Shown: positions 1 through 64,000 of the stretch, piece after piece
Layout: each line of letters begins with the position of its first letter
How positions within the stretch are numbered: position 1 is the stretch's first letter
Assembly: GCA_027532905.1 (NCBI GenBank)
Contig: JAPZUA010000001.1
Span: forward strand, 1,111,950-1,175,949
DNA: 64,000 nucleotides
Direction: 5' to 3'
From: Magnetospirillum sp.
Lineage (GTDB): Bacteria; Pseudomonadota; Alphaproteobacteria; CACIAM-22H2
Program-made: the position numbers and the translations under genes
Notes under the pieces: model-generated
Seen by the model: only the letters and a program-made list of their open reading frames with translations
What the model was told of the DNA's origin: nothing
Database searches by the model: none

Positions 1-532
1 CCTCGTCAAATCGCTGCTGCGCCCGCAAGACCGCCTGATCGCGTGCGAATTGCACGAGGCCGACGCGGCGACGCTGCAACGCACCTTCGCGCGCGAGCGC
101 GGCGTGGAGATCCGCGCGCAAGACGGCTACCAAGCGCTCGCAAGCCTGTGGCCGCCGCGCGAGCGGCGCGGCTTGGCGCTCATCGATCCGCCGTTCGAAC
201 GCACCGACGAATTCGCCGTCCTCGAAAACGCATTGCGCGGCGCCCATCGCCGCTTTGCGACGGGCACGCTCGCAGCCTGGTATCCGATCAAAGGCCGCGC
301 TGCGGTCGATGCGTTTTTGGCCGCGATCGGCGACGGCCGTATTCGACGCGTGAGCGTGGCCGAATTCATGCGCCAGCCGCCCGACGATCCCAAGCGCCTC
401 AACGGCAGCGGCCTCTTGATCGTGAATGCGCCATGGCAATTCGACGAAAAACTGCGCGAGGGCTGGGAATGGTGCGCTGCCGCCCTCGAGATATCGGGCG
501 GCATTCGCATCGAAACGCTGGTCGGCGAATAA
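1..532 (+). CDS. rlmJ: 23S rRNA (adenine2030-N6)-methyltransferase RlmJ, 5'-truncated by the window edge
   Basis: The ORF runs in from the window start. Its C-terminal sequence (LIDPPFE...WYP...LLIVNAPW) is typical of RlmJ-family methyltransferases. The coding frame begins at nucleotide 2. Confidence 0.7.
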   Translation, partial: LVKSLLRPQDRLIACELHEADAATLQRTFARERGVEIRAQDGYQALASLWPPRERRGLALIDPPFERTDEFAVLENALRGAHRRFATGTLAAWYPIKGRAAVDAFLAAIGDGRIRRVSVAEFMRQPPDDPKRLNGSGLLIVNAPWQFDEKLREGWEWCAAALEISGGIRIETLVGE

Positions 533-552
533 GTCGCTTTAGGTTGGCCCGC

Positions 553-1218
553 TTAGGTCGGGGGTGCGCCGATCGGGCCGTTGAGTTCGACTGTGACCGC
601 CTCGGGACCTTTGCGCGCAGTCACGACCTTCATGCGCACCGGCTGGCCCGGCGACAGGCTCTGAAGCCCGGCATTGCGCAGCACCGTGATGTGCACGAAC
701 ACGTCCTTGCCGCCGCCATTGGGCTGCACGAAGCCATAGCCTTTGAGGCCGGAGAACCATTTGACCACGCCGTCGAGCGATTCGGCATTCGAGAGATCGA
801 CAGGTGCCTGGTAGCTCGACCGCTCGTTGCCGCCGCGATCGCCCCAGCCGGCACCGCCACCGCCGCCGCGCTCGCCGCCGCGGTCGCGCTCGTAGCCGCC
901 GCCGCGATCGTTGCCCCCGCCCCAGCCTGTCGACGAATTGCTGCGCTCGGTATAGGCCGGGCGCGCACGCGGGGCCGACGGTTGGGCGGTCGACTGGTCG
1001 ACCTCGAGCACACGCAGAACCTGACGGCCCTTGGCGCTCGAACCGACTTCGACCGTCACGCTTGCACCCTCGCCGATCGATTCGTAGCCGGCTTGTTTCA
1101 AAGCCGACAAATGCAGAAAGGCTTCGGCCGATCCGTCGGCGGGCGTGACAAACCCGAATCCTTTGGCCGAATTGAACCACTTCACTGTGGCGCGCATCAT
1201 CCCGTCACCGGCAGGCAT
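553..1218 (-). CDS. Cold-shock-domain protein with two CSDs joined by a Gly/Arg-rich linker
   Basis: Two copies of VKWFN-KG(F/Y)GF(V/I) cold-shock motifs are separated by a GGGNDRGGGYERDRGGERGGGGG linker. An ATG at 1218 (MPAGDG) is taken as the start. An alternative start (MMRATVKWF) lies at 1200. Confidence 0.8.
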   Translation of the reverse strand: MPAGDGMMRATVKWFNSAKGFGFVTPADGSAEAFLHLSALKQAGYESIGEGASVTVEVGSSAKGRQVLRVLEVDQSTAQPSAPRARPAYTERSNSSTGWGGGNDRGGGYERDRGGERGGGGGAGWGDRGGNERSSYQAPVDLSNAESLDGVVKWFSGLKGYGFVQPNGGGKDVFVHITVLRNAGLQSLSPGQPVRMKVVTARKGPEAVTVELNGPIGAPPT

Positions 1219-1375
1219 CGTCCCGTCCTCGTCCTTCGCGTCGCAACGACGTTGGTTTGCAATGAAACAGCTTGCGGACGCCTTGCATTGCTCCCGCATT
1301 CGCGTTTTGCATCACAAGGCAGTCGCAATTATACCGCACCGCGCATCGACTCGCAAAGTCCGGAATAGCGCCCCG

Positions 1376-2341
1376 CTAATTGCGGGCGGTCTCGTAGACA
1401 AGTTCGGCCGCCGCAAGATCCTCAAGCGCCGTACCGACCGATTTGAATAGCGTGATTTGATTGTAGAACGAGCGCCCGGCCGCACGCCCTTGCGCCAGTT
1501 CGCCGAGGTCGCCCGCGATCTGCGCCTCGTGCAGCGTGCCGTTGGCCAGCGGCTGCACGATGTCGCCCGCCTCTTTCAGCGCCCCGCCGTAGGTATCGAC
1601 ATAGACGCGCGCGCGCGCGATCGCTTCGTCGTCGGCCTCGCGCATGGCGGGCGTGAAGCCGCCGACCAGATCGATATGCTGGCCCGGTCGCAGCCATGCC
1701 CCTTCGATCAGCGGCGCTTGGCTCAAGGTCGCACAGCTGATCGTGTCGGCCCACGCGGCCGCCTCGGCAAGATTTGCGGCGGCACGCGCGCGCAGGCGGC
1801 GGCCGTCGAAATTGGCGGCCAGGGTCTGCGCCTTTTTGAAGTCGCGACCCCACACGACCAGTTCGCGGATCGGCCGCACCGAGGCGTGGGCGAGGATCAG
1901 ATGCGGCGCCAAAGCGCCCGTACCCACCATCAGCAGCTTTTCGGAATCCTGCCGCGAGAGATATTTGGCTGCCAATGCGGAAGCAGCGGCGGTGCGCTTC
2001 AAGGTCAGCATGCGCCCGTCGATCATGGCGAGCGGCGTGCCGTTGCGCGCCGACAGCAGCAGATAATTGCCCATGACCGACGGCAGACCCGCCGCTCCGT
2101 TCGACGGAAACACGGTCACGATCTTGATGCCGCAATAGCGCCCCGGCTGCCAGGCCGGCATCAGCAGCAGCGTTGCATCGGCCGCACCGGGGACCGGCAC
2201 CGTATGGTGATGGCGCACGGGCACTTGGGCGCCGGTGCGAAAAGCGCCGCGCAGCACTTCGATCAGCGGCCCGATCTCGAGGATGTTTTCGACTTCGCTC
2301 GCGCCGAACACACGCATCGCACCGGGCGGGGCACTGCGCAT
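1376..2341 (-). CDS. Ornithine cyclodeaminase/mu-crystallin family protein
   Basis: Full-length similarity to the OCD/mu-crystallin family, including a Rossmann motif MVGTGALA and the family-typical C-terminus. An alternative start lies at 2317. Confidence 0.75.
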   Translation of the reverse strand: MRSAPPGAMRVFGASEVENILEIGPLIEVLRGAFRTGAQVPVRHHHTVPVPGAADATLLLMPAWQPGRYCGIKIVTVFPSNGAAGLPSVMGNYLLLSARNGTPLAMIDGRMLTLKRTAAASALAAKYLSRQDSEKLLMVGTGALAPHLILAHASVRPIRELVVWGRDFKKAQTLAANFDGRRLRARAAANLAEAAAWADTISCATLSQAPLIEGAWLRPGQHIDLVGGFTPAMREADDEAIARARVYVDTYGGALKEAGDIVQPLANGTLHEAQIAGDLGELAQGRAAGRSFYNQITLFKSVGTALEDLAAAELVYETARN

Positions 2342-2354
2342 CGCGGCTGCGGTC

Positions 2355-2708
2355 CTAGACCGGCGGCGTGGGGATAGGCAGCGATGCCGGGCTCGCAGGC
2401 GGTGCGGTTACGGCAGGCGCAGTCGCCGCGATTTTGGCCTTGAGCTCGGCCACTTCGCGAGCCAACGCATCGGCGCGGCGCGTGGCCGCACGCCCGCGGC
2501 TGCGCGCTCGACCGCCGCCGAACCACGCGATCACAGCCCCCAGCGCAAAGCCGATATAGAGGGCACCCACCAACGCCACGAACAGCGGCATTTCAAGCGC
2601 AGGGCCGAGCGGCCAGAAATCGACCGTCGCATCGCCGCGATTGCCAAGAGCGAACAGCCCGGCTGCGGCGGCGAGGATCCCTGCAAAAATCCAATAGAAC
2701 AGCCGCAT
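2355..2708 (-). CDS. lapA: LapA-family (DUF1049) inner-membrane protein
   Basis: Two transmembrane segments are followed by a charged, coiled tail (REVAELKAKI). The gene sits immediately downstream of ihfB, as in many proteobacteria. Confidence 0.7.
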   Translation of the reverse strand: MRLFYWIFAGILAAAAGLFALGNRGDATVDFWPLGPALEMPLFVALVGALYIGFALGAVIAWFGGGRARSRGRAATRRADALAREVAELKAKIAATAPAVTAPPASPASLPIPTPPV

Positions 2709-2719
2709 GGAAGCCGGCC

Positions 2720-3013
2720 TCAGCCGGACTTGCCGTCGGTATTGAGCTTCTCGCGCAATTCCTTGCCCGTCTTGAAAAACGGGATGAATTTTTCGGTGAC
2801 ATCGACCGACGTGCCCGTGCGCGGATTGCGGCCGGTGCGAGCCCCCCGTCGCTTGACCGAAAACGCGCCGAAGCCGCGCAGCTCCACGCGATGCCCGCGC
2901 GCAAGCGCCGCCGTGATTTCGTCGAACACCGTGGTGACGATGCGTTCGACGTCGCGTTGATAAAGATGCGGGTTGAGCTCGGCCAGCCGCAAGATCAGTT
3001 CCGACTTGGTCAT
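2720..3013 (-). CDS. ihfB: Integration host factor subunit beta
   Basis: The 97-aa product begins [12 protein letters not shown]...[10 protein letters not shown] and matches IhfB closely. An ATG at 3011-3013 was confirmed on the minus strand. Confidence 0.9.
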
Positions 3014-3044
3014 TGCCCCGACACTCCCCAGCGCTTTGATATTG

Positions 3045-3971
3045 TCACCGCAAACGCAAGTCAGGGTGCCAGACGGCCACCAGCCCGTCAAGCCTAAGCC
3101 GTTCGGGCAGATAGGTTTTTCCGAACATCGCCGAAATCGCACTGCGCGCCATGCCGCCCAGGAGCGGCTCGTCGCGCCAAACCTGGATTTCGCGCATCGG
3201 CAAATCGCCGTCGATACCCTTGGTGGCCAGCCAGTCGCGCGCCTCGCCGATCCCGCCCAGCGCATCGACGAGGCCGTTGGCTTTGGCCTGGCGGCCGGTA
3301 TAGACGCGCCCGTCGGCAAGCTTGAGGGCCGTTTCGCGGTCGAAATTGCGCCGCTCGGCCACCATGCCCACGAACATGTCGTACATGTCGTCGATCAACA
3401 GGCGCGTGGCGGCACGGCCCTCTTCGGTCAGCGCCTCGAATGGCGAGGGGACGGCCTTCAAAGGGGCGGATTTGATCGTCTCGGGCACGACGCCGAGTTT
3501 GCCAAGCAAGCCCGTCACGTCGGCCGTCTGCATCAAAACGCCGATCGAACCGGTGATGGTGCCCTCGCGCGCCACAATATGGTCGGCCGCGATCGCGACC
3601 ATGTAGCCGCCCGAGGCCGCAACCTCGCCCAGCACGGCCACAACGGGCTTGTCGGCGGCTATGGCGCGCACCGCGCGAAAGAAGCTCTCGCCGCCCACGA
3701 CCGTGCCGCCGGGGCTGTCGATGCGCAGCACCAGCGCCTTGGCATTGCGCGAGGTCATTGCGTCTTCGAGCGCGTCGATCATCTCGGGATCGTCCGCAAT
3801 CACGCCCGACAGGCGCAGCTCGGCAATGTAAGGCTGGTAGCGGCGCGCAAGGTCGCTGCCGCCGGCCGCAACCGCGATCGCGACCGCCGCCACGACGATC
3901 GCCGCCCCGCGCCACCAAGAGCGCGAGCGCTTCAAACGCCGCCGTTCCGCAATAAGTTCGCCCTCGTCCAT
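3045..3971 (-). CDS. sppA: Signal peptide peptidase SppA (36K type)
   Basis: An N-terminal membrane anchor is present, followed by an S49 peptidase core with catalytic-region motifs ([13 protein letters not shown]). An ATG at 3969-3971 was confirmed. Confidence 0.85.
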
Positions 3972-4030
3972 GGCCCGCAATCTAGGGCGTCGGGGTGCAT
4001 GTCACAAGCCCCCGCCCGTCCCCAACGCAA

Positions 4031-4059
4031 AAGGGCGGAACCTTTTGGGTTCCGCCCTT
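4031..4059 (-). terminator. GC-rich hairpin between sppA and rpsA, possible rpsA terminator
   Basis: The sequence aagggcggaacc-ttttg-ggttccgccctt forms a perfect 12-bp stem. The U-tract on the minus-strand transcript is weak. Confidence 0.4.
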
Positions 4060-4094
4060 CGCATTTTCGTCCCGCTTTAGGACGCGAAGAAAAA

Positions 4095-5837
4095 CTAGTC
4101 GTTTTCCTTCTCGGCCTTGCGCTTGAGGGCCGCACCCAGGATGTCGCCAAGCGAAGCGCCGGAGTCGGACGAGCCGAACTTCTCCATCGCTTCCTTGTCG
4201 TCCTCGATTTCGCGCGCCTTGATCGAAAGCTGGATCTTGCGGCTGGCGCGGTCGAGCTGGGTGATCTTCGCATCGACCTTTTCGCCGATCGCGTAGCGCT
4301 CGGGGCGCTGTTCGGCGCGGTCGCGGGACAGATCCGACTTGCGGATGAAGCCCGTGACGCCGTCGGCCAGCGTGAGTTCCACGCCGTTGTCCTGCACGGC
4401 CGAAACCGTGCCGGTGATGATGTCGCCCTTCTTGAAGCCTTGGGCGGCCGATTCGAACGGATCGGAGGTGAGCTGCTTGATGCCGAGCGAAATGCGCTCT
4501 TTTTCGACGTCGACGTCGAGCACCTTCACCTTCACGGTGTCGCCCTTCTTGTAGTCCTTGATGGCTTCTTCGCCGGACTTCTCCCAGTCGATGTCCGAGA
4601 GATGGACCATGCCGTCGATGTCGCCGACCAGACCCACGAACAGACCGAACTCGGTGATGTTCTTGATCTCGCCTTCCATCTCGCTGCCGGCCGTGAACTT
4701 CGTCTTGAACACGTCCCAGGGATTGTCAATGCACTGCTTGAGGCCGAGCGAAATGCGGCGCTTGGCGCTGTCGACGTCGAGCACCATCACTTCGACTTCC
4801 TGCGAGGTCGAAACGATCTTGCCCGGATGGACGTTCTTCTTCGTCCAGCTCATTTCCGAGACGTGCACGAGGCCTTCGATGCCGGCTTCCAGTTCCACGA
4901 ACGCGCCGTAGTCGGTGATGTTCGTCACGCGGCCGTTGAAGCGCGCGTTGGCCGGATACTTGGCGGCGACACCTTCCCACGGATCGGCTTCGAGCTGCTT
5001 CATGCCGAGCGAGATGCGCTGGGTTTCGGCGTTGAAACGGATCACCTGCACCTTGACGTGCTGGCCGATCGTCAGCGCTTCCGACGGATGGTTGATGCGC
5101 TTCCAGGCAATGTCGGTCACGTGCAGCAGGCCGTCCACGCCGCCGAGATCGACGAACGCGCCGTAGTCGGTGATGTTCTTGACCACGCCTTCGAGGATCT
5201 GGCCTTCCTTCAGCGAGGCGACCAGTTCCGAACGCTGCTCGGCGCGCGTTTCTTCGAGAACCGCACGGCGCGAGACGACGATGTTGCCGCGGCTGCGGTC
5301 CATCTTGAGGATCTGGAAGGGCTGCGGCGTGCCCATGAGCGGGGTGATGTCGCGCACGGGGCGGATGTCGACCTGGCTGCCGGGCAGGAACGCAACCGCA
5401 CCGCCGAGATCGACCGTGAAGCCGCCCTTGACGCGGCCGAAGATGATGCCGTTGACGCGGGCATTGTCCTTGAAGTTCTTGTCGAGCGCACCCCAGGCTT
5501 CTTCGCGCTTGGCCTTGTCGCGGGAGAGTGCTGCTTCGCCGTGCTTGTCTTCCATGCGTTCGACGAAAACGTCGACCGTGTCGCCGGCCTTGAGCTCGGC
5601 GGGGGCACCGGCGGTGCCGAATTCCTTGAGGGCCACGCGGCCTTCAGCCTTGAGGCCCACATCGATGATGGCGAAATCGCCTTCGATCGAAACGATGCGG
5701 CCCTTGACGACGCGGCCGTCGAACGAGCCGCTTTCGCCGAGCGATTCCTGCAGCAGGGCTGCAAAACTGTCGCTGGCTGCGCCAGCGCTGCCCGATGCGG
5801 CCGCTTCGTGGCCGGTCAGTTTGGATGCTTTCGCCAT
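4095..5837 (-). CDS. rpsA: 30S ribosomal protein S1
   Basis: The 580-aa product has six S1 repeats (GxV...GAFVDLGG...GLLHVS motifs). An ATG at 5835-5837 is preceded by an AAGGAA ribosome-binding site. The longer 827-aa ORF in the track is an upstream over-extension. Confidence 0.95.
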   Translation of the reverse strand: MAKASKLTGHEAAASGSAGAASDSFAALLQESLGESGSFDGRVVKGRIVSIEGDFAIIDVGLKAEGRVALKEFGTAGAPAELKAGDTVDVFVERMEDKHGEAALSRDKAKREEAWGALDKNFKDNARVNGIIFGRVKGGFTVDLGGAVAFLPGSQVDIRPVRDITPLMGTPQPFQILKMDRSRGNIVVSRRAVLEETRAEQRSELVASLKEGQILEGVVKNITDYGAFVDLGGVDGLLHVTDIAWKRINHPSEALTIGQHVKVQVIRFNAETQRISLGMKQLEADPWEGVAAKYPANARFNGRVTNITDYGAFVELEAGIEGLVHVSEMSWTKKNVHPGKIVSTSQEVEVMVLDVDSAKRRISLGLKQCIDNPWDVFKTKFTAGSEMEGEIKNITEFGLFVGLVGDIDGMVHLSDIDWEKSGEEAIKDYKKGDTVKVKVLDVDVEKERISLGIKQLTSDPFESAAQGFKKGDIITGTVSAVQDNGVELTLADGVTGFIRKSDLSRDRAEQRPERYAIGEKVDAKITQLDRASRKIQLSIKAREIEDDKEAMEKFGSSDSGASLGDILGAALKRKAEKEND

Positions 5838-5938
5838 TTTAGGATCGGTTCCTTTGGGTCTTTCAGCGCCGGTCGTCCGTAAAGCGCGATGCTTTCGGCC
5901 GACGCCGGGGTCGGGGTTCGCAAGACTAGGGACCATCC

Positions 5939-6550
5939 CTAGCCGCGTGTTTTCGCCGCGATGATTGCCAGCGCTGCTTGGAAGGCGGCGGCGGCGTCCA
6001 GATCCGAGGTATCGAGCAGCTCGGCATCGTCGGCGGGTTTCATCGGTGCGGCAGCGCGTTCGCTGTCGCGTCGATCCCGCTCGGTCAAATCGGCGAAAAC
6101 GCGCTCGTATATAGGGGTTTCGCCGCGCGCAAGCAACTCTTTGAATCGGCGCGTGGCGCGCGCCTCTGCACTCGCGGTCACAAAAATCTTCGCAACCTCG
6201 GGCCACGGGCACACGACCGTGCCCACGTCGCGCCCGTCGAGCACCGCACCGCCCGGCTGGCGCGCGAAATTGCGCTGGAATTCCAGCAGGCTGGCGCGCA
6301 CCGCCGGGACTGCCGAGACGACCGAAGCATGCTTGCCCACCGCCTCGCTGCGCAGATCGGCAGCACCAAGGTCGGCATGCGCAAACTTTGCTGCTGCCGC
6401 TTCGGGCGCCAGATTCTCGCGCAAGGCCTTCGACGCAACCGCGCGATAGAGCGATCCTGTGTCGAGATGCGGCAGGCCGAAATGCGCGGCAAGCGCTTTG
6501 GCAAGCGTGCCCTTGCCGGCCGCAGCCGGGCCGTCGAGGGCGATGATCAA
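5939..6550 (-). CDS. cmk: Cytidylate kinase
   Basis: The P-loop [14 protein letters not shown] is present along with CMP-kinase family motifs. A 4-nt overlap with aroA gives the classical aroA-cmk-rpsA operon. Confidence 0.9.
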
Positions 6551-7920
6551 GCTTGCCCCACCGCGATGTCGCCGCCAAGTTCAGCCATCAGCGCAAGGAA
6601 GTTCGGAAAGCTCGTGGCGATGGCGCCGATATCGTCGACCGACACGGTCTGGCGGCTGGCAAGCCCCATCACGAGGAAGCTCATCGCGATGCGATGGTCG
6701 AGATGCGTGGCGATGGCGGGCGTGTTCGCCGCCATGCCGGGCGGAGCGCCGTCGCAGCCTTCGACAATCAGATCGTCGCCGTCGATGCGCACATCCACGC
6801 CGCATGCAGCAAGCCCGCGCGCCACGGCCGACAGCCGGTCGCTTTCCTTGACGCGCAGTTCGCCCAAGCCCCGCATGATCGTGCGGCCGCGCGCGAACGA
6901 CGCCGCGACCGCCAGGATCGGATATTCGTCGATCATCGAGGGCGCCCGATCCGCCGGCACGTCGACGCCGACGAGCGAAGACGCGCGCACATGGATGTCG
7001 CCGACTTCTTCGCCGGCCGCTTCGCGGCGGTCGCCGATATCGAGCGTGGCCCCCATTTCGCGCAAGGTTTGATAGAGGCCCGTCCGCCGCACATTGAGGC
7101 CGACATTGCGCACGACCACGTCCGAGCCCGGCACGATCAACCCCGCCACGACCGGGAAGGCCGCCGACGACGGATCGCCGGGTACGTGGATCGTGCAGCC
7201 GGCAAGCTCGGGCTGGCCCGTGAGGGCGATGCGCGACACGCCGTTTTCTTCGCGCACGTCGAGCGTGGCGCCGAAATGGCGCAGCATGCGTTCGCTATGG
7301 TCGCGCGTGGGCTCCTTCTCGAGCACGATCGTCTGGCCCGGTGCGGAAAGGCCGGCAAGGAGCACCGCACTTTTGACCTGGGCCGAGGGGACGGGCAGCG
7401 CATATTCGATCGGGATGGGGCTGGCCGCACCGATCACGGTCAGCGGCAGCAACACTTTGCCGTCGGCGGCCCCGCGCGCCACGAAGCGCGCCCCCATCTG
7501 CATCAAAGGTGCGGTGATGCGGCCCATTGGGCGGCGACGCAACGATGCATCGCCCGTGAAGACCGAAACGAAATTGTGGCCCGCCACGAGCCCCATCAGC
7601 AGGCGGGCACCCGTGCCCGCATTGCCAAGATCGAGCACGTCGGCGGGCTCGATCAGGCCGCCGATCCCGCGGCCGCGCGCGCGCCAAATCCCTGTGGCTT
7701 CGTCTTTGGAAATCTTGGCGCCCATTTGGCGCATGGCCGCGGCGGTGCGCAGCACGTCTTCGCCCTCGAGCAGCCCGTGCACGACCGTTTCGCCGACAGC
7801 CAGACCGCCCAGCATCAACGCGCGGTGCGAGATCGATTTGTCGCCCGGAACCGCGACGGCACCCGACAAAGAGGCCCCGCGGCGGGCGACGGCAGGGGTC
7901 GGCTTGGATGCGGCTGACAT
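6547..7920 (-). CDS. aroA: 3-phosphoshikimate 1-carboxyvinyltransferase (EPSP synthase)
   Basis: The product is 457 aa. EPSP-synthase motifs are present (LGNAGT...R..G, DKSISHR). Confidence 0.9.
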
Positions 7921-8117
7921 GGGCGAAACCTCGAATTTCCGGGCGGGCGCCGGGTTTTAGCAACCAAGCCCCCCACACGGCAACACGCACGGCAACAAGG
8001 GGCCGCAGCACCAGGGGGCCGCACCCCGCCCGCTGCACCCCGGTTGACAGGGCGGGCCGGACGTGGCATGTCCCGCGCCCGTTCCAAAACGGGCGATTTT
8101 TCGGGGAGCTTCCAGGT

Positions 8118-8444
8118 ATGTCGAAAGCCGAATGGGGTTTGAAGCGGACGTGCCAATCGTGCGGTGCGCGTTTCTACGACCTTACGAAAAGCCCGATCGA
8201 GTGCCCGAAATGCGGTGCGGAATACGATCCGGAAGTGCTGCTGAAGTCGCGTCGCGGCAAAGCGCCGGTCGCAGCGCCGAAGCCCGTCCCGGTCCCCGTC
8301 GCCGACGATGTCGACGCGATCGAGCCGGCGGTGGGCGACGAGGCCGAGGAAGAGGATGCGGTCATCGAAGACACCTCGGAACTGGGCGAGGACGAAGAAG
8401 ACGTCGCCGAAGTGATCGAGAACGTGGAAGACGAGGAACGTTGA
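8118..8444 (+). CDS. TIGR02300-family (FYDLN_acid) zinc-ribbon protein with an acidic tail
   Basis: The product begins MSKAEWGLKRTCQSCGARFYDLTKSPIECPKCGAEY and ends in an Asp/Glu-rich C-terminus. The start was reset to an ATG at 8118. The track ORF begins upstream at an alternative codon. Confidence 0.75.
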   Translation: MSKAEWGLKRTCQSCGARFYDLTKSPIECPKCGAEYDPEVLLKSRRGKAPVAAPKPVPVPVADDVDAIEPAVGDEAEEEDAVIEDTSELGEDEEDVAEVIENVEDEER

Positions 8445-8513
8445 CCGCCGCATCGGTTCGGCATAAATAACCGCCTGCCGCCAGCGGGACCCACCCCGCC
8501 GGCCACGAATTTC

Positions 8514-8589
8514 GGGGCCATAGCTCAGCTGGGAGAGCGCCGCAATGGCATTGCGGAGGTCAGCGGTTCGATCCCGCTTGGCTCCACCA
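8514..8589 (+). tRNA. tRNA-Ala (anticodon GGC)
   Basis: A 76-nt cloverleaf: acceptor stem GGGGCCA/TGGCTCC with the G3:U70 alanine identity pair. The anticodon loop contains GGC. TTCGATCC is the T-loop, and CCA is encoded. Confidence 0.9.
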
Positions 8590-8597
8590 TATAGAAC

Positions 8598-8631
8598 AAG
8601 GGCTTAGCTGGAAACAGCTAGGCCCTTTTTC
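8598..8631 (+). terminator. Rho-independent terminator of tRNA-Ala
   Basis: The hairpin aagggcttagctg-gaaa-cagctaggccctt is followed by TTTTT. Confidence 0.8.
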
Positions 8632-8813
8632 ATTTGATTCTACCACCGTTCTACCACGGCAATGGCAAGATATGGCACTTTACGGCATGGCATTGAGCCC
8701 AAAAATCTTCACTCTCGAGAGTCGGGGCGGCTCTCAGCGACCTGCAAAACGTTCATTTTATACCTTGGCGAAATTTTCTCTGCGCATACATTGATTTTTG
8801 AAGGAGATTGATT

Positions 8814-9011
8814 ATGGCAGCCCGTGAAAATTACAGAGCTCATCAAGCCGCTGAATATCTTCAGATTTCTGCGAGTAGTTTAGCTAAGCGTCGCGTCGCG
8901 GGGTCTGGCCCCCAATTTTGCAAACTTGGGCGGATCGTCGTTTACCGGCGTGTCGATCTCGACGCTTGGTTAAACGAAAATTCCCGCGAAAGCACCTCGG
9001 AAGCGTCATAG
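8814..9011 (+). CDS. AlpA-family phage transcriptional regulator/excisionase-like HTH protein
   Basis: The motif YLQIS.SSLAKRRVAGSGPQFCKLGRIVVYRRVDLDAWL is typical of AlpA/Xis-like MerR-type HTH proteins. An AGGAGA ribosome-binding site precedes the ATG at 8814. The gene lies directly 3' of the tRNA. Confidence 0.75.
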   Translation: MAARENYRAHQAAEYLQISASSLAKRRVAGSGPQFCKLGRIVVYRRVDLDAWLNENSRESTSEAS

Positions 9012-9519
9012 TAGGTCCGGTCCTCGGTCGCGGAGTAGGCGGGAGCGACGCCGACGGCCCGCGCGCCCTTTTGGGAACGCCGTAGCGGACCGATGGCGGC
9101 TCGGGCGGCTACCGTCGATTCGTGGGTTAGCGTTGGTTTGCAGACGCCCCCCATAAACCTGAGGACCACCGATGACCGGTGAGATCATGAACCTTCGGCT
9201 GCTTTTGTCTATGAATCGGCGCTTAACTTTGACCACGGCATTAATATGAAGGATCCAAAGGACCTAAGCGCAGATCCGGTTGTTTAGAGGGCTCACGATT
9301 GAACGCTGAATAGCCGTCGATTATACTCCGACCAAGATCAAACGCTTTCATTCTGATGTCCCTACGCGCCCACTGAATTGAGCGCCGCTTATAATTGTTT
9401 CTCGAAGGCAGTTTTGTTAAGCCCGGCCAATTTCGCAAGATTTATCGCAATGCTCGCAGTGTCACTGCTTGATGTGCTGGTGGGACGCTGGCGCGGGTAC
9501 CCCCCTCTAAGTCTGCCAA

Positions 9520-9783
9520 CTATTTCTTCTTATTGTGAGCGCGTATGCCGATGGGGCGTGTCCCGACGGCACCACGATCTGCCGGCAAATCGCTGGGCTT
9601 CAACTTTTCAATCAATAGTTCGACCGTCGCGGGGATTCGGCGGATGCCTTGCTCCCAGTTTTTCAACGTACCTTTCGCAACGCCCAAGACCTCGGCCGCT
9701 TGCGCTTGCGTGAGATTGTTTTTGGTACGCCAGCTATAGAGCGCGTCGGGACCGAAATTTTTCATTCCCTCAAAATACGTCAT
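9520..9783 (-). CDS. XRE-family HTH transcriptional regulator
   Basis: The sequence LTQAQAAEVLGVAKGTLKNWEQG is a classic XRE helix-turn-helix. The gene is divergent from the 9881 gene. Confidence 0.8.
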   Translation of the reverse strand: MTYFEGMKNFGPDALYSWRTKNNLTQAQAAEVLGVAKGTLKNWEQGIRRIPATVELLIEKLKPSDLPADRGAVGTRPIGIRAHNKKK

Positions 9784-9811
9784 TGGTGCCTCGAGTGCGA
9801 GAGAAAATCCT

Positions 9812-9839
9812 TTACAAAGACACCAATGGTGTCTATAAT
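9812..9839 (+). promoter_or_regulatory. Sigma70-like promoter with embedded palindromic operator
   Basis: TTACAA (9812-9817), then 16 nt, then TATAAT (9834-9839). The spacer is exactly the palindrome GACACCA-A-TGGTGTC (9819-9833). This sits 40 nt upstream of the 9881 start, and the divergent XRE gene starts at 9783. Confidence 0.6.
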
Positions 9840-9880
9840 GCTTTCATCATCACGCTGCATCCCACAAATCGGAGACCGTT

Positions 9881-11242
9881 ATGTCCGACGACATCCCCAT
9901 CGCCGACCCGCTCGATTCCAAGATTTGGACGGCTGATCCCAGCCGGAGCTGGGATATCCGCCAATCGCGGCGCATCTGGAACTTTGTTTTGGCGTCTTGC
10001 CCTCTGATCGCGGCGCATCTAAGGGAACGAGGACCCAACGACATCGAGCCGGATCTGTTCGCGGATCTCGCGGTGCGCGCCTCCCGCGCCAAACTGTCGG
10101 ATGATGTCGTCGGGTCGCTCTGGTTTCTGGCCGCAAGCCGAAGCCATGTCGCTGCGGCGGGGGCCCTGGTTGGCATGCTCGCCCAATCTTCAAATACCAC
10201 GTCAATATCGATTGAAAGGCGACGGGCGATCCGGCATTGGCGCCGTCGTTTGGCGCGGGTCGAGGTGCTGGACGATGCAAAGCAATTGACGGCGGAGTTT
10301 TCTGCTTTGGTCAAATCTGCTGATCTGGACGAGAGACTTGCGGCCGATCGGTCTCGGCCCGAGTCCGGTCGCGAGCTGATGGTCCTGGCGCCAGCACTGG
10401 CGGCTGAGATCGAGCAGGATCGCGAGATAAAACCCTACAAGAGCCTCGGCGAAATGATGCGGCTTTGGCGACCGAAGACCTCATTCGACGTGCTCCAGAA
10501 AGTTCTGCACTTGGAGTTTCCGCATCTTGGCAGTGCTATCGATACGGTATTGGGTTCGGTTATGTCGGGGGGTGCCGATCGCGAACCGCCGGTGTTGTTG
10601 GTCGGCGCCCCCGGCCTTGGCAAGGACGCGCTGTGGCGGCGTGCATGCGAGCTTACGGGGCGGCCCTTCGTGGAATATGAGCTTGCTGGGACGGCCGATT
10701 CCCGCGCGCTCAAGGGCACCGCACGCGGCTGGTCTTCTCGGAATCCGAGCTATCCCGCCCAGGTCGCGCGGCGGCTGCAGGCGGCAAATCCCTGCGTTCT
10801 AATGACGGAATTGGACAAAGCGGGCGGGAACCCCGCGAATGGATTGATCGTCGATACCCTGCTCGCATGGCTGGAACCCGGATCGCGTGGACATTGGTTC
10901 GACGAGGGGCTGGGCGTGCCGTTGGATTTGAGCCGATTTACCTTCGGGTTCTCAGCGAACCGTATAGATCCGCTGCCGGGTCCGCTACGAAACCGGCTGC
11001 GGATCATCGCGATCAATGCGATCGCGCCGACACATGTCGATCTCTTGCTCGCCAATGTTCGTCGTCGCCACGCGACGCAACTGGGCGTTCGCGAGGGCGA
11101 CGTTCCCGAGCTCGACAAGCGGGTTGTTGCGCGGCTGCGTCAGGTCGCGCGGCAAGGCGGGTTGAATCTGCGGCTGCTGGAGCGGGTCATGCGCGCCGCT
11201 TTTCCTGAGCGGTCGCAAGCCATTTTCGCAAAATTCCATTAG
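9881..11242 (+). CDS. Lon-type AAA+ module protein with no protease domain and a non-canonical Walker A/B (GKD / TE), plus a novel N-terminal domain
   Basis: Residues about 230-450 align motif by motif with the Lon AAA+ module. GAPGLGKD matches GPPGVGKT. G..D...L.G..R.W.S..P matches the Lon [21 protein letters not shown] signature. NPCVLMTELDK matches NPLFLLDEIDK. FSANRIDPLPGPLRNRL matches ATSNSMNIPAPLLDRM. The N-terminal 220 aa are helical with no recognised domain. There is no Lon S16 protease region. A GGAGAC ribosome-binding site is present. Confidence 0.7.
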   Translation: MSDDIPIADPLDSKIWTADPSRSWDIRQSRRIWNFVLASCPLIAAHLRERGPNDIEPDLFADLAVRASRAKLSDDVVGSLWFLAASRSHVAAAGALVGMLAQSSNTTSISIERRRAIRHWRRRLARVEVLDDAKQLTAEFSALVKSADLDERLAADRSRPESGRELMVLAPALAAEIEQDREIKPYKSLGEMMRLWRPKTSFDVLQKVLHLEFPHLGSAIDTVLGSVMSGGADREPPVLLVGAPGLGKDALWRRACELTGRPFVEYELAGTADSRALKGTARGWSSRNPSYPAQVARRLQAANPCVLMTELDKAGGNPANGLIVDTLLAWLEPGSRGHWFDEGLGVPLDLSRFTFGFSANRIDPLPGPLRNRLRIIAINAIAPTHVDLLLANVRRRHATQLGVREGDVPELDKRVVARLRQVARQGGLNLRLLERVMRAAFPERSQAIFAKFH

Positions 11243-11254
11243 GGGCAGACCCCA

Positions 11255-11647
11255 ATGACACCGCAATCAATCTCAGTCGCGGTCACTTGGCCGAGTGATG
11301 TCTATCGCGAGTTCAAGGTAACTGTAACCAATGCCGCGTCTAAACAGGAAGTACCGAGCTACATTGACGCGGCTGCGAGGGGCATTAAAGAATGCGACAG
11401 CGTTCCGCGTACGGCGATCTTGAGACCGGCGCCACGCGTTTCGGTGATCCGACTTGCCGCCGATCCGACCTGCCGGTGTCAGATCAGCCGGGTTTCGAGC
11501 CTCGCGCCAAGAGGAAATTGGTCAAGGTTCCGGTTTGCGGTGAAGTGGGTGTCGCGCCTTGTCGCTGTGTGCGATGGATATACCGCCATGCGCGACTCGG
11601 TAATTCCGATTGCGGCAACACTCGCCGCGTTTTTTTTCATCAGATAG
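11255..11647 (+). CDS. Hypothetical protein, a possible partner of the Lon-like gene
   Basis: It starts 13 nt after the 9881 gene stops, on the same strand. The first 50 residues look protein-like. The second half is Arg/Cys-rich and may be an over-extension or a frameshift. Confidence 0.3.
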   Translation: MTPQSISVAVTWPSDVYREFKVTVTNAASKQEVPSYIDAAARGIKECDSVPRTAILRPAPRVSVIRLAADPTCRCQISRVSSLAPRGNWSRFRFAVKWVSRLVAVCDGYTAMRDSVIPIAATLAAFFFIR

Positions 11648-12273
11648 TCTTGCTGTGACTCGGCTTCCAAGGTTGACCCCGCCATTTCTACATCTATCAA
11701 ACCGATACTCCATAGAGTCTGGAGCGTTTCGGCGAAAAGAATCAACGTTAAAGCGTTCCCCTCTAGACCATCGAATCTGCGCTTAGGTCCATTGGCTTCT
11801 GCTTATTTATGCCGGGGTCAGATTTCAACGCCGGTTCACAGGCGGAAGCACTACAAAAAAATGGCTGCACTCGTCACTCAGATATCGGCCGCCAGCACCG
11901 GCGACGTTCGGCGAGATACAGCCTCTCAAACCGGTCGCCGGGATGCAGTAATCTCTCATTCGGCTTGGTTCAAAAACTCGATCAGGTCACTTGAATAACA
12001 TCGTTAATGCCCCGTCAACGCGGAGGTTTCGGCATTTAGGAAACCGGCGATGCATCCGAAAAAGAAGCTAGGCCTGAAAAGTCGATTTACTAGGATGATC
12101 TGCGGTGCGAGCGACCGACGTAAATTTCGTTGTTATGATCGACGACCTCGAAACTGCGGTGGCTATTGATCCTTTGTCGTATTGCGCACCGCGGCCGTAA
12201 GCTGGACCGAAAGTCGTTGGAGACGATACGCCTGATGGCGGTCGAACGGGTTCGCGATGGCGAAGCAGCGACG

Positions 12274-13527
12274 CTAAATAGGCAAGTCATTGGGATTCAG
12301 CTTAGGCTCAAGCTCTGCAGACCAAGAAAATGGTACCCCAATTGCGGCTACGTTCAGATCTGGGCGTCCATATCGCTGGAACGTTTTGGGATCGGAGTGT
12401 CCCATCATTGTGAGTCGGTCGCGCAGGGACAGATTGGTATCTTTGAGCAACGAAGCAAATCGATGGCGCAATACACGCGGCGTTACGAGTTTTCCGTCCT
12501 TTCCAAATATTTCACTCATGATCGCGGTGACCCTGTCATAGGCCTTCTTTGGCGACTTGACCCGCACAACCCGTAGGCCCTCCGGACCGGTCGCCTGCAA
12601 AAGCGCTCTAGTCCATGGCGCATCAGCCTTTACGGTAATACGGCGAACGCCAAGGCCAACATCTTTTTCTTTGCGGACCTTGACTGGCCGCAACTCGATT
12701 TCAACCAAATTGCAGCCTGGTGATCGGATGCTAACACCAAGAGCGATTTCTTCTGGGCGTGCGCCTGCCGCAAGCATAATACAGATTGGCAAATACCAAA
12801 TGCCGTGCGTGCGAGCGGCCTCCTCTAATTTGAATTCCCAATTTGGCGGAAGTCTTTTTAGACGTTCCCAGTATCGCTTTCGAGCGGGTGCCTTTTTGTA
12901 AGATGGTTGGGCAGACGTATCAAAAAGCGTTTTAGTAGCCCAAACGCAAAATTCGAGTGCCTGCAGCGCATATTGCCGCTCCCCATCATCTGACTTGCAG
13001 CAAATGTTGTTCCAATAATCCAAGGCGCTAAAAATCGCGCATTCGAGCCAGATGAGGCATGCCGTATGAACTTTCTTTCGATGCCCACCTGAAAATCTTC
13101 GGAGGTCGAATCCGTCGGTTCTTGAGCACTCCGCCTTATAAATTTTTTGGTAGGCGCGTTCTGTTTGCGCTGTTCGCACTGCATCAATTCGCGATCGCCA
13201 TTTTTCGCCGATAATATTTTGCGTTTGCGTCAAATGATCGATTGCGATTTGTATTCTTTCGAATTCTTGGTCTATCAGTTCGCCGTGTCGCTTTTCGCTT
13301 AAGAAAGAATGGTACTCTTCTGGCTCAAGCGCGTCGGCCGCGAATTCATATTCGAAGTATCGTCTTTCCTCGCCCCCCTCCCTTATTCTTCCCGGGGGAA
13401 GATAAGAGGGGGAAGATGATGTTGGAGATAGTGTAGGCACTTGGGCATGCGCCCGGGTTGAGCCCACCGAAGCGAGACCGCTAGATGCGGCGAGAAGCGA
13501 TGATCCTATTTTATCGGTATTGAACAT
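12274..13527 (-). CDS. Tyrosine recombinase / phage-type integrase
   Basis: The C-terminal catalytic region carries R...HxxR (LRHRFAS)...MGHSD...Y (FQRYGR) motifs. The N-terminal 200 aa are atypical. This is the distal end of the tRNA-Ala island. Confidence 0.75.
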   Translation of the reverse strand: MFNTDKIGSSLLAASSGLASVGSTRAHAQVPTLSPTSSSPSYLPPGRIREGGEERRYFEYEFAADALEPEEYHSFLSEKRHGELIDQEFERIQIAIDHLTQTQNIIGEKWRSRIDAVRTAQTERAYQKIYKAECSRTDGFDLRRFSGGHRKKVHTACLIWLECAIFSALDYWNNICCKSDDGERQYALQALEFCVWATKTLFDTSAQPSYKKAPARKRYWERLKRLPPNWEFKLEEAARTHGIWYLPICIMLAAGARPEEIALGVSIRSPGCNLVEIELRPVKVRKEKDVGLGVRRITVKADAPWTRALLQATGPEGLRVVRVKSPKKAYDRVTAIMSEIFGKDGKLVTPRVLRHRFASLLKDTNLSLRDRLTMMGHSDPKTFQRYGRPDLNVAAIGVPFSWSAELEPKLNPNDLPI

Positions 13528-14268
13528 GGTGGCTCCTTTCCTCGGCGACAGAAACAGCGCCGTGTTAGAGACAACATATTAGTTTTGATCGGAATGGGCG
13601 CTTATACCGCTTTTTTTCGTACTACCGGCATTCACTTTTTTTCAAAAGCCCGGGCTCCAGGTCGGCATCTACGGCATCAGATAAATGGCCGCCAGACCAT
13701 TAAGTCACTAAAATCTTTATAATTAACACGGCAGCAGCTAGCCGGACGGCGTCGCGGATCGTCGTATATGCCTCGGAGCCTGCAATCTCCCCGTTGCCAA
13801 GATTGATGAGACCACCGTCTTGTATCCCGATGATCGTGTCCCCATCGGATCTGGTCATTCCAAGAAGTGTCTTGATGCCGGACGCGGTCGGCGTGTTATC
13901 GATATTGGCGACACACTGCACGTCATTGCTTTAGCCAGAATTAAGGGATCCCAATATTTACATTATAAATGTGTAAATTTTAGTATCTTTGTCGGCCCCG
14001 CCTCTAAATCGTGTCTCTTACATGTCCTTCGAAAATGTTGATTTCGCCGTCCAGTTTGAGTGACCTGACTGAAGTACTCCACTGGATCTGTAGAAATCGG
14101 CAAATTCGAACACTTGTTGTCTGTGCTATTTTGCCAGAAGACCCGCAACGGCATCACTTGATTAAGGTTGGACGGAGATCGAGGTGCGCATGTTACGAAT
14201 TTCTTGTGGCGTTAGACTTCACGAACTAGGAACCAGACGAGCTCCAACACAGACATGTCGACAGTCCA

Positions 14269-14985
14269 TCAGCCGCCAGCACCGCGCGCCGTTGCCAACC
14301 CTGCAAGATGATGCAGAACTTCGTCAGCTTTCATGACGTCGGCGTACTTGTGATGCAGATCGAAAAGGTTGATCTTGTGGATCAGATCCGAGCGATCGAA
14401 GGTGCATTCTTCGACGACCGAAATGTGATATCCGCCCGAATAGCCATCAATACAAGTTGCTCTGACGCAGCCTGAAGTGCTCTCGCCGCACACGATTAGG
14501 CTGCGCACCCCAAGCATCGTAAGGTGCGATCCCAGAGGTGTTCCGGCGAACGCCGAGGCGCGCTGTTTGACGATGACGACATCTTCCGGGGCCGGCGACA
14601 GTTCGGGATGGATTTCGTAGTCGTCAGGCGATGAAGTCATCCGCTGCCGACGTGTCGGTTCGACCCCGCCTGGCTTGCTTAGTGGACGCGCATCCGACGT
14701 GCTGTAGAAAATGGGGATGCTTGCGCGTCGGGCTACCGCAAGGAGCCTCTTTGTTGGGTCCAGCGCATTCCAGGCGTTGATTCCGCACGAACTGGGCCAC
14801 TGCGCCTGAACGTCGACTGGCGGCTTGCGGCCGCCACGATATGCCGAGTTATAGAGATCGACGGCGATGATGGCAGGGCTCGGCCCGACGAACGTGCGAC
14901 GGGCGTAGGCACTGTAGATCGTGAGCGTGTCGCGATCGACCACGTCTTTCCAGCAGTGGTCTTCAAACGCTTCGATTTCTGCCAT
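14269..14985 (-). CDS. Isochorismatase-family cysteine hydrolase (amidohydrolase)
   Basis: The motif IVCGESTSGCVRAT with a catalytic Cys is typical of the isochorismatase/CSHase/maleamate-amidohydrolase family. Confidence 0.75.
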   Translation of the reverse strand: MAEIEAFEDHCWKDVVDRDTLTIYSAYARRTFVGPSPAIIAVDLYNSAYRGGRKPPVDVQAQWPSSCGINAWNALDPTKRLLAVARRASIPIFYSTSDARPLSKPGGVEPTRRQRMTSSPDDYEIHPELSPAPEDVVIVKQRASAFAGTPLGSHLTMLGVRSLIVCGESTSGCVRATCIDGYSGGYHISVVEECTFDRSDLIHKINLFDLHHKYADVMKADEVLHHLAGLATARGAGG

Positions 14986-15038
14986 GGTTCAAGGCTCCTG
15001 ATCTGTGAATTGGGTGGCGATGCGCGATGCGCCCGCAA

Positions 15039-16346
15039 TCAGTTTTTGGCGCCGAGACCCGCCCGGAACTCAGGATGAGCCACCGGCTTCCTAGTCGATG
15101 TATCCGGCCTGCTATCGCCTGCCTCGATGAAGGTGACCGCAATTGCGGCCACGAAGCACAGCAGTCCGGAAATCACGAAGGCAGAAAAGTAGTCGCTATA
15201 TGTCACTCGGATCAGCGCTGCAAAGGCAGCCGCCGAGGCCCCTCCCAACTGGTGGCACACGAACACCCAGCCGAATACCAGCGGTGCGCGCTCGCGGCCA
15301 AACGTATTGGCCAATATGCGGACGGTCGGTGAAACGGTCGCGAACCAACCCAGACCGAAAAATGCAGCAAATATCGACATGGTATAGATATCGTCAAACG
15401 AGAACGGCAGATAGAGAAGCGATACCCCTCTGACGCCGTAATAGATCGCCAACAGGCTGCGATTGTCGAACTTGTCCGAAAGCCAGCCCGACAGGGAAGT
15501 GCCAAAGAAATTGAACATACCCATCGTTGCGAGAAGCGCCGCTCCGGTGATCTCTGAATATCCGTGATCGACGCAGGCAGGAATCAGGTGCGTCCCGAGC
15601 AATCCGTTCGTCGATGCGCCGCAGACAAAAAATGTCCCACTGATCAACCAAAAATTTCGGTTTGAACTTGCATTGCGAAGCGCCAGAAATGCGAGTGCGA
15701 AAGGATTTTCATGTCGGCTGGAGATCGGCTCGATCGGTTGCGTCTCGCCGTAAGGCAACATGCCCACGTCGGATGGCCGATCTCGGAAGAAAATCACGAC
15801 GAGCGGCAGCAGCGTGCAAAGTACGCCAACGATGCAAACAAGCGTGATACGCCATCCGTAGGCAGAATTGACGCTAGCCATCGCGGGCAGGAAAATCAGT
15901 TGGCCTGTCGCGGCAGCCCCCGAGAATATCCCGATGACTAGGCCTCGTTTCGTCGTGAACCATCTGGACGCGACCGTTGCGGCGAGAACCGTCGCCAGAA
16001 AGCCGGTACCCGTTCCGACGAGAACGCCCCACACGACGATCAACTGCCAGACGTGCTCCATGAAGGCTGTCGCTGCGATTGCCCCGGCGAGGACGAGAAG
16101 CGCGACGAGGATGCATCGCCGAACGCCATATCGTTCCATGATCGCGACCGCAAACGGCGCAATGAGCCCATAGAGCAGGAGATTCAAAGATACGGCGAAG
16201 CTGATCGTCGCCCGAGACCATCCGAATTCCTGCTCAAGCGGCAGTATCAGGACACCGGGCGTTGCCCGTATTCCGGCACCGGCCAAGAGGACGAGGCTTG
16301 TCACGCCGACGATGATCCAGCAATAGTCGATCGGCAGTTTTCTCAT
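15039..16346 (-). CDS. MFS transporter
   Basis: A 12-TM hydrophobic profile with MFS signature loops. Confidence 0.8.
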   Translation of the reverse strand: MRKLPIDYCWIIVGVTSLVLLAGAGIRATPGVLILPLEQEFGWSRATISFAVSLNLLLYGLIAPFAVAIMERYGVRRCILVALLVLAGAIAATAFMEHVWQLIVVWGVLVGTGTGFLATVLAATVASRWFTTKRGLVIGIFSGAAATGQLIFLPAMASVNSAYGWRITLVCIVGVLCTLLPLVVIFFRDRPSDVGMLPYGETQPIEPISSRHENPFALAFLALRNASSNRNFWLISGTFFVCGASTNGLLGTHLIPACVDHGYSEITGAALLATMGMFNFFGTSLSGWLSDKFDNRSLLAIYYGVRGVSLLYLPFSFDDIYTMSIFAAFFGLGWFATVSPTVRILANTFGRERAPLVFGWVFVCHQLGGASAAAFAALIRVTYSDYFSAFVISGLLCFVAAIAVTFIEAGDSRPDTSTRKPVAHPEFRAGLGAKN

Positions 16347-16411
16347 GATTTCGTGGTTCTTCTTCGTCCAGAATTTGAAGCGAACAGATCCTGCCGCTGA
16401 GCGAAATCCGT

Positions 16412-17236
16412 CTAGTATGGCTTCTCGCCCAGCAGCGTCAGTCGACGAAGCAGTCTGCGCTCGCTTGAGTCAAAATCCGTTCTAGCATGCAGGCAGGACC
16501 GATTGTCCCAGAACATCAGATCGCCGACGGTCCATACGTGCTCGTAAACATAACTTTGCTGCTCTTGATGCGCGAAAAGCTCGTTCAAGATGGCATCACT
16601 TTCATCTCTCGGCATTCCGACGATGTACTGGGTCAGTAGCCTGTTTACATAGAGCGCCTTTCGGCCCGTCGGAGGGTGTGTCCGGAAAATCGGATGAATG
16701 AAACTTCTGGGTCCGAGGTTCGCCGACGACGGTCGAAGCGTACTGACCGTGTCGTAGCTATGCATCGCTGACTTTCCAGACAGCGCGGCCTTAAGGTGTG
16801 TCGGCAGGTCGTCGTACGCCTGAAGCGCATTGGCGAAGAGGGTGTTCCCGCCTTTCGACGGAATCTCCAACGCATAGAGCATCGTTCCGGTCGCTGGCTT
16901 TTCGATATAGGTCTGATCCGAGTGGAAGTGCATTTCGCCGTCGGGTAGGGAGCCGATCAACTTCCCGTCTTCCCGAATGTTCGAGATCAGCATGATCGCG
17001 GGATTCGATTTCGCTGCACGCTCGGCGTTTGCCGTTTTTGCAAGCGGTCCGAAACGTTCTGCAAATCGTATCTGCGCGTTTTCGCCGATCTTTTGACCCC
17101 GGAACAGGATCACACAGTGCCTTTCCCACTCCTGCCGAATACGGGAAAATTGGTTTTCGGTGAGGTCTTCCGAAAGGTCGAAACCAACCGCTTCAGTGCC
17201 GATAGCTTCCGAAAGGGGCCTAAACTCAAGCGCCAT
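16412..17236 (-). CDS. TauD/TfdA-family Fe(II)/2-oxoglutarate-dependent dioxygenase
   Basis: An HxD...H iron triad is present (HSDQTY...H) with the TauD-like C-terminus WDNRSCLHAR. An ATG at 17236 has a GGGAGA ribosome-binding site. Confidence 0.8.
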   Translation of the reverse strand: MALEFRPLSEAIGTEAVGFDLSEDLTENQFSRIRQEWERHCVILFRGQKIGENAQIRFAERFGPLAKTANAERAAKSNPAIMLISNIREDGKLIGSLPDGEMHFHSDQTYIEKPATGTMLYALEIPSKGGNTLFANALQAYDDLPTHLKAALSGKSAMHSYDTVSTLRPSSANLGPRSFIHPIFRTHPPTGRKALYVNRLLTQYIVGMPRDESDAILNELFAHQEQQSYVYEHVWTVGDLMFWDNRSCLHARTDFDSSERRLLRRLTLLGEKPY

Positions 17237-17589
17237 GGAGTTGTCTCCCATGATCCGTTTCCGACAAAGATAGACTGGAGAAACTTGTAGGAAGGTCGAC
17301 TCGCATTCGATCAACGGCGATCTTCAAGGCTTGCGCAAATGGCACCTCGCTCAGATTGCACAAATCGGGTGGGGTAGATTGGGAGAAATCCCCAAATGAA
17401 TAAGCACCAGCCATAGAAGTACGCATAGGAGTGCTGTATTTAAGAGGTCTAGCGCAAAGACAGATACATTGGACTTCAAGCGAGCGTAGATCAGCATGTC
17501 TGATTACCTCAGCTAGGAGATTCAGCCGAATTGCGGCCCGGAGATCTTCAATAGTCTACGGACGCGTTGAGCACGACGCACCGACATCG

Positions 17590-18573
17590 CTACCTTACCT
17601 TCGCAAGGGTATTCTCGCCCAGAGAGCCGAGAGCGCTTACGCGGTTGTTCTTTTTCAACCAATCGAGAAGATCCCTAAGCTGCCGATCCCGCTCTCGAAC
17701 GCGCTGGTCGTTGTTCTCGTCCCAGCGATACCATCCAGCTCCCGCCGATGCGCCGATCTGGCCGCTGTCGGCCAGATTCTTCAGGATAGCCGGCGGCGCG
17801 AAGTGGGCGTTGCCGGTTGCCTTGTAGATGTAGTCCATGACGGCCACGATGGTTTTCTTGCTGGTCGAAAGATCCTCCTGCATCATCGGACCCCATAGTG
17901 CCAGCCTAGGACCGATGCTAAGTCGCACGGCCATATCGATGTCGTGGGCAGTCGATACGCCCTCTTCAAGGATTTTTTGAACTTCCGCTTTCAGCGCATA
18001 CTGGATTCGATTGATTATGAATCCGGGGCACTCGCGACAAACGATCCCCACGTGATCGATGGTTTCGAGAAAGCTCTGGGCCCGCACGACGAACTCGGGT
18101 GCCGTGAAGTCGGCCGTGATGATCTCGACAGCCTGGATCAAATGCGCCGGCGCGACGTAATGGATGCCGATCACCCGCCGCCGCCCCGGAACATCCACAC
18201 AGATCTCGCTGAGCAGGAATGAAGACGTATTCGTGGCCAGCATTACGTCTCCGGCACACATTTCGTCGAGCTGCCGGAAGAGCGCACGCTTCGCTTCGAG
18301 ATCCTCGTGGATGATTTCATGAACGAGGGTTGCGCCCTGGACGCAGCTCTCGAGAGAATCGTGAAGCTTTATCCGGTCGAGTATCTCGTCCTGCGCTTCC
18401 TTGGACTCCGCGAGATTCCCGAGGATGGGGCGCACCCGATCAGCAAACCCGTCAAGGCTCTTCCGGTTCTGATCGTAGAGGCCGACTCGGTGCCCGCGGG
18501 CAGCACACAATGCGGCGATGACCGTCCCCATAAGTCCTGCGCCGACGATTGCGATCGAGCCATTCATGGTCAT
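17590..18573 (-). CDS. 3-hydroxyacyl-CoA (3-hydroxybutyryl-CoA) dehydrogenase family protein
   Basis: The motif IAIVGAGLMG is a Rossmann fold. The C-terminal 3HCDH domain is present. Confidence 0.8.
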   Translation of the reverse strand: MTMNGSIAIVGAGLMGTVIAALCAARGHRVGLYDQNRKSLDGFADRVRPILGNLAESKEAQDEILDRIKLHDSLESCVQGATLVHEIIHEDLEAKRALFRQLDEMCAGDVMLATNTSSFLLSEICVDVPGRRRVIGIHYVAPAHLIQAVEIITADFTAPEFVVRAQSFLETIDHVGIVCRECPGFIINRIQYALKAEVQKILEEGVSTAHDIDMAVRLSIGPRLALWGPMMQEDLSTSKKTIVAVMDYIYKATGNAHFAPPAILKNLADSGQIGASAGAGWYRWDENNDQRVRERDRQLRDLLDWLKKNNRVSALGSLGENTLAKVR

Positions 18574-18634
18574 CCTTCTTTCCTTTACCCATTTCCCGAA
18601 AACGGCCCGGCTATTGGACGGTCAATTCGAAGAA

Positions 18635-18673
18635 GTGTACCAAAAATCACTCTAGTGTCCAATTTTGGAACAC
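18635..18673. promoter_or_regulatory. Inverted motif pair GTGTACCAAAAA...TTTTGGAACAC (copy A of a 47-bp repeat)
   Basis: GTGTACCAAAAA lies at 18635-18646 and TTTTGGAACAC at 18663-18673. The pair is upstream of the 3HCDH gene. Confidence 0.5.
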
Positions 18674-18850
18674 TACATACTTGGATACTCAGTGATTATC
18701 TTCATGATCGAAGCCATTTCCAGGCATCGCCAGCATGCACACCCTCGCTTGTTCGCCGTAGGCGCCCATAGGACAGTCTGAGCAGTTTGCGAACCGGAGT
18801 GCTTTCGGCTCATCGTCATCGTGAATGGGACGAGGATGAGACCGATGTAA

Positions 18851-19093
18851 CAGACCCCGCCGAACGACACAGCCCAGCGCGACGAGCTGCTCGATGGCGA
18901 GATCTTCTACAGCCAGGCCGAAGCCAAAGTGCTGATCGAGGGTTGGGGGCGGCACTACAGCACGATCCGCCCGCACAGCAGCCTTGGCCATCAACCGCCA
19001 GCCCCGGAAACCGCAACGCCACCATCGCCGCCTTCCGGTTCCGCTTCGCTCCACCTACTGCCGGCAATGGTGAAGGAGGCCACAATGCACTAA
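18851..19093 (+). pseudogene. IS3-family transposase (OrfB integrase core) C-terminal remnant
   Basis: The translation ...NDTAQRDELLDGEIFYSQAEAKVLIEGWGRHYSTIRPHSSLGHQPPAPE matches the conserved IS3-family OrfB tail. It is truncated by an in-frame TAA at 18848 and has no N-terminal part. Confidence 0.7.
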
Positions 19094-19132
19094 CAGTTTA
19101 TCCGGACCACTCGATGGGGGGCGACCGCCATA

Positions 19133-19171
19133 GTGTACCAAAATTTGTCCTAGAGTCTATTTTTGGAACAC
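19133..19171. promoter_or_regulatory. Inverted motif pair GTGTACCAAAAT...TTTTTGGAACAC (copy B of a 47-bp repeat)
   Basis: The 47-bp block is about 85% identical to copy A at 18635-18680. It lies upstream of the 19232 gene. Confidence 0.5.
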
Positions 19172-19231
19172 ACTACATTCGTTCTCTTAGACGTTTTTTT
19201 ATCAGCGGTTCCGCGATTGGATGCCTCGCAG

Positions 19232-20221
19232 ATGCACACGCTCACCTTAAGCCTCGCTTGCGGCGACTATGACCGCACTCGTGCAGTATTTGATGGCCGT
19301 GCTCCCATCGATGGCTGCACAATCATCCCGCTCGCAATGCCGCCCGAAGAAGCGTTTCCGCGGGCACTGCGGCATCAGTCCTTCGATATCAGCGAACTAT
19401 CGATGGCGAGCCATATGACCCAAGTTGACCGGGGCACGAACGCCTACATTGCGGTGCCGGTCTTCCCGTCGCGTTTGTTCCGCCACTCCTCGATCTACGT
19501 GCGGCGCGATCGGGGGATCGCACACCCCTCTGATCTCAAGGGCCGCCTCGTAGGCGTGCCAGAGTACCAGATTACAGCAGCCGTCTGGGTGCGTGGCATT
19601 CTTCAGGATGAGTACGGCGTCCTACCTGCCGATTTGCGTTGGCGTACGGGAGGGGTCGAACAGGCAGGGCGAACGCCGAGCGTCACACTAAAGCTCCCAG
19701 GAAACGTCGATGTATCAGCCATTCCAGATCACGATACGCTGTCGGCCCAACTGGATCGGGGCGATATCGACGCGCTTGTATCTGCGATGCCGCCCTCGTG
19801 CATGAAGACAAATCGTGAGGTTGGACGTCTCTTTCCGGACTACAAGGCCGTCGAGTCCGAATACTTCGCGAAGACCGGCATCTTCCCGACCATGCATTTG
19901 GTCGGGATTCGAAAGCGGCTGGTCGAGGAGCATCCATGGTTGCCCTTCAATGTGTATCGCGCATTTGCAAGAGCGAAAGAACTTTGCTACGCGCGGCTCG
20001 AAACGCTCGGACATCTCTATACGACCTTGCCTTGGCCGGTTGCTGAGCTTGAGCAAACACGTGCACTTCTCGGGCAAGATTTCTGGCGCTACGGCGTCGA
20101 CGAAAACCGAAAAGAGATCGACGCGCTGGCTAGATACCTCCATGAACAAGGCCTTACTGCGCGCCGCTTGACGGCAGAAGACGTGTTCCATCCGTCTACT
20201 TTTTCGATCCCAAAGCTCTGA
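19232..20221 (+). CDS. PhtD-like (4,5-dihydroxyphthalate decarboxylase family, NMT1/THI5-like fold) protein
   Basis: It is paralogous to 22590-23576 (shared LSCGDY, AVWVRGIL.DEYGV, GIFP.MHLV). The start is placed at an ATG at 19232. The stop overlaps the start of the Mo-subunit gene (TGATG). Confidence 0.65.
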   Translation: MHTLTLSLACGDYDRTRAVFDGRAPIDGCTIIPLAMPPEEAFPRALRHQSFDISELSMASHMTQVDRGTNAYIAVPVFPSRLFRHSSIYVRRDRGIAHPSDLKGRLVGVPEYQITAAVWVRGILQDEYGVLPADLRWRTGGVEQAGRTPSVTLKLPGNVDVSAIPDHDTLSAQLDRGDIDALVSAMPPSCMKTNREVGRLFPDYKAVESEYFAKTGIFPTMHLVGIRKRLVEEHPWLPFNVYRAFARAKELCYARLETLGHLYTTLPWPVAELEQTRALLGQDFWRYGVDENRKEIDALARYLHEQGLTARRLTAEDVFHPSTFSIPKL

Positions 20222-22572
20222 TGCCTAAGCTCGTCGGCCAGTCGGTTCCCCGAATCGAAGATCCGCCGCTTCTGCGCGGTACAGCCCGCTTCGTCGACGA
20301 CGTCAATCTTCCAGGGATGTTGGCAATTGCATTTGTGCGAAGCCCGCATTCGCATGCTTCGATCGGCCGTATCGACACGCAGGCGGCACGTGCTTTACCA
20401 GGCGTTCGTGCTGTCTTCACGATGGAAGACCTTCGGCACCACCTAACCGCGGACAGATTGGTCGTCGCCCTGCCGAGCGCGGCCTATCTGCTTGAGGTGC
20501 ATCGCCCAATTCTCGCCGACCGGGAAGTCGCCTATGTCGGCGAAGCAGTCGCCGTCGTCGTTGCGGAAAGCCGCAACGTCGCCGAGGACGCCGCAGCTCT
20601 GGTGGATATTGAATACGAACCGCTGGCAGCAGTAGCTGACTGCCGCGCTGCACTTCGCGAAAACGCACCGAGAGTGCATAGCGCACACCCCCACAATATT
20701 GCCGCCCGCTTTACTCTGGGGTTCGGCGACATCGACCGTGCATTCGAAGATGCCCACCATGTATTCAGCGAGTCTCTTTGGCAGCATCGTGGTGCAGCAC
20801 ATCCTCTCGAGTGTCGCGGGGTGGTCGCAATACACGACCCGCAGAGCGACGTCCTTACGGTCTGGTCGTCGACTCAAACGCCGCACACCGCACTCGCACA
20901 GATCTGCGATTTGCTCGGACGCACGGAAAATCAGGTGCGCGTGATTACCCCAGATGTCGGCGGCGGTTTCGGACCAAAGCTCGTTTTCTACCCTGAAGAC
21001 CTCATTGTGCCGCTAGTCGCACTTCGCCTCGCCGCGCCGGTGAAATGGATCGAAGACCGCCAGGAACATTTCATCGCAACGACACAAGAGCGCGACCAGT
21101 TTTGGGACGTGGAAATCGCGGTCACACGCGACGCACGAATACTCGGCGTACGCGGAAGGGTCGTCCATGACCACGGCGCCTATACGGCCCGCGGCTTGAC
21201 TGTTGTCCAGGGAGCAATGTCCGCGCTTCCTCTCGCGTACGATATTCCGGCATATCAGATCGAAGGTCTGGCAGTGCTTACGAATCTGGTTCCAGTCACG
21301 CCGGTGCGCGGGGCCGGCCAGCCGCAAGGCGTCTTTGCGATGGAACGATTGCTCGATCGGGTCGCAAATGAACTTGGACTTGATCGCATGGAAGTTCGTC
21401 GACGCAATCTCGTGCGTAGAGAACAGATGCCATTCACGAGGCCGTTTGCAACACGGGGCGGAATCCCAATTTCGCTTGATTCCGGCGACTACCCAGCCAC
21501 TATGTCGGCGGCGGCTGAAAAAGCCGACTGGGTCGGTTTCAAGGCGCGCCAAAAGCTGGCGTTGCAAGCCGGACGCCATATCGGCATTGGTCTTGCCAAC
21601 TATGTCGAGGGAACAGGGCGCGGCCCTTACGAGTCGGTTTCAGTGCGCATTGACCGCAGCGGGAAAGTTCTTGTCGCCACCGGTGCGGTAGCTATGGGTC
21701 AAAGCACCAAAACGATGCTGGCACAAATCGTCGCCGACGAACTCGGCGGCGACATGTCGAACATCATCGTCACTGCCGGCGACACAAGCGCCATCGCCCA
21801 AGGGTTCGGCGGGTTCAACAGTCGACAGGCTGTTACGGCAGGATCGTCGGCGCTCATCGCCGCCTGCAAGCTGCGGGATCGCATTTTGGACCTAACCGCC
21901 AAGGTTCTTGAAGTCGCGCGCAGCGACCTTGCGATCCAGGGGCGCACCGTCCGAATTGTGGGAACGGACCGAAGTTTGGATTTCGCTGATTTGGTCAAGA
22001 AGGTCGTTGGGCTGCCTGGATACCGCATGCTCGACGCGCACGGCCCGGAACTTGCCGTAACCGAGCACGTCCAGATCGATCCAATGGCCTACGCGAACGG
22101 ATGCGCTGTGGTTGAAGTCGAGGTCGACCCCGAAATCGGCCGTGTCGATATCCGGCGCGTCACCTTCGCGCACGACTGCGGGCGAATGATCAATCCAAAA
22201 ATCGTCGATGGACAGGTAATAGGCGGTATCGTGCACGGCATCGGCAATACCTTGTTCGAGTGGATGCGTTACGGTGCAGACGGCCAGCCACTCACGACCA
22301 CGCTTGCGGACTACATGCTGCCAACCGCAACCGAAATTCCGCCCATCGATCTTCTCCACCTAAGCAGCCCAACGCCGCTCAATCCGCTCGGCATTAAGGG
22401 TGTCGGCGAAGCCGGCGTCATTCCAATGAGCGCTGCCATCGTCGCCGCGATCGAAGATGCACTTTCCCCTTTGGGGGTACATCTTTCGGGCAGCCCGATA
22501 ACACCGAACAACCTCCTCGCTGCCATTCACGGTTCAGCGCAGAATTGGGATGCGGAGCCAGCGACGCAGTAG
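20221..22572 (+). CDS. Xanthine dehydrogenase-family molybdopterin-binding subunit (CoxL/aldehyde oxidase-like large subunit)
   Basis: The 783-aa product has the N-terminal a/b hammerhead motif and Mo-binding domains (VGGGFG, GxGQG, C-terminal AGE...GxxG). No FAD or FeS subunit genes are adjacent. Confidence 0.85.
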   Translation: MPKLVGQSVPRIEDPPLLRGTARFVDDVNLPGMLAIAFVRSPHSHASIGRIDTQAARALPGVRAVFTMEDLRHHLTADRLVVALPSAAYLLEVHRPILADREVAYVGEAVAVVVAESRNVAEDAAALVDIEYEPLAAVADCRAALRENAPRVHSAHPHNIAARFTLGFGDIDRAFEDAHHVFSESLWQHRGAAHPLECRGVVAIHDPQSDVLTVWSSTQTPHTALAQICDLLGRTENQVRVITPDVGGGFGPKLVFYPEDLIVPLVALRLAAPVKWIEDRQEHFIATTQERDQFWDVEIAVTRDARILGVRGRVVHDHGAYTARGLTVVQGAMSALPLAYDIPAYQIEGLAVLTNLVPVTPVRGAGQPQGVFAMERLLDRVANELGLDRMEVRRRNLVRREQMPFTRPFATRGGIPISLDSGDYPATMSAAAEKADWVGFKARQKLALQAGRHIGIGLANYVEGTGRGPYESVSVRIDRSGKVLVATGAVAMGQSTKTMLAQIVADELGGDMSNIIVTAGDTSAIAQGFGGFNSRQAVTAGSSALIAACKLRDRILDLTAKVLEVARSDLAIQGRTVRIVGTDRSLDFADLVKKVVGLPGYRMLDAHGPELAVTEHVQIDPMAYANGCAVVEVEVDPEIGRVDIRRVTFAHDCGRMINPKIVDGQVIGGIVHGIGNTLFEWMRYGADGQPLTTTLADYMLPTATEIPPIDLLHLSSPTPLNPLGIKGVGEAGVIPMSAAIVAAIEDALSPLGVHLSGSPITPNNLLAAIHGSAQNWDAEPATQ

Positions 22573-22589
22573 TTAGCGCGATGGATGAA

Positions 22590-23576
22590 TCAGAAGCCTT
22601 GCGTGCCGCGGAGAACTTCGCTGCTGATATTGAGCACTAAGTCGTCGATGGCAGGCTGCTCGCGGATCAGCCCCTGCTCCCAACAATAGCGGACAAGCGT
22701 CTTCAGGTTCTCGCGATTACGTGGCGTTAACCCGTACTCCCAAGGGTCCTGCCCCATCAGTTCCACTTGCTCTTCCCAGGCGCTCGTCCCCCAGGCTAGA
22801 GGCGCCACGCGTGGATTGCGAAAGCGCTCGTAACCCAGACGTTTGGACTCATTGAACGCAAAAGCAACGTTCGGCGCAATCCAGGGGTTCTTCTTGACCA
22901 AGTCCTCACGGATCAAGACCAAATGCATGATCGGAAAAATCCCAGTGCGTTTGAAATAGTCTTCTTCTGCGGATTTGAAGTCAGGGATCAAGCGCCGGAT
23001 GTTCTTGTTGCCGGCAAGAAACGAGGGCGGATAACCGGGCGAGATCAGAGCGTCGATCTCTCCGGTCACAAGCATTCGGTCCAAGGACCCCGGTGATGCA
23101 CGTTCGATCCGGAGCCCTGCCTGAGGCGTAAACGGAATGTCTTCGTCTCGGTCAGTGAGCCAAGTGATGTCCTGGTGCGGAACGCCGTACTCGTCGCCGA
23201 GAATACCGCGTACCCAGACCGCAGCGGCTGGTTGGAAGCCGCTCTCCACGCCAACTCTGCGCCCCGCCAATTCCGACGGCTTTTCGATTCCTTTGTTCGG
23301 ATTCACGAAAATGAAACCATGCCGAAAGCGGCGATGCGGAAATACAGGGAGCGCCACGTAGGGATGGCCCCTTTCACGGGCCATGAAGTAGGCGCACGCG
23401 TTCAACTCGCCAATATCGCATTCCGCATTTCGCGCCAGCCGCCATTGCCGATCCCGCGCGGTCGACGCCGCGAGCACCGTCAGATCCAAACCTTCCGGTC
23501 GAACGACACCGTCAATGAGCGGTCGCGTGATCTCGTAGTCGCCACAGCTCAAAGACACTTGAATGTTTTTCGGCAT
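22590..23576 (-). CDS. PhtD-like (4,5-dihydroxyphthalate decarboxylase family) protein, paralog 2
   Basis: Paralog of the 19232-20221 gene. Confidence 0.65.
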   Translation of the reverse strand: MPKNIQVSLSCGDYEITRPLIDGVVRPEGLDLTVLAASTARDRQWRLARNAECDIGELNACAYFMARERGHPYVALPVFPHRRFRHGFIFVNPNKGIEKPSELAGRRVGVESGFQPAAAVWVRGILGDEYGVPHQDITWLTDRDEDIPFTPQAGLRIERASPGSLDRMLVTGEIDALISPGYPPSFLAGNKNIRRLIPDFKSAEEDYFKRTGIFPIMHLVLIREDLVKKNPWIAPNVAFAFNESKRLGYERFRNPRVAPLAWGTSAWEEQVELMGQDPWEYGLTPRNRENLKTLVRYCWEQGLIREQPAIDDLVLNISSEVLRGTQGF

Positions 23577-23587
23577 CTGAATCCCGA

Positions 23588-24838
23588 CTAGATGGGGTTT
23601 TTTGTGACATTCCCGTCTTTATGCACATACCACCGTTCGCTTGTGATCGGCTTACCCGCCAATCTGGCGGCCATCCAATCCGCAATCAAAGTGGTCGGAT
23701 AGGGCCCGAGATTCGCAGACGGAACGAAGCCGACTGCATGGCGGGATTCCTGATAGACGACGAACTGACGGGGACACGTCATTGTTGCAAGCATTCGGTC
23801 CGCGTTTTCCAAGGGGCACAGCTCTTCATGTTCACCAGCCAGAGCGATATAAGGCACTCGGATTTTGTCTGCATACCCTTCCCACGTCAGGCTGCGTCGG
23901 AAATCATCGAATTTTGCCTCGTCTGTATAGCCCGAGATGTACATAAGCCGACGTTTGTAAGTCGGCGAAGCCGCTTCGACCATTGTCTTCTGCCCGGGCT
24001 CGAAGCAAATAGACGAGACGGCACATGCACGCAGACGCGGTTCGTTCGCCGTAACAGCCGTAACGATCAAGGAACCGAGACTGTTGCCGAATATCCCGAT
24101 TTTGTCTTTGTCGATCTCCGGTCTCGCAATCGCCCAATCGACAAGCTTCGGCGCCAGTTCAATGAAGCCTTGTAGCGAGAACTTGTGGCCAAGAATTCGC
24201 GACTCCGACTGTCCCGGACCATCGACCACAAGAACGGCCATACCACGCGAAAGCCAGCGATCGTTCGACAGCGACACGAATATCTCTTTGAATGTGTCCA
24301 ACCCCGGGAACGATACCACTAGCGGAATCTTGCCGCCGGTATATCCAGGCGGAAGGTGGAACCAAGCTGGTATTTTGCTTTGACCGAACGGGATCCAGAC
24401 TTCTTCGACCTTGTGATCGGCAAGGCGCGCGTAAGCCGTATAGCAGTCGCGTTTGTTCTTGTTGCAGTTCGCGTTGATCGCGTTGACTGTATTGTGCGGC
24501 CACTGCGCAGCACCCCATTGAATGGCAGCAATGAAATAGTTGTCGCGGGCGGTCACGAGATTGCCGGCGTCTTCGGCAGCGATCGCTTTGGCCTGGCGAC
24601 GGCGGGCCGCCGCCTCGAATGATGGTCCAATATCCGCAAACTTCTTTACGCCTTGGCGAATTGTCGCAAAGTCGGGATTTGATTCAATGCCGCAGGCTCC
24701 GTTAAAATAAAGCGATCGAGGTTGGTCCCAATCGATGCCGACGGATGCGATAACATTGTCTAAGAGCCAGCGTTGATCCACCCATCGGCGGGAGCTCGGC
24801 GCTTCGACATTTGGATCGATCTGAATTTCGTTCGACAT
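23588..24838 (-). CDS. Alpha/beta-fold hydrolase
   Basis: The nucleophile elbow GNSLGS is present, with an alpha/beta-hydrolase layout. It is possibly a C-C or C-N bond hydrolase of a ring-cleavage pathway. Confidence 0.6.
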   Translation of the reverse strand: MSNEIQIDPNVEAPSSRRWVDQRWLLDNVIASVGIDWDQPRSLYFNGACGIESNPDFATIRQGVKKFADIGPSFEAAARRRQAKAIAAEDAGNLVTARDNYFIAAIQWGAAQWPHNTVNAINANCNKNKRDCYTAYARLADHKVEEVWIPFGQSKIPAWFHLPPGYTGGKIPLVVSFPGLDTFKEIFVSLSNDRWLSRGMAVLVVDGPGQSESRILGHKFSLQGFIELAPKLVDWAIARPEIDKDKIGIFGNSLGSLIVTAVTANEPRLRACAVSSICFEPGQKTMVEAASPTYKRRLMYISGYTDEAKFDDFRRSLTWEGYADKIRVPYIALAGEHEELCPLENADRMLATMTCPRQFVVYQESRHAVGFVPSANLGPYPTTLIADWMAARLAGKPITSERWYVHKDGNVTKNPI

Positions 24839-24948
24839 AATTCACCTTCCTGATTGCTCAATCTGAGACTGAAGTCTGAGGCGAACCAACCACTGGCCGC
24901 CAAGCGGAGACTCCGCTCACGCTTTTCCATCGACGCTGACGAGAAGCC

Positions 24949-26907
24949 TCACGAGGCAGCGCCACCTTCTCGAATGTCGCGAGCATTGGCTTTTGAGGCC
25001 CATTTGATCAATGCGACCATCATGGCCGTCGGCACCACAATGCTAGCAACAAGAGCAGGCGTTCCGGGGACAAGAATGATCAGACCGCCGACAGCAATCA
25101 GAATCCTGATCGGCCAGTGTATCCGCGACTGCCGAACCGTGCCAGCGATTGCGTAGCTGATAGCCAGGACACTGATGAATGCGGCGACGAGTGTCACGAC
25201 GACATTGCCCATCGCACCCTCGAGCAGGAGCTCAGGTCGAACGACGAAAAGAAAGGGCAGGAGGAATCCGGCATAGGCAAGACGGCAGCCGTAATATCCA
25301 ACGCGGTCCGCGTTGGCGCCCGCCAGTGCCGCAGCGGCCATCGCAGCGACCGCCATCGGCGGCGTAATCGCCGACATGCACGCGAAAACCAGCATGAACA
25401 TGTGCGCCGTCATCACCGATAGCCCGTAATCGGCGATCAGCACGGGCGCCACCAACGCCACTCCCATGATATAGACGGCAGCCGTCGGCAGCCCCAAGCC
25501 GAGTATGACTAGCAAAACTGCTGCAGCAACGATCACCACCGCAAAGTTCCCGCCGGAAACGGCCGATAGGATGAAGCTGAACTTTCCGACCAAGCCGCTC
25601 ATGTCGAGATACCCGATTGCCATGCCGGCAGCGGCACACGCAGCAGTCAGTCCGCTGATGCGAACAGCAGTCTCGATGCAGCATTCGAGCAGTGCGCTGG
25701 GCGTTACCCAGAGATTTCGATTGGGAGTGAGATAGCTGGACAAAATTCCGATAACTGATGATCCCGCGGCAACGATCGTCGGCGAGTATCCCGCTTCAAT
25801 CAGGTAAAGCAACGCGAAGACGGGGAAAATCAGACGGAAGTCGCGCTTTAGGACGTTGGGCAACGACGACACGTCGCCTTCCTGAAGCGCTCCCTCGCGC
25901 AAATAGCTGGATTCATGGTGTGTGATCGCCAGTACACCGAGATAGTAGAGAATGGCGATGCCGGTTGCGGCCAGTGCGATCGAGCGATAGGGAATCCCCG
26001 TGTACTCGACCATGAGAAACGCCACGGAGCCCATTACCGGTGGCAAGATGGCGCCGCCGCAGGATGCCGCCGCTTCAGTCGCTGCGGCACGCGTAGCAGT
26101 CGCGCCACTGCGGCGCATGATGGGAATCGTGATCGGGCCGGTCGTCATGACGTCGGCGGTGGGGCTGCCGGAAACCGATCCGTAGATTCCGCTTGAAACG
26201 ACACACGCCTTTGTTGCACCGCCTTTTGTTCTCCCCACGAGTGCGCTGGCCAGATCAAAGAAGAACTGACCCCCGCCCGCACGATGGTAGATGCTGCCAA
26301 AGAAGACGAACAGGAACCCATAGGTCGCGGCGACCTCGACGGTCACGCCAAACAGTGCATCTTCTGATACGGTTATCCGACGTGCGTAATATTCCAGACT
26401 TATCGGGGTGTGCCCCAGCGCGCCGCCAAGATGGTGGCCGTACGCCACATACAAGAGCAGGAGCACGCATGTACCGGTCAAGCCCCAGCCGACAACTCGA
26501 CGACAAGCTTCGATGACGAAAACCGTCATGACCACGCTCATCGCAACTTCTAACCTGGATACTCGCGTGATGCCCTCGATCATCGTGTCGTAGAACCGCC
26601 AATTGAAGATAAAGTAACTACATGCGACTATTGCACCTACCGTCCACAACCAGTCGATCCAGTTTCGGTCGCTCCGACCGGTATGTGCCGAGGTCGTAAG
26701 AAAAACGATCGGAAGCATGCCGGTCAGGAATATAGCGGTGTGGAGATGCAGGCTGGAAATCGAGAAGAAGGCGTATCGAAAGATGTATACCGCCATTAAT
26801 ATTGAAATTATCGCGACCAGTATACGCGCGGGACCATCCAACTCAACCGAACGACCTTCGTTGATATAACGGAACACCAATTGACGGAGTGAAGTCGCGC
26901 TGGTCAT
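24949..26907 (-). CDS. TRAP transporter fused permease subunit (TAXI-type, DctQM-like fusion)
   Basis: The 652-aa product is polytopic. It is adjacent to the TAXI substrate-binding protein. Confidence 0.8.
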   Translation of the reverse strand: MTSATSLRQLVFRYINEGRSVELDGPARILVAIISILMAVYIFRYAFFSISSLHLHTAIFLTGMLPIVFLTTSAHTGRSDRNWIDWLWTVGAIVACSYFIFNWRFYDTMIEGITRVSRLEVAMSVVMTVFVIEACRRVVGWGLTGTCVLLLLYVAYGHHLGGALGHTPISLEYYARRITVSEDALFGVTVEVAATYGFLFVFFGSIYHRAGGGQFFFDLASALVGRTKGGATKACVVSSGIYGSVSGSPTADVMTTGPITIPIMRRSGATATRAAATEAAASCGGAILPPVMGSVAFLMVEYTGIPYRSIALAATGIAILYYLGVLAITHHESSYLREGALQEGDVSSLPNVLKRDFRLIFPVFALLYLIEAGYSPTIVAAGSSVIGILSSYLTPNRNLWVTPSALLECCIETAVRISGLTAACAAAGMAIGYLDMSGLVGKFSFILSAVSGGNFAVVIVAAAVLLVILGLGLPTAAVYIMGVALVAPVLIADYGLSVMTAHMFMLVFACMSAITPPMAVAAMAAAALAGANADRVGYYGCRLAYAGFLLPFLFVVRPELLLEGAMGNVVVTLVAAFISVLAISYAIAGTVRQSRIHWPIRILIAVGGLIILVPGTPALVASIVVPTAMMVALIKWASKANARDIREGGAAS

Positions 26908-26998
26908 TGATGTCCACCGATAAGCCGAAAGCGGTCTACTTCATGCCGACTACTTAAGAATGGCCCCGCGAGCAAGTAGCGGGGCCATCGTCGTCAAC

Positions 26999-28015
26999 TC
27001 ACTTCAGAACACCGGCTTCACGGAAGTACCTCTCCGCGCCCGGATGATAGGGGACGCTCGGCGGCTTGCGGGCCAACTCCGCAAGCGTTACCTCGCTATA
27101 CGAAGGATGGATGGACCGGAAGCGGTCGAGTCGGCTACCGATGGCCTTCATGTACTTGTAGACCGCCTCTTCGGATACGGAGGTCGCCGCAAGCATCACA
27201 AGATCGATGCGAAGCGTCTTAACGTCCTCATCGAGGAAACTGTAAGAGCTCTTCGGAAGGGTTACGATCTCGAGATCGTATTCCTTTGCAACCGCACTTA
27301 GATAGCTGTCCGGCACCTTCAGCCAAACAAGCGGCCGGCTGCGAGCGACTTCATTGATCGCCTGGAACGGTTGGAATGCTGTGCCAATCTGCCAATCAAT
27401 CTTGCCATCCCTGAGTTCATCGACGCCGCGCGCACTGGGGAGATACGCGACTCGCGATCCCGACCATTGCTTCTCGATGGACTCAATCGATGCACCGCCC
27501 TGCTTCAGGAGCGAGTCCGCGATGATATTCACATAAAGCGTTCCACGGGCGCTTACCGACATCGTGCCCCGAGGCCTCTTCTTGGTATAGTCCTCAAGCG
27601 TCACGACGCCGGCCTTTTCGGCCCAAGCTTTCTCGGCGATGAAGAAGAACTTTGTGCCCGGCAGGCCGTTAAACACGAACGAGAGCTTGCCCTTCATCGG
27701 CTGCTCGAAGGGCGGCTTCCCCTCAAGGGCCATCGGGATCTCCACGTTCGTTACGCCCAGCGACAGTTGAGCGTCATTGTTCATGAGATCGACGAGACCG
27801 CCTGACCCGGTGTTCGGCCTGAATGTCATCGTCGAACCGGGATAGACGTCCCGGACAATGGCATTTAGGGCCTCAACGACCGCGCGACCGAACCCGGTCG
27901 CTGTCGCGCCCGAAGTCGTGATTGAAATCGGCTGATTGTCCTGGAAATCCGCTTTTGCAGAAAAGCCAGAGAAGATGACGGCCGCGGCAGCAAGGCCTGC
28001 AACTATTTTCTTCAT
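26999..28015 (-). CDS. TAXI-family TRAP transporter solute-binding subunit
   Basis: A signal peptide MKKIVAGLAAAAVIFSGFSAKA is present, with the TAXI (Imp/TRAP) substrate-binding fold. Confidence 0.75.
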   Translation of the reverse strand: MKKIVAGLAAAAVIFSGFSAKADFQDNQPISITTSGATATGFGRAVVEALNAIVRDVYPGSTMTFRPNTGSGGLVDLMNNDAQLSLGVTNVEIPMALEGKPPFEQPMKGKLSFVFNGLPGTKFFFIAEKAWAEKAGVVTLEDYTKKRPRGTMSVSARGTLYVNIIADSLLKQGGASIESIEKQWSGSRVAYLPSARGVDELRDGKIDWQIGTAFQPFQAINEVARSRPLVWLKVPDSYLSAVAKEYDLEIVTLPKSSYSFLDEDVKTLRIDLVMLAATSVSEEAVYKYMKAIGSRLDRFRSIHPSYSEVTLAELARKPPSVPYHPGAERYFREAGVLK

Positions 28016-28104
28016 TTCCAATCCCCTCATTTGGACCCCTGCCGTCCGGATCGCTGCAGGCGTCGTTGATCGAGCATTCGCCTCATCTGTTTCATTTTAT
28101 GATA

Positions 28105-28122
28105 TCGTACCAAAAAAAGAAC
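28105..28122. promoter_or_regulatory. Motif half-site TCGTACCAAAAAAAGAAC
   Basis: It matches the GTGTACCAAAAA half of the recurrent motif. It sits in the divergent TAXI / alcohol dehydrogenase intergenic region. Confidence 0.35.
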
Positions 28123-28164
28123 GCAACAATAAACACATGGCTCCGTCAATAAAGAAGGTCCCAG

Positions 28165-29190
28165 ATGCAAAGTTCGAATGGCCGGACGGCGAAGGCTTAC
28201 GTCTTGGAGCGTCTCGGTTTCGACGGGCTTGAGCAGAAGTTGCTCTCCCTAACCGCCCCGCCTCCAAAACATTTATTGATCCGCATGCGCGCCGTATCGT
28301 TGAACTATCGAGACCTGAAAATCGTCAAAGGACTGTATGCGCGCCCGCCAAAGCTGCCCCTCATTCCCTTGTCAGACGGAGCGGGCGAGGTCGTCGAGAC
28401 CGGTACAGACGTTACGGCGGTCCAGATCGGCAGCCGCGTCATGCCAATCTATATGCAAGGCTGGTATACCGGGCCGCAGACGCGCGAGCGTCTTGGGTGG
28501 CTCTCGAGGGGGGGCGACATCGACGGGACTGCCGTCGAGTATCTTGTTTGCCACGAAAACGACGTTGTTCGAATTCCAGATTCCATGACCTACGAGCAAG
28601 CCGCGTGCCTCCCGTGCGCAGGAGTCACTGCATGGCATGCTCTTATTTCAGTCGGTCGACTCCAAGCGGGGCAAAGCGTTCTCGTTCTCGGCAGCGGCGG
28701 GGTCTCGAATTTCGCGATTCAGATTGCACGTATACGCGGCGCGTCTTCCATTGCGATAACGCGAAGCGCGTTGAAAGCCGATGGGCTGCGAAAGATCGGC
28801 GCCATAAATGTTGTCGATGCAAGCAACCTCCCAGGTTGGGACAATGAAGTCCGTGCTCTTACTGGGGGGAAGGGCGTTGACCATGTCGTTGAGGTCGGCG
28901 GGCGCGAAACCATCGAAAGATCAATAAATGCGACAAGCGCCGGCGGCCAAATTCATATCATCGGAGATTTGAGCGGTGCATTTCCGCCGAAGGATCTCGA
29001 CGCTCAAACGGTCAGCATAAAGTCGATTACCGTTGGGTCTAAGGAAATGCACGAAGACCTAACCCATGAATTCGAGCGAAGTGGGGCGAAACCGATTATT
29101 GATCGGGTGTTTCCGTTCTCGCAACTCGCTGAAGCCTTCAACTATCTCGATAAGGGAACACACTTCGGCAAGATCGTAGTTACATTCTAG
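28165..29190 (+). CDS. Zinc-binding alcohol dehydrogenase (MDR superfamily)
   Basis: The MDR fold is present, with the NAD(P)-binding motif VLVLGSGGVSNFAIQ. Confidence 0.8.
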   Translation: MQSSNGRTAKAYVLERLGFDGLEQKLLSLTAPPPKHLLIRMRAVSLNYRDLKIVKGLYARPPKLPLIPLSDGAGEVVETGTDVTAVQIGSRVMPIYMQGWYTGPQTRERLGWLSRGGDIDGTAVEYLVCHENDVVRIPDSMTYEQAACLPCAGVTAWHALISVGRLQAGQSVLVLGSGGVSNFAIQIARIRGASSIAITRSALKADGLRKIGAINVVDASNLPGWDNEVRALTGGKGVDHVVEVGGRETIERSINATSAGGQIHIIGDLSGAFPPKDLDAQTVSIKSITVGSKEMHEDLTHEFERSGAKPIIDRVFPFSQLAEAFNYLDKGTHFGKIVVTF

Positions 29191-29265
29191 CTGATTGCAG
29201 TTTGTTCGGAACGAAGCGCTGCGGCCGGATGTCGCCTTGTTCTACGACATCCGGCCGCACGCCAT

Positions 29266-30801
29266 TTACCGACCGGCCGTCTTCCACACATCCCGATAAC
29301 GCGGGATCTGATCCGGGATCCACGTGAAGCCTTGGACCGTATCTTTGCGCGCAAGATACTGGACGGCGAAGAACAACGATACATACGGCAGATCATCAAC
29401 GATGATTTGCTGCGCCTTCGCATAGAGAGGCTTGCGCGCGTTGATATCCGTCAGTGCACGCGCCTGGTCCAACAAGGCATCGAACTCTTTGTTCGAATAC
29501 CCCGTCGAGTTCTGCGCCGCGTTTGTATAGAAAAGGAACCGGAACAACCCATCGGGATCCGGACGCTGCGTCCAGTTCATCGGCGTGAAGTTAATCTGAC
29601 GCCGAACCGTACGCGGATAGAACTCGGCGTTCGAAACCGGCTCAAGCGTCACTGTGATTCCGACTGCCTTCAATTGATCCTGAATCACCTCGGATATCTG
29701 CGAGTCGGGCGTGCGCTGAGGCGATGCCATGGCAATCGACAGCCCATTCGGGTAGCCAGCCTGCCTCAGAAGTTCGCGCGCCTTGGCCGGATCATAGGGA
29801 AGCGACTTGACGTCGGGGCTCTGCCACCAAAGACCTTCGGGTGTCGGCGATTCAGCGATCGGCGCTTGCCCCAGCATGATGATGTCCACCAGCTTCTTTC
29901 GGTCGATCGCGTGCGCGATTGCCCGGCGCAGCAACGGATTGTCGAAGGGTGGCTTGTCGATCTGCCATTGCAGCGAATACCAGCGGTTCGCCGGGGCCCG
30001 ATCAAGCTTGATATCGCGAACGTTGCGGAGCGGGATCACATCCTGCGCTGTAAGCGTAGGGATAAGGTCAAGTTCACCCGTCCGTAGGCGCTGCAAACCC
30101 ACAACAGATCCCGCGATATTCTGCATCACGATCCTGTCGAGATAAGGCTTTCCGGCCTCCCAATAGTTCGGGTTGCGTTCGACGACCAACTGGTTCCCGC
30201 GCACCCATTCACGGAGAATAAAGGGACCGCTTCCGACCGGTCGGCTTCCGAAGTCATCGCCGAGCCTTTGGACGGCCGTCGGCGACACCATGTAGCCTTC
30301 GCGCTGTCCGAGAAGCCCCAATAGTCCGGGATCCGCTACCTTGGTGTCGACCGCCACTGTCAGCGGATCCAAAACTGTAACCGCCTTGATCGATGCTTCA
30401 AGCGCCGGTCGTTGGGGCGATTTGGCGTCCGGATTGAGGCGCCAATCGAAGTTCCATTTCACTGCTTCGGCATCGACAGGCGTGCCGTCCTGGAACTTGA
30501 CGCCTGGCCGCAGTTTCAAGATGAGACGCAGCCCCTCATTCTCGTATCGCCAGCTTTCCGCGAGTTCGGGCTTGACCGAGAAATCGGTGTCGAGGCGAAC
30601 GAGCGTGTTGTAGAGCAGATAGAGGACATCACGCTCCGATAGATCGTTGGAGCGGACCGGATCCAAGGTTTGCATGCCGTGAAAGGACCCGACGACAAGC
30701 GTGCCGCCTCGCACCGGTTCTTGCGCCAAAGCGGAGAACGCCATCGAGCCGCCAGCCAGAAGCCCAAGAACTAGGCTTCGGAATCCGCGTTGCACTCCCA
30801 T
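29266..30801 (-). CDS. ABC transporter substrate-binding protein, family 5 (peptide/nickel/opine type)
   Basis: A signal peptide is present and the product shows family-5 substrate-binding-protein similarity throughout. Confidence 0.8.
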   Translation of the reverse strand: MGVQRGFRSLVLGLLAGGSMAFSALAQEPVRGGTLVVGSFHGMQTLDPVRSNDLSERDVLYLLYNTLVRLDTDFSVKPELAESWRYENEGLRLILKLRPGVKFQDGTPVDAEAVKWNFDWRLNPDAKSPQRPALEASIKAVTVLDPLTVAVDTKVADPGLLGLLGQREGYMVSPTAVQRLGDDFGSRPVGSGPFILREWVRGNQLVVERNPNYWEAGKPYLDRIVMQNIAGSVVGLQRLRTGELDLIPTLTAQDVIPLRNVRDIKLDRAPANRWYSLQWQIDKPPFDNPLLRRAIAHAIDRKKLVDIIMLGQAPIAESPTPEGLWWQSPDVKSLPYDPAKARELLRQAGYPNGLSIAMASPQRTPDSQISEVIQDQLKAVGITVTLEPVSNAEFYPRTVRRQINFTPMNWTQRPDPDGLFRFLFYTNAAQNSTGYSNKEFDALLDQARALTDINARKPLYAKAQQIIVDDLPYVSLFFAVQYLARKDTVQGFTWIPDQIPRYRDVWKTAGR

Positions 30802-31163
30802 ATTCGCCCTCCATCCCGGTTGTCCCAAAAGTGGGATTATTAATTATTAGATGACAGTATTAGCCTCAACGACGAATGTCAACGTGTCGGGAAGCAGATT
30901 GTACGCGAAACGGCTTCAAACAGATCGTCGAGATCGGCGACAGATCCGATTAGCTCGGTCAGCGGATCTATCCGCGAGAAGCGCGGGGCATCATCAAAGA
31001 ACGAAAGCACAGCAGCGCTTGTGGTGATTCGTCTACTTTTCGCGGCATCAGTTTCGATAGTTGTTTCTGAATTTTTATCGCGTCGATCAGGCGCACAATG
31101 CCGCTATGGGAGCTTGAACGGCTTTTCAGGCTTATTGGGATATGACTAGTATGATCTGTTCCG

Positions 31164-31175
31164 AATTTTGAACAC
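31164..31175 (+). promoter_or_regulatory. Motif AATTTTGAACAC
   Basis: A variant of the recurrent TTTTGGAACAC motif. It lies just upstream of the ribosome-binding site of the 31189 gene. Confidence 0.35.
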
Positions 31176-31188
31176 TAGGGGATTAACA

Positions 31189-32151
31189 ATGCGAATTCTT
31201 GTAACAGGGGGCGTCGGTGTGAACGGGGCCGTTGTCACGCGTAAACTACTCGCGCACGGCATCGTCCCCATCGTCGTTGATCGACGTGCTGATTTCTCGC
31301 TTGTGCAAGACATCAAAGGAAAATTCGATTTTGCAGAACTCGATATCACCGACTTTGACGCTGTTAACAGCTTGCTTGCCGAAAAACAGATCGATCGAAT
31401 CATCCATTTAGCGGCATTTATAGATCCGAACATGGACACGGAACCGTTTAAATCGTTCCAGGTAAACGCAGCAGGCACTGCGAATCTACTTGAAGCGGCA
31501 AAGCGGGCGGGAATCAAACGATTCGTCTATGCAAGCAGCCGCGCTGTCTACGGCGAATTGCCGGGCAATGTTGGCGTGCCGGAATACCGACTGATTTCGG
31601 AGGACTATCCGAAAAACCCGCTCCTCTCGTACGACGCGACGAAGTTGGCCGCCGAAAATCTTGGCCAAGTCTATCGAACCGTTTTTGGGCTCGAGTTCGC
31701 AGCGCTGCGTTTTTCGGCAATCTACGGACCCGGCAAACAGGCGCGACATGGCAAAATGTCACTGCGCAGTCGCCTGGTGGAAGACCCGTTCTGCGGAAAA
31801 GAAGTGCATCTGCAAAAGGGCGGCGACCAGGTCGATGACTTGATCTATGTCGACGACGCCGCGGAGGGCATGGTCGGCGCTGTGATGGCCGAAAAGCTGC
31901 CTCACGCAGCGTATAACATCGCAAGCGGCGTTGGATGCACTCTCCGTCAATTTGCCGATGCCGTTCGTGCGGCGATCCCAGGCACGGTTATCGAAATCGG
32001 CCCAGGACTAAATCCACTCGGCTTTTCCGTCAATCGGGCTGGGATATTCGACATCCAACGCGCGGGCATCGACTTTGGATTCAAGCCGAAATTTGATCTG
32101 GCAAGCGGCGTGAAAGACTATGTCGATGCGCTTCGACGCCTTGAACAATAA
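31189..32151 (+). CDS. NAD-dependent epimerase/dehydratase (extended SDR)
   Basis: The sequence begins MRILVTGGVGVNG, and the catalytic YxxxK motif (YDATK) is present. Confidence 0.8.
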   Translation: MRILVTGGVGVNGAVVTRKLLAHGIVPIVVDRRADFSLVQDIKGKFDFAELDITDFDAVNSLLAEKQIDRIIHLAAFIDPNMDTEPFKSFQVNAAGTANLLEAAKRAGIKRFVYASSRAVYGELPGNVGVPEYRLISEDYPKNPLLSYDATKLAAENLGQVYRTVFGLEFAALRFSAIYGPGKQARHGKMSLRSRLVEDPFCGKEVHLQKGGDQVDDLIYVDDAAEGMVGAVMAEKLPHAAYNIASGVGCTLRQFADAVRAAIPGTVIEIGPGLNPLGFSVNRAGIFDIQRAGIDFGFKPKFDLASGVKDYVDALRRLEQ

Positions 32152-32170
32152 CTTTGCCGACCTGAGTGGA

Positions 32171-34510
32171 TTAGCGTGCGCTTGCGGTTCGCGCCGCCTC
32201 GATGAGCGCACGCAGGCGGACTGGCGTCACGGGGAGATCTAGCACCCGCACGCCGAGTGGTTTCAGCGCATCTTCGATTGCCGACACGACAGCCGCAGGC
32301 GCCGCGATCGTGCCGCCTTCGGCAGCGCCTTTGACGCCGAGCGGATTGAGCGGGCTTGGGGACTCCATGTGCAGCAACTCGATGCGAGGCAATACATCCG
32401 AGGCCGGCAGCAAATAGTCCCCGTAAGTCACCGTAAGCGGCTGTCCGCGATCATCGTAGCGCATCCATTCGAACAAGGCGTTGCCGATGCCGTGGACAAT
32501 CGCCCCAAGCACCTGCCCTTCAACGATCTGAGGGTTGATGACCTTCCCACAATCGTGGATCGCAACATATCGAGTTAGTTCTATGCCGCCCGTTTCGCAA
32601 TCTACTTCGACCTCGGCGACATGCGCGCCGTTTGCGAAAGGGGTTCCGGCAACCTGAAAATCGGATGCAGCGAACAAACCGGGAGAAATCCCCCCCGGAA
32701 GAGCGAATCCGATCGATCCATTTACCGCTTTAGCGAGGTCGCCGAGCGACCGCGACATCTGACGTACACCCCGCACATGCGCGACACCATCTCGAAGTTC
32801 GATGTCCTCCGGCGCCGCTTCGAGAAGGACAGAGGCGATCTGTTTTGCCTTCTGTGCAACCTCGATCGCCGCCGCATATACCGAGTTTCCCGCGGTCACT
32901 GTCTGGCGGCTTGCAAAGGCGCCAATTCCAAGCGGACTAAAGTTCGTATCGCCGACGATCACATCGATCATGCTGGTTTCAACTCCAAGTTCCCGCGCGA
33001 CGATCGTCGCCAGCATCGACTTTGTCCCCTGCCCCTGCGCTGTCGCGCCGCTTGTGACAAGTATGCGCCCGGAAGGTCCGATGCGGACAGATGCGCTCTC
33101 AAACGGACCGCGCCCCGTCAATTCGACGTAGTTCGACAAGCCAATCCCAATCCACCGTCCCTTGGCGCGCGCTGCGGCTTGACGAGCGGAAAAATCCGCC
33201 CATCCGGCCGCCGCTAGGACCCGTTTTTGGCATTCTGGATAGTCGCCGCTGTCGTAGGTCATCATGCTGCCGTCGCGCATGACGACCGGCGTCGTAAACG
33301 GCATCTGACTTGCTTGAATGAGATTCCTACTGCGTATCTCGTCGCGCGTTATCCCGACGATCGCGGCGGCGCGATCAAGCATGCGTTCCATTACATACGT
33401 GCCTTGCGGCCGACCTGCGCCCCTTGTCGCCGCAGTGGGCACCATGTTGGTCAGACAAGACGAAACCTTCATCTCGTAGGCAGGCAAGACGTAGGCGCCG
33501 ATCAGGTTTGTCGCCGCGTTTTGCGGAATGGAGCTGCCATAGGGCGTGCAGGCGCCATGGTCGTGGATAAGGCGCCCTTTGACGGCAAGCACCTTGCCAT
33601 CCTTGTCGAGCGCCATCGCTACCGACCAGAATTGATCGCGCTCCATGACAGTCGCCTGGAAGTTTTCACGTCGGTCCTCGGTCCATTTCAAAATGCGCCC
33701 AAGAAGTTTCGCCGCCGCAGGCACGGCAAGCTCCTCGGGATGGAATACGGCCTTCGGGCCGAAACCGCCGCCAACCTCAGGTGCCACGACCCGCACTTGA
33801 CTCTCGTGCAGCCCTAGCATTTGCACCAAGACTGCCTTGTTGCGATGCGGCATTTGGGTGCTGTCCCAAACATCCAGAGATTCGGCGCTTTCGTCGTACC
33901 TGGCCAAGATGCCGCGCGGTTCCATCGAATGCCCGCCGCCTTTATGCAGGCGGAATTCCTCCGAAAAAACATGCGCCGCACGTTTGAAGGCGCTATCGAC
34001 ATCCCCGTATTTGATGACCGCTTCGGCCACCAGATTATCCGGACAGTCGAGGCGCGTTTTCGGCGCACCTGGCGCAAGGCCGACGACGATGTCAACAACG
34101 GCAGTCAGCGGCTCGTAGTCGATTTCAACGCGCGCAGCAGCATCTTCCGCCAATGCCTGACTTTCAGCGACGACCAGTGCGATCGGTTCGCCGACATAAC
34201 ATGTCTCGCTGGAAGCGAGCACCGGCGGATCGACCACAAAACGGATGGCACCAGACGGCATAGCCAACGCGATGCGATCCTGCGTGAGCAGTGGGCGAAT
34301 ATCGGCATAGGTCAAAACCGCCTTCACCCCAGGCGCAGCCTTCGCTGCGGCGGTATCTATGCTTCGGATAAGCGCGTGCGCCATGGCGCTGCGAACGAAC
34401 GCGACATGAAGCATCCCTGGCATATGCAGATCATCGACGAAACGGCCCTTCCCACGCAGCAATGTCTCGTCTTCGTAACGCGTCCCAGTCTGCAGCTCAC
34501 CGATAGCCAT
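32171..34510 (-). CDS. Xanthine dehydrogenase-family molybdopterin-binding subunit (orphan large subunit 2)
   Basis: The 779-aa product has Mo-hydroxylase large-subunit motifs. An ATG at 34510 has a GAGGACAGG ribosome-binding site. Confidence 0.85.
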   Translation of the reverse strand: MAIGELQTGTRYEDETLLRGKGRFVDDLHMPGMLHVAFVRSAMAHALIRSIDTAAAKAAPGVKAVLTYADIRPLLTQDRIALAMPSGAIRFVVDPPVLASSETCYVGEPIALVVAESQALAEDAAARVEIDYEPLTAVVDIVVGLAPGAPKTRLDCPDNLVAEAVIKYGDVDSAFKRAAHVFSEEFRLHKGGGHSMEPRGILARYDESAESLDVWDSTQMPHRNKAVLVQMLGLHESQVRVVAPEVGGGFGPKAVFHPEELAVPAAAKLLGRILKWTEDRRENFQATVMERDQFWSVAMALDKDGKVLAVKGRLIHDHGACTPYGSSIPQNAATNLIGAYVLPAYEMKVSSCLTNMVPTAATRGAGRPQGTYVMERMLDRAAAIVGITRDEIRSRNLIQASQMPFTTPVVMRDGSMMTYDSGDYPECQKRVLAAAGWADFSARQAAARAKGRWIGIGLSNYVELTGRGPFESASVRIGPSGRILVTSGATAQGQGTKSMLATIVARELGVETSMIDVIVGDTNFSPLGIGAFASRQTVTAGNSVYAAAIEVAQKAKQIASVLLEAAPEDIELRDGVAHVRGVRQMSRSLGDLAKAVNGSIGFALPGGISPGLFAASDFQVAGTPFANGAHVAEVEVDCETGGIELTRYVAIHDCGKVINPQIVEGQVLGAIVHGIGNALFEWMRYDDRGQPLTVTYGDYLLPASDVLPRIELLHMESPSPLNPLGVKGAAEGGTIAAPAAVVSAIEDALKPLGVRVLDLPVTPVRLRALIEAARTASAR

Positions 34511-34601
34511 ATGCCTGTCCTCTAAAGACAATTCGTCAAATCAGTCCACATTTACGCCCCGGCCTTATCTTCGAACGCTTGCCGCCAAGACAGACGAAAG
34601 T

Positions 34602-35657
34602 TTATGCAAGCGCCTTGCTCCGTCGTGCGTTCTCCTCCCACCGGCGACGAACTTCGGCGGATTGATAGTCTTGCGTCTTCGACATCTTCGGCCAATCCGA
34701 TACGTCGAGCCAAAGCCGCAGTAGATGACGGCGGCGCTCTTTCTCCGGGTGGTCCTCGAATGCAGCACGCCCGTGCAGGACCGTGCGATTGTTCAGAAAC
34801 TGCATGTCGCCAGGCTCAAGATACATGTTCGTCATTATTTCAGGATGATTTGCAAACGCGTTGAGCGCCTGAAGTGCAGCCTCCTCCTTCGGACTAAGCT
34901 GCACCAATCCGGACAAAACCGGACGCCGAATATAGCCGGGCACATAAAAGCAATTCAGCCATCCATCCGCATGCTCGTAAATCGGAACGCGGTGCCGACT
35001 GACCAGATCGTAACCCGCGTCTTTTGCATCGCCGTCCGTACCGCGAAGGAAGAAGCCTTCGTATAGAACCTCCAAGAGCATTGGGCAGTGGTCGAGAAGC
35101 AGATTATGTACCGCATGGGCGCTCGCCAACCGCGACGCGCCACCGGTTTTCGCCATTGTAATGCTTAACATCGAGACAATATCGGAAGCGTCAGTATGAG
35201 CGAGCTGAGCGCCGGGTGAGTGGTATCCACGGCGGCGGAATATGTCGGGCTGCTCGTCGCTCAAATCGATTATGTCGCCCAAGCGGTCGCCTTCGTGGCT
35301 TTGCGCTTCGGCGCGCCCGAAATGAGCGCCGATCCCCCAATAGATGCGCTTCAGATCATCCAGACCGTACTTCTGCGCCGGCAATCCCCGAATAACGATA
35401 AAACCCCGCCCGGTCGCGATCTCTTTTCGAATTTCGTCAAGATCGCCATTAAGCGATACGAGCGGAAAATCGTCGGATCGCACCGCATCCCAAGCAAGTC
35501 CGCGCGCCTTGACCCGCGCAAGACAATCATCGATCTCTTGAAGGGTTCGCTCCGGCAGACGGAACACCCAATCGCTTCGATCGGACAATTCCTTGGCTGT
35601 CCAAACGGAGCGGCCTTGAGGGCGATACCGCGCAAACGAGGTTGTGCCTTGGTTCAT
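34602..35657 (-). CDS. TauD/TfdA-like Fe(II)/2OG dioxygenase family protein
   Basis: The clavaminate-synthase-like fold is present, with HTD...H motifs. Confidence 0.65.
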   Translation of the reverse strand: MNQGTTSFARYRPQGRSVWTAKELSDRSDWVFRLPERTLQEIDDCLARVKARGLAWDAVRSDDFPLVSLNGDLDEIRKEIATGRGFIVIRGLPAQKYGLDDLKRIYWGIGAHFGRAEAQSHEGDRLGDIIDLSDEQPDIFRRRGYHSPGAQLAHTDASDIVSMLSITMAKTGGASRLASAHAVHNLLLDHCPMLLEVLYEGFFLRGTDGDAKDAGYDLVSRHRVPIYEHADGWLNCFYVPGYIRRPVLSGLVQLSPKEEAALQALNAFANHPEIMTNMYLEPGDMQFLNNRTVLHGRAAFEDHPEKERRRHLLRLWLDVSDWPKMSKTQDYQSAEVRRRWEENARRSKALA

Positions 35658-36002
35658 AGCATCCTCCTATTTCGGAGCCACATTCAGTGTCGGTGCGCTC
35701 GAACGGTGCCCGGCGGTTAACCCGCCACAATATGGAAATGGTTCATCTCCGGCTTTTCCTGACATGATTAGGCCAAATTGTTCCAAAGTTTGAACCCTCC
35801 TTGGCCATCAGGAAATGTCCGCTGTGCCTCACCCTTGCATTCGTTTGAGCTTGAAAAACAAGGAATCGGCAATGTGCTCCTCCAAATACCCTTCGAACGG
35901 CTGACCACAGAACGATAGCACATTCCCATTTTTTGTATTATTATTGATTTTGGTATGAATACGAGCGAAAACTAGTTTTTCCGTGAAGAGATTCAGCAGT
36001 AA

Positions 36003-37658
36003 ATGACAACTCACCTTCTGACCACGCTAGGCCGAGACCGACTTGACCGGCACTATCGGGACGGCTCTTGGAAAAGCGACACCTTCTACAAACTTGTCGC
36101 GAACCGGGCTGAGCGAAGCCCCGACAAATTTGCCATCCGCGATCGCGCCCGACGGCTCACCTACAGACAGCTTGTCCAGGAGGCGGATGCTCTCGCACGC
36201 GCGCTACAACACCGCGGAACCCGCCCAGGGCAACGTATCGCCGTTTGGGTCGCAAGCCGCATTGAAGTCGCGATCGCGCTCCTTGCCTGTTCGCGCAACG
36301 GCTATGTCTGCTGCCCTTCGCTACACCGCGACCACACTGTAAACGACGTCACAGAATTGCTTCGAAAAGTTCGTGCGTCCGTGCTGATTGCCCAGCGTGG
36401 TTTCGGCGCCGACGCCGAAAAGAACGACATCGTCGTTCAGGCGGGAACAATCGCGTCGATCAGACATATCTATGTGCTTGGATCGGTCGATGAGCATAAC
36501 GGAACTCCGCTTTCGCTGCCGTGGTCACAAGACGCGGCCGCAGAAGCGAACCCAGTTCGGCCCGATGACAATCCCGACAGCGTCGTTTATCTCGCCTTCA
36601 CATCCGGTACGACAGGCGTTCCCAAAGGCGTCATGCACAGCGACAATACGCTGCTTGCCAACGCACGAACAATCTCGCGGGACTGGACGATCGACGAGAA
36701 GGCAAATGTCTATACGCTCGGCACTCTGAGCCACAATCTCGGATTTGGCGCGATGATCATGACTTTGATTGTCGGCGGCGAGATAATCGTCCACGACTTG
36801 CCCAAAGGGGCGAGCTTGCTCGACCGGCTCAAGGAAGTGGGCGCCACGTTTCTTTTCGGCGTTCCCACGCATGCCATAGACCTGCTGTCGGAGATGCGAG
36901 GCCGCAAGGCCCTTGATCTTCCCAAACTCGCCGGCTTTCGCGTGTCTGGCGCATCCGCCCCTGCTTGGGTCATCAGCGAGCTTCTGAGCCACGGAATCAA
37001 GCCGCAGGCCGGGTATGGCATGACGGAAACGTGCTCACATCAGTATACGCATCCGAACGACGAAGCGAGATTGCTCACCGAGACAGTCGGCCGTGCTTGC
37101 GAAGGCTACGAGATAAAGATCTGGAACACGGAGAACGCGTCGATCGAAATGCCTGTCGGGGAGATCGGCGAGATAGGCGGCAGGGGTGCAAGCCTTATGC
37201 TAGGCTACTTCAACGATCAGACGGCGACGGAAGACTCGTTCAACGCCCACGGCTGGTTCATGACCAGCGATTTGGGCTGGATCGACGAGAATGGCTACCT
37301 TCGCATCACCGGCCGCAAGAAGGATGTCATCAATCGCGGTGGACACAAGATTTTCCCTGCAAAACTCGAGGCGATCGCGTCCCAGCACCATAGCATCGAA
37401 CGCGTTGCTGCAATCCCGGTTGCCGATGCACGGCTCGGCGAGAAGGTCTGCCTCGCGGTCGAATTCCGAAACGGCGAGAAGATTTCGGCAAAAGATATTC
37501 TGGAGCATCTGAACGTCGGTGGGCTTTCGAAGTACGACATGCCCGAGTATTTCCTCGAGCTCGACCGCATTCCGCTCACCGCGAGCGGAAAGATCCGAAA
37601 AGTCGAAATAGTCGAGGCGGTCAAATCCGGTCGCCAGCTTCCTGTCGCAATCCGGTGA
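36003..37658 (+). CDS. AMP-dependent synthetase/ligase (acyl- or aryl-CoA ligase)
   Basis: The AMP-binding motif TSGTTGVPKGV is present, with ligase family core motifs. Confidence 0.85.
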   Translation: MTTHLLTTLGRDRLDRHYRDGSWKSDTFYKLVANRAERSPDKFAIRDRARRLTYRQLVQEADALARALQHRGTRPGQRIAVWVASRIEVAIALLACSRNGYVCCPSLHRDHTVNDVTELLRKVRASVLIAQRGFGADAEKNDIVVQAGTIASIRHIYVLGSVDEHNGTPLSLPWSQDAAAEANPVRPDDNPDSVVYLAFTSGTTGVPKGVMHSDNTLLANARTISRDWTIDEKANVYTLGTLSHNLGFGAMIMTLIVGGEIIVHDLPKGASLLDRLKEVGATFLFGVPTHAIDLLSEMRGRKALDLPKLAGFRVSGASAPAWVISELLSHGIKPQAGYGMTETCSHQYTHPNDEARLLTETVGRACEGYEIKIWNTENASIEMPVGEIGEIGGRGASLMLGYFNDQTATEDSFNAHGWFMTSDLGWIDENGYLRITGRKKDVINRGGHKIFPAKLEAIASQHHSIERVAAIPVADARLGEKVCLAVEFRNGEKISAKDILEHLNVGGLSKYDMPEYFLELDRIPLTASGKIRKVEIVEAVKSGRQLPVAIR

Positions 37659-37705
37659 TCGCAAGAGCGCCACACGAACTTTGAATACGTCTCAGCGAAG
37701 GTCAC

Positions 37706-38707
37706 ATGCGCGCCATAATCGTCGATGCCTACGGCCCGATCGAAAATCTGCGTCTCGGCACGATGCCAGATCCAGTCCCTGTCCGAGACGAGGTGCTCGT
37801 GCGCACCCATGCCACCACGGTCAACTATGTCGACCAGTTGGTGATCACCGGGAAGTACCAGTTCTTGCCCAAGCCACCCTTCGTGCCCGGCAAGGGGCCT
37901 GCCGGTATTGTCATTGGGCTAGGGCCCGATGCCAAGAGAATCAAAGTCGGAGATAGAGTTCTGGCAATGGCGGAGATCGGCGGATATGCCGAACTCGCAA
38001 CGGTATCGGAATCACAATGCTATGTGCTGCCACCCAAGATGAGCTTCCCCGAAGCGTCGTCGATGGCCGTCGCGAGCGATACCGCTTGGTTCGCCCTGAA
38101 CGATCGGGCACGTTACAAGGTCGGCGACACTGTCCTTGTGCTTGGCGCTTCGGGTGCCGTGGGAATAGCCGCGATTCAAATCGCGAAGGCAATGGGCGCT
38201 TTTGTAATGGCGGGGATATCCAACCCCGACAAGATACCCCTCGCAAAGTTAGCCGGAGCCGACGCGATCGTCGACTTGGCGCGGCCCGACCTACGCGACG
38301 GGTTGCGTGCCCAAGTCCACGCCCTAACGGATGGTCGTGGCGCAGACATCATCCTCGATCCGCTTGGCGGCGATGTATTCGACGCTGCAATCCGCGCGCT
38401 TGCCTGGTGCGGTCGACTCGTTGTCATCGGGTTCGCCGCAGGACGAATTCCGACACTTAAAGTCAACTACGTGCTCCTGAAGAACATTGAAGTGACTGGC
38501 CTTCAGGTCAGCGATTACCGCAAGAAACGCCCCGAGCAAGTTGAAACCTGCTATCGGCAATTATTCGATTGGTTTCAAGCCGGAAAGATATCTCCGCTGC
38601 CGATGACCGCGTATACGTTCGAGAATTTCCACGAGGCGCTTGCGGCTATTCGCGACAGAACGGCGCGCGGACGCGTTGTCCTTACGCACAGAACGGACAC
38701 GCTATAG
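37706..38707 (+). CDS. Quinone oxidoreductase / zinc-binding dehydrogenase (MDR family)
   Basis: MDR family motifs and a Rossmann fold (LVLGASGAVGIAAIQ). Confidence 0.8.
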   Translation: MRAIIVDAYGPIENLRLGTMPDPVPVRDEVLVRTHATTVNYVDQLVITGKYQFLPKPPFVPGKGPAGIVIGLGPDAKRIKVGDRVLAMAEIGGYAELATVSESQCYVLPPKMSFPEASSMAVASDTAWFALNDRARYKVGDTVLVLGASGAVGIAAIQIAKAMGAFVMAGISNPDKIPLAKLAGADAIVDLARPDLRDGLRAQVHALTDGRGADIILDPLGGDVFDAAIRALAWCGRLVVIGFAAGRIPTLKVNYVLLKNIEVTGLQVSDYRKKRPEQVETCYRQLFDWFQAGKISPLPMTAYTFENFHEALAAIRDRTARGRVVLTHRTDTL

Positions 38708-38720
38708 CGTTGAAGCCAAC

Positions 38721-39512
38721 TCAAGTGCCGTGCGAGACGTCGTCCTCGACGCGCTTCGGACGGCTTGGCGCCAAAACGCGCTTTCGCCGAACCGTGCTGT
38801 TTTCGTGTTTTCCCGCCGCTTCGTCCTCAAGTCTTGTAAGCAGCGCGATCGCGTAGCGCGCCGAACGCTCGACCATTGATTTGCAACGCTGAACGATATC
38901 ATCGACATCGCGGCGTATGGCCGCATCGACGACTCCTCGCATAATTGAAAGCGTTTCGCTCTCGCGTTCGGCTCCCGAAGCCTCTGCGGTTAACGCCCGC
39001 AAATAGTTTATTCGAGCGCGCAAGTTGCGAAGTATCGAACGGGCCACCTCGTTGTCGGCGCCACGCATCAAGATGTCGAAAAAACGATCAATCGACTGGA
39101 CGTAGTCAGTGACCGGCTTGCGATTGATATCCCGCTCGATCGCGTCGCACGCGAGTTTCAGCGCCTCGACGTCTTTTGCGCTTGCTCGCTGAACGAACAG
39201 GCCCGCCGACGCTGTCTCGAGGGCAAGTCGAACCTCGTATATTTGGCGAGCTTCCGACGGCGAAAGAGCAGCGACCATGAGTCCCCGACGCGGCCCACGT
39301 TCGACCAATCCTTCAGCCTCAAGCTGACGAAGCGCTTCTCGGATCGACGTCCTGCTGACGCCGGTTTCGACACACAGCATTCGCTCCGTGAGCTTTTGGC
39401 CCGGTTTGTAGTGGAGCCGCAGAATAGCGTTGCGGATCTTGACGGTGGCACGTTCCCGCAAATTGGGGGCATTTCGTCCAACCCGCAGCGATTGCTGTCC
39501 GCCACGCGCCAT
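38721..39512 (-). CDS. GntR-family transcriptional regulator (FadR/FCD subfamily)
   Basis: An N-terminal winged HTH (LTERMLCVETGVSRTSIREAL) is followed by an FCD domain. Confidence 0.8.
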   Translation of the reverse strand: MARGGQQSLRVGRNAPNLRERATVKIRNAILRLHYKPGQKLTERMLCVETGVSRTSIREALRQLEAEGLVERGPRRGLMVAALSPSEARQIYEVRLALETASAGLFVQRASAKDVEALKLACDAIERDINRKPVTDYVQSIDRFFDILMRGADNEVARSILRNLRARINYLRALTAEASGAERESETLSIMRGVVDAAIRRDVDDIVQRCKSMVERSARYAIALLTRLEDEAAGKHENSTVRRKRVLAPSRPKRVEDDVSHGT

Positions 39513-39595
39513 CCAGAAGAATCCTTGCGTCTGAGCCGCAGATTAGGTGATCTGCACGCCTTCAAGAATATCAGAGGATCGTCGCAAAAGTCTGC

Positions 39596-40201
39596 CTATC
39601 CTTGGCGGCGGCCGAATAGCCTCGAAACATAAGCCAATATCACCTTCCACAACAGTCTGCCTGCCGACAGGCTCTCTACCGGTGGCGGCGTTGATGGGGC
39701 GGATACCGAATTTGTCGCCGGGTCTTGTGTCGAAACCGGACTAGTGTTTTCGGCGTCGATCTGGTTCCGCAAACGGCCAGCGAACTCCGATGTAATCTGA
39801 TTGGCGAGTTCTTTTATAACACCGGAAGCTCGGCCATACTGAGCAACGGCTCCAGTTAGCGATAGGGTCGTCTTGATCGTGACAATCGAGCCCGATGGCG
39901 ACGGGTCTAGTCCAAACTGGATGTTAGCATTGGCCGCTCCGCGCCCCTTAGCATCGTTGCCGCGCGCGGTCGCCAAGGCTCGGTGGTTCACCGCATCCAT
40001 TTCAGTGAATTTTACGGTACCGGCGAAGTTCATTGTCACCGGGCCAAGGCGAACCGTAACCTTCCCTTTGAAGGTCTTATCGTCGACAATCTCGACCAGT
40101 TCTGCGCCCGGCATACACTTGACCATGTTCGGCACATCGAGCAACACAGCCCAAGCGCGGTCGGGAGGAAGCGGCACTTCAAACGAGTTTTCAAATTCCA
40201 T
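39596..40201 (-). CDS. CoxG-family SRPBCC protein (carbon monoxide dehydrogenase subunit G-like)
   Basis: The SRPBCC/CoxG fold. CoxG-like proteins usually accompany Mo-hydroxylases. Confidence 0.7.
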   Translation of the reverse strand: MEFENSFEVPLPPDRAWAVLLDVPNMVKCMPGAELVEIVDDKTFKGKVTVRLGPVTMNFAGTVKFTEMDAVNHRALATARGNDAKGRGAANANIQFGLDPSPSGSIVTIKTTLSLTGAVAQYGRASGVIKELANQITSEFAGRLRNQIDAENTSPVSTQDPATNSVSAPSTPPPVESLSAGRLLWKVILAYVSRLFGRRQG

Positions 40202-40391
40202 AACGCTTATCGGACCCCTTTGGCCTTTGCCTCAAATTCGCGACAGAGCGTCGCATCGACCACTTCACGCCTCGAAACATACCACCAATTCCAATTTCGG
40301 TACAGTTGGCAATTGACACAAATATGACTGCCTGTTATTGAATTTACGACATTTGAAATGCCTGCTGTATGCTGGAGTTGAGAAGAGAGAA

Positions 40392-40405
40392 AAAAATTGG
40401 AACAC
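40392..40405 (+). promoter_or_regulatory. Motif AAAAATTGGAACAC
   Basis: The recurrent motif, about 155 nt upstream of the ABC permease gene. Confidence 0.4.
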
Positions 40406-40563
40406 TCCGTTCTGCAGACTGCGACACTGTCCAATCAGCGCCCCCTGCGGCTCCTGCTGCCGAACGAATTGTCGTCTGTATCTCAGCTTAAAAGCAGCGA
40501 CAATTTGGCTTTTTCCGATCCGATGCCGCCCTGCGCTACCTCAGCCGTATTGGAACTTGGCCA

Positions 40564-41502
40564 ATGCTAAGTTTGATCGTTCGGCGACTTCTGCTCGGCA
40601 TTCCAAACATCATTCTCATTTCAGTACTGCTGTTTTTTACGATTCTTGGCGCTTTGGGCAGCCCCGCAACCCTCATGCTCGGCCTCGATGCAACGCCGGA
40701 ACGGATACTTGAGCTTGAGCGCCAGTACGGTTTCGACCGTCCACTCTACGTGCAGTATATCGATTGGGTATGGAAGGCTCTGAACGGAGACTTCGGTCGG
40801 TCCTATGCGACGAACCAACGTGTCGTCGATGCGCTTTTGCCCCGTATCCTGCCCAGCGTCGAACTGGCACTTCTCGGCATGATCGTCGCAGTTACCACAT
40901 CCGTCGTATTCAGCAGCATTACTGTCGGCCGCAGAATCGTCCAGCCTGTTGTCAACATTCTCAGTCTCATTGGGATCACAGTGCCAAACTTTATGCTTGG
41001 CATCACACTGACATACATTTTCTCCGTCGTATTGGGCATCCTGCCGACATCCGGGTGGGCCCCCTGGTCTGCAGGCATTTTCGAGCATCTGCTCCATCTG
41101 ATCCTGCCTGTGCTGACAGTCGCCGCGTACTACTTCGCCTCGTTTGGCCTCGTGTACCGCGCTGAGTATCGCGCCACATCGCGCCGGCTTTACATTCAGG
41201 TCGCGCGCGCAAAGGGGCTTTCGGAAAGCGCCGTGTCTTTCAGGCATATCCTGCCGAACTCAATTCTTCCTGTAATCACTCAGGTCGGCAGCAGTCTTGG
41301 GCAACTTGCGGCCGGCGCGCTCGTCGCAGAGACGGTCTTCTCCATTCCCGGCGTCGGCACGCTTTTCACAAGCGCGCTCCTATCTCGTGATTTTCCGGTG
41401 TTCCTCGCGATCGGAATGATCACGATTGTCAGCGTGGTTGTCATGAATCTTTTGGCCGACTTGCTTTATGTCGCCGCCAATCCCCAAATCCGGCTCGATT
41501 AG
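40564..41502 (+). CDS. ABC transporter permease (DppB/OppB-like)
   Basis: The polytopic profile matches family-5 peptide/nickel permeases. Confidence 0.85.
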   Translation: MLSLIVRRLLLGIPNIILISVLLFFTILGALGSPATLMLGLDATPERILELERQYGFDRPLYVQYIDWVWKALNGDFGRSYATNQRVVDALLPRILPSVELALLGMIVAVTTSVVFSSITVGRRIVQPVVNILSLIGITVPNFMLGITLTYIFSVVLGILPTSGWAPWSAGIFEHLLHLILPVLTVAAYYFASFGLVYRAEYRATSRRLYIQVARAKGLSESAVSFRHILPNSILPVITQVGSSLGQLAAGALVAETVFSIPGVGTLFTSALLSRDFPVFLAIGMITIVSVVVMNLLADLLYVAANPQIRLD

Positions 41503-41504
41503 CC

Positions 41505-42281
41505 ATGAAGAACCGGAACGCGTTGATTGGATTTGTGATCGTATCCATCGTCACTACGCTGGCGATCGCGGCGCCTTGGATCGCACCCTACGATCCCGCG
41601 ACGACGAGTATCCGCTTGTTCGAGGGCCCGTCTGCGGACCATTGGCTTGGGACGGACCAGCTCGGACGCGATATCTTCAGTCGCATTCTTTTTGGCGCGC
41701 GCGTATCGCTGATAATCGGTGCCGGCTCGGCAGTGGTTGCAGGTATCATCGGCGTGCCCATCGGGCTTGCCGCCGGCTATCTCGGTCGCACTGTCGACAT
41801 GATGGCCATGCAGTTCATCAATCTTTTCATTGCCCTACCGGGGCTTGTTCTCGCACTCATTATCATCACGATGACGGGCGCGACGATGCTCAACATCGTA
41901 TTGGTCCTCGGATTCGTAGCCTGGCCGGGCGTCGCCCGACTGGCTCGCGGGCAGACCTTTGCGATCCGAGAGTCGGTGTATGTCGAGGCTGCACGCGCCG
42001 TCGGGGGCGGCACGGCATGGATCATCATCCGCCACATCTGGCCCAACATCTTTCGCCTCGTAGCAGTCCAGCTTGCGACAGTCGTGGCATTCGCAATATT
42101 CACGTCTTCGAGCCTCAGCTTCCTCGGTTTGGGCGTGCCGCCGCCGACCGCCGACTGGGGCGGAATGGTCCGCAGCGGTGTCGACTATCTGTCCGTCAAT
42201 CCGTACATGAGCCTTGCCCCTGGCTTCTCGGTCGCGATCACTATTTTCGGCTTCTACATGCTGGGCTATCGAGAGGAATAG
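41505..42281 (+). CDS. ABC transporter permease (DppC/OppC-like)
   Basis: Family similarity and operon position. Confidence 0.85.
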   Translation: MKNRNALIGFVIVSIVTTLAIAAPWIAPYDPATTSIRLFEGPSADHWLGTDQLGRDIFSRILFGARVSLIIGAGSAVVAGIIGVPIGLAAGYLGRTVDMMAMQFINLFIALPGLVLALIIITMTGATMLNIVLVLGFVAWPGVARLARGQTFAIRESVYVEAARAVGGGTAWIIIRHIWPNIFRLVAVQLATVVAFAIFTSSSLSFLGLGVPPPTADWGGMVRSGVDYLSVNPYMSLAPGFSVAITIFGFYMLGYREE

Positions 42282-42284
42282 CGA

Positions 42285-43295
42285 ATGGCCCGGAACTCCC
42301 TCCTTGAAGTCGAAAACGTTTCGGTGTCTTTCAAATCGGCGCAAGGACCCATTCGCGCCGTCCGTGACGTCAGCTTTCGGATAAATCCCGGCGAGATCGT
42401 CGCGCTTGTCGGCGAGTCGGGGTCGGGGAAATCCACGACTGGCCTGGCTACAATGCAGTTGATCCCCTCGGCAACGGTATCGGGCCGCATATGTCTTACG
42501 CGAAAAGACGGGACCAAAGCCGATCTGGTGTCATTGAGCGAATCCGACATTCGCAGGGTCCGCGGCAACGAAGTGGCGATGATTTTCCAGGAGCCGATGT
42601 CGTCGCTCGATCCGGTCTTCACGATCGGAACGCAGATGTGCGAAGCGGCGAGGGTCCACCAGCGCCTCTCCTATCGAGAAGCCTATGCCGCATCGATAAA
42701 GGCCCTTGAAGCGGTCGGCATGCCTGATCCCGAAAAATGCATGGAGACCTACCAGCACAAGCTGTCGGGCGGCATGCGGCAGCGCGTCATGATCGCGATG
42801 GCCTTGAGCAGCAAGCCCTCTCTTCTCATCGCCGACGAACCGACGACCGCGCTCGATGTCACCATCCAAGCCCAGATCGTCGAGTACCTGAAGCGTATCC
42901 AGAAACAGACCGGAATGGCGATTCTGTTCATCACTCACAATCTCGGGCTCGTTGCCGAAATCGCCGATCGCGCCATCGTTATGTATGCCGGGGAGATCGT
43001 CGAATCGGGCAGTGTGTCGGAACTGTTCACGCGCCCCCGGATGCCATACACCTCCGGTCTCTTGAAATCGTTGCCACGTCTTGGACGGAAGAAGACACTC
43101 GGCACGCCGATCGAGCCTATTCCCGGCAGCCTTCCGAGCCCTCTTGCGCTTCCAAGCGGCTGCAAGTTCCATCCTCGTTGCGGCCACTTCGTCGCCGGGG
43201 TCTGCGACACGGCCGTTCCCGAACTCGAATCCAGCGACCAGGCGCATCAGGTTCGCTGCGCCCGCTGGCGCGACATCGCGAGGACAGCGCAATGA
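42285..43295 (+). CDS. ABC transporter ATP-binding protein (DppD-like)
   Basis: Walker A (GESGSGKST), the signature LSGGMRQR, Walker B, and a C-terminal oligopeptide-ABC extension. Confidence 0.9.
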   Translation: MARNSLLEVENVSVSFKSAQGPIRAVRDVSFRINPGEIVALVGESGSGKSTTGLATMQLIPSATVSGRICLTRKDGTKADLVSLSESDIRRVRGNEVAMIFQEPMSSLDPVFTIGTQMCEAARVHQRLSYREAYAASIKALEAVGMPDPEKCMETYQHKLSGGMRQRVMIAMALSSKPSLLIADEPTTALDVTIQAQIVEYLKRIQKQTGMAILFITHNLGLVAEIADRAIVMYAGEIVESGSVSELFTRPRMPYTSGLLKSLPRLGRKKTLGTPIEPIPGSLPSPLALPSGCKFHPRCGHFVAGVCDTAVPELESSDQAHQVRCARWRDIARTAQ

Positions 43296-44293
43296 GTTCG
43301 GAAATGGCACCGCTTCTGCAGGTCGAAGGGCTGAGGAAATGGTTCGACATCACGCGCGGCGTATTCGGCCGCAAGGTCGGCCAGGTGAAGGCCGTCGACG
43401 ACGTTTCTTTCACGGTCCGCTCGCGTGAGGTTTTAGGATTAGCGGGCGAGTCGGGGTCGGGAAAAACCACGATTGGCCGTTCCGTCCTTCGCCTCGTCGA
43501 GCCAAGCGCGGGCCGTGTTGTTTTCGACGGCACTGACGTGACCTCTCTGAACACAGCGGACCTCCGCCGATTTCGGCGCAGGATGCAGATTATCTTTCAG
43601 GATCCGCTCGCGGCCCTGAACCCGCAAATGACGATCGAGGAGGTTTTAAGCGAACCCTTGATCGTCCAAGGTATCGGCCGCAGCGACGCTGATCGACGCA
43701 ACCGAGCCGTGGAACTGCTCGATAGTGTGTCGCTTTCAAGCGACTATCTTAAGCGCCGTCCCGGGGAAATGTCCGGCGGTCAACGGCAGAGAATCGTCAT
43801 CGCCCGCGCGCTCGCCGTGAACCCGGAGTTCATCGTCGCGGACGAGCCGGTTTCGGCGCTCGACGTATCGATCCAGGCACAAATCATCGCGCTTTTGATC
43901 GAGCTGAAGGGTCGCCTTGGTTTGTCCATGCTCTTCATTTCCCACGATCTCGCGGCAATGGAATACATCTCCGACCGAATTGCGGTTCTTTATCTCGGTC
44001 GCGTCATGGAGATCGGTCCAAGTTCCGAGGTCTGCGGCAATTTCAAGCATCCCTATACGGAGATGCTGATCTCGGCCGTCCCGCAACCCGAGCCCGGATA
44101 CCAGCGCAAGATTTTTCCGGCAGGCGAGATTCCGAGCGCTGCGTCTCCGCCCAGCGGCTGCGTATTTCGGACTCGCTGCAGCTACGCACGGCCTGAATGC
44201 GCGCAAATTGTTCCGCAGTTGCGGAAAGTGGCCGAAGATCATTACACCGCATGTATCCGCGATGATTTATCCCTCTCGAGGGTGCTGCTATGA
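43292..44293 (+). CDS. ABC transporter ATP-binding protein (DppF-like)
   Basis: Walker A (GESGSGKTT) and the signature MSGGQRQR. The ATG at 43292 overlaps the previous stop (ATGA). The 518-aa track ORF is over-extended. Confidence 0.9.
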   Translation: MSSEMAPLLQVEGLRKWFDITRGVFGRKVGQVKAVDDVSFTVRSREVLGLAGESGSGKTTIGRSVLRLVEPSAGRVVFDGTDVTSLNTADLRRFRRRMQIIFQDPLAALNPQMTIEEVLSEPLIVQGIGRSDADRRNRAVELLDSVSLSSDYLKRRPGEMSGGQRQRIVIARALAVNPEFIVADEPVSALDVSIQAQIIALLIELKGRLGLSMLFISHDLAAMEYISDRIAVLYLGRVMEIGPSSEVCGNFKHPYTEMLISAVPQPEPGYQRKIFPAGEIPSAASPPSGCVFRTRCSYARPECAQIVPQLRKVAEDHYTACIRDDLSLSRVLL

Positions 44294-44391
44294 TCGGACA
44301 CGTCCAAAGCTATGCAGGCGAAGTCAAACGGCACCGCGATGATTGATCACTGTCCGGAGCAGAAGCGTTCGCTCGGAAACGCGGGTGCGAA

Positions 44392-45252
44392 ATGAAACCG
44401 GCGCCATTCACGCATCACAACCCGAAGACCTTGGCCGAAGCGATTTCACTGCTTTCGGTCCTCGCGCCCGAGGACGGACGAATCATTGCTGGTGGTCAGA
44501 CTCTTGTCCCGATGATGGCGTTTCGCTTGGCCCGTCCCCGGCATGTCATCGACATCAATGGAATTACAGAGCTTGGGAAAATCACGATCGAGAACGGCAC
44601 AATGACGATCGGCGCCACCGTGCGCCACAATGCCTTTGAAAAGCCGTATCCCGGGAGCGGGAAGCTTGGAAGCCTTCTTGCGAACGTCGTGCAAAACATT
44701 GCGCATGCGCCCATTCGGTCCCGTGGCACTTTCTGCGGTAGCATTGCAAATTCGGACCCCGCGTCGGAATGGTGTCTCGTATCGACAACTGCTGGCGCGG
44801 AGATCGTATTGGCAAGCGTACGCGGCGAGCGAATCGTTCCAGCACATGATTTTTATACCGGCATAATGGCCAATGCGCTCGCAGAAGACGAAATTATCAC
44901 CAAGGTCCGTATCCCGCTTCTTTCGGACGATACGCGGTTTGGATTTCACGAGGTAAGCCGAAGAAAAGGCGATTTTGCAATGGCAGCTTGCCTCGCGATC
45001 TATCGTCTGTCGAACGGCAAAGCACTCGAACCAAGAATCGGACTTGGCGGTGTCCAAGCAATTCCGAAACGCGTCACCGCGGCCGAAGAAGCTCTTCGCG
45101 GCGGCGACATTGGGGGCGAGCTGTTCCGTCAAACCGCATCCGTCGCGATGCGCGCGATCGATCCGCTCGATGACGAGGAGTTTCCGGAGCAATATCGTCG
45201 GGAGCTGGCGCAGGCGGTGGTCGCGCGCGCATTGGAAAGCAGCGTCGCATGA
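44392..45252 (+). CDS. Mo-hydroxylase FAD-binding subunit (CoxM/XdhB-like), copy 1
   Basis: The FAD-binding-5 domain is present (AGGQTLVPMM, GT.GGS). Confidence 0.85.
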   Translation: MKPAPFTHHNPKTLAEAISLLSVLAPEDGRIIAGGQTLVPMMAFRLARPRHVIDINGITELGKITIENGTMTIGATVRHNAFEKPYPGSGKLGSLLANVVQNIAHAPIRSRGTFCGSIANSDPASEWCLVSTTAGAEIVLASVRGERIVPAHDFYTGIMANALAEDEIITKVRIPLLSDDTRFGFHEVSRRKGDFAMAACLAIYRLSNGKALEPRIGLGGVQAIPKRVTAAEEALRGGDIGGELFRQTASVAMRAIDPLDDEEFPEQYRRELAQAVVARALESSVA

Positions 45253-45737
45253 CAGACGAAGTGGATATCAGCCTATCCGTCAACGGACGGACCTATCGCT
45301 TTAAGGCGGAGCCCCGGCGAACCCTGGCGGACGCGCTGAGAGAAGATTGCGGACTGACCGGGACACATCTCGGCTGTGAACACGGCGTCTGCGGAACGTG
45401 CACCGTCAGCATGGACGGACAGCCAGTCCGCGCGTGTCTGATGTTTGCTGTCCAAGCGCAAGGGGCAAAGATCGTTACCGTCGAAGGCCTCGCATCGGGA
45501 TCGGAGCTGCATCCGCTTCAAAAGGCTTTCATCGAACATCACGCTCTTCAGTGCGGCTTTTGTACGCCTGGATTTCTGATGCTCGCATGGACCGAGCTCG
45601 CAAAGAATCCGAACCCAAGCGATGAAGAGCTGACTGACATTCTGTCGTCCAATCTATGTCGCTGCACAGGATACAAGAACATCTTTTCCGCGGTAAAAGC
45701 AGCGGCCAATGAAATGCGAAATGGAGCGCCAAAATGA
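45249..45737 (+). CDS. (2Fe-2S)-binding subunit (CoxS-like), copy 1
   Basis: Two [2Fe-2S] cysteine motifs are present (CEHGVCGTC and CGFCTPG). Confidence 0.9.
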   Translation: MTDEVDISLSVNGRTYRFKAEPRRTLADALREDCGLTGTHLGCEHGVCGTCTVSMDGQPVRACLMFAVQAQGAKIVTVEGLASGSELHPLQKAFIEHHALQCGFCTPGFLMLAWTELAKNPNPSDEELTDILSSNLCRCTGYKNIFSAVKAAANEMRNGAPK

Positions 45738-48088
45738 GTATCCAGGCCGCCCCATCGCAGCGAAAGGAGACCAAAGTCTTCGGAAAACGCGTGCCGCGTC
45801 TCGAAGATCTTCCCCTCGTCAAAGGGCTCGGACGGTTCGTCGCGGACCTCTCGTTTCCCCATCAGCTTTACATGCGCGTCGTTCGCTCGCCGATCGCACA
45901 CGGGACGATCACACGGATCGACGCTGACGAGGCGCGTAAGGCGCCAGGCGTGGTCGCGATTTGGACGCACGCCGACATCGCATCATACCCTCTGATCGAC
46001 TTTAGAGATCCATCCGCGGAAGCGTTGATGCCATACCGGCAACCGCTGCTCGCCAAGGACCGTGTCCGATATGTCGGCGAGCCGATTGCCGTGGTGTTTG
46101 CCGAGTCCGCCTACCTTGCCGAAGACGCAGCAGACTTGGTCTTTGCCGAAATCGACGAGCTTCCTCCGCATATGGATGCTCAAGCGGACTGCGCCAGCTT
46201 CGCGCCGGGCATTTCGACCGAACCGATCGTATTGAAGCAAGGATTCGGCGATCTACCGGGCGCGTTCGCCAACGCCCACTGCGTCGTCGAACTGGAACTC
46301 TCGATCGGGCGCCACTCGGGCGTTCCAATGGAATGCCGGGGTGCGATCGGGCGCTACGATGCAGCGCAAGACGTTCTCGAGCTGTGGGGAGCGGCGAAGG
46401 TGCCGTTGCGCAACCGAGAAACGATGGCGCGTTACTTCCAGCGTAGCTCGGCATCCGTGCAGCTCTACGAACTACATGTCGGCGGCGGATTCGGCGTTCG
46501 CGGCGAGTTGTACCCCGAAGATTTCCTCGTATGCGCGGCCAGCATGACACTTGGCCGACCGGTAAAGTGGATCGAGGACCGCCGGGAACATCTCATGGCG
46601 ACAAACCAGTCGCGCGAACAATATCACCGCGTCCGAGCGGCTGTCGATCAGACCGGCCGCATTCTGGCGCTCAGCGACGTGTTTTTCCACGATCAAGGCG
46701 CTTACGTCAGAACCCATGGCGCGAGGGTCGCGGATCTGACGATCGGTATGCTACCGGGCCCGTACCACGTGCCTGTCTATCAAGGCATCGGCCATTTTCG
46801 CCTGACGAACAAAACGCCCGCTGCCACCTATCGATCGCCTGGGCGTTACGAGGGCTCTTTCGTTCGCGAGCGTCTTGTTGATGCGATTGCAGCAAAGTTG
46901 GGGCTCGATCGGATCGAGGTTCGCCGACGCAATCTGATCCCAAGCGCCGACATGCCCTACACACGGCAACTCGGCGCGCTCGGAACCGAGGTTGTGCTCG
47001 ATTCCGGCGATTACGCCGGCCTCCTGCAAACGTCGATCGATCGCTTTGGGTGGGACGAATTGCAGAAGACGATCCGCGTGCGTCGAGCACAGGGTGAATT
47101 CGTCGGCGCCGGCATCGCGATGTTCCTCGAAAAAAGCGGGATGGGACCGTCCGACAGCGTCACGGTCAGCGTCGATCCCATGGGTTTCGTCGAAGTCGTC
47201 ACAGGTGGAGCTTCTGTCGGGCAAGGCTTCGAAACAGCCATGGCGCAGATCTGCGCCGAAACGCTCGGCGTCGACTATCGACGCATCCGGGTCGTACATG
47301 GACAAACGGACCGAATTCGCTTCGGAATTGGGGCCCATGCGTCGCGCGCCACGGTTATGACCGGAAACGCCGTCCACGCAGCCGCAACGAATGTTCGCGA
47401 TCTTGCCCTCAAGCATGCATCCGTCTTGTTGCAGGCACCGGCTGAACTGCTCGACATCGTCGATGGCATCGTCGCCCGAAAGGGCAGCCCAAGTGGGCCC
47501 ACGATTTCCCTCGGCCAGTTGTCGCGGCAATTGTCGCCCGGCCCTGAAGCGATCGCACGCGGGACAAACGGTCTCTCCTGCGAAGGATGGTTCTATGCCG
47601 ACCACATGACCTACCCCTATGGAGTCCACTTGGCGCTTGTACGAGTGGACGGGGAAACAGGTCAGGTCTTTGTCGAGCGCTACATGGTCGCGAGCGATGT
47701 CGGCCGAGCGGTCAACCCAATGATTGTCGAGGGCCAGGTTGTAGGCGGCGTCGCGCAGGGGCTCGGCGGCGCTCTTTACGAACAGTTCCGCTACAGCGAT
47801 ACCGGACAGCCGCTCTCACTGAATTTTGCGGAGTATCTGATACCAACCGCGCATGAGGTGCCCGACGTCGAAGTCATCGTCGCGGAGGACGCACCAAGCC
47901 CCCTCAATCCACTCGGGATCAAGGGCGCTGGCGAGGGCGGCTGCACGGGCGTCGGGGCAGCCATCGCCTCTGCTGTCGACGACGCGATCGGCATCCCGGG
48001 GGCTATCACATCCCTTCCCATCACGCCCGCGAAGCTGAAAGCGCTGCTTAAGAACAGACGCGACAATTCGAACGGCGACAGCACATGA
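45734..48088 (+). CDS. Xanthine dehydrogenase-family molybdopterin-binding subunit (large subunit 3)
   Basis: The 784-aa product has Mo-hydroxylase large-subunit motifs. Confidence 0.85.
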   Translation: MSIQAAPSQRKETKVFGKRVPRLEDLPLVKGLGRFVADLSFPHQLYMRVVRSPIAHGTITRIDADEARKAPGVVAIWTHADIASYPLIDFRDPSAEALMPYRQPLLAKDRVRYVGEPIAVVFAESAYLAEDAADLVFAEIDELPPHMDAQADCASFAPGISTEPIVLKQGFGDLPGAFANAHCVVELELSIGRHSGVPMECRGAIGRYDAAQDVLELWGAAKVPLRNRETMARYFQRSSASVQLYELHVGGGFGVRGELYPEDFLVCAASMTLGRPVKWIEDRREHLMATNQSREQYHRVRAAVDQTGRILALSDVFFHDQGAYVRTHGARVADLTIGMLPGPYHVPVYQGIGHFRLTNKTPAATYRSPGRYEGSFVRERLVDAIAAKLGLDRIEVRRRNLIPSADMPYTRQLGALGTEVVLDSGDYAGLLQTSIDRFGWDELQKTIRVRRAQGEFVGAGIAMFLEKSGMGPSDSVTVSVDPMGFVEVVTGGASVGQGFETAMAQICAETLGVDYRRIRVVHGQTDRIRFGIGAHASRATVMTGNAVHAAATNVRDLALKHASVLLQAPAELLDIVDGIVARKGSPSGPTISLGQLSRQLSPGPEAIARGTNGLSCEGWFYADHMTYPYGVHLALVRVDGETGQVFVERYMVASDVGRAVNPMIVEGQVVGGVAQGLGGALYEQFRYSDTGQPLSLNFAEYLIPTAHEVPDVEVIVAEDAPSPLNPLGIKGAGEGGCTGVGAAIASAVDDAIGIPGAITSLPITPAKLKALLKNRRDNSNGDST

Positions 48089-48960
48089 AAGCAGCTCCTT
48101 TTCAGTATCACGATCCCACCTCGATAGACGAGGCGATCGACCTACTTGGCAAACTGGAGAACGCAAAAGTTCTTGCCGGCGGCCAGTCGTTGATGGCGAT
48201 GCTCAACATGAGATACGCCCAACCCGATCACGTCGTGGACATCAATCGCATCGCAGATCTTTCGTATATTCGGGAAGCAAACGGCGCACTCGTTATCGGC
48301 GCCATGACCCGCCAGCGCGATCTGGAGTTTTCTGATCTCGTTCGCAGGACCTGTCCCATACTCCACGAAGCGATCCAGCATGTCGGCCACCGCCAGACGC
48401 GCAATCGCGGAACCGTCGGCGGATCGCTTTGCCACCTCGATCCGTCCGCCGAACTCGCAGCGATGGCTGCGCTGCACAACGCAACGCTGACAGTGGCAGG
48501 TCCAAAGGGCTCTCGGGAGCTTGCCTTCAAAGAGTTCGCGCTCGGCTTTATGACGCCGGCGCTGGAAGTCGACGAAATTCTGACGGCGATTCGGATCGAA
48601 TTCTGGCCTAAGGGCCACGGCTACGGGTTTCTCGAATTCGCCCGTCGGCACGGAGATTTCGCCGTCGCGTCGGCTGGGGCGCTGATCACGCTCGACGCAA
48701 AAGGCTTAATCGACCGGGCCAGCCTCGTGATTGGCGGCGTCGGCTCGGTACCTACGCGAGTAGAAAGCGCCGAGCAGATCTTGCTGGGCACGCAGCCGAC
48801 CCAGGCCGTTTTCGAGGAAGCTGCGCGCGCCTGCAAATCGATCGAAGCCCTCGACGATATCCATGCACCGGCCTCCTATCGATTGCATCTGGCGGAAACC
48901 CTGGCGCGACGAGCTCTTGCCAAAGCCCTCCTCAGCCTGAGATCGGACGGAGAACAATGA
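48085..48960 (+). CDS. Mo-hydroxylase FAD-binding subunit (CoxM-like), copy 2
   Basis: Paralog of 44392-45252 (AGGQSLMAML, GT.GGSL). Confidence 0.85.
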   Translation: MKAAPFQYHDPTSIDEAIDLLGKLENAKVLAGGQSLMAMLNMRYAQPDHVVDINRIADLSYIREANGALVIGAMTRQRDLEFSDLVRRTCPILHEAIQHVGHRQTRNRGTVGGSLCHLDPSAELAAMAALHNATLTVAGPKGSRELAFKEFALGFMTPALEVDEILTAIRIEFWPKGHGYGFLEFARRHGDFAVASAGALITLDAKGLIDRASLVIGGVGSVPTRVESAEQILLGTQPTQAVFEEAARACKSIEALDDIHAPASYRLHLAETLARRALAKALLSLRSDGEQ

Positions 48961-49445
48961 CGATGGATTCCCGCGACATTGTCGTTACGGTGAATGGCAT
49001 CCGCCACGAGGCAACGGTGAAAACGCGCGTCACCCTCGCGGACTTTCTGCGTCACCAACTCGAGCTTACGGGCACACATCTCGGATGCGAGCACGGCGTC
49101 TGCGGCGCATGCACCGTCCTTGTTGATGGCCGTACGGCACGCTCTTGTCTGATGCTGGCAGTTCAGGCGCACGGCCACGAAATCAGAACTGTCGAAGGTA
49201 TAGCTCCGAACGCAAAGGAACTGCATCCGCTGCAGACGGCTTTCCAGAAACATCATGGACTGCAATGCGGCTTCTGCACGCCCGGAATGCTGACGACTTT
49301 GATCGAGTTCCTCCACGACAATCCAGATCCGACGGAAGCCGAAGTAAGAATAGCGATATCCGGCAATCTCTGTCGCTGCACCGGCTATCAGGGAATCGTC
49401 GATGCCGCCCTCGATGCCGCAAAAACAATGCGCAACAGCACATGA
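48957..49445 (+). CDS. (2Fe-2S)-binding subunit (CoxS-like), copy 2
   Basis: Paralog of 45249-45737 (CEHGVCGAC and CGFCTPG). Confidence 0.9.
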   Translation: MTMDSRDIVVTVNGIRHEATVKTRVTLADFLRHQLELTGTHLGCEHGVCGACTVLVDGRTARSCLMLAVQAHGHEIRTVEGIAPNAKELHPLQTAFQKHHGLQCGFCTPGMLTTLIEFLHDNPDPTEAEVRIAISGNLCRCTGYQGIVDAALDAAKTMRNST

Positions 49446-49461
49446 GTACGCCGTGCAAGAT

Positions 49462-49641
49462 ATGACCGAAAAGTCGCTTCAGGATATGGCGGAAGCCGCC
49501 GGACTGGGATTGGCGTTCCAGTTGTTTCCCGAGGACATTCGAGCGGCTGTGAAGCAAGTCGCAAATCAGCGCGCCGCACTTCGGGACGATATCTCGGCGG
49601 CGGAGGAGCCATGGCCTCCCATGACTATTCCCGGGAAATGA
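49462..49641 (+). CDS. AtzG-like (DUF4089-type) small protein, putative amidase small subunit
   Basis: A 59-aa helical peptide. Its stop overlaps the start of the amidase-signature gene (ATGA). Its size and position resemble the AtzG partner of AtzE-type amidases. Confidence 0.45.
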   Translation: MTEKSLQDMAEAAGLGLAFQLFPEDIRAAVKQVANQRAALRDDISAAEEPWPPMTIPGK

Positions 49642-51026
49642 GCGAAGAACTGCACTGGCTTGGAATTGCCGAATTGCACGCGGCTTTCGGGGCGCGCAGA
49701 ACCTCGCCGGTCGAAGTGGTCGAGGCCTTGTTGCGGCGCATCGAGCGCCTTGACGAAAAACTTCACGTATTCGTGACGCTGGATGCCGAGAACGCCCGCA
49801 AAGCCGCGCGCGCCGCGGAGCAGGATATCGAGGCGGGAAGACACAAAGGACCGCTGCACGGCATCCCGATTGCGATCAAGGATGTTATCGATGCTGCAGG
49901 CCTTCCGACGACGTGCCAATCGAAGATCTTCGAAGGCAACATACCGTCTGACGACGCGACGTCGGTCGCCCAGTTGCGTCGAGCCGGCGCCATCGTCCTC
50001 GGAAAGGTCGCGACCTACGAGTTCGCCCTAGGCGGGCCGAGTTTCGACCTTCCCTATCCACCGGCACGGAATCCGTGGCATGTCGATCACAGTACTGGGG
50101 GGTCCTCCTCAGGTTCGGGCGTTGGTTTGGCAGCCGGTCTCTTTCCCGGCGCGCTTGGCACCGACACCGCCGGCTCCGTCCGCAATCCGGCCAGCGCTTG
50201 CGGGATCGTTGGCCTAAAACCGACCTACGGCCGCGTTTCGCGTCAAGGCGTGTTCCCGCTGGCTTTTACGATGGATCATGTCGGCCCGATGGCACGGCGC
50301 GTCGCCGACATTGAACACCTGCTTGCCGCCATGGCCGATCGCAACGCCCCTTATATCGACGCCGCGACAGACGCTGCTGTGCCGCACAGACCCGCCGATC
50401 TTCGTGGAAAGCGCATCGGGTTCGTTCGGCATTTTCACGAGCGCGACATGCCGGCAGACAATGAAGTCGCGGCCGCTCTTGAGTTGGCGGCGCGGGTCTT
50501 CGAAGAGGCCGGTGCCGAAATAGTTAACGTATCGCTTCCGCCGCTCGACGCCTTCGCCGCCGTCAACCGCATCATTCTGCAGGCGGAGGCCTGGGCGGTG
50601 CATGCGAGTTGGCTTCGGACGCGCCCTCAAGACTACGCGAAGCTCACGCGCCAGCGTCTTCTCGGCGGGGCATTCCTGAGCGCGGAGGATTACGTTCAGG
50701 CGCAGCGGAGACGGCGGCGCATGATTGCGGCAATGGAAGATGTATTTCGGGACGTCGATTTGCTCTTATGTGCGAGTGCCATGGATCCGCCGTGCCGGAT
50801 TGACGATGCGGAAGCTGTTGCACGGACCTACCCACGTCAGGCGCGCACGCCGTTCAGCGTGACGGGGCATCCAGCTCTCGCGATGATGTCCGGGCTCTCT
50901 TCGGCTTCATTGCCGCTGTCTTTGCAGCTTGCAGGGCGCTATTGGGACGAAGCCAGCGTGCTGTCGGCAGCCGCTGTGTTCGAGCGCGAAACCCAGTTCT
51001 ACCGGCATCGCCCGACGCTTGAATAA
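49638..51026 (+). CDS. Amidase-signature family amidase (AtzE/GatA-like)
   Basis: A GGSSSGS-containing amidase signature, a Lys-cisSer-Ser catalytic-region pattern, and the motif GIPIAIKD. Confidence 0.85.
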   Translation: MSEELHWLGIAELHAAFGARRTSPVEVVEALLRRIERLDEKLHVFVTLDAENARKAARAAEQDIEAGRHKGPLHGIPIAIKDVIDAAGLPTTCQSKIFEGNIPSDDATSVAQLRRAGAIVLGKVATYEFALGGPSFDLPYPPARNPWHVDHSTGGSSSGSGVGLAAGLFPGALGTDTAGSVRNPASACGIVGLKPTYGRVSRQGVFPLAFTMDHVGPMARRVADIEHLLAAMADRNAPYIDAATDAAVPHRPADLRGKRIGFVRHFHERDMPADNEVAAALELAARVFEEAGAEIVNVSLPPLDAFAAVNRIILQAEAWAVHASWLRTRPQDYAKLTRQRLLGGAFLSAEDYVQAQRRRRRMIAAMEDVFRDVDLLLCASAMDPPCRIDDAEAVARTYPRQARTPFSVTGHPALAMMSGLSSASLPLSLQLAGRYWDEASVLSAAAVFERETQFYRHRPTLE

Positions 51027-51132
51027 CCGATAGAACTAAGGTCAACGCCCCTTTTTCTTCGGGGCAAGACGGCGTATCGCAGACGGCTCGATCGCAATCG
51101 GGCCGTCTGCGACGCCGCATTCGCCAAGCCGA

Positions 51133-52158
51133 TCAGTCCGCGTATCCGTAGTACCACTTGCGCAGATCGCGATACGTGATCGGCTTGTATTTCGGCGGAT
51201 TGTTCGGCCCCTGGCATGTCGGCAGAACTTCGATCAAGGCATCCGCGTTCGGTCCGAAGAACACTGGAATCGAATAACGATCGACGGTGTTCGTATTGAT
51301 AACCCGATGTTTCGTCGACAGATACTGATCGTTCGTCCATCGAACAATCAAATTTCCCGTATTGATGAGTAGCGTTCCGGGGATCGCCTCTACCGCCCGC
51401 CAATGGCCGGACGGCATGCGTACTGCGAGTCCCGACTCGCTGGCCGTCAGGAGCGTCATCATCGAATTGTCGGTATGTGGCGCAATGCCGTACTGGCGGT
51501 CGCCGATCGTTTTCTGCGGCGGATAATGCAGCAGCGACAGGTTGACATGCGGCACCTCGAAGAATTTGTCGAAGTAATCCAAGGGCAGATTCAATGTCGT
51601 CGCCCAAAGCGGCAAGAACTGCTTGCCAAGTTTTTCGGCCGCCGCTTGGTACTTCACTACGACCTCTTTGAACCCGGGCAGATTCTCCGGCCAGACGTTC
51701 CGCTCGACCTTTGGATCGGTTTCCCGGATGACTGTGAACTTGGAATAAAGATTCGTCTTCGCATCTTTGATGATGTTGACGTTCGCTCTGTTGGAGCGTT
51801 CCTCGCCGCCTCCTTGATAGCCGGTCTTGTGGCTATCGACGTCGATGTAGGGCACCCGGTCCTTCACTTCGGACGGAAGCGAATGGAAGCGCTTCGACTG
51901 CTCGAAAACCTGTTTGATGAGTTCTTCGGGGATGCTGTGTCCCTTGAGATAAAAGAAGCCGACGGTTTCGGTGATTTCTTTCAACTGCGCGGCGACGCGT
52001 TCGCGCCCACCCGGCTCGCCTTTCAGATAAGGCGACATATCGAGCGTCGGAATCTCCTCGTCGGAGTCCGGGTAGTCCATGAGCCTGAGCTCTTCTTCCT
52101 CGGTGAATTTCGGCATCGATGCAGTCGAACTGGTGGGCGCCGTTTGAACTATCGACAT
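51133..52158 (-). CDS. Isopenicillin N synthase-like 2OG-Fe(II) oxygenase family protein
   Basis: The DIOX_N/2OG-FeII_Oxy pattern is present (HTDNS...H). An ATG at 52158 has an AGGAGA ribosome-binding site. Confidence 0.7.
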   Translation of the reverse strand: MSIVQTAPTSSTASMPKFTEEEELRLMDYPDSDEEIPTLDMSPYLKGEPGGRERVAAQLKEITETVGFFYLKGHSIPEELIKQVFEQSKRFHSLPSEVKDRVPYIDVDSHKTGYQGGGEERSNRANVNIIKDAKTNLYSKFTVIRETDPKVERNVWPENLPGFKEVVVKYQAAAEKLGKQFLPLWATTLNLPLDYFDKFFEVPHVNLSLLHYPPQKTIGDRQYGIAPHTDNSMMTLLTASESGLAVRMPSGHWRAVEAIPGTLLINTGNLIVRWTNDQYLSTKHRVINTNTVDRYSIPVFFGPNADALIEVLPTCQGPNNPPKYKPITYRDLRKWYYGYAD

Positions 52159-52310
52159 TTGCTTTCTCCTTCCCTGATTGGACCAATCATATCCTGATTG
52201 TTTTTGGCATACCATCATACAAATATGCCTTCTTAAGCGTCTGTATTACCGAATATTTCTCCGAATTAGCTTTTCTGGTTTTTTCGTTAGCCGAGATACA
52301 TCGGCCGGAC

Positions 52311-53210
52311 TTAGCTGCCGGCAATCGTTCCGGGCGGCAGCGAGCGGGCATATGCTGCGATCTCGCCCGGTCGTGTGAACCAAACTTTGTCGCGCAGTTT
52401 ATGGTTCACGATGTATTGCAGCGCTTTGCGAAGCTGAGCGTAACGAAAGGGCTGTCCAACGACGAAAGTGTGCAGCGAAATGCCGCAGACCAAGGGTGCC
52501 CGCTCCGAGAATTCAAGCATCGTGTCGAATTGATCGATGATCATTTGGCTGAAATCGGTCGCCGACTGCATCCGGCTCAGCATCGTCGGGCTGTCGTTGA
52601 TTTCGATAGGATAGGGCACGGACAGAATAGGTCCTGAGCGTGTCCGCATCCAAAACGGCTGATCGTCGGCGGGCCAATCCAGCAAATAGCTGTAGCCGGC
52701 TTCCTTGAGCAGATCCGGCGTAACGGCGGTTTCGGATATCCATGGCCCCATCCAACCTTCGGGCCGCACGCCGTGACCCGCCGCCAGCTTGTCGGTTGCT
52801 TCGCGAATGAGACGCGCCTCGCTCGGCTCGTCCAGATCGCCCTGGCGCTCAGAGTTTGTGCGTCCATGCCCGACAATTTCATCCGCCCGCGCCTTGATCC
52901 GCGCCACGATTTGCGGGCAGCGGTCGTAGACTGCGGAGTTGATCAAGTGGGACAACGGCAGTCCCAAAGAGTCAGCCAAATCGAAGATACGCCAGATTCC
53001 GACGCGCAAGCCGTAGTCGCGCCAAGCATAGTTGCGCGGGTCCGGTGGGGGTCCGAGCGAGGTCGGCGTATGCCCCATCGTGCCGCCGAAAGCGAAGTCC
53101 TCGACATTGAGCGCCAGGTAAAAAGCCAATCGTTTGCCGCCCGGCCAGTCGAAATCGGGCCGCTCAAAGATCGGCGAATACTCGAATCGGCCATGGTGCG
53201 GCAACGTCAT
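52311..53210 (-). CDS. Polysaccharide-deacetylase-like (PuuE-type) hydrolase family protein
   Basis: NodB-like fold motifs. The product has the size and N-terminus of the PuuE/allantoinase-like subgroup. Confidence 0.55.
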   Translation of the reverse strand: MTLPHHGRFEYSPIFERPDFDWPGGKRLAFYLALNVEDFAFGGTMGHTPTSLGPPPDPRNYAWRDYGLRVGIWRIFDLADSLGLPLSHLINSAVYDRCPQIVARIKARADEIVGHGRTNSERQGDLDEPSEARLIREATDKLAAGHGVRPEGWMGPWISETAVTPDLLKEAGYSYLLDWPADDQPFWMRTRSGPILSVPYPIEINDSPTMLSRMQSATDFSQMIIDQFDTMLEFSERAPLVCGISLHTFVVGQPFRYAQLRKALQYIVNHKLRDKVWFTRPGEIAAYARSLPPGTIAGS

Positions 53211-53363
53211 CGGGCGCCCCTCGCTCCAGTACCTTCAAACATTCGCATTTGCCCCTTACCGAGCGCTTCGAGCGCCTTGATGTACCAAATTTGCTACATT
53301 TTTGAAATTCCGGCAAGCCATATAAATCGAGGTTCTGTGAGCTGATTTAACCCCCATCATAAA

Positions 53364-53376
53364 GTGTTCCATTTTT
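53364..53376 (-). promoter_or_regulatory. Motif AAAAATGGAACAC (minus-strand orientation)
   Basis: The plus strand reads GTGTTCCATTTTT. It sits in the divergent deacetylase / TcuA-like intergenic region. Confidence 0.4.
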
Positions 53377-53462
53377 CGTACGATATGAAATACTTGCTGA
53401 CGAGTTTTTGGACAACAGCTTCTAAAGGGCAATTGAACAGCGTGACGGACCCATCGGAGCGC

Positions 53463-54842
53463 ATGTACGACGCGCTGATCGTCGGCGGCGGTAACGCAGC
53501 GATGTGTGCTGCCATCAGTGCGCGGCGCGGCGGTGCGAGCGTGCTCGTGCTCGAGGCAGCGCCAAAATTCTATCGCGGCGGCAACACGCGGCACACACGC
53601 AACATGCGCTGCGCCCACGATTCCGCGACGGAGACACTGACCGGTCCCTATACGGAAGCGGAATTCTGGACCGATCTTCATCAGGTCACGGGCGGTCAGA
53701 CCGACGAAGAACTCGCCAAGCACATGATCGCCGAGTCCAAGGAGATGCTCGGCTGGATCGTCGAGCAGGGTGTGCGCTTCCAGCCGTCGCTCGGCGGAAC
53801 CCTCAGCCTAGGCCGAACCAATTCGTTTTTCTTAGGCGGCGGCCGGGCAATGCTTAACGCGCTCTACCGCACGGCCGAGTCGCTCGGCGTCGAAGTTCTT
53901 TACGACGCGGAGGTCGTCGGCGCCGACATACGCGACGGGATGTTCCTGGCCGCTAGCGTCAAACGCGGTTCCAAGATCAAAAGGATTCGCGCCAAAACGT
54001 TGGTCGCGGCGGCTGGCGGATTCGAGGCGAACATCGACTGGCTCAAGCAATACTGGGGCGATCCGGCCGACAATTTCCTGATCCGCGGGACGCCCTACAA
54101 TCGCGGCACCGTATTGCGCATACTGCTCGATGCAGGCGCTCATCCGATCGGCGATCCCACGCAATGCCATGCAGTCGCGATCGACGCGCGCGCGCCCAAA
54201 TTTGACGGCGGCATCATCACGCGGCTCGACTGCGTCGTCTTCGGCATCGTAGTGAACAAGCACGCGCAGCGCTTCGACGACGAAGGTGCCGATTTCTGGC
54301 CGAAGCGTTATGCGGTTTGGGGCCGCCTCGTGGCCGCCCAGCCGGACCAGATCGCCTACATCGTTTTCGACAAAAGCGCTTCGACGCTGTTCATGCCGTC
54401 GCTGTTTCCGGCCATCGAGGGGCAGACGATCGCCGAACTTGCGGCCAAACTCGGCCTCGATACCGCAGCGCTCGAACAAACCGTCGCGCGCTTCAATGCG
54501 GCCGTGCGCCCCGGCACGTTCGACTCGACCGTCTTGGACGATTGCCGCACCGAGGGTCTTGTGCCGCCGAAGAGCCATTGGGCGCGTGCACTGGCGACAC
54601 CGCCCTTCTACGCCTATCCCGTTCGACCCGGCATTACCTTCACCTATCTCGGCACAAAGGTCGACAAGACCGCCCGCATCCTGATGCAGGACGGCAAACC
54701 GTCGGCGAACATGTTTGCGGCCGGCGAGATCATGGCCGGGAACGTGCTCGGCAAAGGTTATGCCGCGGGTATTGGTATGACGATTGGAAGCGTGTTCGGG
54801 CGTATCGCGGGCCGGGAGGCCGCAAAACGTGCAAGCAACTGA
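53463..54842 (+). CDS. FAD-dependent oxidoreductase, TcuA-like (tricarballylate dehydrogenase family)
   Basis: The FAD motif ALIVGGGNAAMCAAI is present, with TcuA/FAD_binding_2 family similarity. The start was reset to the ATG at 53463. Confidence 0.75.
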   Translation: MYDALIVGGGNAAMCAAISARRGGASVLVLEAAPKFYRGGNTRHTRNMRCAHDSATETLTGPYTEAEFWTDLHQVTGGQTDEELAKHMIAESKEMLGWIVEQGVRFQPSLGGTLSLGRTNSFFLGGGRAMLNALYRTAESLGVEVLYDAEVVGADIRDGMFLAASVKRGSKIKRIRAKTLVAAAGGFEANIDWLKQYWGDPADNFLIRGTPYNRGTVLRILLDAGAHPIGDPTQCHAVAIDARAPKFDGGIITRLDCVVFGIVVNKHAQRFDDEGADFWPKRYAVWGRLVAAQPDQIAYIVFDKSASTLFMPSLFPAIEGQTIAELAAKLGLDTAALEQTVARFNAAVRPGTFDSTVLDDCRTEGLVPPKSHWARALATPPFYAYPVRPGITFTYLGTKVDKTARILMQDGKPSANMFAAGEIMAGNVLGKGYAAGIGMTIGSVFGRIAGREAAKRASN

Positions 54843-55926
54843 AACGACGTCGCCTGCCCTGATCGAGGCCGACCGCCTGATGGTAGTCTGCAATTCCTGC
54901 CGCTATTGCGAAGGCATTTGCGCCGTGTTCCCGGCGATGGAGATGCGGCGCAGCTTCACGGCTGCGGATCTGCGCTACTTTGCCAATCTCTGCCACGGCT
55001 GCGGCGCTTGCTACGACGATTGTCAGTTCTCACCACCGCACGAGTTCAACGTCAATGTGCCGAAAGTGATGGCGCAGGTGCGCGCCGAATCCTACGCGCA
55101 CTACGCATGGCCGCGTGCGGCCGCCAAGATTTTCGAGCATAACGGTTTGGCGGTGGCGCTTACTGCCGCACTGGGTGTTGCCGCTTTTGTGGCCGGTTTC
55201 GTTGCATGGACGGATCCAAGCGTGCTGTTCGGCACGCATACGGGACCGGGTGCGTTCTACCGGCTGATGCCCCACAATGCGATGGTGCTGCTGTTCGGCG
55301 CCGCGTTTTCGTATGCGTTGCTGGCGCTCGCGATGGGTCTGCGGAATTTCTGGCGCGACGGCAAGGGGGCCGAGGCGGCGGCCTACGCGGCGGCCGGGCA
55401 CGATGCGGCGACGCTACGCTATCTCGACGGCGGCGGTGCCGGCTGCCAGGACGGCGACGGGGCCGAAAGCGACAATCGGCGCCTGTTCCACCATCTGACA
55501 CTCTACGGCTTCTTGCTGTGCCTCGCCTCGACCACCACCGCGACGCTCTACCACTACGTCCTCGGCCGCGAAGCGCCCTATCCTTGGTACGACGTGCCGG
55601 TCGTGCTCGGAACCTTGGGCGGGCTTGGCCTGCTCGTGGGCCCGATCGGGCTGATGCGCGAGAAGGCCAAGCGCGACCCGGCCACAAAAGCGACTGGGCT
55701 CGTAGGCATGGAAACGGCGTTTGTTGCGATGCTGTTTTTGACGAGCCTCAGCGGGCTTGCCCTTCTGGTTCTGCGCGAGACCCCGGCGATGGGGCTGCTC
55801 CTCGCCTTCCATTTGGGCGTCGTGTTCGCGCTGTTCTTGACGTTGCCCTACGGCAAGTTCGTGCATGGGCTCTATCGCTATCTCGCCCTCGTGCGCTATG
55901 CGCAGGAGCGAAAATCGGGCCCTTGA
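54829..55926 (+). CDS. TcuB-like FeS membrane protein
   Basis: CNSCRYCEGICAVFPAM and CHGCGACYDDC cysteine clusters are followed by a polytopic membrane domain. A GTG at 54829 has a GGGAGG ribosome-binding site and overlaps the end of the TcuA-like gene. Confidence 0.7.
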   Translation: MQATETTSPALIEADRLMVVCNSCRYCEGICAVFPAMEMRRSFTAADLRYFANLCHGCGACYDDCQFSPPHEFNVNVPKVMAQVRAESYAHYAWPRAAAKIFEHNGLAVALTAALGVAAFVAGFVAWTDPSVLFGTHTGPGAFYRLMPHNAMVLLFGAAFSYALLALAMGLRNFWRDGKGAEAAAYAAAGHDAATLRYLDGGGAGCQDGDGAESDNRRLFHHLTLYGFLLCLASTTTATLYHYVLGREAPYPWYDVPVVLGTLGGLGLLVGPIGLMREKAKRDPATKATGLVGMETAFVAMLFLTSLSGLALLVLRETPAMGLLLAFHLGVVFALFLTLPYGKFVHGLYRYLALVRYAQERKSGP

Positions 55927-56071
55927 GGGCGCCCGGCAGGCCGCGCTTGACCTGCGGCCGTCCATATGCACATTGCTTGGCCCAACAGGCTTGGTTTCGT
56001 TTTCTTTTGAACGGCTTATGGCGGCGAAGCGAGCCGTGTGTTTTGCAACGATTGGGCAGCGCGGCAAACAG

Positions 56072-56980
56072 ATGACACTTCGTTATGACGACATTGGGAA
56101 CCGTCTCAAAGCCTACCGCATGGGCTCAGGCTTGAGCGCCGACGAGATCGCCAAGCAACTTGGCATCTCGCGGACGGCTCTTTACCGTTTCGAGAAAGGC
56201 GAATTGGCCAAGATCGAGACGCTGGAAAGGCTGGCCGAGCTGCTCGGCGTATCGATCCCTACCCTGCTCGGCGTCGGCATCGAATACATCCCCTCCGCTG
56301 TCGGCTACTTCGAACGGCTTCGCCAGATCGAAGAGACGGCAGAGCATATCGTCGTGCTATCCGGCCCTATCTCGTTTTTGCTCGGGTCCGAAAATTTCTT
56401 ACCGACTCTGCAAGACGTGCTGACCGAAAACATCAGCAGCACGATCGAAAACCAAGCCCAAGCGCTGAGCGATATCAAGCAGATCATCGAAATACTGCGC
56501 CAGCGCAAAGAACTCTATCGGCGACGGCGGCCGACGATCGTCAACATGATGTCGGCCCTTGAGATCGAGCGCTTTCTGGATCACGGTTTCATCGGGCGCG
56601 CTGGGCTTGCGGATGCAGAAATCCGAAAAAGAAAGCAACTCGCACGGACCGAGATACAGCATTTTGCATCCCTGATCGATCAGCACCCGATCGGGATCCA
56701 AGTAGGTATCGTAACGGATACGCTGCCGTTCACGGGTTTTCAGCTTTTTCGACAACCAGACCGGAAGTTGCTAGTGCTGAGCCCGTTCAGGCTCGGCAGC
56801 GAGCCAAACGTTCGGGTCGGCGTCGCAACGATTACGTCCGCGCCGGATGCGGTCAATCTCCACGAAAAATCGATCGACGAAATGTGGCGCCGAGCTCTCA
56901 AAGGTCAGGCAGCCGCCGAGTATCTCCGGCGCCTGCTCGCAAACGACAGCGAACCCGACGTCCCCAAGAAAAAGAAGTAA
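56072..56980 (+). CDS. XRE-family HTH regulator with a C-terminal ~230-aa domain
   Basis: The HTH sequence LSADEIAKQLGISRTALYRFEKGE is present. The start was reset to the ATG at 56072. Confidence 0.7.
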   Translation: MTLRYDDIGNRLKAYRMGSGLSADEIAKQLGISRTALYRFEKGELAKIETLERLAELLGVSIPTLLGVGIEYIPSAVGYFERLRQIEETAEHIVVLSGPISFLLGSENFLPTLQDVLTENISSTIENQAQALSDIKQIIEILRQRKELYRRRRPTIVNMMSALEIERFLDHGFIGRAGLADAEIRKRKQLARTEIQHFASLIDQHPIGIQVGIVTDTLPFTGFQLFRQPDRKLLVLSPFRLGSEPNVRVGVATITSAPDAVNLHEKSIDEMWRRALKGQAAAEYLRRLLANDSEPDVPKKKK

Positions 56981-57323
56981 TTGACGTAATTTTGATCTGA
57001 CCGGGATTTCTTGAGCCAGGCTGAATAAGGCGATCAGCTTGAAATGATACCGCCTAAAACTTAAATCCGTTTTAAGTGGGAATTAAAGTTCTCACATTCA
57101 TCCGCGCTGGCGTGCCATAGCGGGTGAAACTGGGCACTATTGGCGACGAGCAATGGATGTCCCCTAAAGTCGTTCGGCACACGGCACGTCGATTAACGAA
57201 TAGCGTGCCATAGTCGATGTATAGGGGAACTTTTTGAGCGAGACAGGAACAAGTGGAAATTTCCTGTAATTATCTGAAATTCTTAGATTTTCTATCTCTA
57301 ATGTCTCTCGAGATCGATCTTCC

Positions 57324-57692
57324 TTATACTTTTTTCAAGAAGACATCCTTGGCAACTGACATCGCCATTACGGCGCATGGCCAGCCAGCATAGAACGCTA
57401 GGTGCGTAATGGCTTCGACAAGTTCCTCTTCCGTGAGTCCGTTCTGTTTTGCTATTGCGAGATGGGACCGGAGCTGCTCCGGACGATATGCCGCAACAAG
57501 CGCGCTGATTGTCACCAAGCTGCGATCACGCTTGGAGAGCTGGGACCGCTCCCAAATATCACCGAACAGTATGCCATCAGTCAATTCGACCATTTTTGGC
57601 GCGATGTCGCCGTATAGTTGCTGCGCGCGCGTGGGCGGTAGATCAGATATCGACGATACTGGTTGCTCAGGATTCTTCGTAGAGTTTGTCAT
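57324..57692 (-). CDS. Carboxymuconolactone decarboxylase (AhpD-like) family protein
   Basis: The CMD fold, including the pattern ...AFYAGWP. An ATG at 57692 has a GAGG ribosome-binding site. Confidence 0.7.
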   Translation of the reverse strand: MTNSTKNPEQPVSSISDLPPTRAQQLYGDIAPKMVELTDGILFGDIWERSQLSKRDRSLVTISALVAAYRPEQLRSHLAIAKQNGLTEEELVEAITHLAFYAGWPCAVMAMSVAKDVFLKKV

Positions 57693-58012
57693 CTTTGCCT
57701 CAATGAGACCTATCCCACTTAAGGACGAAGCACATCGCGATCGTCCGGGCACTAGCGGCACTCAAGTCAATACGAATCAAACCTCCCGACCGCTCTGAGA
57801 ATGAAAACGCCGAAGGCACAGGGAGTTTGGCATTCCCTTCTGTCGATGCCACGTCCCTTCGGCAGGTGACTTGGTTCCCGACGACCGCCTGCTTAGTCTA
57901 ACCTGTCTGAAGTTCTTGAGGTGCGAGACTAATTGAGCCTCCATCTCAACGTTACAAAAGTGGACATCGAATCAGCTATAGAGGATCCCTGCCACGGGAT
58001 CGGAGACGCGCC

Positions 58013-58549
58013 ATGTCACTTGTCAAGAAAGTCCACCATGTCGCCTATCGCTGTAAGGATGCGAAGGAGACGGTGAACTGGTACCGAAAATATCTCGACA
58101 TGGAATTCATCCTCGCAATTGCCGAGGATGAAGTGCCTTCAACAAAGGCGCCAAACCCTTACATACACGTCTTCCTTGATGCCGGAGACGGGAATGTTCT
58201 TGCGTTTTTTGAGATCGTCGGGCAGCCGCCGATGGATCGAGACCGCAACACGCCGTCCTGGGTGCAGCATCTCGCGCTGAAGGTCGACACGATGGAAACG
58301 CTTCTCGCGGCGAAGGCGCGGCTCGAGGCCGACGGCATCGAGGTCGTGGGACCGACGAACCACACGATCTTCAAGAGCATCTACTTCTTTGACCCGAACG
58401 GCCATCGACTTGAACTTGCGGTGGATTGCGGCACGCCTGACATGTACCAGCGTCTGGATGCTGTAAAGTGGGAGATGCTCGAAGAGTGGAGCAAAACCCG
58501 GCGCGCACCGAAACACGCTCGATGGATGCACGAAATGCCCGACGCCTGA
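58013..58549 (+). CDS. VOC-family (glyoxalase/extradiol dioxygenase-like) protein
   Basis: A single VOC domain (HHVAYRC...H.AL). Confidence 0.7.
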   Translation: MSLVKKVHHVAYRCKDAKETVNWYRKYLDMEFILAIAEDEVPSTKAPNPYIHVFLDAGDGNVLAFFEIVGQPPMDRDRNTPSWVQHLALKVDTMETLLAAKARLEADGIEVVGPTNHTIFKSIYFFDPNGHRLELAVDCGTPDMYQRLDAVKWEMLEEWSKTRRAPKHARWMHEMPDA

Positions 58550-58590
58550 CCCTGCGACGCGGGATTCCGAATGAAAGCTGGATCGACCCG

Positions 58591-59868
58591 TCAACCGAAC
58601 GTGGGCGATGGCAAGATACGCCCGCTGCAGGCGCCGAAGCCGATCCGATGGTCTTGCCCGCGTGCGTATCCCCGCAGCGTCACGACATCGCCGTCTTCGA
58701 TGAACGTGCGGCTCGCTCCCTCGTCCAGCCGTATCGGTCGTTTGCCGCCGTGGGTCAGCTCCAGCAGGGAGCCCTGACTTCCATCCGTCGGCCCCGAGAT
58801 CGTGCCTGAACCGATCAGGTCGCCAGTCTCCATCTTGCAGCCGCCGACCGCATGATGCGCGATCTGCTGCGCAGACGAATAGTACATCTCTCGGTAATTG
58901 GTCCGACTTACCGTGGTCGGCGCGTGCGCGCCGGTCGGCGTCAATTGAACCTCGAGATCGATGTCGTAGAGCATCGGACCGGGCTCATTAAGATACGGCA
59001 GTAGGGGACGCTCGCGCGGCGGCGTCGGAGTCCGGAACGGTTCCAGAGCGGCTGTCGTGACGATCCAGGGACTGATCGTCGTTGCGAAGACTTTCGATTG
59101 GAACGGGCCAAGCGGCTGATACTCCCAAGCTTGGATGTCCCGCGCAGACCAGTCGTTCAGGAGCACATAGCCAAACACCAATTCGTCGGCCTGTGCGACG
59201 GAGAGCGGTGTCCCCATTTCCGACGGCAAGCCAATGACCGCGCCCATCTCCAGCTCGAAATCCAGACGGCGGCACGGACCGAACACCGGCAGATCGGCGT
59301 CCGCAGGCTTCATCTGACCCAACGGTCGCCTGATCGGTGTGCCGTCGACGACAACCGTCGAGGCGCGTCCGTTGTAGCCGATCGGGATGCTGAGCCAGTT
59401 CGGCGGTAGCGCGTATTCGGGCCCTCGGAAAAGCGTGCCCACATTCACAGCGTGGTTCTTGCCGGCGTAGAAATCCGTGAATCCGGATACCTTGATCGGC
59501 AGATGCTGCACGACTTCGGACAGCGGTCGAAGAGCCCTGGAACACAAGGAGCGGCTACCGCTCAGGCGCGGATCGCCGCCGTCGATCAGTAGGTCGGTCA
59601 GGCGTTCACGGACCTGACGCCACTTACCACGCCCCCGCGCCATGAACCCGTTCAGCGCGGATGCCGCGAACACCGACGTCCAATCGCGGCCGAACCATCC
59701 TTCGCTCTCGAGTACCGACAGATCGAGGACGCTTTCACCGATGGCCACCCCGCAGCGTGGGGCTTCGCCTGCCGGGCTGAAGACACCATAAGGTAGGTTC
59801 CGAAGCGGAAATTCGCAGTCCGGGGCATTCGCATTTTCAAGCCAGCTCTTCATGTCGGCAGCGATCAT
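58591..59868 (-). CDS. Fumarylacetoacetase (FAH) family hydrolase
   Basis: The 425-aa product has an N-terminal FAH_N domain and a C-terminal FAH domain with metal-binding acidic residues. Confidence 0.85.
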   Translation of the reverse strand: MIAADMKSWLENANAPDCEFPLRNLPYGVFSPAGEAPRCGVAIGESVLDLSVLESEGWFGRDWTSVFAASALNGFMARGRGKWRQVRERLTDLLIDGGDPRLSGSRSLCSRALRPLSEVVQHLPIKVSGFTDFYAGKNHAVNVGTLFRGPEYALPPNWLSIPIGYNGRASTVVVDGTPIRRPLGQMKPADADLPVFGPCRRLDFELEMGAVIGLPSEMGTPLSVAQADELVFGYVLLNDWSARDIQAWEYQPLGPFQSKVFATTISPWIVTTAALEPFRTPTPPRERPLLPYLNEPGPMLYDIDLEVQLTPTGAHAPTTVSRTNYREMYYSSAQQIAHHAVGGCKMETGDLIGSGTISGPTDGSQGSLLELTHGGKRPIRLDEGASRTFIEDGDVVTLRGYARGQDHRIGFGACSGRILPSPTFG

Positions 59869-60023
59869 CCAATGCCACGCCTTTCAGGAAGTCGGCATGG
59901 CCAAATTGCGGGTTGTAGCTTTCGCCATTACCACACCTACTGCCAAGCTTCGCGACATCCAAGTCCCCTTGGGAGGGGACACAAAAATTAGCCTTCTTCA
60001 GCCTTCTTCGGGCCAAATCGGCG

Positions 60024-60821
60024 TTGAATCAGCCCCGAAAAAATCTGATGATATCAATAATTAACGGGGTGGGGGGCTGCGCTGTGATCGAGAACATCAT
60101 TCTGGAAATCGGCAAACCCCGATTCTCAGCACAGCTTTTTGACGGCGTTAGTCGAGCACTGAACCTGCGGCAGATGGTGGCATACCGATTCGACCCGATC
60201 GGGAAAATCGAACTGCTGTTCGCAGCGAGTCGGGATGGCGAAGATGCGATGCACCGCGCCATTCGTGACTATTCGACAAGCCTCCATACGAGGGATCCCC
60301 TCCGCTGTTACCTTCAAGCGCAACGCGAGCGGCAGTTGCGCGTCCATCATGTTGAGGCCCGAACGATTTCCGACACGTATTTCCGCCAGAACCTCTATGT
60401 GTCGCAGCGCATAGCGAGCAAGACCGCCATCGTCATCCGCCGACCGGCTGACGCCATCGCAATCGGATTCTTCCGAGGCGACGATGCGGGCGAGTTCTCT
60501 GATCGACAGTGGGATTTCTTGAATCGGTCCGCCGGCGCCGTTGCAGCCGCCGTTGAACGACATATCGATCTCTGCCGCGAACCACCTGTCGCCGATTGGG
60601 GAAGCCGTCTCGAGTCCGTCGCGTGCAGTCAGCCCCTTTCGCGGCAGGAGATCGCTGTGTGCAGCCAGATTCTCGAGGGCTATTTCAACGAAGCGATCTC
60701 ACTCAATATGGGCATCTCGGTCCACTCAGTGATCACGTACCGACGGCGCGCCTTCGCTAAACTACGGGTCGGCACGCAGAACGAATTGTTCAATCTACTC
60801 CTGCGCGGGCGGGCCAACTAG
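60024..60821 (+). CDS. LuxR-family transcriptional regulator (solo)
   Basis: The C-terminal HTH_LuxR LSRQEIAVCSQILEGYFNEAISLNMGISVHSVITYRRRAFAKL is present. An alternative start lies at 60048. Confidence 0.75.
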   Translation: MNQPRKNLMISIINGVGGCAVIENIILEIGKPRFSAQLFDGVSRALNLRQMVAYRFDPIGKIELLFAASRDGEDAMHRAIRDYSTSLHTRDPLRCYLQAQRERQLRVHHVEARTISDTYFRQNLYVSQRIASKTAIVIRRPADAIAIGFFRGDDAGEFSDRQWDFLNRSAGAVAAAVERHIDLCREPPVADWGSRLESVACSQPLSRQEIAVCSQILEGYFNEAISLNMGISVHSVITYRRRAFAKLRVGTQNELFNLLLRGRAN

Positions 60822-60945
60822 CGTCTAGTCTGCCGTGTCGCATCCGGAGGCGACTTGTCAGGGCAAGCCTCGCCTATAATTTCGATCCCTGATCGGACGG
60901 CGAAACCTCGGGCAATCGCTTGTCCGATCCGTTTAGGAGCTTCTT

Positions 60946-61863
60946 ATGGTCTATTGTGTAATTGGCGGCGCCGGTTTCATTGGTCGACGTGTCGTCCGCT
61001 CGCTTGCTGCTAAAGGGCACGAAGTCGTTTCCCTCGATATCGATTCGACACGACATTTCGACGATCTCGGAAGCCAGGTGCGGTCCGTCCGCATTGACCT
61101 CGCCCAGTTCGAGGACGTCGTAAGCGCATTCGCCGACCACCGGCCCGAAGCCGTCATCAATCTAAGCTACATGCGCGAGACGTTTCCACGGCCCGCCATG
61201 AAGGTTAATGTCCTCGGTATGGACAACTGCTTTGAAGCGGCACGCGTGTGCGGCGTCGAGCGCGTTGTCTATTCGAGTTCTATCGCGATTCACGGGCGTC
61301 AGGCGCCTTACGGCAGGCGAAAGATTACCGAAGACGACGCACCATTCCCCATCCGCCAATACTCCGTCCACAAGGTCTTCAACGAGTGGCAAGCGAAGGA
61401 ATATCGCGAGAAACACGGAATGTGCATCGCGGGCGTACGGGCGGCCCATGTCGCCGGCGTCGATAAGCTTATCGGTTCCGTCGATCACGTCGAGTGTATC
61501 GTGAAACCGGCGCTAGGACAGAAAGCGGAGTTCGAATTTCGCGACCAGATGCGTTGTGTCATCCACGCCGACGATGCGGCCGAAGTCTTCGTGCTGATCG
61601 CGCTCGCGCGCGCACCGAAGCACACGATCTACAATTCCGGTGGCGAAACGCTCAGCATCGGCGATATTGCAGAAATGGTCCGAAGCGAAATCCCTGATGC
61701 CGAGATCGCCTTCCGAAACGAGACAGGCGGTGAGGCACAATCGACAGCCTACCTGTTCGATAACAGCCGCTTCGTAAGTGAGTTTGGCTTCCAATTCATG
61801 CCGTATCGGCAACGTATTCCGCAGATGATCGACGAAGTACGCAAGCGACCATCGGGGACCTGA
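60946..61863 (+). CDS. NAD-dependent epimerase/dehydratase family protein
   Basis: The sequence begins VIGGAGFIGRRV, and the catalytic YxxxK motif (YSVHK) is present. Confidence 0.8.
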   Translation: MVYCVIGGAGFIGRRVVRSLAAKGHEVVSLDIDSTRHFDDLGSQVRSVRIDLAQFEDVVSAFADHRPEAVINLSYMRETFPRPAMKVNVLGMDNCFEAARVCGVERVVYSSSIAIHGRQAPYGRRKITEDDAPFPIRQYSVHKVFNEWQAKEYREKHGMCIAGVRAAHVAGVDKLIGSVDHVECIVKPALGQKAEFEFRDQMRCVIHADDAAEVFVLIALARAPKHTIYNSGGETLSIGDIAEMVRSEIPDAEIAFRNETGGEAQSTAYLFDNSRFVSEFGFQFMPYRQRIPQMIDEVRKRPSGT

Positions 61864-61884
61864 GATCCACGCTTTGGCAACTCG

Positions 61885-63588
61885 TCAGGCACGTTTCCCA
61901 GCCATATGCCGTACAGCAGTATAGGCGAAAACAATCGCAGCTCCGATGTTGATGCCGCCCCCCGGGTAGAAACCGCGCATAACCGGCGAGATGTCCTGCC
62001 CGGAAGCGTAGAGTCCCTCGATCGGGTGATCATCGGACCCTACGACCTGGCTGTCCGCCGTCGCCTTCAAACCTATCGCGGTGCCCAGCGTTGAAGGATA
62101 AATCCGGAGCGCCACATAGGGCGGATTGCAGATCGGACCGAGATTTGGGTTGGGTTTTACTGATGGATCGCCGAGCATCTTAAACCCGAAAGGCGTGGTC
62201 CCGCGCCTGAAGTCAGGATCGAGTCCCGTGCGTGCATATTCGTTATTTTTTCTAACCGATTCAGTCAATCCGTTCGGATCGACGGCGATCTTTGCGGCAA
62301 GCTCCTCGATGCTTGAACCGACGACGATATAGCCGCTCCCTTCGTAAGGGCGAAGCGACGGTCGATAAGGCCGAATCATGCCCAGCCCCCAGCGCCAGAC
62401 GAACTTACGATCACAGATGAAGTAGAACCGGTTGCCGTCAGCAACTCCGTTCTTGAACATCGCAGCACCGATATCGTGGTAAGTTGAAGACTCATTTACG
62501 AACCGCTTCCCGGTTGCATCGACCGCAATCAGGCCAGGCTTCCCTCGATCTAGATAGCCATAGAGGATCGTTTCTTCGCTGCCATCCGGATGCTTTAGGA
62601 CAGACGATGGCTGCCACAGGCCGGAACCAACCACGTTGTCGTCGATCACGGCACCGATCTTTCGTGCCGCATTGATGCCTTGGCCGACATTCCCGATCCA
62701 GCCAACCGAATGGTCGTGCGGATGATTGGGACCTAGCTCGCGCCGCATTTCGGCGTTGTGAGGGAACCCACCGGTCCCAAGAAAAACGCCACGCAACGCG
62801 CGAATGCGACGTTTCGTACCGTCTTGATCCACGACGGCACCGATCACCTTTGAATCTTCGACAATCAGCTCGATGAGTGGCGATCGGACCCAAATGTCTG
62901 CTTTCATATTTCGCAGCGTAAGGAGCATCCGAGCGACGAGGGCGTTACCGGCGCCTATGTCCGTACCGCGTGAGTATCTGAGGCGATCCATCGCAAATCG
63001 CGCCACCGTAGAAACCACAGTCGCGAAGCCACTAATTGACCGGAACGGATTGAGGAAATTATCAACTTTGCGCTTGTCGATCGACATCCCACCCAGAAGC
63101 ATAAGGCGATGGATCGGCGGACGAAGAAGTTCGAAATCCTGTCCGAGTTTCCGCCCGTCGAAACGTCGCGGCTCAAGTGTCCGCCCTTCGAGAACACCAC
63201 CCTCCGTCTCTGCGTGGTAGTCGGGCCATTTCACGTAGTCGTAGACGACTTCGGTGTCGCGCTGTAGCTCCGCGATCGCTTTTGGGCCAGCCTCTAGGAA
63301 CGCCTCGACAAGATCAGAGCGGTAGTAGTTTCCAAGCTCGTTGCGTAGGTATATTCGCGCGTTCTCTACAGAATCCTGCGCACCCGCTGCCTTCGCTTGG
63401 TAAGTATTCGGCACCCACGCGAACCCACCAGACGTCGCCGTCGTTCCACCAATAACCGACATTTTTTCGCAGATAAGCACGCGGAGTTGCTGCTTGCGAG
63501 CGAAGATGCCCGCAGACAATCCGGCAGCACCGCTTCCGAATACCAGCAGGTCTGTCTCGTGGTCCCAGTTGGTGCTTGATGCTGTCAT
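61885..63588 (-). CDS. FAD-dependent oxidoreductase (FAD_binding_2; KstD/fumarate-reductase-flavoprotein-like)
   Basis: The motif LVFGSGAAGLSAG is present, with FAD_binding_2 architecture. An ATG at 63588 was confirmed. Confidence 0.8.
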   Translation of the reverse strand: MTASSTNWDHETDLLVFGSGAAGLSAGIFARKQQLRVLICEKMSVIGGTTATSGGFAWVPNTYQAKAAGAQDSVENARIYLRNELGNYYRSDLVEAFLEAGPKAIAELQRDTEVVYDYVKWPDYHAETEGGVLEGRTLEPRRFDGRKLGQDFELLRPPIHRLMLLGGMSIDKRKVDNFLNPFRSISGFATVVSTVARFAMDRLRYSRGTDIGAGNALVARMLLTLRNMKADIWVRSPLIELIVEDSKVIGAVVDQDGTKRRIRALRGVFLGTGGFPHNAEMRRELGPNHPHDHSVGWIGNVGQGINAARKIGAVIDDNVVGSGLWQPSSVLKHPDGSEETILYGYLDRGKPGLIAVDATGKRFVNESSTYHDIGAAMFKNGVADGNRFYFICDRKFVWRWGLGMIRPYRPSLRPYEGSGYIVVGSSIEELAAKIAVDPNGLTESVRKNNEYARTGLDPDFRRGTTPFGFKMLGDPSVKPNPNLGPICNPPYVALRIYPSTLGTAIGLKATADSQVVGSDDHPIEGLYASGQDISPVMRGFYPGGGINIGAAIVFAYTAVRHMAGKRA

Positions 63589-63647
63589 TTTTAAGTTCCT
63601 TGTCCGGTCCATCGCCGGATATCCGGTGATCGGCTTGGATTTCTGGT

Positions 63648-64000
63648 TCAGGCGCCGTCGCCATGTTTAGCGTCGCTCGGTGCCGGCGGGTCTTCGACGA
63701 AGACATCCCGAACGAGCTCTGGATCTACCTTGATCGATACCCCGGCCCGCTCTTGAGGAAGGAGCATAACGGAGCGAGCATCTCTACCACCCCAACCGCG
63801 GTTCATCGCCTCGAGGATATCGGCAAGCGCGAGATTGGCGATCCGCATAGGTACGCGCAGTTCACGACCGAGTTCGGTCGCGAGCTTCAGATCTTTCTCA
63901 ACGATTTCCAGTGAAGCATGCGGCGGATCAAAGTTCGCCGGCAGGAATTCGTCTGCAAGGCCGTCAAACGTCCGTCGTCGGCCGATCGACCCTTGACGAA
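63648..64000 (-). CDS. NAD(P)-dependent oxidoreductase, HIBADH/6PGDH-like, C-terminal part (5' end outside the window)
   Basis: The C-terminal helical domain pattern ...MRIANLALADILEAMNRGWG is typical of 3-hydroxyisobutyrate-dehydrogenase-type enzymes. The ORF continues past the window end. Confidence 0.55.
   Translation of the reverse strand, partial: RQGSIGRRRTFDGLADEFLPANFDPPHASLEIVEKDLKLATELGRELRVPMRIANLALADILEAMNRGWGGRDARSVMLLPQERAGVSIKVDPELVRDVFVEDPPAPSDAKHGDGA

Follow-up and report, generated by a model that had tools for sequence, protein, structure and literature searches.

What occupies the DNA directly past a tRNA-Ala gene in this Magnetospirillum sp. genome, and how far does it extend? 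In the stretch analysed (64,000 nt, hereafter the window), an initial annotation had placed a compact integrative, mobilisable island of about 5 kb (8.6-13.6 kb), in which an integrase and an AlpA-like protein move only a Lon-like gene pair. Our preferred reading, to which we give a probability of roughly 0.5, is that a large genomic island or flexible region, at least 65 kb long, is linked to the tRNA-Ala gene and has had its recombination module split by an IS3-associated cassette. The 8.6-14.3 kb segment would then be the tRNA-proximal head of this block, lying directly past the tRNA-Ala(GGC) terminator. It would hold the presumptive recombination module, formed by the AlpA-like gene and a convergent, highly divergent tyrosine recombinase (Table 1), with a cassette of about 2.8 kb, bracketed by inverted repeats, inserted between the two. 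Within the cassette, an XRE gene would act as repressor of a divergent operon whose two products are a LonA-type AAA+ ATPase without a protease domain and a 130-aa partner.

Table 1. Features at and beyond the tRNA-Ala gene, in window coordinates.
Feature	Position	Strand	Evidence
tRNA-Ala (anticodon GGC)	8514..8589	+	ARAGORN; Rfam 61.5 bits
tRNA intrinsic terminator, type B (hairpin and T-run)	8598..8632	+	terminator scan (hairpin 8598-8627)
AlpA-like/excisionase-type HTH_17 gene, 65 aa	8814..9011	+	Pfam HTH_17; PHROG 66; Logan gene call
Inverted repeat (110 nt), left arm, brackets cassette	9200..9309	.	76% identity to 11850-11742
XRE-family HTH regulator, 87 aa	9520..9783	-	HTH_3, E 1.9e-8 (Pfam)
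ATPase operon promoter: TTTACA, 17 nt, TATAAT	9811..9839	+	consensus match 11/12
AAA+ ATPase, 453 aa	9881..11242	+	Pfam; TIGR00763; PDB profile; Foldseek
Conserved partner protein, 130 aa	11255..11647	+	four homologues; HMM built from homologues
Intrinsic terminator ending ATPase/small-gene operon	11611..11637	+	6-bp stem, 5 GC pairs, then T8
Inverted repeat (110 nt), right arm	11742..11850	.	self-match to left arm
IS3-family transposase gene remnant, 3' end (HSSLRYRPPAPAT)	11841..11989	+	blastn; tblastx
Tyrosine-recombinase-like ORF, intact, 417 aa	12274..13527	-	Pfam below cut-off; PHROG 1; XerD alignment
AT-rich spacer, integrase start to first cargo gene; GC 0.48	13528..14268	.	
Rest of strain-specific low-GC block, catabolic and transport genes	14269..64000	.	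Pfam scans

Genes at the tRNA-proximal end

ARAGORN and a terminator scan confirmed the tRNA-Ala gene and its terminator, and an HTH_3 match confirmed the XRE gene. The AlpA-like protein also held up, scoring 29.8 bits against HTH_17 in Pfam (cut-off 27 bits) and matching PHROG 66, 'excisionase and transcriptional regulator'. It is 65-67 aa long; the Logan gene call starts at the ATG at 8814 and the longest open reading frame at 8808. The reported drop in GC content was found as well, with values of 0.50-0.54 over 11.85-13.5 kb and 0.48 over 13.5-14.27 kb.

The call of a tyrosine recombinase stood in part. The ORF is intact, with no sign of degradation, and resembles such an enzyme, but its score against Pfam Phage_integrase (PF00589), 21.4 bits, falls below the gathering score of 27.1. 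It matched the PHROG 1 integrase (E 9.5e-8) and, weakly, XerD in the PDB (E 0.025). Aligned to XerD, its Box II reads RVLRHRF ... GHSD ... QRY, which retains the second Arg, the His and the nucleophilic Tyr but has Arg in place of the first His; the Box I Arg (GARPEE) and the Lys were identified only by eye. A search for homologues returned only the ORF itself, an orphan with a GC content of 0.505, and a single-sequence AF2 model had a pLDDT (38) too low for use. Because no att site was found (see below), the integrase is an orphan below the Pfam cut-off and one catalytic His is replaced, site-specific integration is only presumptive and recombinase activity putative.

The AlpA-like gene and the integrase lie 3.3 kb apart. 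Removal of the cassette, from 9200 to about 11990, leaves about 475 bp between them and makes them convergent neighbours. A convergent adjacent pair is what working modules usually show. We infer that the two form a single recombination module serving the whole block, in which AlpA would act with the integrase in the control of excision.

The tRNA-Ala junction and the extent of the block

We compared the locus with 11 distinct contigs from close relatives (within L092-L103), two of which (L092 and L093) were aligned to the window. Over window positions 1 to 8589 or 8630 these two are 98.3-98.5% identical to it, and homology ends at one or the other position. In type-A relatives (L093 and L094), blastn homology stops exactly at the last base of the tRNA, 8589. 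The type-B terminator is common to the window and eight close relatives (in this region L101 and the window differ at 3 of 41 positions), and window-specific DNA begins at about 8631-8633. The element does start directly after the tRNA-Ala terminator, as had been claimed, with its junction at 8590 (type A) or about 8631 (type B).

Past the tRNA, each of the 11 contigs has one of three short variable segments and then a conserved core, which comprises a 97-aa gene, PRC, an epimerase (absent in L095), FliG, DUF6934-like DUF6134, RibF, MaoC, Crp and AcrB. No match to this core was found in the window or in a 9.6-kb extension of it (L091), which implies an insertion or replacement of at least 65 kb, consisting mostly of catabolic genes. 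The whole of 8.6-73.6 kb is missing at the tRNA-Ala site in these close relatives, so the site has an indel polymorphism in a unit of at least 65 kb. The annotated mobile-element type of the segment is supported. The tRNA-Ala(GGC) flank is a hypervariable site in this Magnetospirillum-like lineage. The relatives' loci had no integrase call, so variation at this hot spot may come about by homologous recombination.

The GC content is 0.659 in the left flank, 0.541 over 8.59-14.27 kb, and 0.578 over both 14.27-64 kb and 64-73.6 kb; over 8590-73588 it is 0.575, with about 0.66 in the relatives' core flanks. Low-GC, strain-specific DNA thus runs past the right boundary drawn at 13.6 kb and continues unchanged to at least 73.6 kb in the extension. 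Logan contig 279 is unbroken from the window equivalent of 11951 to 77838, through 13.5-14.3 kb.

Searches for an att repeat of the tRNA 3' end found none with up to 3 mismatches in 25 nt in the window, no k-mer of 12 nt or more shared with that end in the window, and none in the 64-73.6 kb extension, where the sequence examined ends, short of the block's distal end. The AT-rich spacer contains no att-like repeat. The best match (18 of 20 bases at 14656, E 0.57) lies inside an isochorismatase CDS. These searches confirm the initial impression, gained by eye, that there is no convincing attR, for 11.6-14.5 kb, and extend it to 73.6 kb. No conjugation, replication or further recombination genes were found in the 14-73 kb part.

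An island of about 5 kb is very improbable on this evidence. The gene order resembles that of a minimal element, the GC content is lowest in the 8.6-13.6 kb region (0.48-0.55), and at one other locus (L086) the cassette stands beside a different, P4-type integrase. However, no attR was found up to 73.6 kb, the DNA right of 13.6 kb differs from the native flank in the 11 relative contigs, the assembly graph is unbroken at 13.5-14.3 kb, and neither AlpA nor the integrase accompanies the cassette elsewhere. The segment is therefore not a 5-kb unit, the Lon-like pair is not the only cargo of an element, and the original proposal is largely refuted. In the annotation, the island boundary should be moved, and at least 65 kb of catabolic accessory DNA should take the place of a 5-kb element.

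The junction could also be an assembly artefact, with the metagenome-assembled genome (MAG) joining unrelated regions at the tRNA, or the breakpoint of a chromosomal inversion there. Logan contig L089 begins exactly 30 nt (k-1) before the end of the tRNA, which means that the short-read graph branches at the tRNA, and a step of 8-9 points in GC content marks the junction. With the short-read assembly broken at exactly this place, the join across the tRNA depends on the MAG assembly. However, a branch is expected in any case, since co-occurring relatives share the tRNA. In L089, moreover, the final 30 nt of the tRNA run into the type-B terminator specific to the species group, so this island-side contig is anchored in the tRNA-Ala locus of the lineage. 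Retention of the lineage-specific terminator after the tRNA in the window is a sign of genuine linkage, and we consider an artefact or rearrangement improbable.

A further possibility, which we hold to be real if not probable, is accretion at a hot spot. The tRNA-Ala flank would be a flexible island, replaced by homologous recombination in the conserved flanks, and the 5-kb head would be debris of one or more dead elements (AlpA, an orphan integrase, IS3 remnants and the cassette), with no functional tie to the catabolic block of about 60 kb. Near-identical genomes show four alternative occupants of this site, and the three in relatives come without an integrase or att repeats. The GC content is heterogeneous across 8.6-14.3 kb (0.48 to 0.62), IS3 remnants lie at 11.84-11.99 and 18.75-19.09 kb, and the integrase has no relatives. 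Two points, both weak, speak against accretion: that the integrase ORF is intact, with its Box II Arg, His and Tyr, and that AlpA and the integrase become adjacent and convergent once the cassette is taken out. Because the sequence examined stops before the distal end of the block, the data do not decide between one large island, the reading we prefer, and several accreted pieces.

The XRE, ATPase and partner cassette

The Lon-like label fits the ATPase only for the ATPase module of Lon; no other part of Lon was matched. A family-specific helical N-domain (residues 1-232) is followed by a LonA-type ATPase module (233-440). The protein matches TIGR00763 at positions 356-559 only (E 1.7e-19), with a score of 69.8 bits that is far under the 608-bit equivalog cut-off. 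A PDB profile search aligned it to Lon residues 345-545 (E 7e-31), and the top Foldseek matches of the predicted fold were all LonA structures (probability 1.0). The protein terminates at residue 453, 13-17 residues past the AAA lid, and so lacks the C-terminal Ser-Lys protease domain; Pfam, TIGR00763 and the PDB profile gave no Lon_C match. Pfam likewise gave no match to the LAN (PUA-like) N-domain (PF02190). The N-terminal 232 residues are predicted to be all-helical and are confined to their own small family (9 cluster representatives in 1.84 billion), and the ATPase family as a whole is very rare: a word-indexed search of 5.8 billion clusters yielded about 17 proteins.

The ATPase shares with LonA the Walker A motif GxxGxGK, the Walker B Glu, the sensor-1 Asn and the Arg finger, and the AAA+ module aligns throughout. 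The aromatic residue of the pore loop is kept too, but as Trp in place of Tyr. Unlike LonA, and besides lacking both the protease domain and the LAN/PUA N-domain, the ATPase has a Walker A that reads GKD, and 12 of the 13 aligned family members have Thr, Asn or Ser where the Walker B Asp would stand.

The small ORF downstream, also proposed initially, is a genuine conserved gene and forms a true conserved pair with the Lon-like gene. Its product has the motif RLAADPxCRCQIS and a hydrophobic C-terminus, and it has four homologues of 129-130 aa (57-72% identity). With an HMM built from these four, the ORFs directly 3' of the ATPase gene in L083, L084, L086, L087 and L088 were the top five of 1781 ORFs.

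The XRE gene, divergent from the ATPase/partner operon, was found by tblastn in L081-L088 at 58-92% identity, and it stays together with the ATPase gene in every one of these homologous loci. On plasmids, more distant ATPase relatives (30-40% identity) also have an HTH gene as divergent partner. A perfect palindrome, GACACCAATGGTGTC, lies at 9819-9833, within the -35/-10 spacer of the ATPase promoter. The two boxes are conserved in L081, L083, L086, L087 and L088, and among the compared loci the palindrome is clear only in L081 and L087. It is the presumed XRE operator and, given its position between the -35 and -10 boxes, XRE probably binds it and most likely represses the ATPase operon.

The cassette recurs in about 10-20 Rhodospirillales contigs, at several unrelated sites and without this AlpA or integrase; unlike XRE and the ATPase, neither is conserved in L081-L088 by tblastn. 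Its GC content is below that of the flanks in every locus, and IS3 elements or remnants adjoin it in L081, L083, L086 and L088 and in the window. Its occurrence elsewhere beside IS3, without this AlpA or integrase, marks it as a nested, separately mobile unit and not as cargo of the integrase. In L088, inverted partial copies of IS3 orfA bracket it. In the window it lies between the arms of the 110-nt inverted repeat (9200-9309 against 11850-11742, E 4e-15), of which just two copies exist in all the data. The remnant at its right end is IS3 orfB, with blastn matches to IS3 transposase genes on Bradyrhizobium plasmids and concordant tblastx, and it coincides with a Logan contig break at 11951-11972. 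The window's inverted repeat matched no IS3 sequence, no target-site duplication was found beside it, and no intact transposase flanks the window cassette. The cassette would have arrived by IS3-mediated transposition and appears to have been moved repeatedly by IS3 elements.

PADLOC-DB 2.0 gave no match at E <=0.01 for the ATPase, the small ORF, AlpA or the integrase, and only generic HTH matches for XRE. As a guess, the ATPase could be an ATP-driven unfoldase or remodeller that acts with or on its small partner, and the cassette could serve a mobile-element accessory function such as defence or maintenance. It is conceivable, although we think it unlikely, that mobile elements carry in this cassette a functional module not described before, which spreads in Rhodospirillales on IS3-flanked units. 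One example would be a switch based on an unfoldase, for anti-phage defence or element maintenance, with the small protein as adaptor or substrate and XRE silencing the operon. A defence or maintenance role, if true, would put the Lon motor to a new use.

Comparison with known mobile elements

The island is ordinary in kind, and the cassette is its sole mildly novel element. This nested unit, a Lon ATPase split from its protease, joined to a conserved small protein and placed under a putatively XRE-controlled promoter, is the one item that deserves specialist attention. Its layout resembles that of cassettes on mobile elements in which an XRE regulator is divergent from an effector, with C-protein or cI-like control, in having an 87-aa HTH_3 gene divergent from an effector operon and a perfect palindrome inside the effector promoter, although regulation here is predicted and the PADLOC search linked the effector to no known defence, toxin-antitoxin or maintenance protein. 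The inverted partial IS3 copies around the L088 cassette, and the inverted repeats with a transposase remnant at one end in the window, recall IS3-family composite transposons. Unlike these, the window has neither an intact transposase nor a target-site duplication, and its repeat matches no IS.

Catabolic genomic islands and integrative elements at tRNA genes are a known kind, such as the ICEclc type at tRNA-Gly and the P4-integrase islands. The block differs from them in that no att direct repeat was found and in having its junction past the tRNA terminator and not within the tRNA. Its integrase is an orphan under the Pfam threshold, 3.7 kb from the junction, and the 65 kb seen hold no conjugation genes, with the distal end outside the examined sequence. 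By analogy, however, it would belong with these islands as a big low-GC block of accessory catabolic genes that starts at a tRNA gene, is missing in close relatives, and carries tyrosine-recombinase-like and excisionase-type HTH genes at its tRNA-proximal end.

Extent of the block and its junction with tRNA-Ala

Contigs of close relatives were found by exact-protein look-ups with the LapA and FYDLN-acid proteins of the window, and 11 distinct contigs were obtained (L092-L103, with three contigs present twice). The two relatives that were aligned are 98.3-98.5% identical to window positions 1-8589/8630. All 11 carry a short variable segment 3' of tRNA-Ala. In nine contigs it holds a 400-aa gene for a pentapeptide-repeat protein, in one (L093/L094) it holds a response regulator, and L095 has a KAP NTPase together with cytochrome P460 there. 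The 400-aa gene had been suspected of encoding an integrase and proved to encode a pentapeptide-repeat protein. Beyond the variable segment lies a conserved core with a GC content of ~0.66, complete where the contig extends (a 97-aa gene, PRC, epimerase, FliG, DUF6134, RibF, MaoC, Crp and AcrB), from which the epimerase is missing in L095. By tblastx, no counterpart of the variable segments or of the 9-kb core is present in the window or its extension. A scan of GTDB genomes with AroA for an empty site gave a best match of 66% identity, which was too distant, and synteny past the tRNA was uninformative.

No tRNA-fragment (att) repeats were found in L094-L096, which represent one relative per segment type, and no integrase was called in any relative's locus. 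The tRNA-Ala(GGC) site thus behaves as a flexible and hypervariable locus that is occupied in at least four alternative ways. That the relatives' segments have neither integrases nor att repeats also fits the main rival to the history proposed below, in which the head of the block (8.6-14.3 kb) consists of debris that built up at a recombination hot spot and has no relation to the cargo; we consider this possible, if rather unlikely.

The initial annotation had described a compact island of ~5 kb with a Lon-like gene pair as its only cargo. The anatomy that it reported (the tRNA, the named open reading frames and the fall in GC content) is all present, and its account of gene content stands, but the island boundaries were wrongly placed. 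A 25-mer pattern of the tRNA 3' end, allowing up to 3 mismatches, matched only the tRNA itself across the window, and the tRNA end shared no k-mer of 12 nt or longer with the rest of the window. Searches for an attR by pattern and repeat families, and by short-word blastn and k-mers in both the window and the extension to 73.6 kb, returned chance-level matches only; the best (18/20 bases, 14656-14675, E 0.57) lies within the isochorismatase CDS, and another matched 14/15 bases at 19041. GC content, 0.659 in the left flank, drops to 0.541 at 8590-14268, with a minimum of 0.48 at 13528-14268, and to the right of 13.6 kb it stays below the flank level (0.578 for 14269-64000 and 0.578 for the next 9.6 kb). 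This 9.6-kb extension past the window is provided by Logan contig SRR22360650_279 (L091), which is continuous over window-equivalent positions 11951-77838 and so crosses the proposed attR region. Because there is no copy of the tRNA end, the GC content is still low, the relatives' flank is missing and contig 279 is unbroken, the strain-specific unit at tRNA-Ala is at least 65 kb. The same comparative data contradict the compact 5-kb island, which we regard as very improbable. Contig 279 ends at window-equivalent ~77838 (~77.8 kb), a candidate distal junction of the island.

The placement of the insertion point 3' of the terminator, outside the tRNA, was borne out, as the 'type B' terminator (ACAAGGGCTTAGCYGGAAACRGCTARGCCCTTTTT) is common to the window and the pentapeptide-type relatives, which diverge from each other at ~8631-8633; in L101, one of the relatives, the terminator differs from that of the window at 3 of 41 positions. 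L093/L094 and L095 have a different, 'type A' terminator, and their similarity to the window ends with the last base of the tRNA. An Rfam search of 8.3-20 kb returned the tRNA only. Just past the terminator (8633-8700), the window contains short direct repeats (TTCTACCAC twice and ATGGCA four times), and short tandem motifs (GCTNGCACC twice and TTCAGCTA three times) occupy the equivalent position in the pentapeptide-type relatives. These repeats may be protein-binding sites or coincidence.

The Logan short-read assembly of the source run, SRR22360650, breaks at the tRNA 3' end (8560; k-1 overlap). One of its contigs, L089, is exactly window 8560-11972; since it opens with the final 30 nt of the tRNA, followed by the shared type-B terminator, it is anchored in the tRNA-Ala locus of this lineage. 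This is evidence against a chimeric join. The sharing of the terminator with relatives also makes an assembly chimera or rearrangement less likely, and we consider such an origin of the block improbable.

Features of the tRNA-Ala locus and the adjoining block (positions along the window)
Feature	Position	Strand	Remarks
tRNA-Ala(GGC)	8514-8589		sole tRNA of the window
Terminator	8598-8627		13-bp stem, directly after tRNA-Ala
AlpA-like gene	8808/8814-9011	+	HTH_17, 29.8 bits (cut-off 27 bits); PHROG 66 'excisionase and transcriptional regulator'
XRE gene	9520-9783	-	87 aa, HTH_3 (Pfam)
ATPase gene	9881-11242	+	AAA (PF00004) and partial Lon model (Pfam, NCBIfam)
Small ORF	11255-11647	+	130-aa partner, without family match
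Terminator	11611-11637		closes after ATPase/partner
IS3 transposase 3' remnant	11841-11989		HSSLRYRPPAPAT
Integrase ORF	12274-13527	-	417 aa, intact, GC 0.505
IS3-family remnant	18748-19093		internally deleted: left end, orfA start (TAA stop at codon 5), orfB C-terminus (...IEGWGRHYSTIRPHSSLG)
Molybdopterin hydroxylase large subunit	20221-22572		one of 3 paralogues
Molybdopterin hydroxylase large subunit	32171-34531		one of 3 paralogues
Molybdopterin hydroxylase large subunit	45734-48088		one of 3 paralogues

Catabolic cargo and a proposed interrupted recombination module

After 14.3 kb, Pfam scans of the window and of its extension (L091, to 73.6 kb) identified catabolic and transport genes. 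In addition to the molybdopterin hydroxylases, the block at 14269-73.6 kb contains two TauD-family oxygenases and one 2OG-Fe(II) oxygenase, together with CoxG, an isochorismatase-family hydrolase, an amidase, an FAA hydrolase, a glyoxalase and a TcuA/TcuB-like pair. Transporters of the TRAP, ABC and Opp types and regulators of the GntR and LysR families are also present, and the cluster looks like an island for degradation of N-heterocyclic or aromatic compounds. From 14.3 to 73.6 kb, no genes for conjugation or replication and no additional recombination genes were found. Megablast of the cargo against plasmids returned only IS3 and short conserved-gene matches, and the first cargo gene, scanned against metagenomes, had no identity above 66% among the matches listed. 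Within the cargo, the 5' part of the IS3-family remnant at 18748-19093 is 82-86% identical to IS3 copies adjoining the cassette (the XRE, ATPase and 130-aa partner genes) in three other loci (L083, L086 and L088), and its orfB part shares 84.8% identity with an IS3 on a Sphingomonas plasmid. Direct repeats of 40 nt, themselves partly palindromic (GTGTCCAATTTTGGAACAC), flank the remnant (18634-18673 and 19132-19171).

The 417-aa ORF in the head is a plausible candidate recombinase. It matched Phage_integrase at 21.4 bits, below the gathering score of 27.1 bits, and PHROG 1 integrase with an E value of 9.5e-8. Aligned to Box II of XerD, its C-terminus (PRVLRHRFAS/PHVLRHAFAT, GHSD/GHSD and QRY/QIY) retains the Arg, His and Tyr nucleophile, with the first His replaced by Arg; a Box I-like GARPEE motif was assigned by eye. 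A search of 5.8 billion clusters retrieved only the protein itself, the viral contigs scanned contained no relatives, and the closest plasmid matches were 22-24% identical. The single-sequence AlphaFold model had an unusably low pLDDT of 38.

When the cassette is taken out (9200 to ~11990), the AlpA-like gene (+) and the integrase gene (-) are convergent and ~475 bp apart, the typical layout of a recombination module. In the window, a 110-nt inverted repeat surrounds the cassette (9200-9309 versus 11850-11742; 76% identity, E 4e-15), and a break in the Logan assembly at 11951-11972 falls inside the IS3 transposase remnant. IS3 sequences also accompany the cassette elsewhere: an IS3 end lies ~100 nt 3' of the ATPase gene in L081, an IS3 orfA gene is 3' of it in L083, L086 and L088, and L088 has the cassette between inverted, partial copies of orfA. 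A 'conserved element' of 130-240 nt that lies near the cassette in L083, L086 and L088 proved not to be an RNA; it is the 5' end of an IS3 orfA gene.

The most economical history, to which we give a probability of about one half, is that a large low-GC catabolic island lies next to tRNA-Ala, carrying an AlpA/integrase module at the end nearest the tRNA, and that the IS3-associated cassette would later have inserted into this module and split it. As an island the block is ordinary, its boundaries having been previously misplaced. The nested cassette is rare and uncharacterized, and merits a modest flag.

A conserved XRE, ATPase and partner cassette

At every locus with an ATPase homolog (L081-L088; 42-81% identity), a divergent XRE gene of 87-91 aa is kept alongside; the AlpA-like gene and integrase of the window were not found in these loci. 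The small ORF is a genuine gene. Four homologs of 129-130 aa are 57-72% identical to it, and one of these is presumably on the same 3823-bp contig as the ATPase homolog P0002. With an HMM built from these homologs, the top five of 1781 six-frame ORFs were those directly 3' of the ATPase gene in L088, L083, L084, L086 and L087 (E values of 3e-4 to 0.017), with the common motif L-x-A/V-D-P-x-C/Y-R/K-C/I. Because the XRE gene is kept with the ATPase gene and a partner ORF is 3' in these five loci, the conserved unit is an XRE gene divergent from the ATPase and its small partner. Its GC content is below that of the surroundings in every locus, and literature searches returned no description of it. 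On plasmids of Roseomonas and Azospirillum, AAA relatives that are more distant (30-40% identity) are likewise divergent from an HTH gene.

The 97-nt intergenic region contains the best sigma-70-like site of the 6 kb scanned (TTTACA, 17 nt, TATAAT; 9811-9839, 11/12 match), and a perfect palindrome, GACACCAATGGTGTC (9819-9833), occupies the -35/-10 spacer of this ATPase promoter. Both boxes are kept in all five homologous loci aligned, and the palindrome is clearly present only in L081 and L087. From this arrangement we infer that the XRE protein would repress the ATPase operon through the palindrome as a putative operator.

The cassettes in L083-L085 (L083, 12.2-18.1 kb) and L088, whose ATPase is 48% identical to that of the window, have a defense-island-like neighborhood with DUF6932, a Prok-E2/JAB/ThiF pair (ubiquitin-like, Bil-type), an HTH and Peptidase_M78 (ImmA/IrrE-like) pair, and IS66; L088 additionally has a Fic gene and a 1366-aa HTH_3 protein. 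In L086 (7915-13031), from a Tagaea MAG, the cassette is beside IS3 and a P4-type integrase (Arm-DNA-bind_3 and Phage_integrase), and no tRNA was detected in the vicinity. Here the cassette is associated with an integrase for a second, independent time, and the integrase is a different one.

The ATPase compared with Lon

The ATPase family is very rare. A word-indexed search retrieved 17 proteins from 5.8 billion clusters, exhaustive HMMER of the N-terminal 232 residues against 1.84 billion gave 9 cluster representatives, and the viral contigs scanned contained no relatives. PADLOC had no match for the ATPase or its partner. As a working guess, the ATPase may be an XRE-repressed unfoldase or remodeler that acts with or on the partner and is accessory to a mobile element.

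Both sequence and structure prediction relate the protein to Lon. It matches only positions 356-559 of the 795-position NCBIfam Lon model (69.8 bits versus a cut-off of 608 bits), and a 13-member profile of the family aligns with Lon residues 345-545 (E 7e-31). The AlphaFold model, made with this 13-sequence alignment, has a mean pLDDT of 81.4, and in it an AAA+ fold comes after a helical N-domain; the top Foldseek matches were all LonA structures. The family conserves the Walker A GxxGxGK, an invariant Walker B Glu, the sensor-1 Asn and the Arg-finger region. Its nucleotide-binding motifs (window 10601-10870, residues ~242-330) are nevertheless unusual. Of the 13 aligned members, 12 have Thr, Asn or Ser in place of the Walker B Asp. 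Where Lon has GKT/S in Walker A, the family has GKD, and the pore-loop Tyr of Lon is an invariant Trp. Unlike LonA, the ATPase has no LAN domain, and because it stops right after the AAA lid it has no protease domain. It is predicted to work like the motor of Lon, without being a Lon protease.

Follow-up and report, generated by a model that had tools for sequence, protein, structure and literature searches.

A putative XRE operator in the promoter spacer of a protease-less Lon-type ATPase operon on a genomic island

We analysed a 64-kb stretch of alphaproteobacterial DNA, hereafter the window, in which positions 9766-9880 are the control region of a three-gene module. The xre gene lies on one strand and the aaa gene with a small open reading frame (small ORF) on the other, so that xre and the aaa operon diverge across a control region of about 100 bases. 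The original prediction of a divergent control region between an XRE and a 'Lon-like' gene was confirmed as far as XRE and AAA+ are concerned. CAT at 9781-9783 and ATG at 9881 open ORFs on opposite strands. The genes of the module and its surroundings are as follows.

8514..8589, plus strand: tRNA-Ala(GGC), left edge of a low-GC island
8808..9011, plus strand: HTH_17 (AlpA / excisionase-like) gene (Pfam 7.2e-7; PHROG 'excisionase and transcriptional regulator')
9520..9765, minus strand: xre, 81 aa counted from Met7 (Met7 by alignment of all clades), Pfam HTH_3
9881..11242, plus strand: aaa, 453 aa, helical N-terminal domain (1-230) and Lon-type AAA+ module (236-440)
11255..11647, plus strand: small ORF, 130 aa, separated from aaa by 12 nt; evolves fast, C-terminus hydrophobic
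11611..11637, plus strand: terminator-like hairpin with T-run, operon end
12274..13527, minus strand: atypical tyrosine recombinase (Pfam Phage_integrase 2.3e-4, below the cut-off)

The GC content falls from about 0.67 to 0.46-0.60 past position 8600. The edge tRNA, the compositional shift and the tyrosine recombinase together mark the region as a tRNA-linked integrative island. No second copy of the tRNA 3' end, as expected for an attR repeat, was found within three mismatches in the window, and a Rfam search of 8400-14500 returned only the tRNA. The recombinase showed 29% identity (1e-25) with a 548-aa ORF that follows aaa and the small ORF in the related locus L006, and matches were also found in L015 and L016. 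Inverted repeats of 92-110 nt bracket the module; they are missing from the relatives and gave no Pfam signal.

The XRE protein scored 34.6 bits with Pfam HTH_3, whose cut-off is 23 (E 1.9e-8), and belongs to this family. Its AF2 model contained four helices (pLDDT 82-86 over residues 11-60) and a disordered, conserved tail. The fold was of the Cro/C1 type, with HigA2, C.Kpn2I, Aca1 and ImmR as top matches at Foldseek E values of only 0.02-0.2 and with C.AhdI, Aca2, HipB, P2 C and ClgR also among the matches; HigA2 superposed with an rmsd of 1.0 Å over 51 residues. MqsA and HigA2 were also sequence matches of the HTH domain, below their family cut-offs. Scores for the named antitoxin families were all under the cut-off (MqsA 27 bits against 61.8, HipB 15 against 79, PezA 14 against 290), and PADLOC gave weak generic HTH matches only (RmrA 6e-5, Control_protein 1e-3). 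The disordered C-terminal tail is invariant, LKPSDLPxDRGxxGxRPIGV, and exceeds the DNA-reading helix in conservation across the clades.

The aaa product matched Pfam AAA (8.7e-8) and the NCBIfam lon model TIGR00763 (1.7e-19, positions 356-559, AAA part only), and aligned with Lon structures in the PDB from the Walker A motif to the lid (5.6e-19). Its AF2 model (pLDDT 81) had LONP1 as Foldseek match (3e-12). The gene at 9881 had been called 'Lon-like', which is right for the AAA+ module and wrong for the protease: the S16 Ser-Lys domain is absent, with no Lon_C match, and the protein stops at residue 453 just past the AAA lid. Against the LonA equivalog it scored 70 bits with a cut-off of 608. 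The N-terminal LON domain is also missing (no PF02190 match), residues 1-230 being all-helical and without family match. Walker A reads GKD, Walker B reads TE, and the pore-loop residue W284 is invariant. PADLOC, PHROGs, Pfam and NCBIfam returned only a generic AAA or Lon-AAA signal for this protein, and in PADLOC-DB v2.0.0 neither aaa nor the small ORF had a match at E <= 0.1. Some longer superfamily members have N-terminal fusions, and these contained no domain that hints at a function.

A small ORF lies 3' of aaa, at a distance of -4 to +15 nt, in 11 of the 12 loci searched; in L001 the contig ends. Its length is 93-131 aa, or 151 aa as called in one contig without DNA. The motif L-x-A-D-P-x(1-2)-C/K-C/R in this ORF is common to clades A and B. 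Its third-position codon bias is weak (18, 21 and 38 differences at positions 1, 2 and 3), and Pfam, NCBIfam, PADLOC and PHROGs gave no family match. The product is possibly membrane-associated.

The control region contains the following features, where O1 and O2 denote the two operator-like sites.

9772..9777, minus strand: putative -10 hexamer of P_xre, TATTTT, 6 nt before the Met7 ATG, recognised by conservation
9775-9791: O2, operator-like 17-bp site ATACGTCA-T-TGGTGCCT, identical with O1 at 12 of the 16 arm positions
9796..9802: TGCGAGA block, invariant in six clade-A loci (alignment A3), altered in L029
9811..9816, plus strand: -35 hexamer of P_aaa, TTTACA, by promoter scan
9818-9834: O1, perfect 17-bp dyad AGACACCA-A-TGGTGTCT, filling the P_aaa spacer
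9834..9839, plus strand: -10 hexamer of P_aaa, TATAAT, by promoter scan, with TATAAT-like hexamers in all relatives
9871..9874, plus strand: Shine-Dalgarno GGAG, 6 nt 5' of ATG 9881, read directly, conserved in L001 and L018

The promoter P_aaa, TTTACA (9811-9816), 17 nt and TATAAT (9834-9839), is directed at the 453-aa gene at 9881. It was the top sigma-70-type site in 8500-13000, where the scan gave six sites against 2.3 expected, and its hexamer pair scored 11 of 12 by a consensus that follows E. coli rules, the host being an alphaproteobacterium. Its transcript is predicted to start near A9846. A strong sigma70-type site toward 9881 had been proposed earlier as TTACAA-N16-TATAAT; the site stands and the parse was off by one base, the TTTACA-N17 register being preferred because relatives have TTGACA-N17 in the same register. 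All 15 relatives read carry TTGACA or TTGAAA at the position of the -35 hexamer, and every locus read has a spacer of 17-18 nt and a TATAAT-like -10 hexamer. Hexamers at 17 +/- 1 nt with a putative operator between them were found in all relatives read.

The palindrome GACACCA-A-TGGTGTC, described before as a 15-bp element at 9819-9833, is present and perfect, and the dyad is really 17 bp long, from A9818 to T9834, so that the last base of O1 is the first T of TATAAT. Perfect 8+1+8 palindromes occurred three times in the window against 1.8 expected, and at this scale the palindrome alone is therefore not significant, the weight lying with the comparison of loci. The other two are the anticodon stem of the tRNA and a palindrome within a 652-aa ORF. 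For an intergenic stretch of 97 nt, the probability of containing such a palindrome is about 0.0016. With the degenerate consensus ACRYCA-N-TGRYGT and at most one mismatch, three matches were found in 64 kb against 1.5 expected, and two of the three are the two sites of the xre/aaa intergenic region.

The second site, O2, lies 43 bp from O1, about four helical turns. The sequence ATTGGTG (9782-9788), noted originally as a partial half-site on the XRE start codon, is present and forms part of this complete operator-like site. The start codon itself had been placed at 9783, 36 bp from the palindrome, giving the longest ORF of 87 aa (9520..9783) with the extension 'MTYFEG'. This is the less likely start: all other clades start at the Met7 position, L018 and L029 have stop codons between the two ATGs, after 'MTY', and xre probably starts at 9765. 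Because of this likelier start, O2 would be situated in the xre promoter and not on the start codon. In the five clade-A loci that were scored, O2 matched the O1 of its own locus at 12-14 of 16 positions and lay at -41 to -43 bp; with L026 and L029, where it was recognised by eye, it is present in all seven clade-A loci read. It coincides with an invariant block of alignment A3 (clade-A loci), and in L027 it is itself a 7/8 palindrome. A search of clades B, C and D gave no second operator, so O2 belongs to clade A only.

The spacing TATTTN-N6-ATG is identical in all seven clade-A loci. A -10 hexamer located 6 nt from the Met7 ATG would make the xre mRNA leaderless. The TGCGAGA block may provide the -35 position of P_xre (minus-strand CTCGCA, 3 of 6 to TTGACA). 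The consensus scan of 8500-13000 found no sigma-70 promoter for xre, and the putative P_xre is a poor match to the consensus.

The trio of divergent XRE, Lon-type AAA+ ATPase and small ORF is kept in 15 related loci of four clades (A-D). The loci come from MAGs of Magnetospirillum, Azospirillum and Tagaea and from unassigned metagenome contigs. The divergent orientation of xre and aaa was seen in each of the 15 relatives with DNA and in two contigs known from gene calls only. The aaa family is rare, with 17 protein clusters among 5.8 billion, and its named sources are only the MAGs of these three genera. Phages (by tblastn) and viral contigs were scanned and contained no relative. Plasmid relatives of aaa showed 27-40% identity in the AAA module only and are annotated 'AAA family ATPase'; three of seven have an HTH neighbour, and none comes with functional information. 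Searches of the literature did not turn up any account of an ATPase with only the Lon AAA part that is paired with XRE.

Through the comparison of 14 tabulated loci, we found the dyad in one spacer register with a clade-specific sequence whose arms change symmetrically. Of the 112 arm pairs, 88 were Watson-Crick, whereas shuffling the columns gave 61.6 +/- 3.7 and never as many in 5000 rounds, and seven of the eight arm positions showed at least two complementary pair types; owing to shared ancestry, with a CCA-N-TGG core in A, B (L003) and C, the clades are not fully independent tests. The best or only intergenic dyad (at least 6/8) begins 6-7 nt after the start of the -35 hexamer in 8 of 12 loci scanned. 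L022 has a 6/8 dyad at the spacer position and a 7/8 dyad 9 nt downstream. The symmetry of O1 is not strict, since five loci have 4-5 of 8 pairs (5/8 in L005, L006 and L012; 4/8 in L027 and 5/8 in L029 by eye). The idea of a putative operator in the spacer of a strong promoter was thus strengthened, register and symmetry being kept in four clades.

The dyads of the clades were set beside the recognition helices of their XRE proteins.

Clade A: dyad AGACACCA/TGGTGTCT, recognition helix AKGTLKN
Clade B: dyad TACnnCn/nGnnGTA, recognition helix SAGAWRN
Clade C: dyad GTAACCCA/TGGGTTAC (perfect in L016), recognition helix SLSGFRK
Clade D: dyad CTAGTATT/AATACTAG (perfect in L020), recognition helix TVHTVRT

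The dyad variants track the variants of the helix, which appears to be the signature of a cognate repressor-operator pair.

On these sequence comparisons we consider it probable that, in a conserved three-gene module, an XRE dimer on O1 silences the strong P_aaa and O2 gives xre its autoregulation. The aaa operon would be transcribed from an intrinsically strong sigma-70-type promoter, and a dimer of the neighbouring XRE would bind O1 (9818-9834) and keep aaa and the small ORF off. Since O1 spans the spacer completely and reaches into the -10 hexamer by one base, bound XRE would exclude RNA polymerase. O2 would sit in the spacer of a weak, probably leaderless xre promoter, leading to negative autoregulation, and in clade A the two sites may be bound cooperatively. 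Repression rather than activation is suggested by the near-consensus hexamers with their optimal spacer of 17 nt, and by the closest folds (HigA2, C-proteins, Aca1, HipB, ImmR, P2 C), which are dimeric operator-binding repressors. The control region is an ordinary kind of off-switch with a textbook design.

The module travels on small integrative or mobilisable islands. A recombinase or relaxase gene was located within a few kb in 9 of 13 distinct contexts, and in some relatives the aaa operon continues into relaxase and recombinase genes, which in L006, L020 and L022 are co-directional and downstream of aaa. Our best guess is that the switch silences an 'early' operon of the element, encoding a protease-less Lon-type unfoldase and the small ORF protein.

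The context fits the early operon of a small integrative element and a defence cargo equally well. The gene product had originally been seen as a probable toxic or defence effector that is kept tightly off. In this view the trio might be a stand-alone anti-phage or abortive-infection system, in which a toxic unfoldase with a small membrane protein is tightly repressed for that reason, and we regard this as a tentative possibility. The module adjoins a type II CBASS (L012/L013), a ubiquitin-like E1/E2/JAB system with ImmA-HTH (L003/L004; L022), type I restriction-modification, HipA_2 and HNH genes (L026), and a SNF2 helicase with a MmeI-like methyltransferase (L029); a strong promoter under full occlusion is also the design expected of a dangerous product. 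However, defence islands and mobile islands co-localise anyway, and of the recombinase and relaxase neighbours counted above, those of three loci are co-directional, as in an operon of the element. Moreover, aaa and the small ORF fit no PADLOC model, relatives in phages and viral contigs are lacking, and neither protein has a recognisable nuclease, pore or NADase effector.

With the silencing of P_aaa by XRE as the preferred reading, it is unlikely that XRE binds O1 as an activator or dual regulator, MerR-like or C-protein-like. MerR-family activators bind within the promoter spacer, where O1 is found, and the C-proteins of restriction-modification systems activate at low dose and repress at high dose; C.Kpn2I and C.AhdI are among the closest folds, PADLOC gave the weak 'Control_protein' matches, and two sites of unequal quality resemble C-box pairs. 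However, activation by MerR requires an over-long spacer of 19-20 bp and a weak geometry, while here every clade has 17-18 nt with near-consensus hexamers, and the protein is an XRE and not a MerR. C-proteins are co-transcribed with their target and bind upstream of the -35 hexamer, whereas here the genes are divergent and a restriction enzyme is lacking.

Slightly less credible still is that the dyad is the site of another protein (the island recombinase, the AlpA-like HTH protein or a host factor) and xre merely adjacent. Recombinases and the HTH_17 gene are indeed nearby, but only xre, aaa and the small ORF stay beside the dyad across the loci, the recombinases of different clades are unrelated, the HTH_17 gene is usually absent, and the dyad changes in step with the XRE recognition helix. 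That the palindrome arose by chance, or is an RNA or DNA hairpin (terminator, attenuator) without operator role, is very improbable, for although the window count barely exceeds expectation and one palindrome lies inside an ORF, a 1-nt loop cannot fold as drawn, no T-run follows the dyad, the dyad is upstream of the predicted aaa start and would be absent from the aaa RNA, and its position and symmetry are kept in four clades despite sequence divergence.

The proposed XRE switch resembles the immunity switches of phage P2 (C/Cox), lambda (cI/PRM-PR) and ICEBs1 (ImmR/Pxis) in having a small Cro/C1-type HTH repressor divergent from a strong 'early' promoter, which it occludes, dyad operators overlapping promoter elements, and recombinase genes on one small island with the switch; the fold matches of XRE include ImmR and P2 C. 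A leaderless repressor mRNA, probable here, is known from lambda cI transcribed from PRM. Unlike those systems, the module has neither a Cro- or Cox-like second repressor nor an ImmA-type protease, it has one operator per promoter in place of the tripartite OR/OL, and its first early gene encodes a Lon-type AAA+ ATPase, which they lack. Aca1/Aca2 and the CBASS regulator CapH are likewise small dimeric HTH proteins that damp a mobile-element or defence operon from an inverted repeat in or beside the -35/-10 region of a very strong promoter. However, aca genes are co-transcribed with their targets whereas xre is divergent, CapH works with the CapP protease whereas the module has no partner protease, and the conserved disordered tail is unique to XRE.

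The antitoxins of type II toxin-antitoxin systems (HigA2, MqsA, HipB) are the best structural and sequence relatives of the XRE HTH domain and bind palindromic promoter operators, but in those systems toxin and antitoxin share one transcript and the antitoxin binds the toxin directly to neutralise it, whereas the partner of xre is a divergent 453-aa AAA+ ATPase and not a known toxin fold. Membership in this class was rejected on the divergent genes and the antitoxin-family scores below cut-off. XRE was also not assigned to the restriction-modification C-proteins, as the module has no endonuclease or methyltransferase and the dyad is in the spacer of the divergent promoter. The AAA+ module of aaa shares with LonA the aromatic pore-loop position (W284 for Tyr), the sensor-1 Asn and the Arg finger; it differs in lacking the S16 protease and the LON/PUA domain and in having GKD instead of GKT (Walker A) and TE instead of DE (Walker B). 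The actinobacterial ClgR, among the fold matches, is also an XRE-family regulator of AAA+ machine genes (clp/lon). ClgR activates housekeeping protease genes and is in turn a substrate of Clp; past the HTH fold no sequence relationship to XRE was seen.

One further idea, which we hold to be a long shot, is that xre-aaa-small is an undescribed mobile-element switch or defence module in which the protease-less unfoldase, whose Mg2+-ligand residues are swapped, has its own repressor as target and strips XRE from O1 and O2 by the XRE tail as a handle. If this were true, any leak of aaa would amplify itself into an all-or-none burst from the near-consensus promoter.

The switch offers what appears to be a clean repressor-operator pair with natural variants, four operator 'alleles' against four recognition helices, and this set may be useful for studying the evolution of HTH specificity or as orthogonal parts. 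It is worth most as a way into the cargo, for it shows how the operon could be turned on experimentally and its function explored. The cargo belongs to a family of AAA+ ATPases derived from Lon, in which the protease has been lost and the metal ligands of Walker A and B are swapped. On their small integrative islands these ATPases are always accompanied by an XRE and a small ORF, and defence systems are often nearby.

The divergent control region predicted between an XRE repressor gene (xre) and a Lon-like gene (aaa) was confirmed. Through reading of positions 9400-10200, both open reading frames, the XRE one on the minus strand and the one from 9881 on the plus strand, were seen as described in the original prediction. 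The features are as follows.

9520-9783, minus strand: longest ORF of xre, 87 aa (Pfam HTH_3 1.9e-8, above cut-off)
9775-9791: O2, candidate operator, ATACGTCA-T-TGGTGCCT
9811-9816 and 9834-9839, plus strand: P_aaa, putative aaa promoter, -35 TTTACA, 17 nt, -10 TATAAT (consensus scan, 11/12)
9818-9834: O1, full operator-like dyad of 17 bp, AGACACCA-A-TGGTGTCT
9881-11242, plus strand: aaa ORF, 453 aa

The palindrome GACACCA-A-TGGTGTC was present at 9819-9833 as claimed, but its length is 17 bp, one pair (A9818/T9834) more than thought, and the final base of O1 is the first T of TATAAT. The promoter toward the 9881 gene was also found by the scan, as the top-scoring site within 8500-13000, but the earlier TTACAA-N16 parse was one base off; the relatives carry TTGACA-N17, in the register of TTTACA.

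Perfect 8+1+8 palindromes are not rare at the scale of the window, with three observed against 1.8 expected from first-order Markov shuffles, and one of the three is a tRNA anticodon stem. The perfect palindrome at 25299-25315, CCAACGCG-G-TCCGCGTTGG... (CCAACGCGGTCCGCGTTGG), located within a 652-aa ORF, reminds us that they occur by chance in a GC-rich window. The chance of one per 97-nt intergenic stretch is about 0.0016, and the exact 15-mer of the O1 core occurs once in the window. Since perfect palindromes are not rare at window scale, the case for an operator rests on position and comparison.

Related DNA comprised 15 distinct loci in four clades set by ATPase identity, the window belonging to clade A. 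All 15 loci contained an XRE gene of 81-91 aa that lies upstream of the ATPase gene and points away from it. In all loci read, the ATPase gene is preceded by TTGACA (in clade D, TTGAAA) and a TATAAT-like hexamer, with a spacer of 17-18 nt between them. Twelve loci were scanned for dyads. In eight of them the top or sole intergenic dyad of at least 6/8 begins 6-7 nt past the -35 start and so shares the spacer register of the window; a ninth locus (L022) has a 6/8 dyad in that register plus a 7/8 dyad 9 nt downstream.

ATPase identity, O1 dyad and XRE recognition helix in the four clades
Clade A: identity 81% (close relatives) and 42%; AGACACCA-A-TGGTGTCT; AKGTLKN
Clade B: identity 47-49%; nTACnnCn-T-nGnnGTAn; SAGAWRN
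Clade C: identity 36-38%; GTAACCCA-A-TGGGTTAC, perfect in L016; SLSGFRK
Clade D: identity 36-38%; CTAGTATT-T-AATACTAG, perfect in L020; TVHTVRT

Of the 112 arm pairs of O1 in 14 loci, 88 were complementary; column-preserving shuffles gave 61.6 +/- 3.7 and reached 88 in 0 of 5000. Five loci show no more than 4-5/8 symmetric pairs. Two or more complementary pair types were found at 7 of 8 arm positions, and position 2 is G:C in clade A versus T:A in clades B and C. The recognition helix varies between clades and its flanking residues are invariant. Symmetric co-variation of the arms in step with the reading helix, here drawn from clades related to each other and with an inner CCA-N-TGG core common to clade A, part of B, and C, is the prediction of a cognate dimeric repressor-operator pair. 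A dyad arising by chance or as an RNA hairpin does not predict it, and is disfavoured. The operator reading of O1 is well supported by comparison across loci.

The half-site ATTGGTG near the xre start, previously regarded as partial, does exist but belongs to a full 17-bp operator-like site, O2. It is identical to O1 at 12 of 16 arm positions, and the two centres are 43 bp apart, about four helical turns. Scoring placed O2 at -41 to -43 bp in the window and the related loci L001, L018 and L005; the site was also recognised by eye in L026, L027 and L029, and forms an invariant block in the clade-A alignment. In L027 it is a 7/8 palindrome by itself, and in L005 the right arm of O1 takes the 'ACGTCA' form of the O2 left arm. 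The half-site ACRYCA fits both sites; the consensus based on it, with at most one mismatch, matched three times in 64 kb, two of them being O1 and O2. No O2 was found in clades B, C and D, and the site is clade-A specific.

The xre start was formerly placed at 9783, but is probably Met7 (9765): the XRE proteins of all other clades start at this position, and stop codons lie between the 'MTY' ATG and Met7 in L018 and L029. The 'MTY' codons are merely the TGACGTAT arm of O2. In these two clade-A loci (L018 ~416-440, L029 ~2270-2290) the ATG in O2 opens a mini-ORF of 4-5 codons (MTYLE and MTYF, each followed by a stop), which ends at or just ahead of the genuine xre ATG. In 7/7 clade-A loci TATTTN precedes the xre ATG by exactly 6 nt, which points to a -10 element and to an xre mRNA without a leader. 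O2 would then be placed in the spacer of P_xre, a putative promoter that matches the consensus only weakly, much like O1 in that of P_aaa. In clade B (L003, L006, L009, L012) the aaa and xre ATGs follow TATA-like -10 hexamers by 7-8 nt (TATAYA-7 nt-ATG, GATAAT-8 nt-ATG), and both mRNAs look leaderless; unlike clade B, aaa of clade A has a leader of 35-41 nt that carries the Shine-Dalgarno GGAG.

P_aaa would be strong by itself, with near-consensus hexamers and an optimal spacer that every clade retains. When bound to O1, an XRE dimer would cover the full spacer and the first -10 base and block RNA polymerase, and the aaa operon would stay off until repression is lifted. In clade A, O2 would provide autoregulation of xre, perhaps with cooperative binding between O2 and O1. 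A MerR-type activation mechanism is unlikely, since the spacer has no excess length and the XRE protein does not resemble MerR.

Residues 236-440 of aaa form a Lon-type AAA+ module, matching NCBIfam lon at positions 356-559 only (1.7e-19) and PDB Lon (5.6e-19); the AlphaFold model (pLDDT 81) matched LONP1 and bacterial Lon at 3e-12, and the BFVD matches are giant-virus Lon proteins. We found neither an S16 protease domain nor a Lon N-domain, the chain ending directly after the AAA lid, and residues 1-230 are helical without any family match. Therefore 'Lon-like' is true of the motor only, and a Lon protease was rejected. The pore-loop aromatic W284 (aligned with the Lon Tyr), the sensor-1 Asn and the Arg-finger positions are invariant, and a protein-translocating ATPase is plausible. 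Two motifs are changed.

10616-10627: Walker A, GKD 249, with the corresponding motif in the related loci L001-L029
10796-10810: Walker B, TE 309-310, with the corresponding motif in L001-L029

In all XRE-linked ATPases of all four clades, Asp replaces Thr/Ser after the Walker A lysine. In the proteins whose Walker B was readable (12 proteins of clades A/B and P0019), Thr, Asn or Ser instead of Asp precedes its catalytic Glu. The canonical pair GK(S/T) and DE was found in 124 other superfamily members. The two changes strictly co-occur, as if Mg2+ ligands were exchanged between the motifs.

The XRE model shows four helices and then a disordered tail from about residue 57; by fold it comes closest to dimeric repressors that bind operators (HigA2, C.Kpn2I, C.AhdI, Aca1, HipB, ImmR and P2 C). 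In the tail (residues 57-81, window 9520-9600), LKPSD(L/Y)PxDxGSxGxRP(I/V)G is invariant in four clades though the DNA-reading helix varies. The tail, predicted disordered (pLDDT 43-59), resembles a GRP-type minor-groove arm, but a role as a handle for the ATPase is just as possible.

The full-length aaa family contains 17 clusters among 5.8 billion proteins and the XRE family eight, and the aaa protein of the window is identical to one of a Magnetospirillum MAG. The AAA module is part of a large superfamily that lacks the protease (13,510 matches, 1,474 below 1e-30). A small ORF of 93-131 aa begins -4 to +15 nt from the ATPase stop in 11 of 12 loci searched, the contig of L001 ending there, and a 151-aa ORF was called in this position on one contig without DNA. 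The motif L-x-A-D-P-x(1-2)-C/K-C/R is common to clades A and B, and differences at codon positions 1, 2 and 3 were 18, 21 and 38, a weak third-position bias; the small ORF probably encodes a protein and evolves fast. Its last codons overlap a terminator-like hairpin (11611-11637) that has a run of eight T, and this T-run encodes the C-terminal 'FFF'.

Tyrosine recombinases were found within a few kb in the window, L006, L009, L015, L016, L020 and L022, and Mob_Pre relaxases in L020 and L029. In L006, L020 and L022 the recombinase/relaxase genes follow aaa and the small ORF in the same direction, as though all belonged to a single early operon, and in L015 and L016 the recombinase follows xre, as in the ICEBs1 immR-immA-int order. 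One such gene lies in the window.

12274-13527, minus strand: window recombinase, weak 'integrase', Pfam below cut-off

It has homologues in L006 (8159-9805, the ORF that comes next after aaa and its small ORF), in L015 (10192-11346) and in L016. Because such homologues, 29-32% identical (1e-14 to 1e-25), adjoin the module in clades B and C, the atypical tyrosine recombinase is a recurrent fourth neighbour; the recombinases of other clades were otherwise unrelated to one another on comparison. The window copy of the module is in a low-GC island (provisionally 8590-14300) beside tRNA-Ala, with an AlpA-like gene; no repeat of the tRNA 3' end was detectable in the window, and GC beyond 14300 remains below the left-flank level.

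Inverted repeats of about 110 nt (9200-9309 and 11742-11850, 76-80% identical, with a common 16-nt identical core GGACCTAAGCGCAGAT) exactly flank xre-aaa-small ORF; they are absent in all related loci, and the ORFs overlapping them have no family match. Between the operon and the recombinase, the segment 11863-11968 matches L003 3262-3367 with ~74% identity over 106 nt. That stretch of L003 adjoins an rve-family transposase gene, and the segment in the window may be the remnant of an insertion-sequence end.

The tight switch had been expected to control a toxic or defence effector. Neighbours at related loci are in line with defence: type II CBASS in L012/L013, ubiquitin-like E1/E2/JAB systems with ImmA-HTH pairs in L003/L004 and L022, type I restriction-modification with HipA_2 and HNH genes in L026, and an SNF2 helicase with an MmeI-like methyltransferase in L029. 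Against it, no PADLOC model covers aaa or the small ORF and the search found no phage relative of the module, so we consider a defence effector possible but rather doubtful, and keep the early operon of a small integrative element as its alternative. The switch itself is independent of which reading holds.

A toxin-antitoxin operon was rejected, the module genes being divergent with scores under family cut-offs, and so was a C-protein circuit, the module having no restriction-modification genes. The control region would act in the manner of temperate-element immunity switches (P2 C, lambda cI, ICEBs1 ImmR), and also in that of Aca or CapH-type repressors, which control strong promoters of mobile elements. 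Our literature search found no description of an XRE gene paired with a Lon-AAA-only ATPase. The switch is of a very familiar kind, and its cargo is an uncharacterised, rare module which merits modest follow-up.

Follow-up and report, generated by a model that had tools for sequence, protein, structure and literature searches.

A clade of Lon-type AAA+ ATPases without a protease domain seems to have moved a carboxylate of its nucleotide site: an aspartate stands one residue past the lysine of the P-loop (GKD), and the usual aspartate of the Walker B strand is replaced by a small uncharged residue. If the site is fully active and this aspartate is a direct ligand of Mg2+, it would be the first natural relocation of the Walker B carboxylate into Walker A. 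The member of this KD clade that we studied has 453 amino acids and is encoded at 9881..11242 (+ strand) of the window, by which we mean the whole 64-kb stretch of DNA that was analyzed. It belongs to a conserved three-gene cassette, along with a divergently transcribed XRE-family regulator and a small basic protein. On balance, we lean towards a Lon-clade remodeller with a relocated carboxylate and a working site, carried by a mobile cassette that is repressed by the XRE protein and that has a role in conflict or in control of the element.

A Lon-type module without a protease domain

The ATPase begins with a helical-repeat N-domain (residues 1-165), which is followed by helices like those that precede the AAA+ module of Lon (residues ~197-232), an alpha/beta domain (235-378), and a lid (383-450). 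Pfam's AAA family matches residues 238-375 (E = 8.7e-8), and the NCBIfam model "lon" (TIGR00763) is matched at positions 356-559 of 795, which is its ATPase part (E = 1.7e-19). The score of 69.8 bits is far below this model's curated cutoff for "endopeptidase La" (608). When we searched the PDB with phmmer, the matches were exclusively to Lon down to E = 2.5e-14, and the next match was to midasin (E = 0.42). A comparison of folds identified the Lon-type AAA+ fold and the helical bundle in front of it, and a structural search placed the domain in the Lon clade and not in an unrelated group of AAA+ proteins.

We also considered whether the ring might translocate on DNA, as RuvB does, rather than thread protein. 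RuvB and Lon belong to a common AAA+ superclade, one of the Lon entries in the PDB is labelled "DNA-binding ATP-dependent protease La," and the DNA that carries the cassette is mobile. Even so, we consider a nucleic-acid motor to be quite improbable.

With a full-length Lon as the query, tblastn matched just one region of the window (10592-11155), and with the S16 protease domain as the query, there was no match in the window (E > 1). The protein ends at its lid domain, and all members of the clade have 441-466 amino acids. The original prediction was a 453-residue open reading frame for a Lon-type AAA+ protein without a protease. The reading frame is confirmed, and the phmmer search of the PDB, the structural search, and tblastn with the Lon protease domain agree on the rest. 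Because the last of these searches was empty within the window, we rejected a hidden protease, including a longer, frameshifted gene that would encode one.

LonA is the best match, by both sequence and structure, for the ATPase module and the preceding helical bundle. The P-loop, the aromatic residue of pore loop 1, the Walker B Glu, the sensor-1 Asn, the Arg finger, and the sensor-2 Arg all align by position. Unlike the 453-residue ATPase, LonA has an S16 protease domain; its pore loop is GHRRTY instead of GTARGW, and GKD and [TSNG]E are features of the KD clade. Also, the N-domain of LonA is beta-rich and is not matched by the N-terminal half of the ATPase, which is all-helical. This half has weak Sel1/TPR-like matches and is probably a partner-binding domain. 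BrxL, which carries a Lon-protease-like domain, and LonC are atypical relatives of Lon; neither was among the sequence matches of the ATPase, and the models in PADLOC, which represent known defense systems, do not match it. Where PMC13069640 describes LonC, it is without ATPase activity but keeps its protease function.

The nucleotide site

The Walker A motif of the ATPase is GAPGLGKDA (10604..10630, + strand), with Asp249 (GAC, 10625-10627) at the usual position of Ser or Thr. The Walker B motif is CVLMTELDK (10793..10819, + strand), with Thr309 (ACG, 10805-10807) at the usual position of Asp and with the catalytic Glu310 retained. In the HMMER alignment to Lon, GAPGLGKD is opposite GPPGVGKT and VLMTELDK is opposite LIDEIDK. 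The classical pattern for Walker A (GxxxxGK[ST]) is absent, as Asp follows the Lys in all 19 of the aligned clade members; the classical pattern for Walker B (hhhhDE) is absent as well, although the Glu is retained across the clade.

In contrast, the other classical features of AAA+ proteins are present. The equivalent of pore loop 1 is LKGTARGWSS (10709..10738, + strand), whose Trp284 aligns with the Tyr of GHRRTY in Lon, which we take to be Lon's pore-loop aromatic. The original prediction described this as a Lon-specific loop: it does align with that loop by position, but its sequence is GTARGW. Sensor-1 Asn360 (in FSANR) and the Arg-finger segment LRNRLRI (with Arg372), at 10949..11005 on the + strand, align with TAN and DRME of Lon. 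The lid segment GGLNLRLLERV (11156..11188, + strand), with sensor-2 Arg431, aligns with EAGVRSLER of Lon.

In P-loop NTPases, the Ser or Thr of Walker A is a direct ligand of Mg2+. Across 3136 catalytic sites with bound nucleotide that were surveyed, this residue and the Walker B Asp were the two strictly conserved residues and were hydrogen-bonded to each other, and the pair was proposed to be a universal proton-relay module of P-loop NTPases (PMC9599734). Because the two form a short hydrogen-bonded pair, the swapped positions are neighbors in space (PMC9599734). Both residues had originally been described as ligands of Mg2+. For the Asp, this does not hold: in the account of Walker B variants, it stops short of Mg2+ and contacts a water that is bound to Mg2+, so it is not a direct ligand (PMC9599734).

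We propose that, in the KD clade, the carboxylate left the Walker B strand for the position one past the P-loop Lys and that the vacated position was filled by Thr, Ser, Asn, or Gly. Asp249 would then be a direct ligand of Mg2+, replacing the hydrogen-bonded Ser/Thr-Asp pair, and the site would bind Mg-ATP and hydrolyze it, possibly slowly. The protein would be a remodeller of other proteins whose protease domain was either lost or never present. Hydrolysis would drive the Trp284 pore loop within a ring, presumably a hexamer that threads its substrate.

Partial parallels are known. Among AAA+ proteins, torsinA and E. coli DnaC are the only known cases of a residue other than Ser or Thr after the P-loop Lys; both have Asn, whereas the KD clade has Asp (PMC9599734 Fig. 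S7). However, torsinA keeps Asp170 of Walker B, and for DnaC a change in Walker B is not reported (PMC9599734). A compensating change in Walker B is not described for either protein, and their functions and contexts are unrelated to those of the ATPase. In the small GTPase MglA, the role of the Walker B Asp is supplied from elsewhere in the fold, which PMC9599734 credits to Kanade et al. 2020. As described there, this Asp is on a neighboring strand and not in the P-loop. MglA also belongs to a different class from the AAA+ proteins, the TRAFAC GTPases. In searches of the literature, nothing relevant turned up on a Lon-like family that lacks the protease, on an exchange between Walker A and Walker B, or on "GKD." The KD clade offers a natural test of the proton-relay model, and it bears on whether Mg2+ needs a hydroxyl ligand and on whether the carboxylate must be part of the Walker B strand.

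Conservation of the site across the clade

Asp follows the P-loop Lys in 19 of the 19 aligned members of the clade and also in the homolog from locus L024. At the Walker B Asp site, these 19 proteins have Thr (11), Ser (6), Asn (1), or Gly (1) and never Asp or Glu. Thr is the state of the crown group; the basal members have Ser, with one Asn and one Gly. The codons for the Asn (AAT) and the Gly (GGT) are each one step from Asp, and still no acidic residue is found at this site. In the 138 relatives outside the clade, the Walker B site is always Asp or Glu, and 136 have GK[ST]; the two exceptions have Ile and Asn. The KD/xE pair is therefore conserved across homologs within the clade and is not confined to one degenerate copy. 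The refuting outcome that was named originally, homologs that are all canonical, is not what the clade shows, and the wider relatives do have canonical motifs. The exact exchange of Thr for Asp that was first suggested does not describe the clade: because the Walker B site may be Thr, Ser, Asn, or Gly, the relocation of the carboxylate is the sole constant.

K248, E310, N360, R372, and W284 are invariant in the clade. N360 and R372 are also invariant across all 157 aligned domains, and R431 is present in 18 of the 19 clade members and, outside the clade, in 118 of 138 relatives.

To build trees, we masked both of the swap columns beforehand. The KD clade was monophyletic, with no non-KD tip inside it, with bootstrap support of 96/100 in a tree with saturated distances and 147/150 in a tree with finite distances. 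Given this monophyly, the covariation of the two sites counts as one event, and the support for their coupling comes from persistence, not from repeated independent origin. That persistence spans divergence of the AAA modules down to 41% identity.

Other residues also changed in a clade-specific manner: A255, R261, L268, L311, G343, F357, R396, and A423.

Could this be a degenerate Lon-like copy in which the altered residues are neutral damage? Both of these residues are described as strictly conserved (PMC9599734), and the clade is rare: a scan of 185,579 species-representative genomes identified just two loci, one of them of the KD type. However, dN/dS for the ATPase is 0.16-0.18 (0.17), and a full-length reading frame is retained in about 20 diverged homologs. 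Furthermore, Asp249 is invariant even though its codon alternates between GAC and GAT, and the other functional residues are conserved. The conservation, the dN/dS, and the codon variation effectively refute a pseudogene, and we consider decay to be extremely unlikely. To judge from these sequence comparisons, a small bacterial lineage keeps the KD/xE site under purifying selection, and what was selected is that the carboxylate changed position, not a strict exchange of Thr for Asp.

A selected site might still be an ATP-binding switch, with nucleotide bound and little or no turnover, so that the protein would act as a clamp or a scaffold and not as a motor. In NTPases that have been studied, activity is lost when either the Ser/Thr that follows the Lys or the Asp of Walker B is substituted, and mutants with Asn in place of this Asp still bind NTP (PMC9599734). 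The ATPase activity of torsinA and DnaC is very low, and these two proteins may themselves be switches (PMC9599734). A carboxylate directly on Mg2+ could also over-stabilize the Mg-ATP state. On the other hand, in a pure switch, the residues for hydrolysis and threading would be expected to drift, and these are the residues that we found to be invariant or, for R431, nearly so. Since this expectation is an assumption, and since DnaC keeps its catalytic Glu, the conservation is suggestive evidence against a switch. Overall, we view the switch as a rather unlikely alternative to a remodeller with a working site. The conserved catalytic residues and pore-loop aromatic argue for a working site. 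A more specific proposal, which combines a fully working GKD/xE ATPase that ligates Mg2+ through Asp with an unrecognized conflict cassette that has a Lon-type unfoldase without a protease as its effector, seems doubtful to us as a whole.

Relatives of like architecture include canonical proteins annotated as "AAA family ATPase" (P0013-P0015 and P0023 onwards), which are from alphaproteobacterial plasmids. Like the KD clade, they are Lon-like, lack the protease, and have a GTARGW-type loop; unlike the KD clade, they have GK[ST] and D/E-E. At E <= 1e-30, there are 165 representatives. Several of them have an adjoining HTH regulator, but those regulators lack the conserved tail that is described below, and the other neighbors differ (metallophosphoesterases and DUF6634). 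Together, these proteins point to a large unannotated family of protease-less Lon-like ATPases on plasmids and islands.

A three-gene cassette

Within that family, the KD clade is found in a compact cassette that seems to be gated by a repressor. Just downstream of the ATPase is a gene for a small basic protein of 130 amino acids (11255..11647, + strand), which starts 13 nt past the stop codon. The two genes would form an operon, with the ATPase first, that ends at a terminator-like hairpin followed by T8 (11611..11637, + strand). Hydropathy indicates a single hydrophobic helix near the C terminus of the small protein. In the window and in loci L001-L003, L006-L009, L012, and L018, the small reading frame begins 11-15 nt past the ATPase stop; in L020, L021, L022, and L024, it is shorter and begins 40-51 nt past the stop. 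Every one of the 15 KD-clade loci whose DNA extends beyond the stop codon has a small reading frame, and on each of three contigs that are known only as gene tables, a small gene was called downstream. C73, R74, W98, and R101 are invariant in the alignment of these proteins, and dN/dS is 0.33-0.52, versus 1.2-1.5 in the two other frames. The small protein had no matches in Pfam, NCBIfam, PADLOC, PHROGs, or the PDB.

The third gene encodes an XRE-family repressor of 87 amino acids (9520..9783, - strand; Pfam HTH_3, E = 1.9e-8) and is divergent from the ATPase. Its HTH is at residues ~15-58 (nt 9610-9741), and an alignment of nine loci shows an invariant C-terminal tail, L.P.D.P...G..G.RP, at residues 59-86 (nt 9526-9609). 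This tail motif is upstream of the ATPase in all 15 KD-clade loci with sequence there. Relatives of the XRE protein comprise 47 full-length clusters, and then there is a gap before the HTH-only matches. Its dN/dS is 0.06. Three more divergent XRE proteins with the tail each accompany a protein of 461-465 amino acids and a small reading frame. The XRE gene, the ATPase, and the small protein thus form a conserved three-gene cassette.

The nearest solved structures to the HTH are cro/C1 and HigA-2 (E = 2e-5 to 5e-4, over the HTH only). In a type II toxin-antitoxin module with an XRE/HigA-like antitoxin, an antitoxin-type HTH protein would be expected beside its partner gene. Matches to the MqsA family are below the cutoff, and the XRE and ATPase genes are divergent and not co-transcribed. 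We rejected membership in either VC1465/XafT or MqsA, with scores far below the cutoffs.

The ATPase operon is preceded by a sigma-70-type promoter, TTTACA-17-TATAAT (9811..9839, + strand), which matches the consensus at 11 of 12 positions. The same layout (-35, 17-nt spacer, and -10) was found in 10 of the 10 other loci examined. Within the spacer is a putative operator, the perfect palindrome AGACACCA-A-TGGTGTCT (9818..9834). A third half-site, CATTGGTGCCT (9781..9791), forms an inverted repeat with 9818-9828 (91% complementary) and overlaps the start codon of the XRE gene. Dyads are found at the equivalent position in L012 (TACTCCA.TGGAGTA), L020 (ACTAGTAT...ATACTAGT), and L024 (ACACATACA.TGTATGTGT). 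The sequence of the dyad is specific to each lineage, while the layout of promoter and dyad is conserved. We suggest that the XRE protein binds the spacer dyad and keeps the operon off.

A variable slot in a tRNA-Ala island

The cassette lies on an island whose left edge is a tRNA-Ala(GGC) gene (8514..8589, + strand; identified by ARAGORN and by Rfam, at 61.5 bits). The GC content falls from ~67% to ~55% directly past this gene. An Rfam scan of 8000-14500 found nothing besides the tRNA. A second copy of the tRNA's 3' end was not found in the window (allowing up to 3 mismatches), nor were direct repeats of at least 16 nt involving it, and 8540-8800 and 11600-16000 have no k-mers of at least 10 nt in common. 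As no att repeats were found, the ends of the island cannot be defined by repeats, and we used synteny with L024 (Telmatospirillum), where tRNA-Ala also adjoins the cassette.

When the window was compared to L024 by blastn, we identified a variable slot of ~5 kb (9115..14072). Its flanks are 91% and 98% identical, with no DNA match in between. The left arm (window 6000-9114, the 91% flank) includes an AlpA/excisionase-like gene (8808..9011, + strand; HTH_17, E = 7e-7; phrog_66 excisionase, E = 1.4e-6). Both slots carry a version of the cassette, but the ATPases are just 37% identical. Inside the slot of the window is also a divergent tyrosine recombinase (12274..13527, - strand), whose match to Pfam's Phage_integrase is below the cutoff (E = 2.3e-4) and which matches phrog_1 integrase (E = 9.5e-8); its translation has a box-II-like LRHRF...GHS...Y motif. 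The remaining island genes in the window are catabolic. The divergent XRE repressor, the operator in the promoter, the tRNA-linked island, and the co-occurring small gene are thus all present as originally predicted, and so is the lack of PADLOC matches: in PADLOC-DB v2, the ATPase and the small protein had no match at E <= 1, and the XRE protein had generic HTH matches only.

We propose that the three genes move jointly, in variable slots of integrative or mobilizable elements of Rhodospirillales. Their most likely role would be in conflict (defense, addiction, or exclusion) or in control of the element. The evidence for a defense or toxin role in particular is circumstantial: replaceable island slots commonly yield new conflict systems, and some homologs adjoin candidate defense or mobility genes. 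Findings that count against the proposal are the empty PADLOC search, the catabolic genes around the cassette in the window, the small protein's lack of recognizable relatives, and a tblastn search of a phage collection, which gave no homologs.

It is possible, though we would not bet on it, that the cassette is instead solely an immunity or early module of the island, in which the XRE protein would be a repressor like CI and the ATPase would be the first gene to be derepressed, for excision, replication, or transfer. The divergent repressor and operator lie beside the AlpA-like and recombinase genes, and the allele-like replacement at one tRNA-Ala site, with differing operators, would resemble heteroimmune regions. 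A relaxase or integrase gene adjoins the cassette in L020, L006, and L007, as in the window. However, the recombinase is missing from L024, the cassette is not accompanied by replication or transfer genes, and the cassettes of L003 and L010 have no recognizable mobility gene in the sequence covered.

A Lon-type ATPase with a relocated carboxylate

The open reading frame at 9881 to 11242 (+ strand) encodes a 453-amino-acid AAA+ ATPase of the Lon clade that has no protease and has a relocated active-site carboxylate, and it belongs to an uncharacterised three-gene cassette. The original prediction of a Lon-type AAA+ module with altered motifs (GKD ... TE) was confirmed by the reading frame, Pfam (AAA domain at residues 238 to 375), NCBIfam, and a sequence search of PDB. 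The NCBIfam model for Lon matched over its ATPase segment only (model positions 356 to 559 of 795; 69.8 bits versus a cutoff of 608), and the PDB search returned only Lon entries, to E = 2.5e-14, before midasin at E = 0.42. In the HMMER alignment, GAPGLGKD pairs with GPPGVGKT of Lon, and VLMTELDK pairs with LIDEIDK. Asp249 (codon GAC, 10625 to 10627, + strand) follows the P-loop lysine of Walker A, and Thr309 (ACG, 10805 to 10807, + strand) occupies the usual Walker B aspartate position. The proposed "Lon-specific loop" aligns by position, but its sequence is GTARGW, not GHRRTY; Trp284 lies at the site of Lon's pore-loop tyrosine. When all 1.84 billion cluster representatives were searched exhaustively, 165 relatives (E ≤ 1e-30) were found, most of which have 440 to 550 amino acids, so the protease is absent from them too.

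We read the motif states from 157 aligned ATPase domains (fetched proteins and loci). Aspartate follows the P-loop lysine in 19 of them, and their Walker B aspartate position is occupied by threonine (11), serine (6), asparagine (1), or glycine (1). In the other 138, the residue after the lysine is threonine or serine (136), isoleucine (1), or asparagine (1), and the Walker B position is aspartate (128) or glutamate (10). Across the 157 domains, GKD never occurs together with an acidic Walker B residue, nor does GK[ST] occur where that residue is non-acidic. With both swapped columns masked before tree building, the 19 GKD domains still formed a single clade with no intruder (bootstrap 96/100, then 147/150 with finite distances); identity between AAA modules within it falls to 41%. 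The pair is thus conserved in homologs and defines this "KD clade": all 19 domains are non-acidic at Walker B. Serine is found on the basal branches, threonine in the crown group, which includes the window's ATPase, and asparagine and glycine in one lineage each. Given this spread, describing a "reciprocal" T/D exchange exceeds the evidence, and the literal T-for-D reciprocity is a coincidence of the crown group's state. The constant feature is a carboxylate that is present in the P-loop and absent from Walker B. Because the clade is monophyletic, the motif change was one evolutionary event, and the coupling of the two positions would rest on its persistence rather than on repeated origin. One protein of the wider family, P0163, has GKN with a normal DE and is one of three tips in the KD clade's neighbor-joining sister group. 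As asparagine is a one-step codon intermediate between threonine and aspartate, GKN could be a relic of the route to GKD, with the caveat that the sister placement is unbootstrapped.

We also considered whether the ATPase gene might be decaying. This is ruled out by its dN/dS (0.16 to 0.18), by the use of both GAC and GAT for Asp249 across the clade, and by the invariance of Lys248, Trp284, Glu310, sensor-1 Asn360, and the arginine finger Arg372; sensor-2 Arg431 is present in 18 of the 19 domains. The clade uses both AGC and TCG for the Walker B serine, and although a single step would turn either the asparagine codon (AAT) or the glycine codon (GGT) into aspartate (GAT), an acidic residue was never seen there in the clade. 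The altered nucleotide site is real, conserved, and selected.

In a survey of 3136 Mg-NTP catalytic sites, the serine or threonine after the lysine and the Walker B aspartate were described as strictly conserved partners in a short hydrogen bond, with activity reported to be lost when either is replaced (Kozlova et al. 2022, PMC9599734). The exceptions listed there were NMP kinases, with glycine after the lysine; torsinA and E. coli DnaC, with asparagine; proteins with glutamate, or in one kinase asparagine, at the Walker B position; and MglA, in which a neighboring strand supplies the aspartate's function (PMC9599734). Aspartate after the lysine was not among the exceptions in this survey of solved structures, and a literature text search of limited scope, which does not prove uniqueness, found no report of a GKD Walker A. 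The KD clade differs from torsinA and DnaC in having aspartate instead of asparagine, and from MglA in that its carboxylate lies in the P-loop.

Since the swapped positions are hydrogen-bonded neighbors in canonical sites, the shift would keep one acidic group beside Mg2+. The preferred reading is that Asp249 is a direct Mg2+ ligand and that the site is still functional. Two carboxylates near Mg2+ (GKD with DE) would probably clash electrostatically, which would explain why the Walker B aspartate always gave way to a small uncharged residue. Alternatively, the rewired site might be a slow or non-hydrolysing switch: torsinA and DnaC have very low ATPase activity and are possibly switches (PMC9599734). 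This precedent keeps the reading alive, but to call the site "non-hydrolysing" goes beyond what the sequences can support.

The repressor and the small downstream gene

A divergent XRE repressor (9520 to 9783, − strand) lies 97 bp upstream of the ATPase. The ATPase promoter, TTTACA-17-TATAAT (9811 to 9839), matches 11 of 12 consensus positions, and a perfect palindrome, AGACACCA-A-TGGTGTCT (9818 to 9834), lies inside its spacer; a third operator half-site overlaps the XRE start codon. The prediction of a divergent repressor with an operator in the promoter was borne out. Each of the 15 KD-clade loci whose upstream DNA is available has an XRE homolog there. The −35, 17-nt spacer, and −10 layout and a dyad-like spacer element recur in every other locus examined, with an exact palindrome in several. 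The dyad sequence varies by lineage, which is what co-evolution of repressor and operator would produce. In the XRE homologs (dN/dS 0.06), residues of the helix-turn-helix (HTH) are invariant, as is a C-terminal tail, L.P.D.P...G..G.RP, whereas relatives of the ATPase with canonical motifs have different HTH neighbors without this tail. A database search with the XRE protein gave 47 full-length clusters (E ≤ 5e-21), after which the matches jumped to E ≥ 3e-9 and covered the HTH only. Even among the most divergent XREs with the tail, three each accompany a 461- to 465-amino-acid protein and a small downstream ORF.

The predicted co-occurrence of a small ORF with the ATPase also held. In the window it spans 11255 to 11647 (+ strand), starting 13 nt past the ATPase stop codon, and an ORF follows the ATPase in 15 of 15 KD-clade loci with DNA there, including L001/L002, L003, and L006, where gene callers missed it. 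(Homolog loci are numbered L001 to L024.) It starts 11 to 15 nt past the stop codon in the window, L001 to L003, L006 to L009, L012, and L018, and 40 to 51 nt past it in L020, L021, L022, and L024. Gene tables show a small gene directly downstream on three more contigs. The small ORF has a dN/dS of 0.33 to 0.52, versus 1.2 to 1.5 in both alternative frames, and where the ORFs align (one group of loci), Cys73, Arg74, Trp98, and Arg101 are invariant. The operon ends with a terminator-like hairpin and a T8 run. All versions of the protein are basic with one moderately hydrophobic helix, and searches of Pfam and PDB gave no relatives. One layout has a long N-terminal part and then a C-terminal hydrophobic helix; the other (L020, 4437 to 4715; L021, 4414 to 4656; L024, 3196 to 3420) has a central hydrophobic segment and a K/R-rich C terminus. 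Homology between the layouts is uncertain: they may be permuted, or they may be unrelated fillers of the same position.

Distribution, genomic setting, and possible role

The KD clade is rare: at 50% identity it makes up about eight clusters of the 1.84 billion representatives, and a single KD-type locus was found in 185,579 species-representative genomes. An identical protein from a Magnetospirillum MAG is annotated as "AAA family ATPase"; other named members are from Tagaea MAGs, Azospirillum MAGs, and Telmatospirillum.

In the window, GC content drops from about 67% to 50 to 62% directly after tRNA-Ala (8514 to 8589) and stays low to the window's end. No att repeat was found in the window. 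A strong hairpin (13-bp stem) with a T-run at 8598 to 8627, directly after the tRNA and in a block conserved with L024, is probably the tRNA terminator. L024, from a Telmatospirillum MAG, is syntenic with the window: 6000 to 9114 (aroA, FYDLN_acid, tRNA-Ala, and an AlpA-like gene) is 91% identical at the DNA level, and 14073 to 16701 (isochorismatase, MFS, and TauD) is 98% identical. The roughly 5 kb between these flanks has no DNA similarity, yet both genomes have a version of the cassette there, so the cassette fills a replaceable slot of the tRNA-Ala island. The L024 ATPase (GPAAIGKD ... YSELDR) is 37% identical to the window's, and its operator dyad differs. In the window, the cassette shares the slot with a very divergent tyrosine recombinase (12274 to 13527, − strand; Pfam E = 2e-4, below the cutoff), which is absent from L024; it has a long N-terminal region with no Pfam match and keeps a box-II-like LRHRF...GHS...Y motif. 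Beyond the cassette, the island is catabolic, with low-GC genes from 14073 to about 64000 for isochorismatase, MFS, TauD, 3-hydroxyacyl-CoA dehydrogenase, Mo-hydroxylase, and a TRAP transporter. With 98% identity across its first 2.6 kb, versus 91% for the housekeeping flank on the aroA side, this block looks recently exchanged between genera.

Elsewhere, the cassette adjoins integrases (L006, L007), a Mob_Pre relaxase (L020), Fic (L012), or, in L001, two pairs, JAB-ThiF / Multi_ubiq-E2 and HTH+M78; IS elements are also among its neighbors. On the P0203 contig, it adjoins a BrxR-like regulator with an SNF2/NOV_C helicase. PADLOC gave no match, and no homolog was found in a phage collection. 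A conflict-related role for the cassette is plausible but unproven; a function in controlling the island must be taken seriously as an alternative. Overall, the original interpretation stands for the conserved altered site and the co-occurrence with XRE and the small ORF, not for the "reciprocal" or "non-hydrolysing" wording, and the defense role is circumstantial.

We also noted several minor features. The same Mnh/Mrp antiporter operon adjoins the cassette variants of the ATPases P0005 (L006, 13788 to 17386) and P0004 (L012, 1 to 5720), on opposite sides, which suggests a second recurrent insertion neighborhood. Downstream of a canonical-motif relative, L017 has an ORF similar to DEDD-type 3'-5' exonucleases (7314 to 7805; Rv2179c-like, E = 2e-6), and the KD-clade locus L021 has a possibly similar downstream ORF (4694 to 5272) with no Pfam hit. 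Canonical-motif relatives lie beside metallophosphoesterase genes in three unrelated loci (L014, 6763 to 8266; L015, 1 to 621; L017, 3970 to 4833), and this may be another conserved partnership of the wider family. Finally, a 34-nt direct repeat in the window (42411 to 42444 and 43445 to 43478; 91% identical, copies 1034 bp apart) probably corresponds to the P-loops of two ATPase-type coding segments in tandem.
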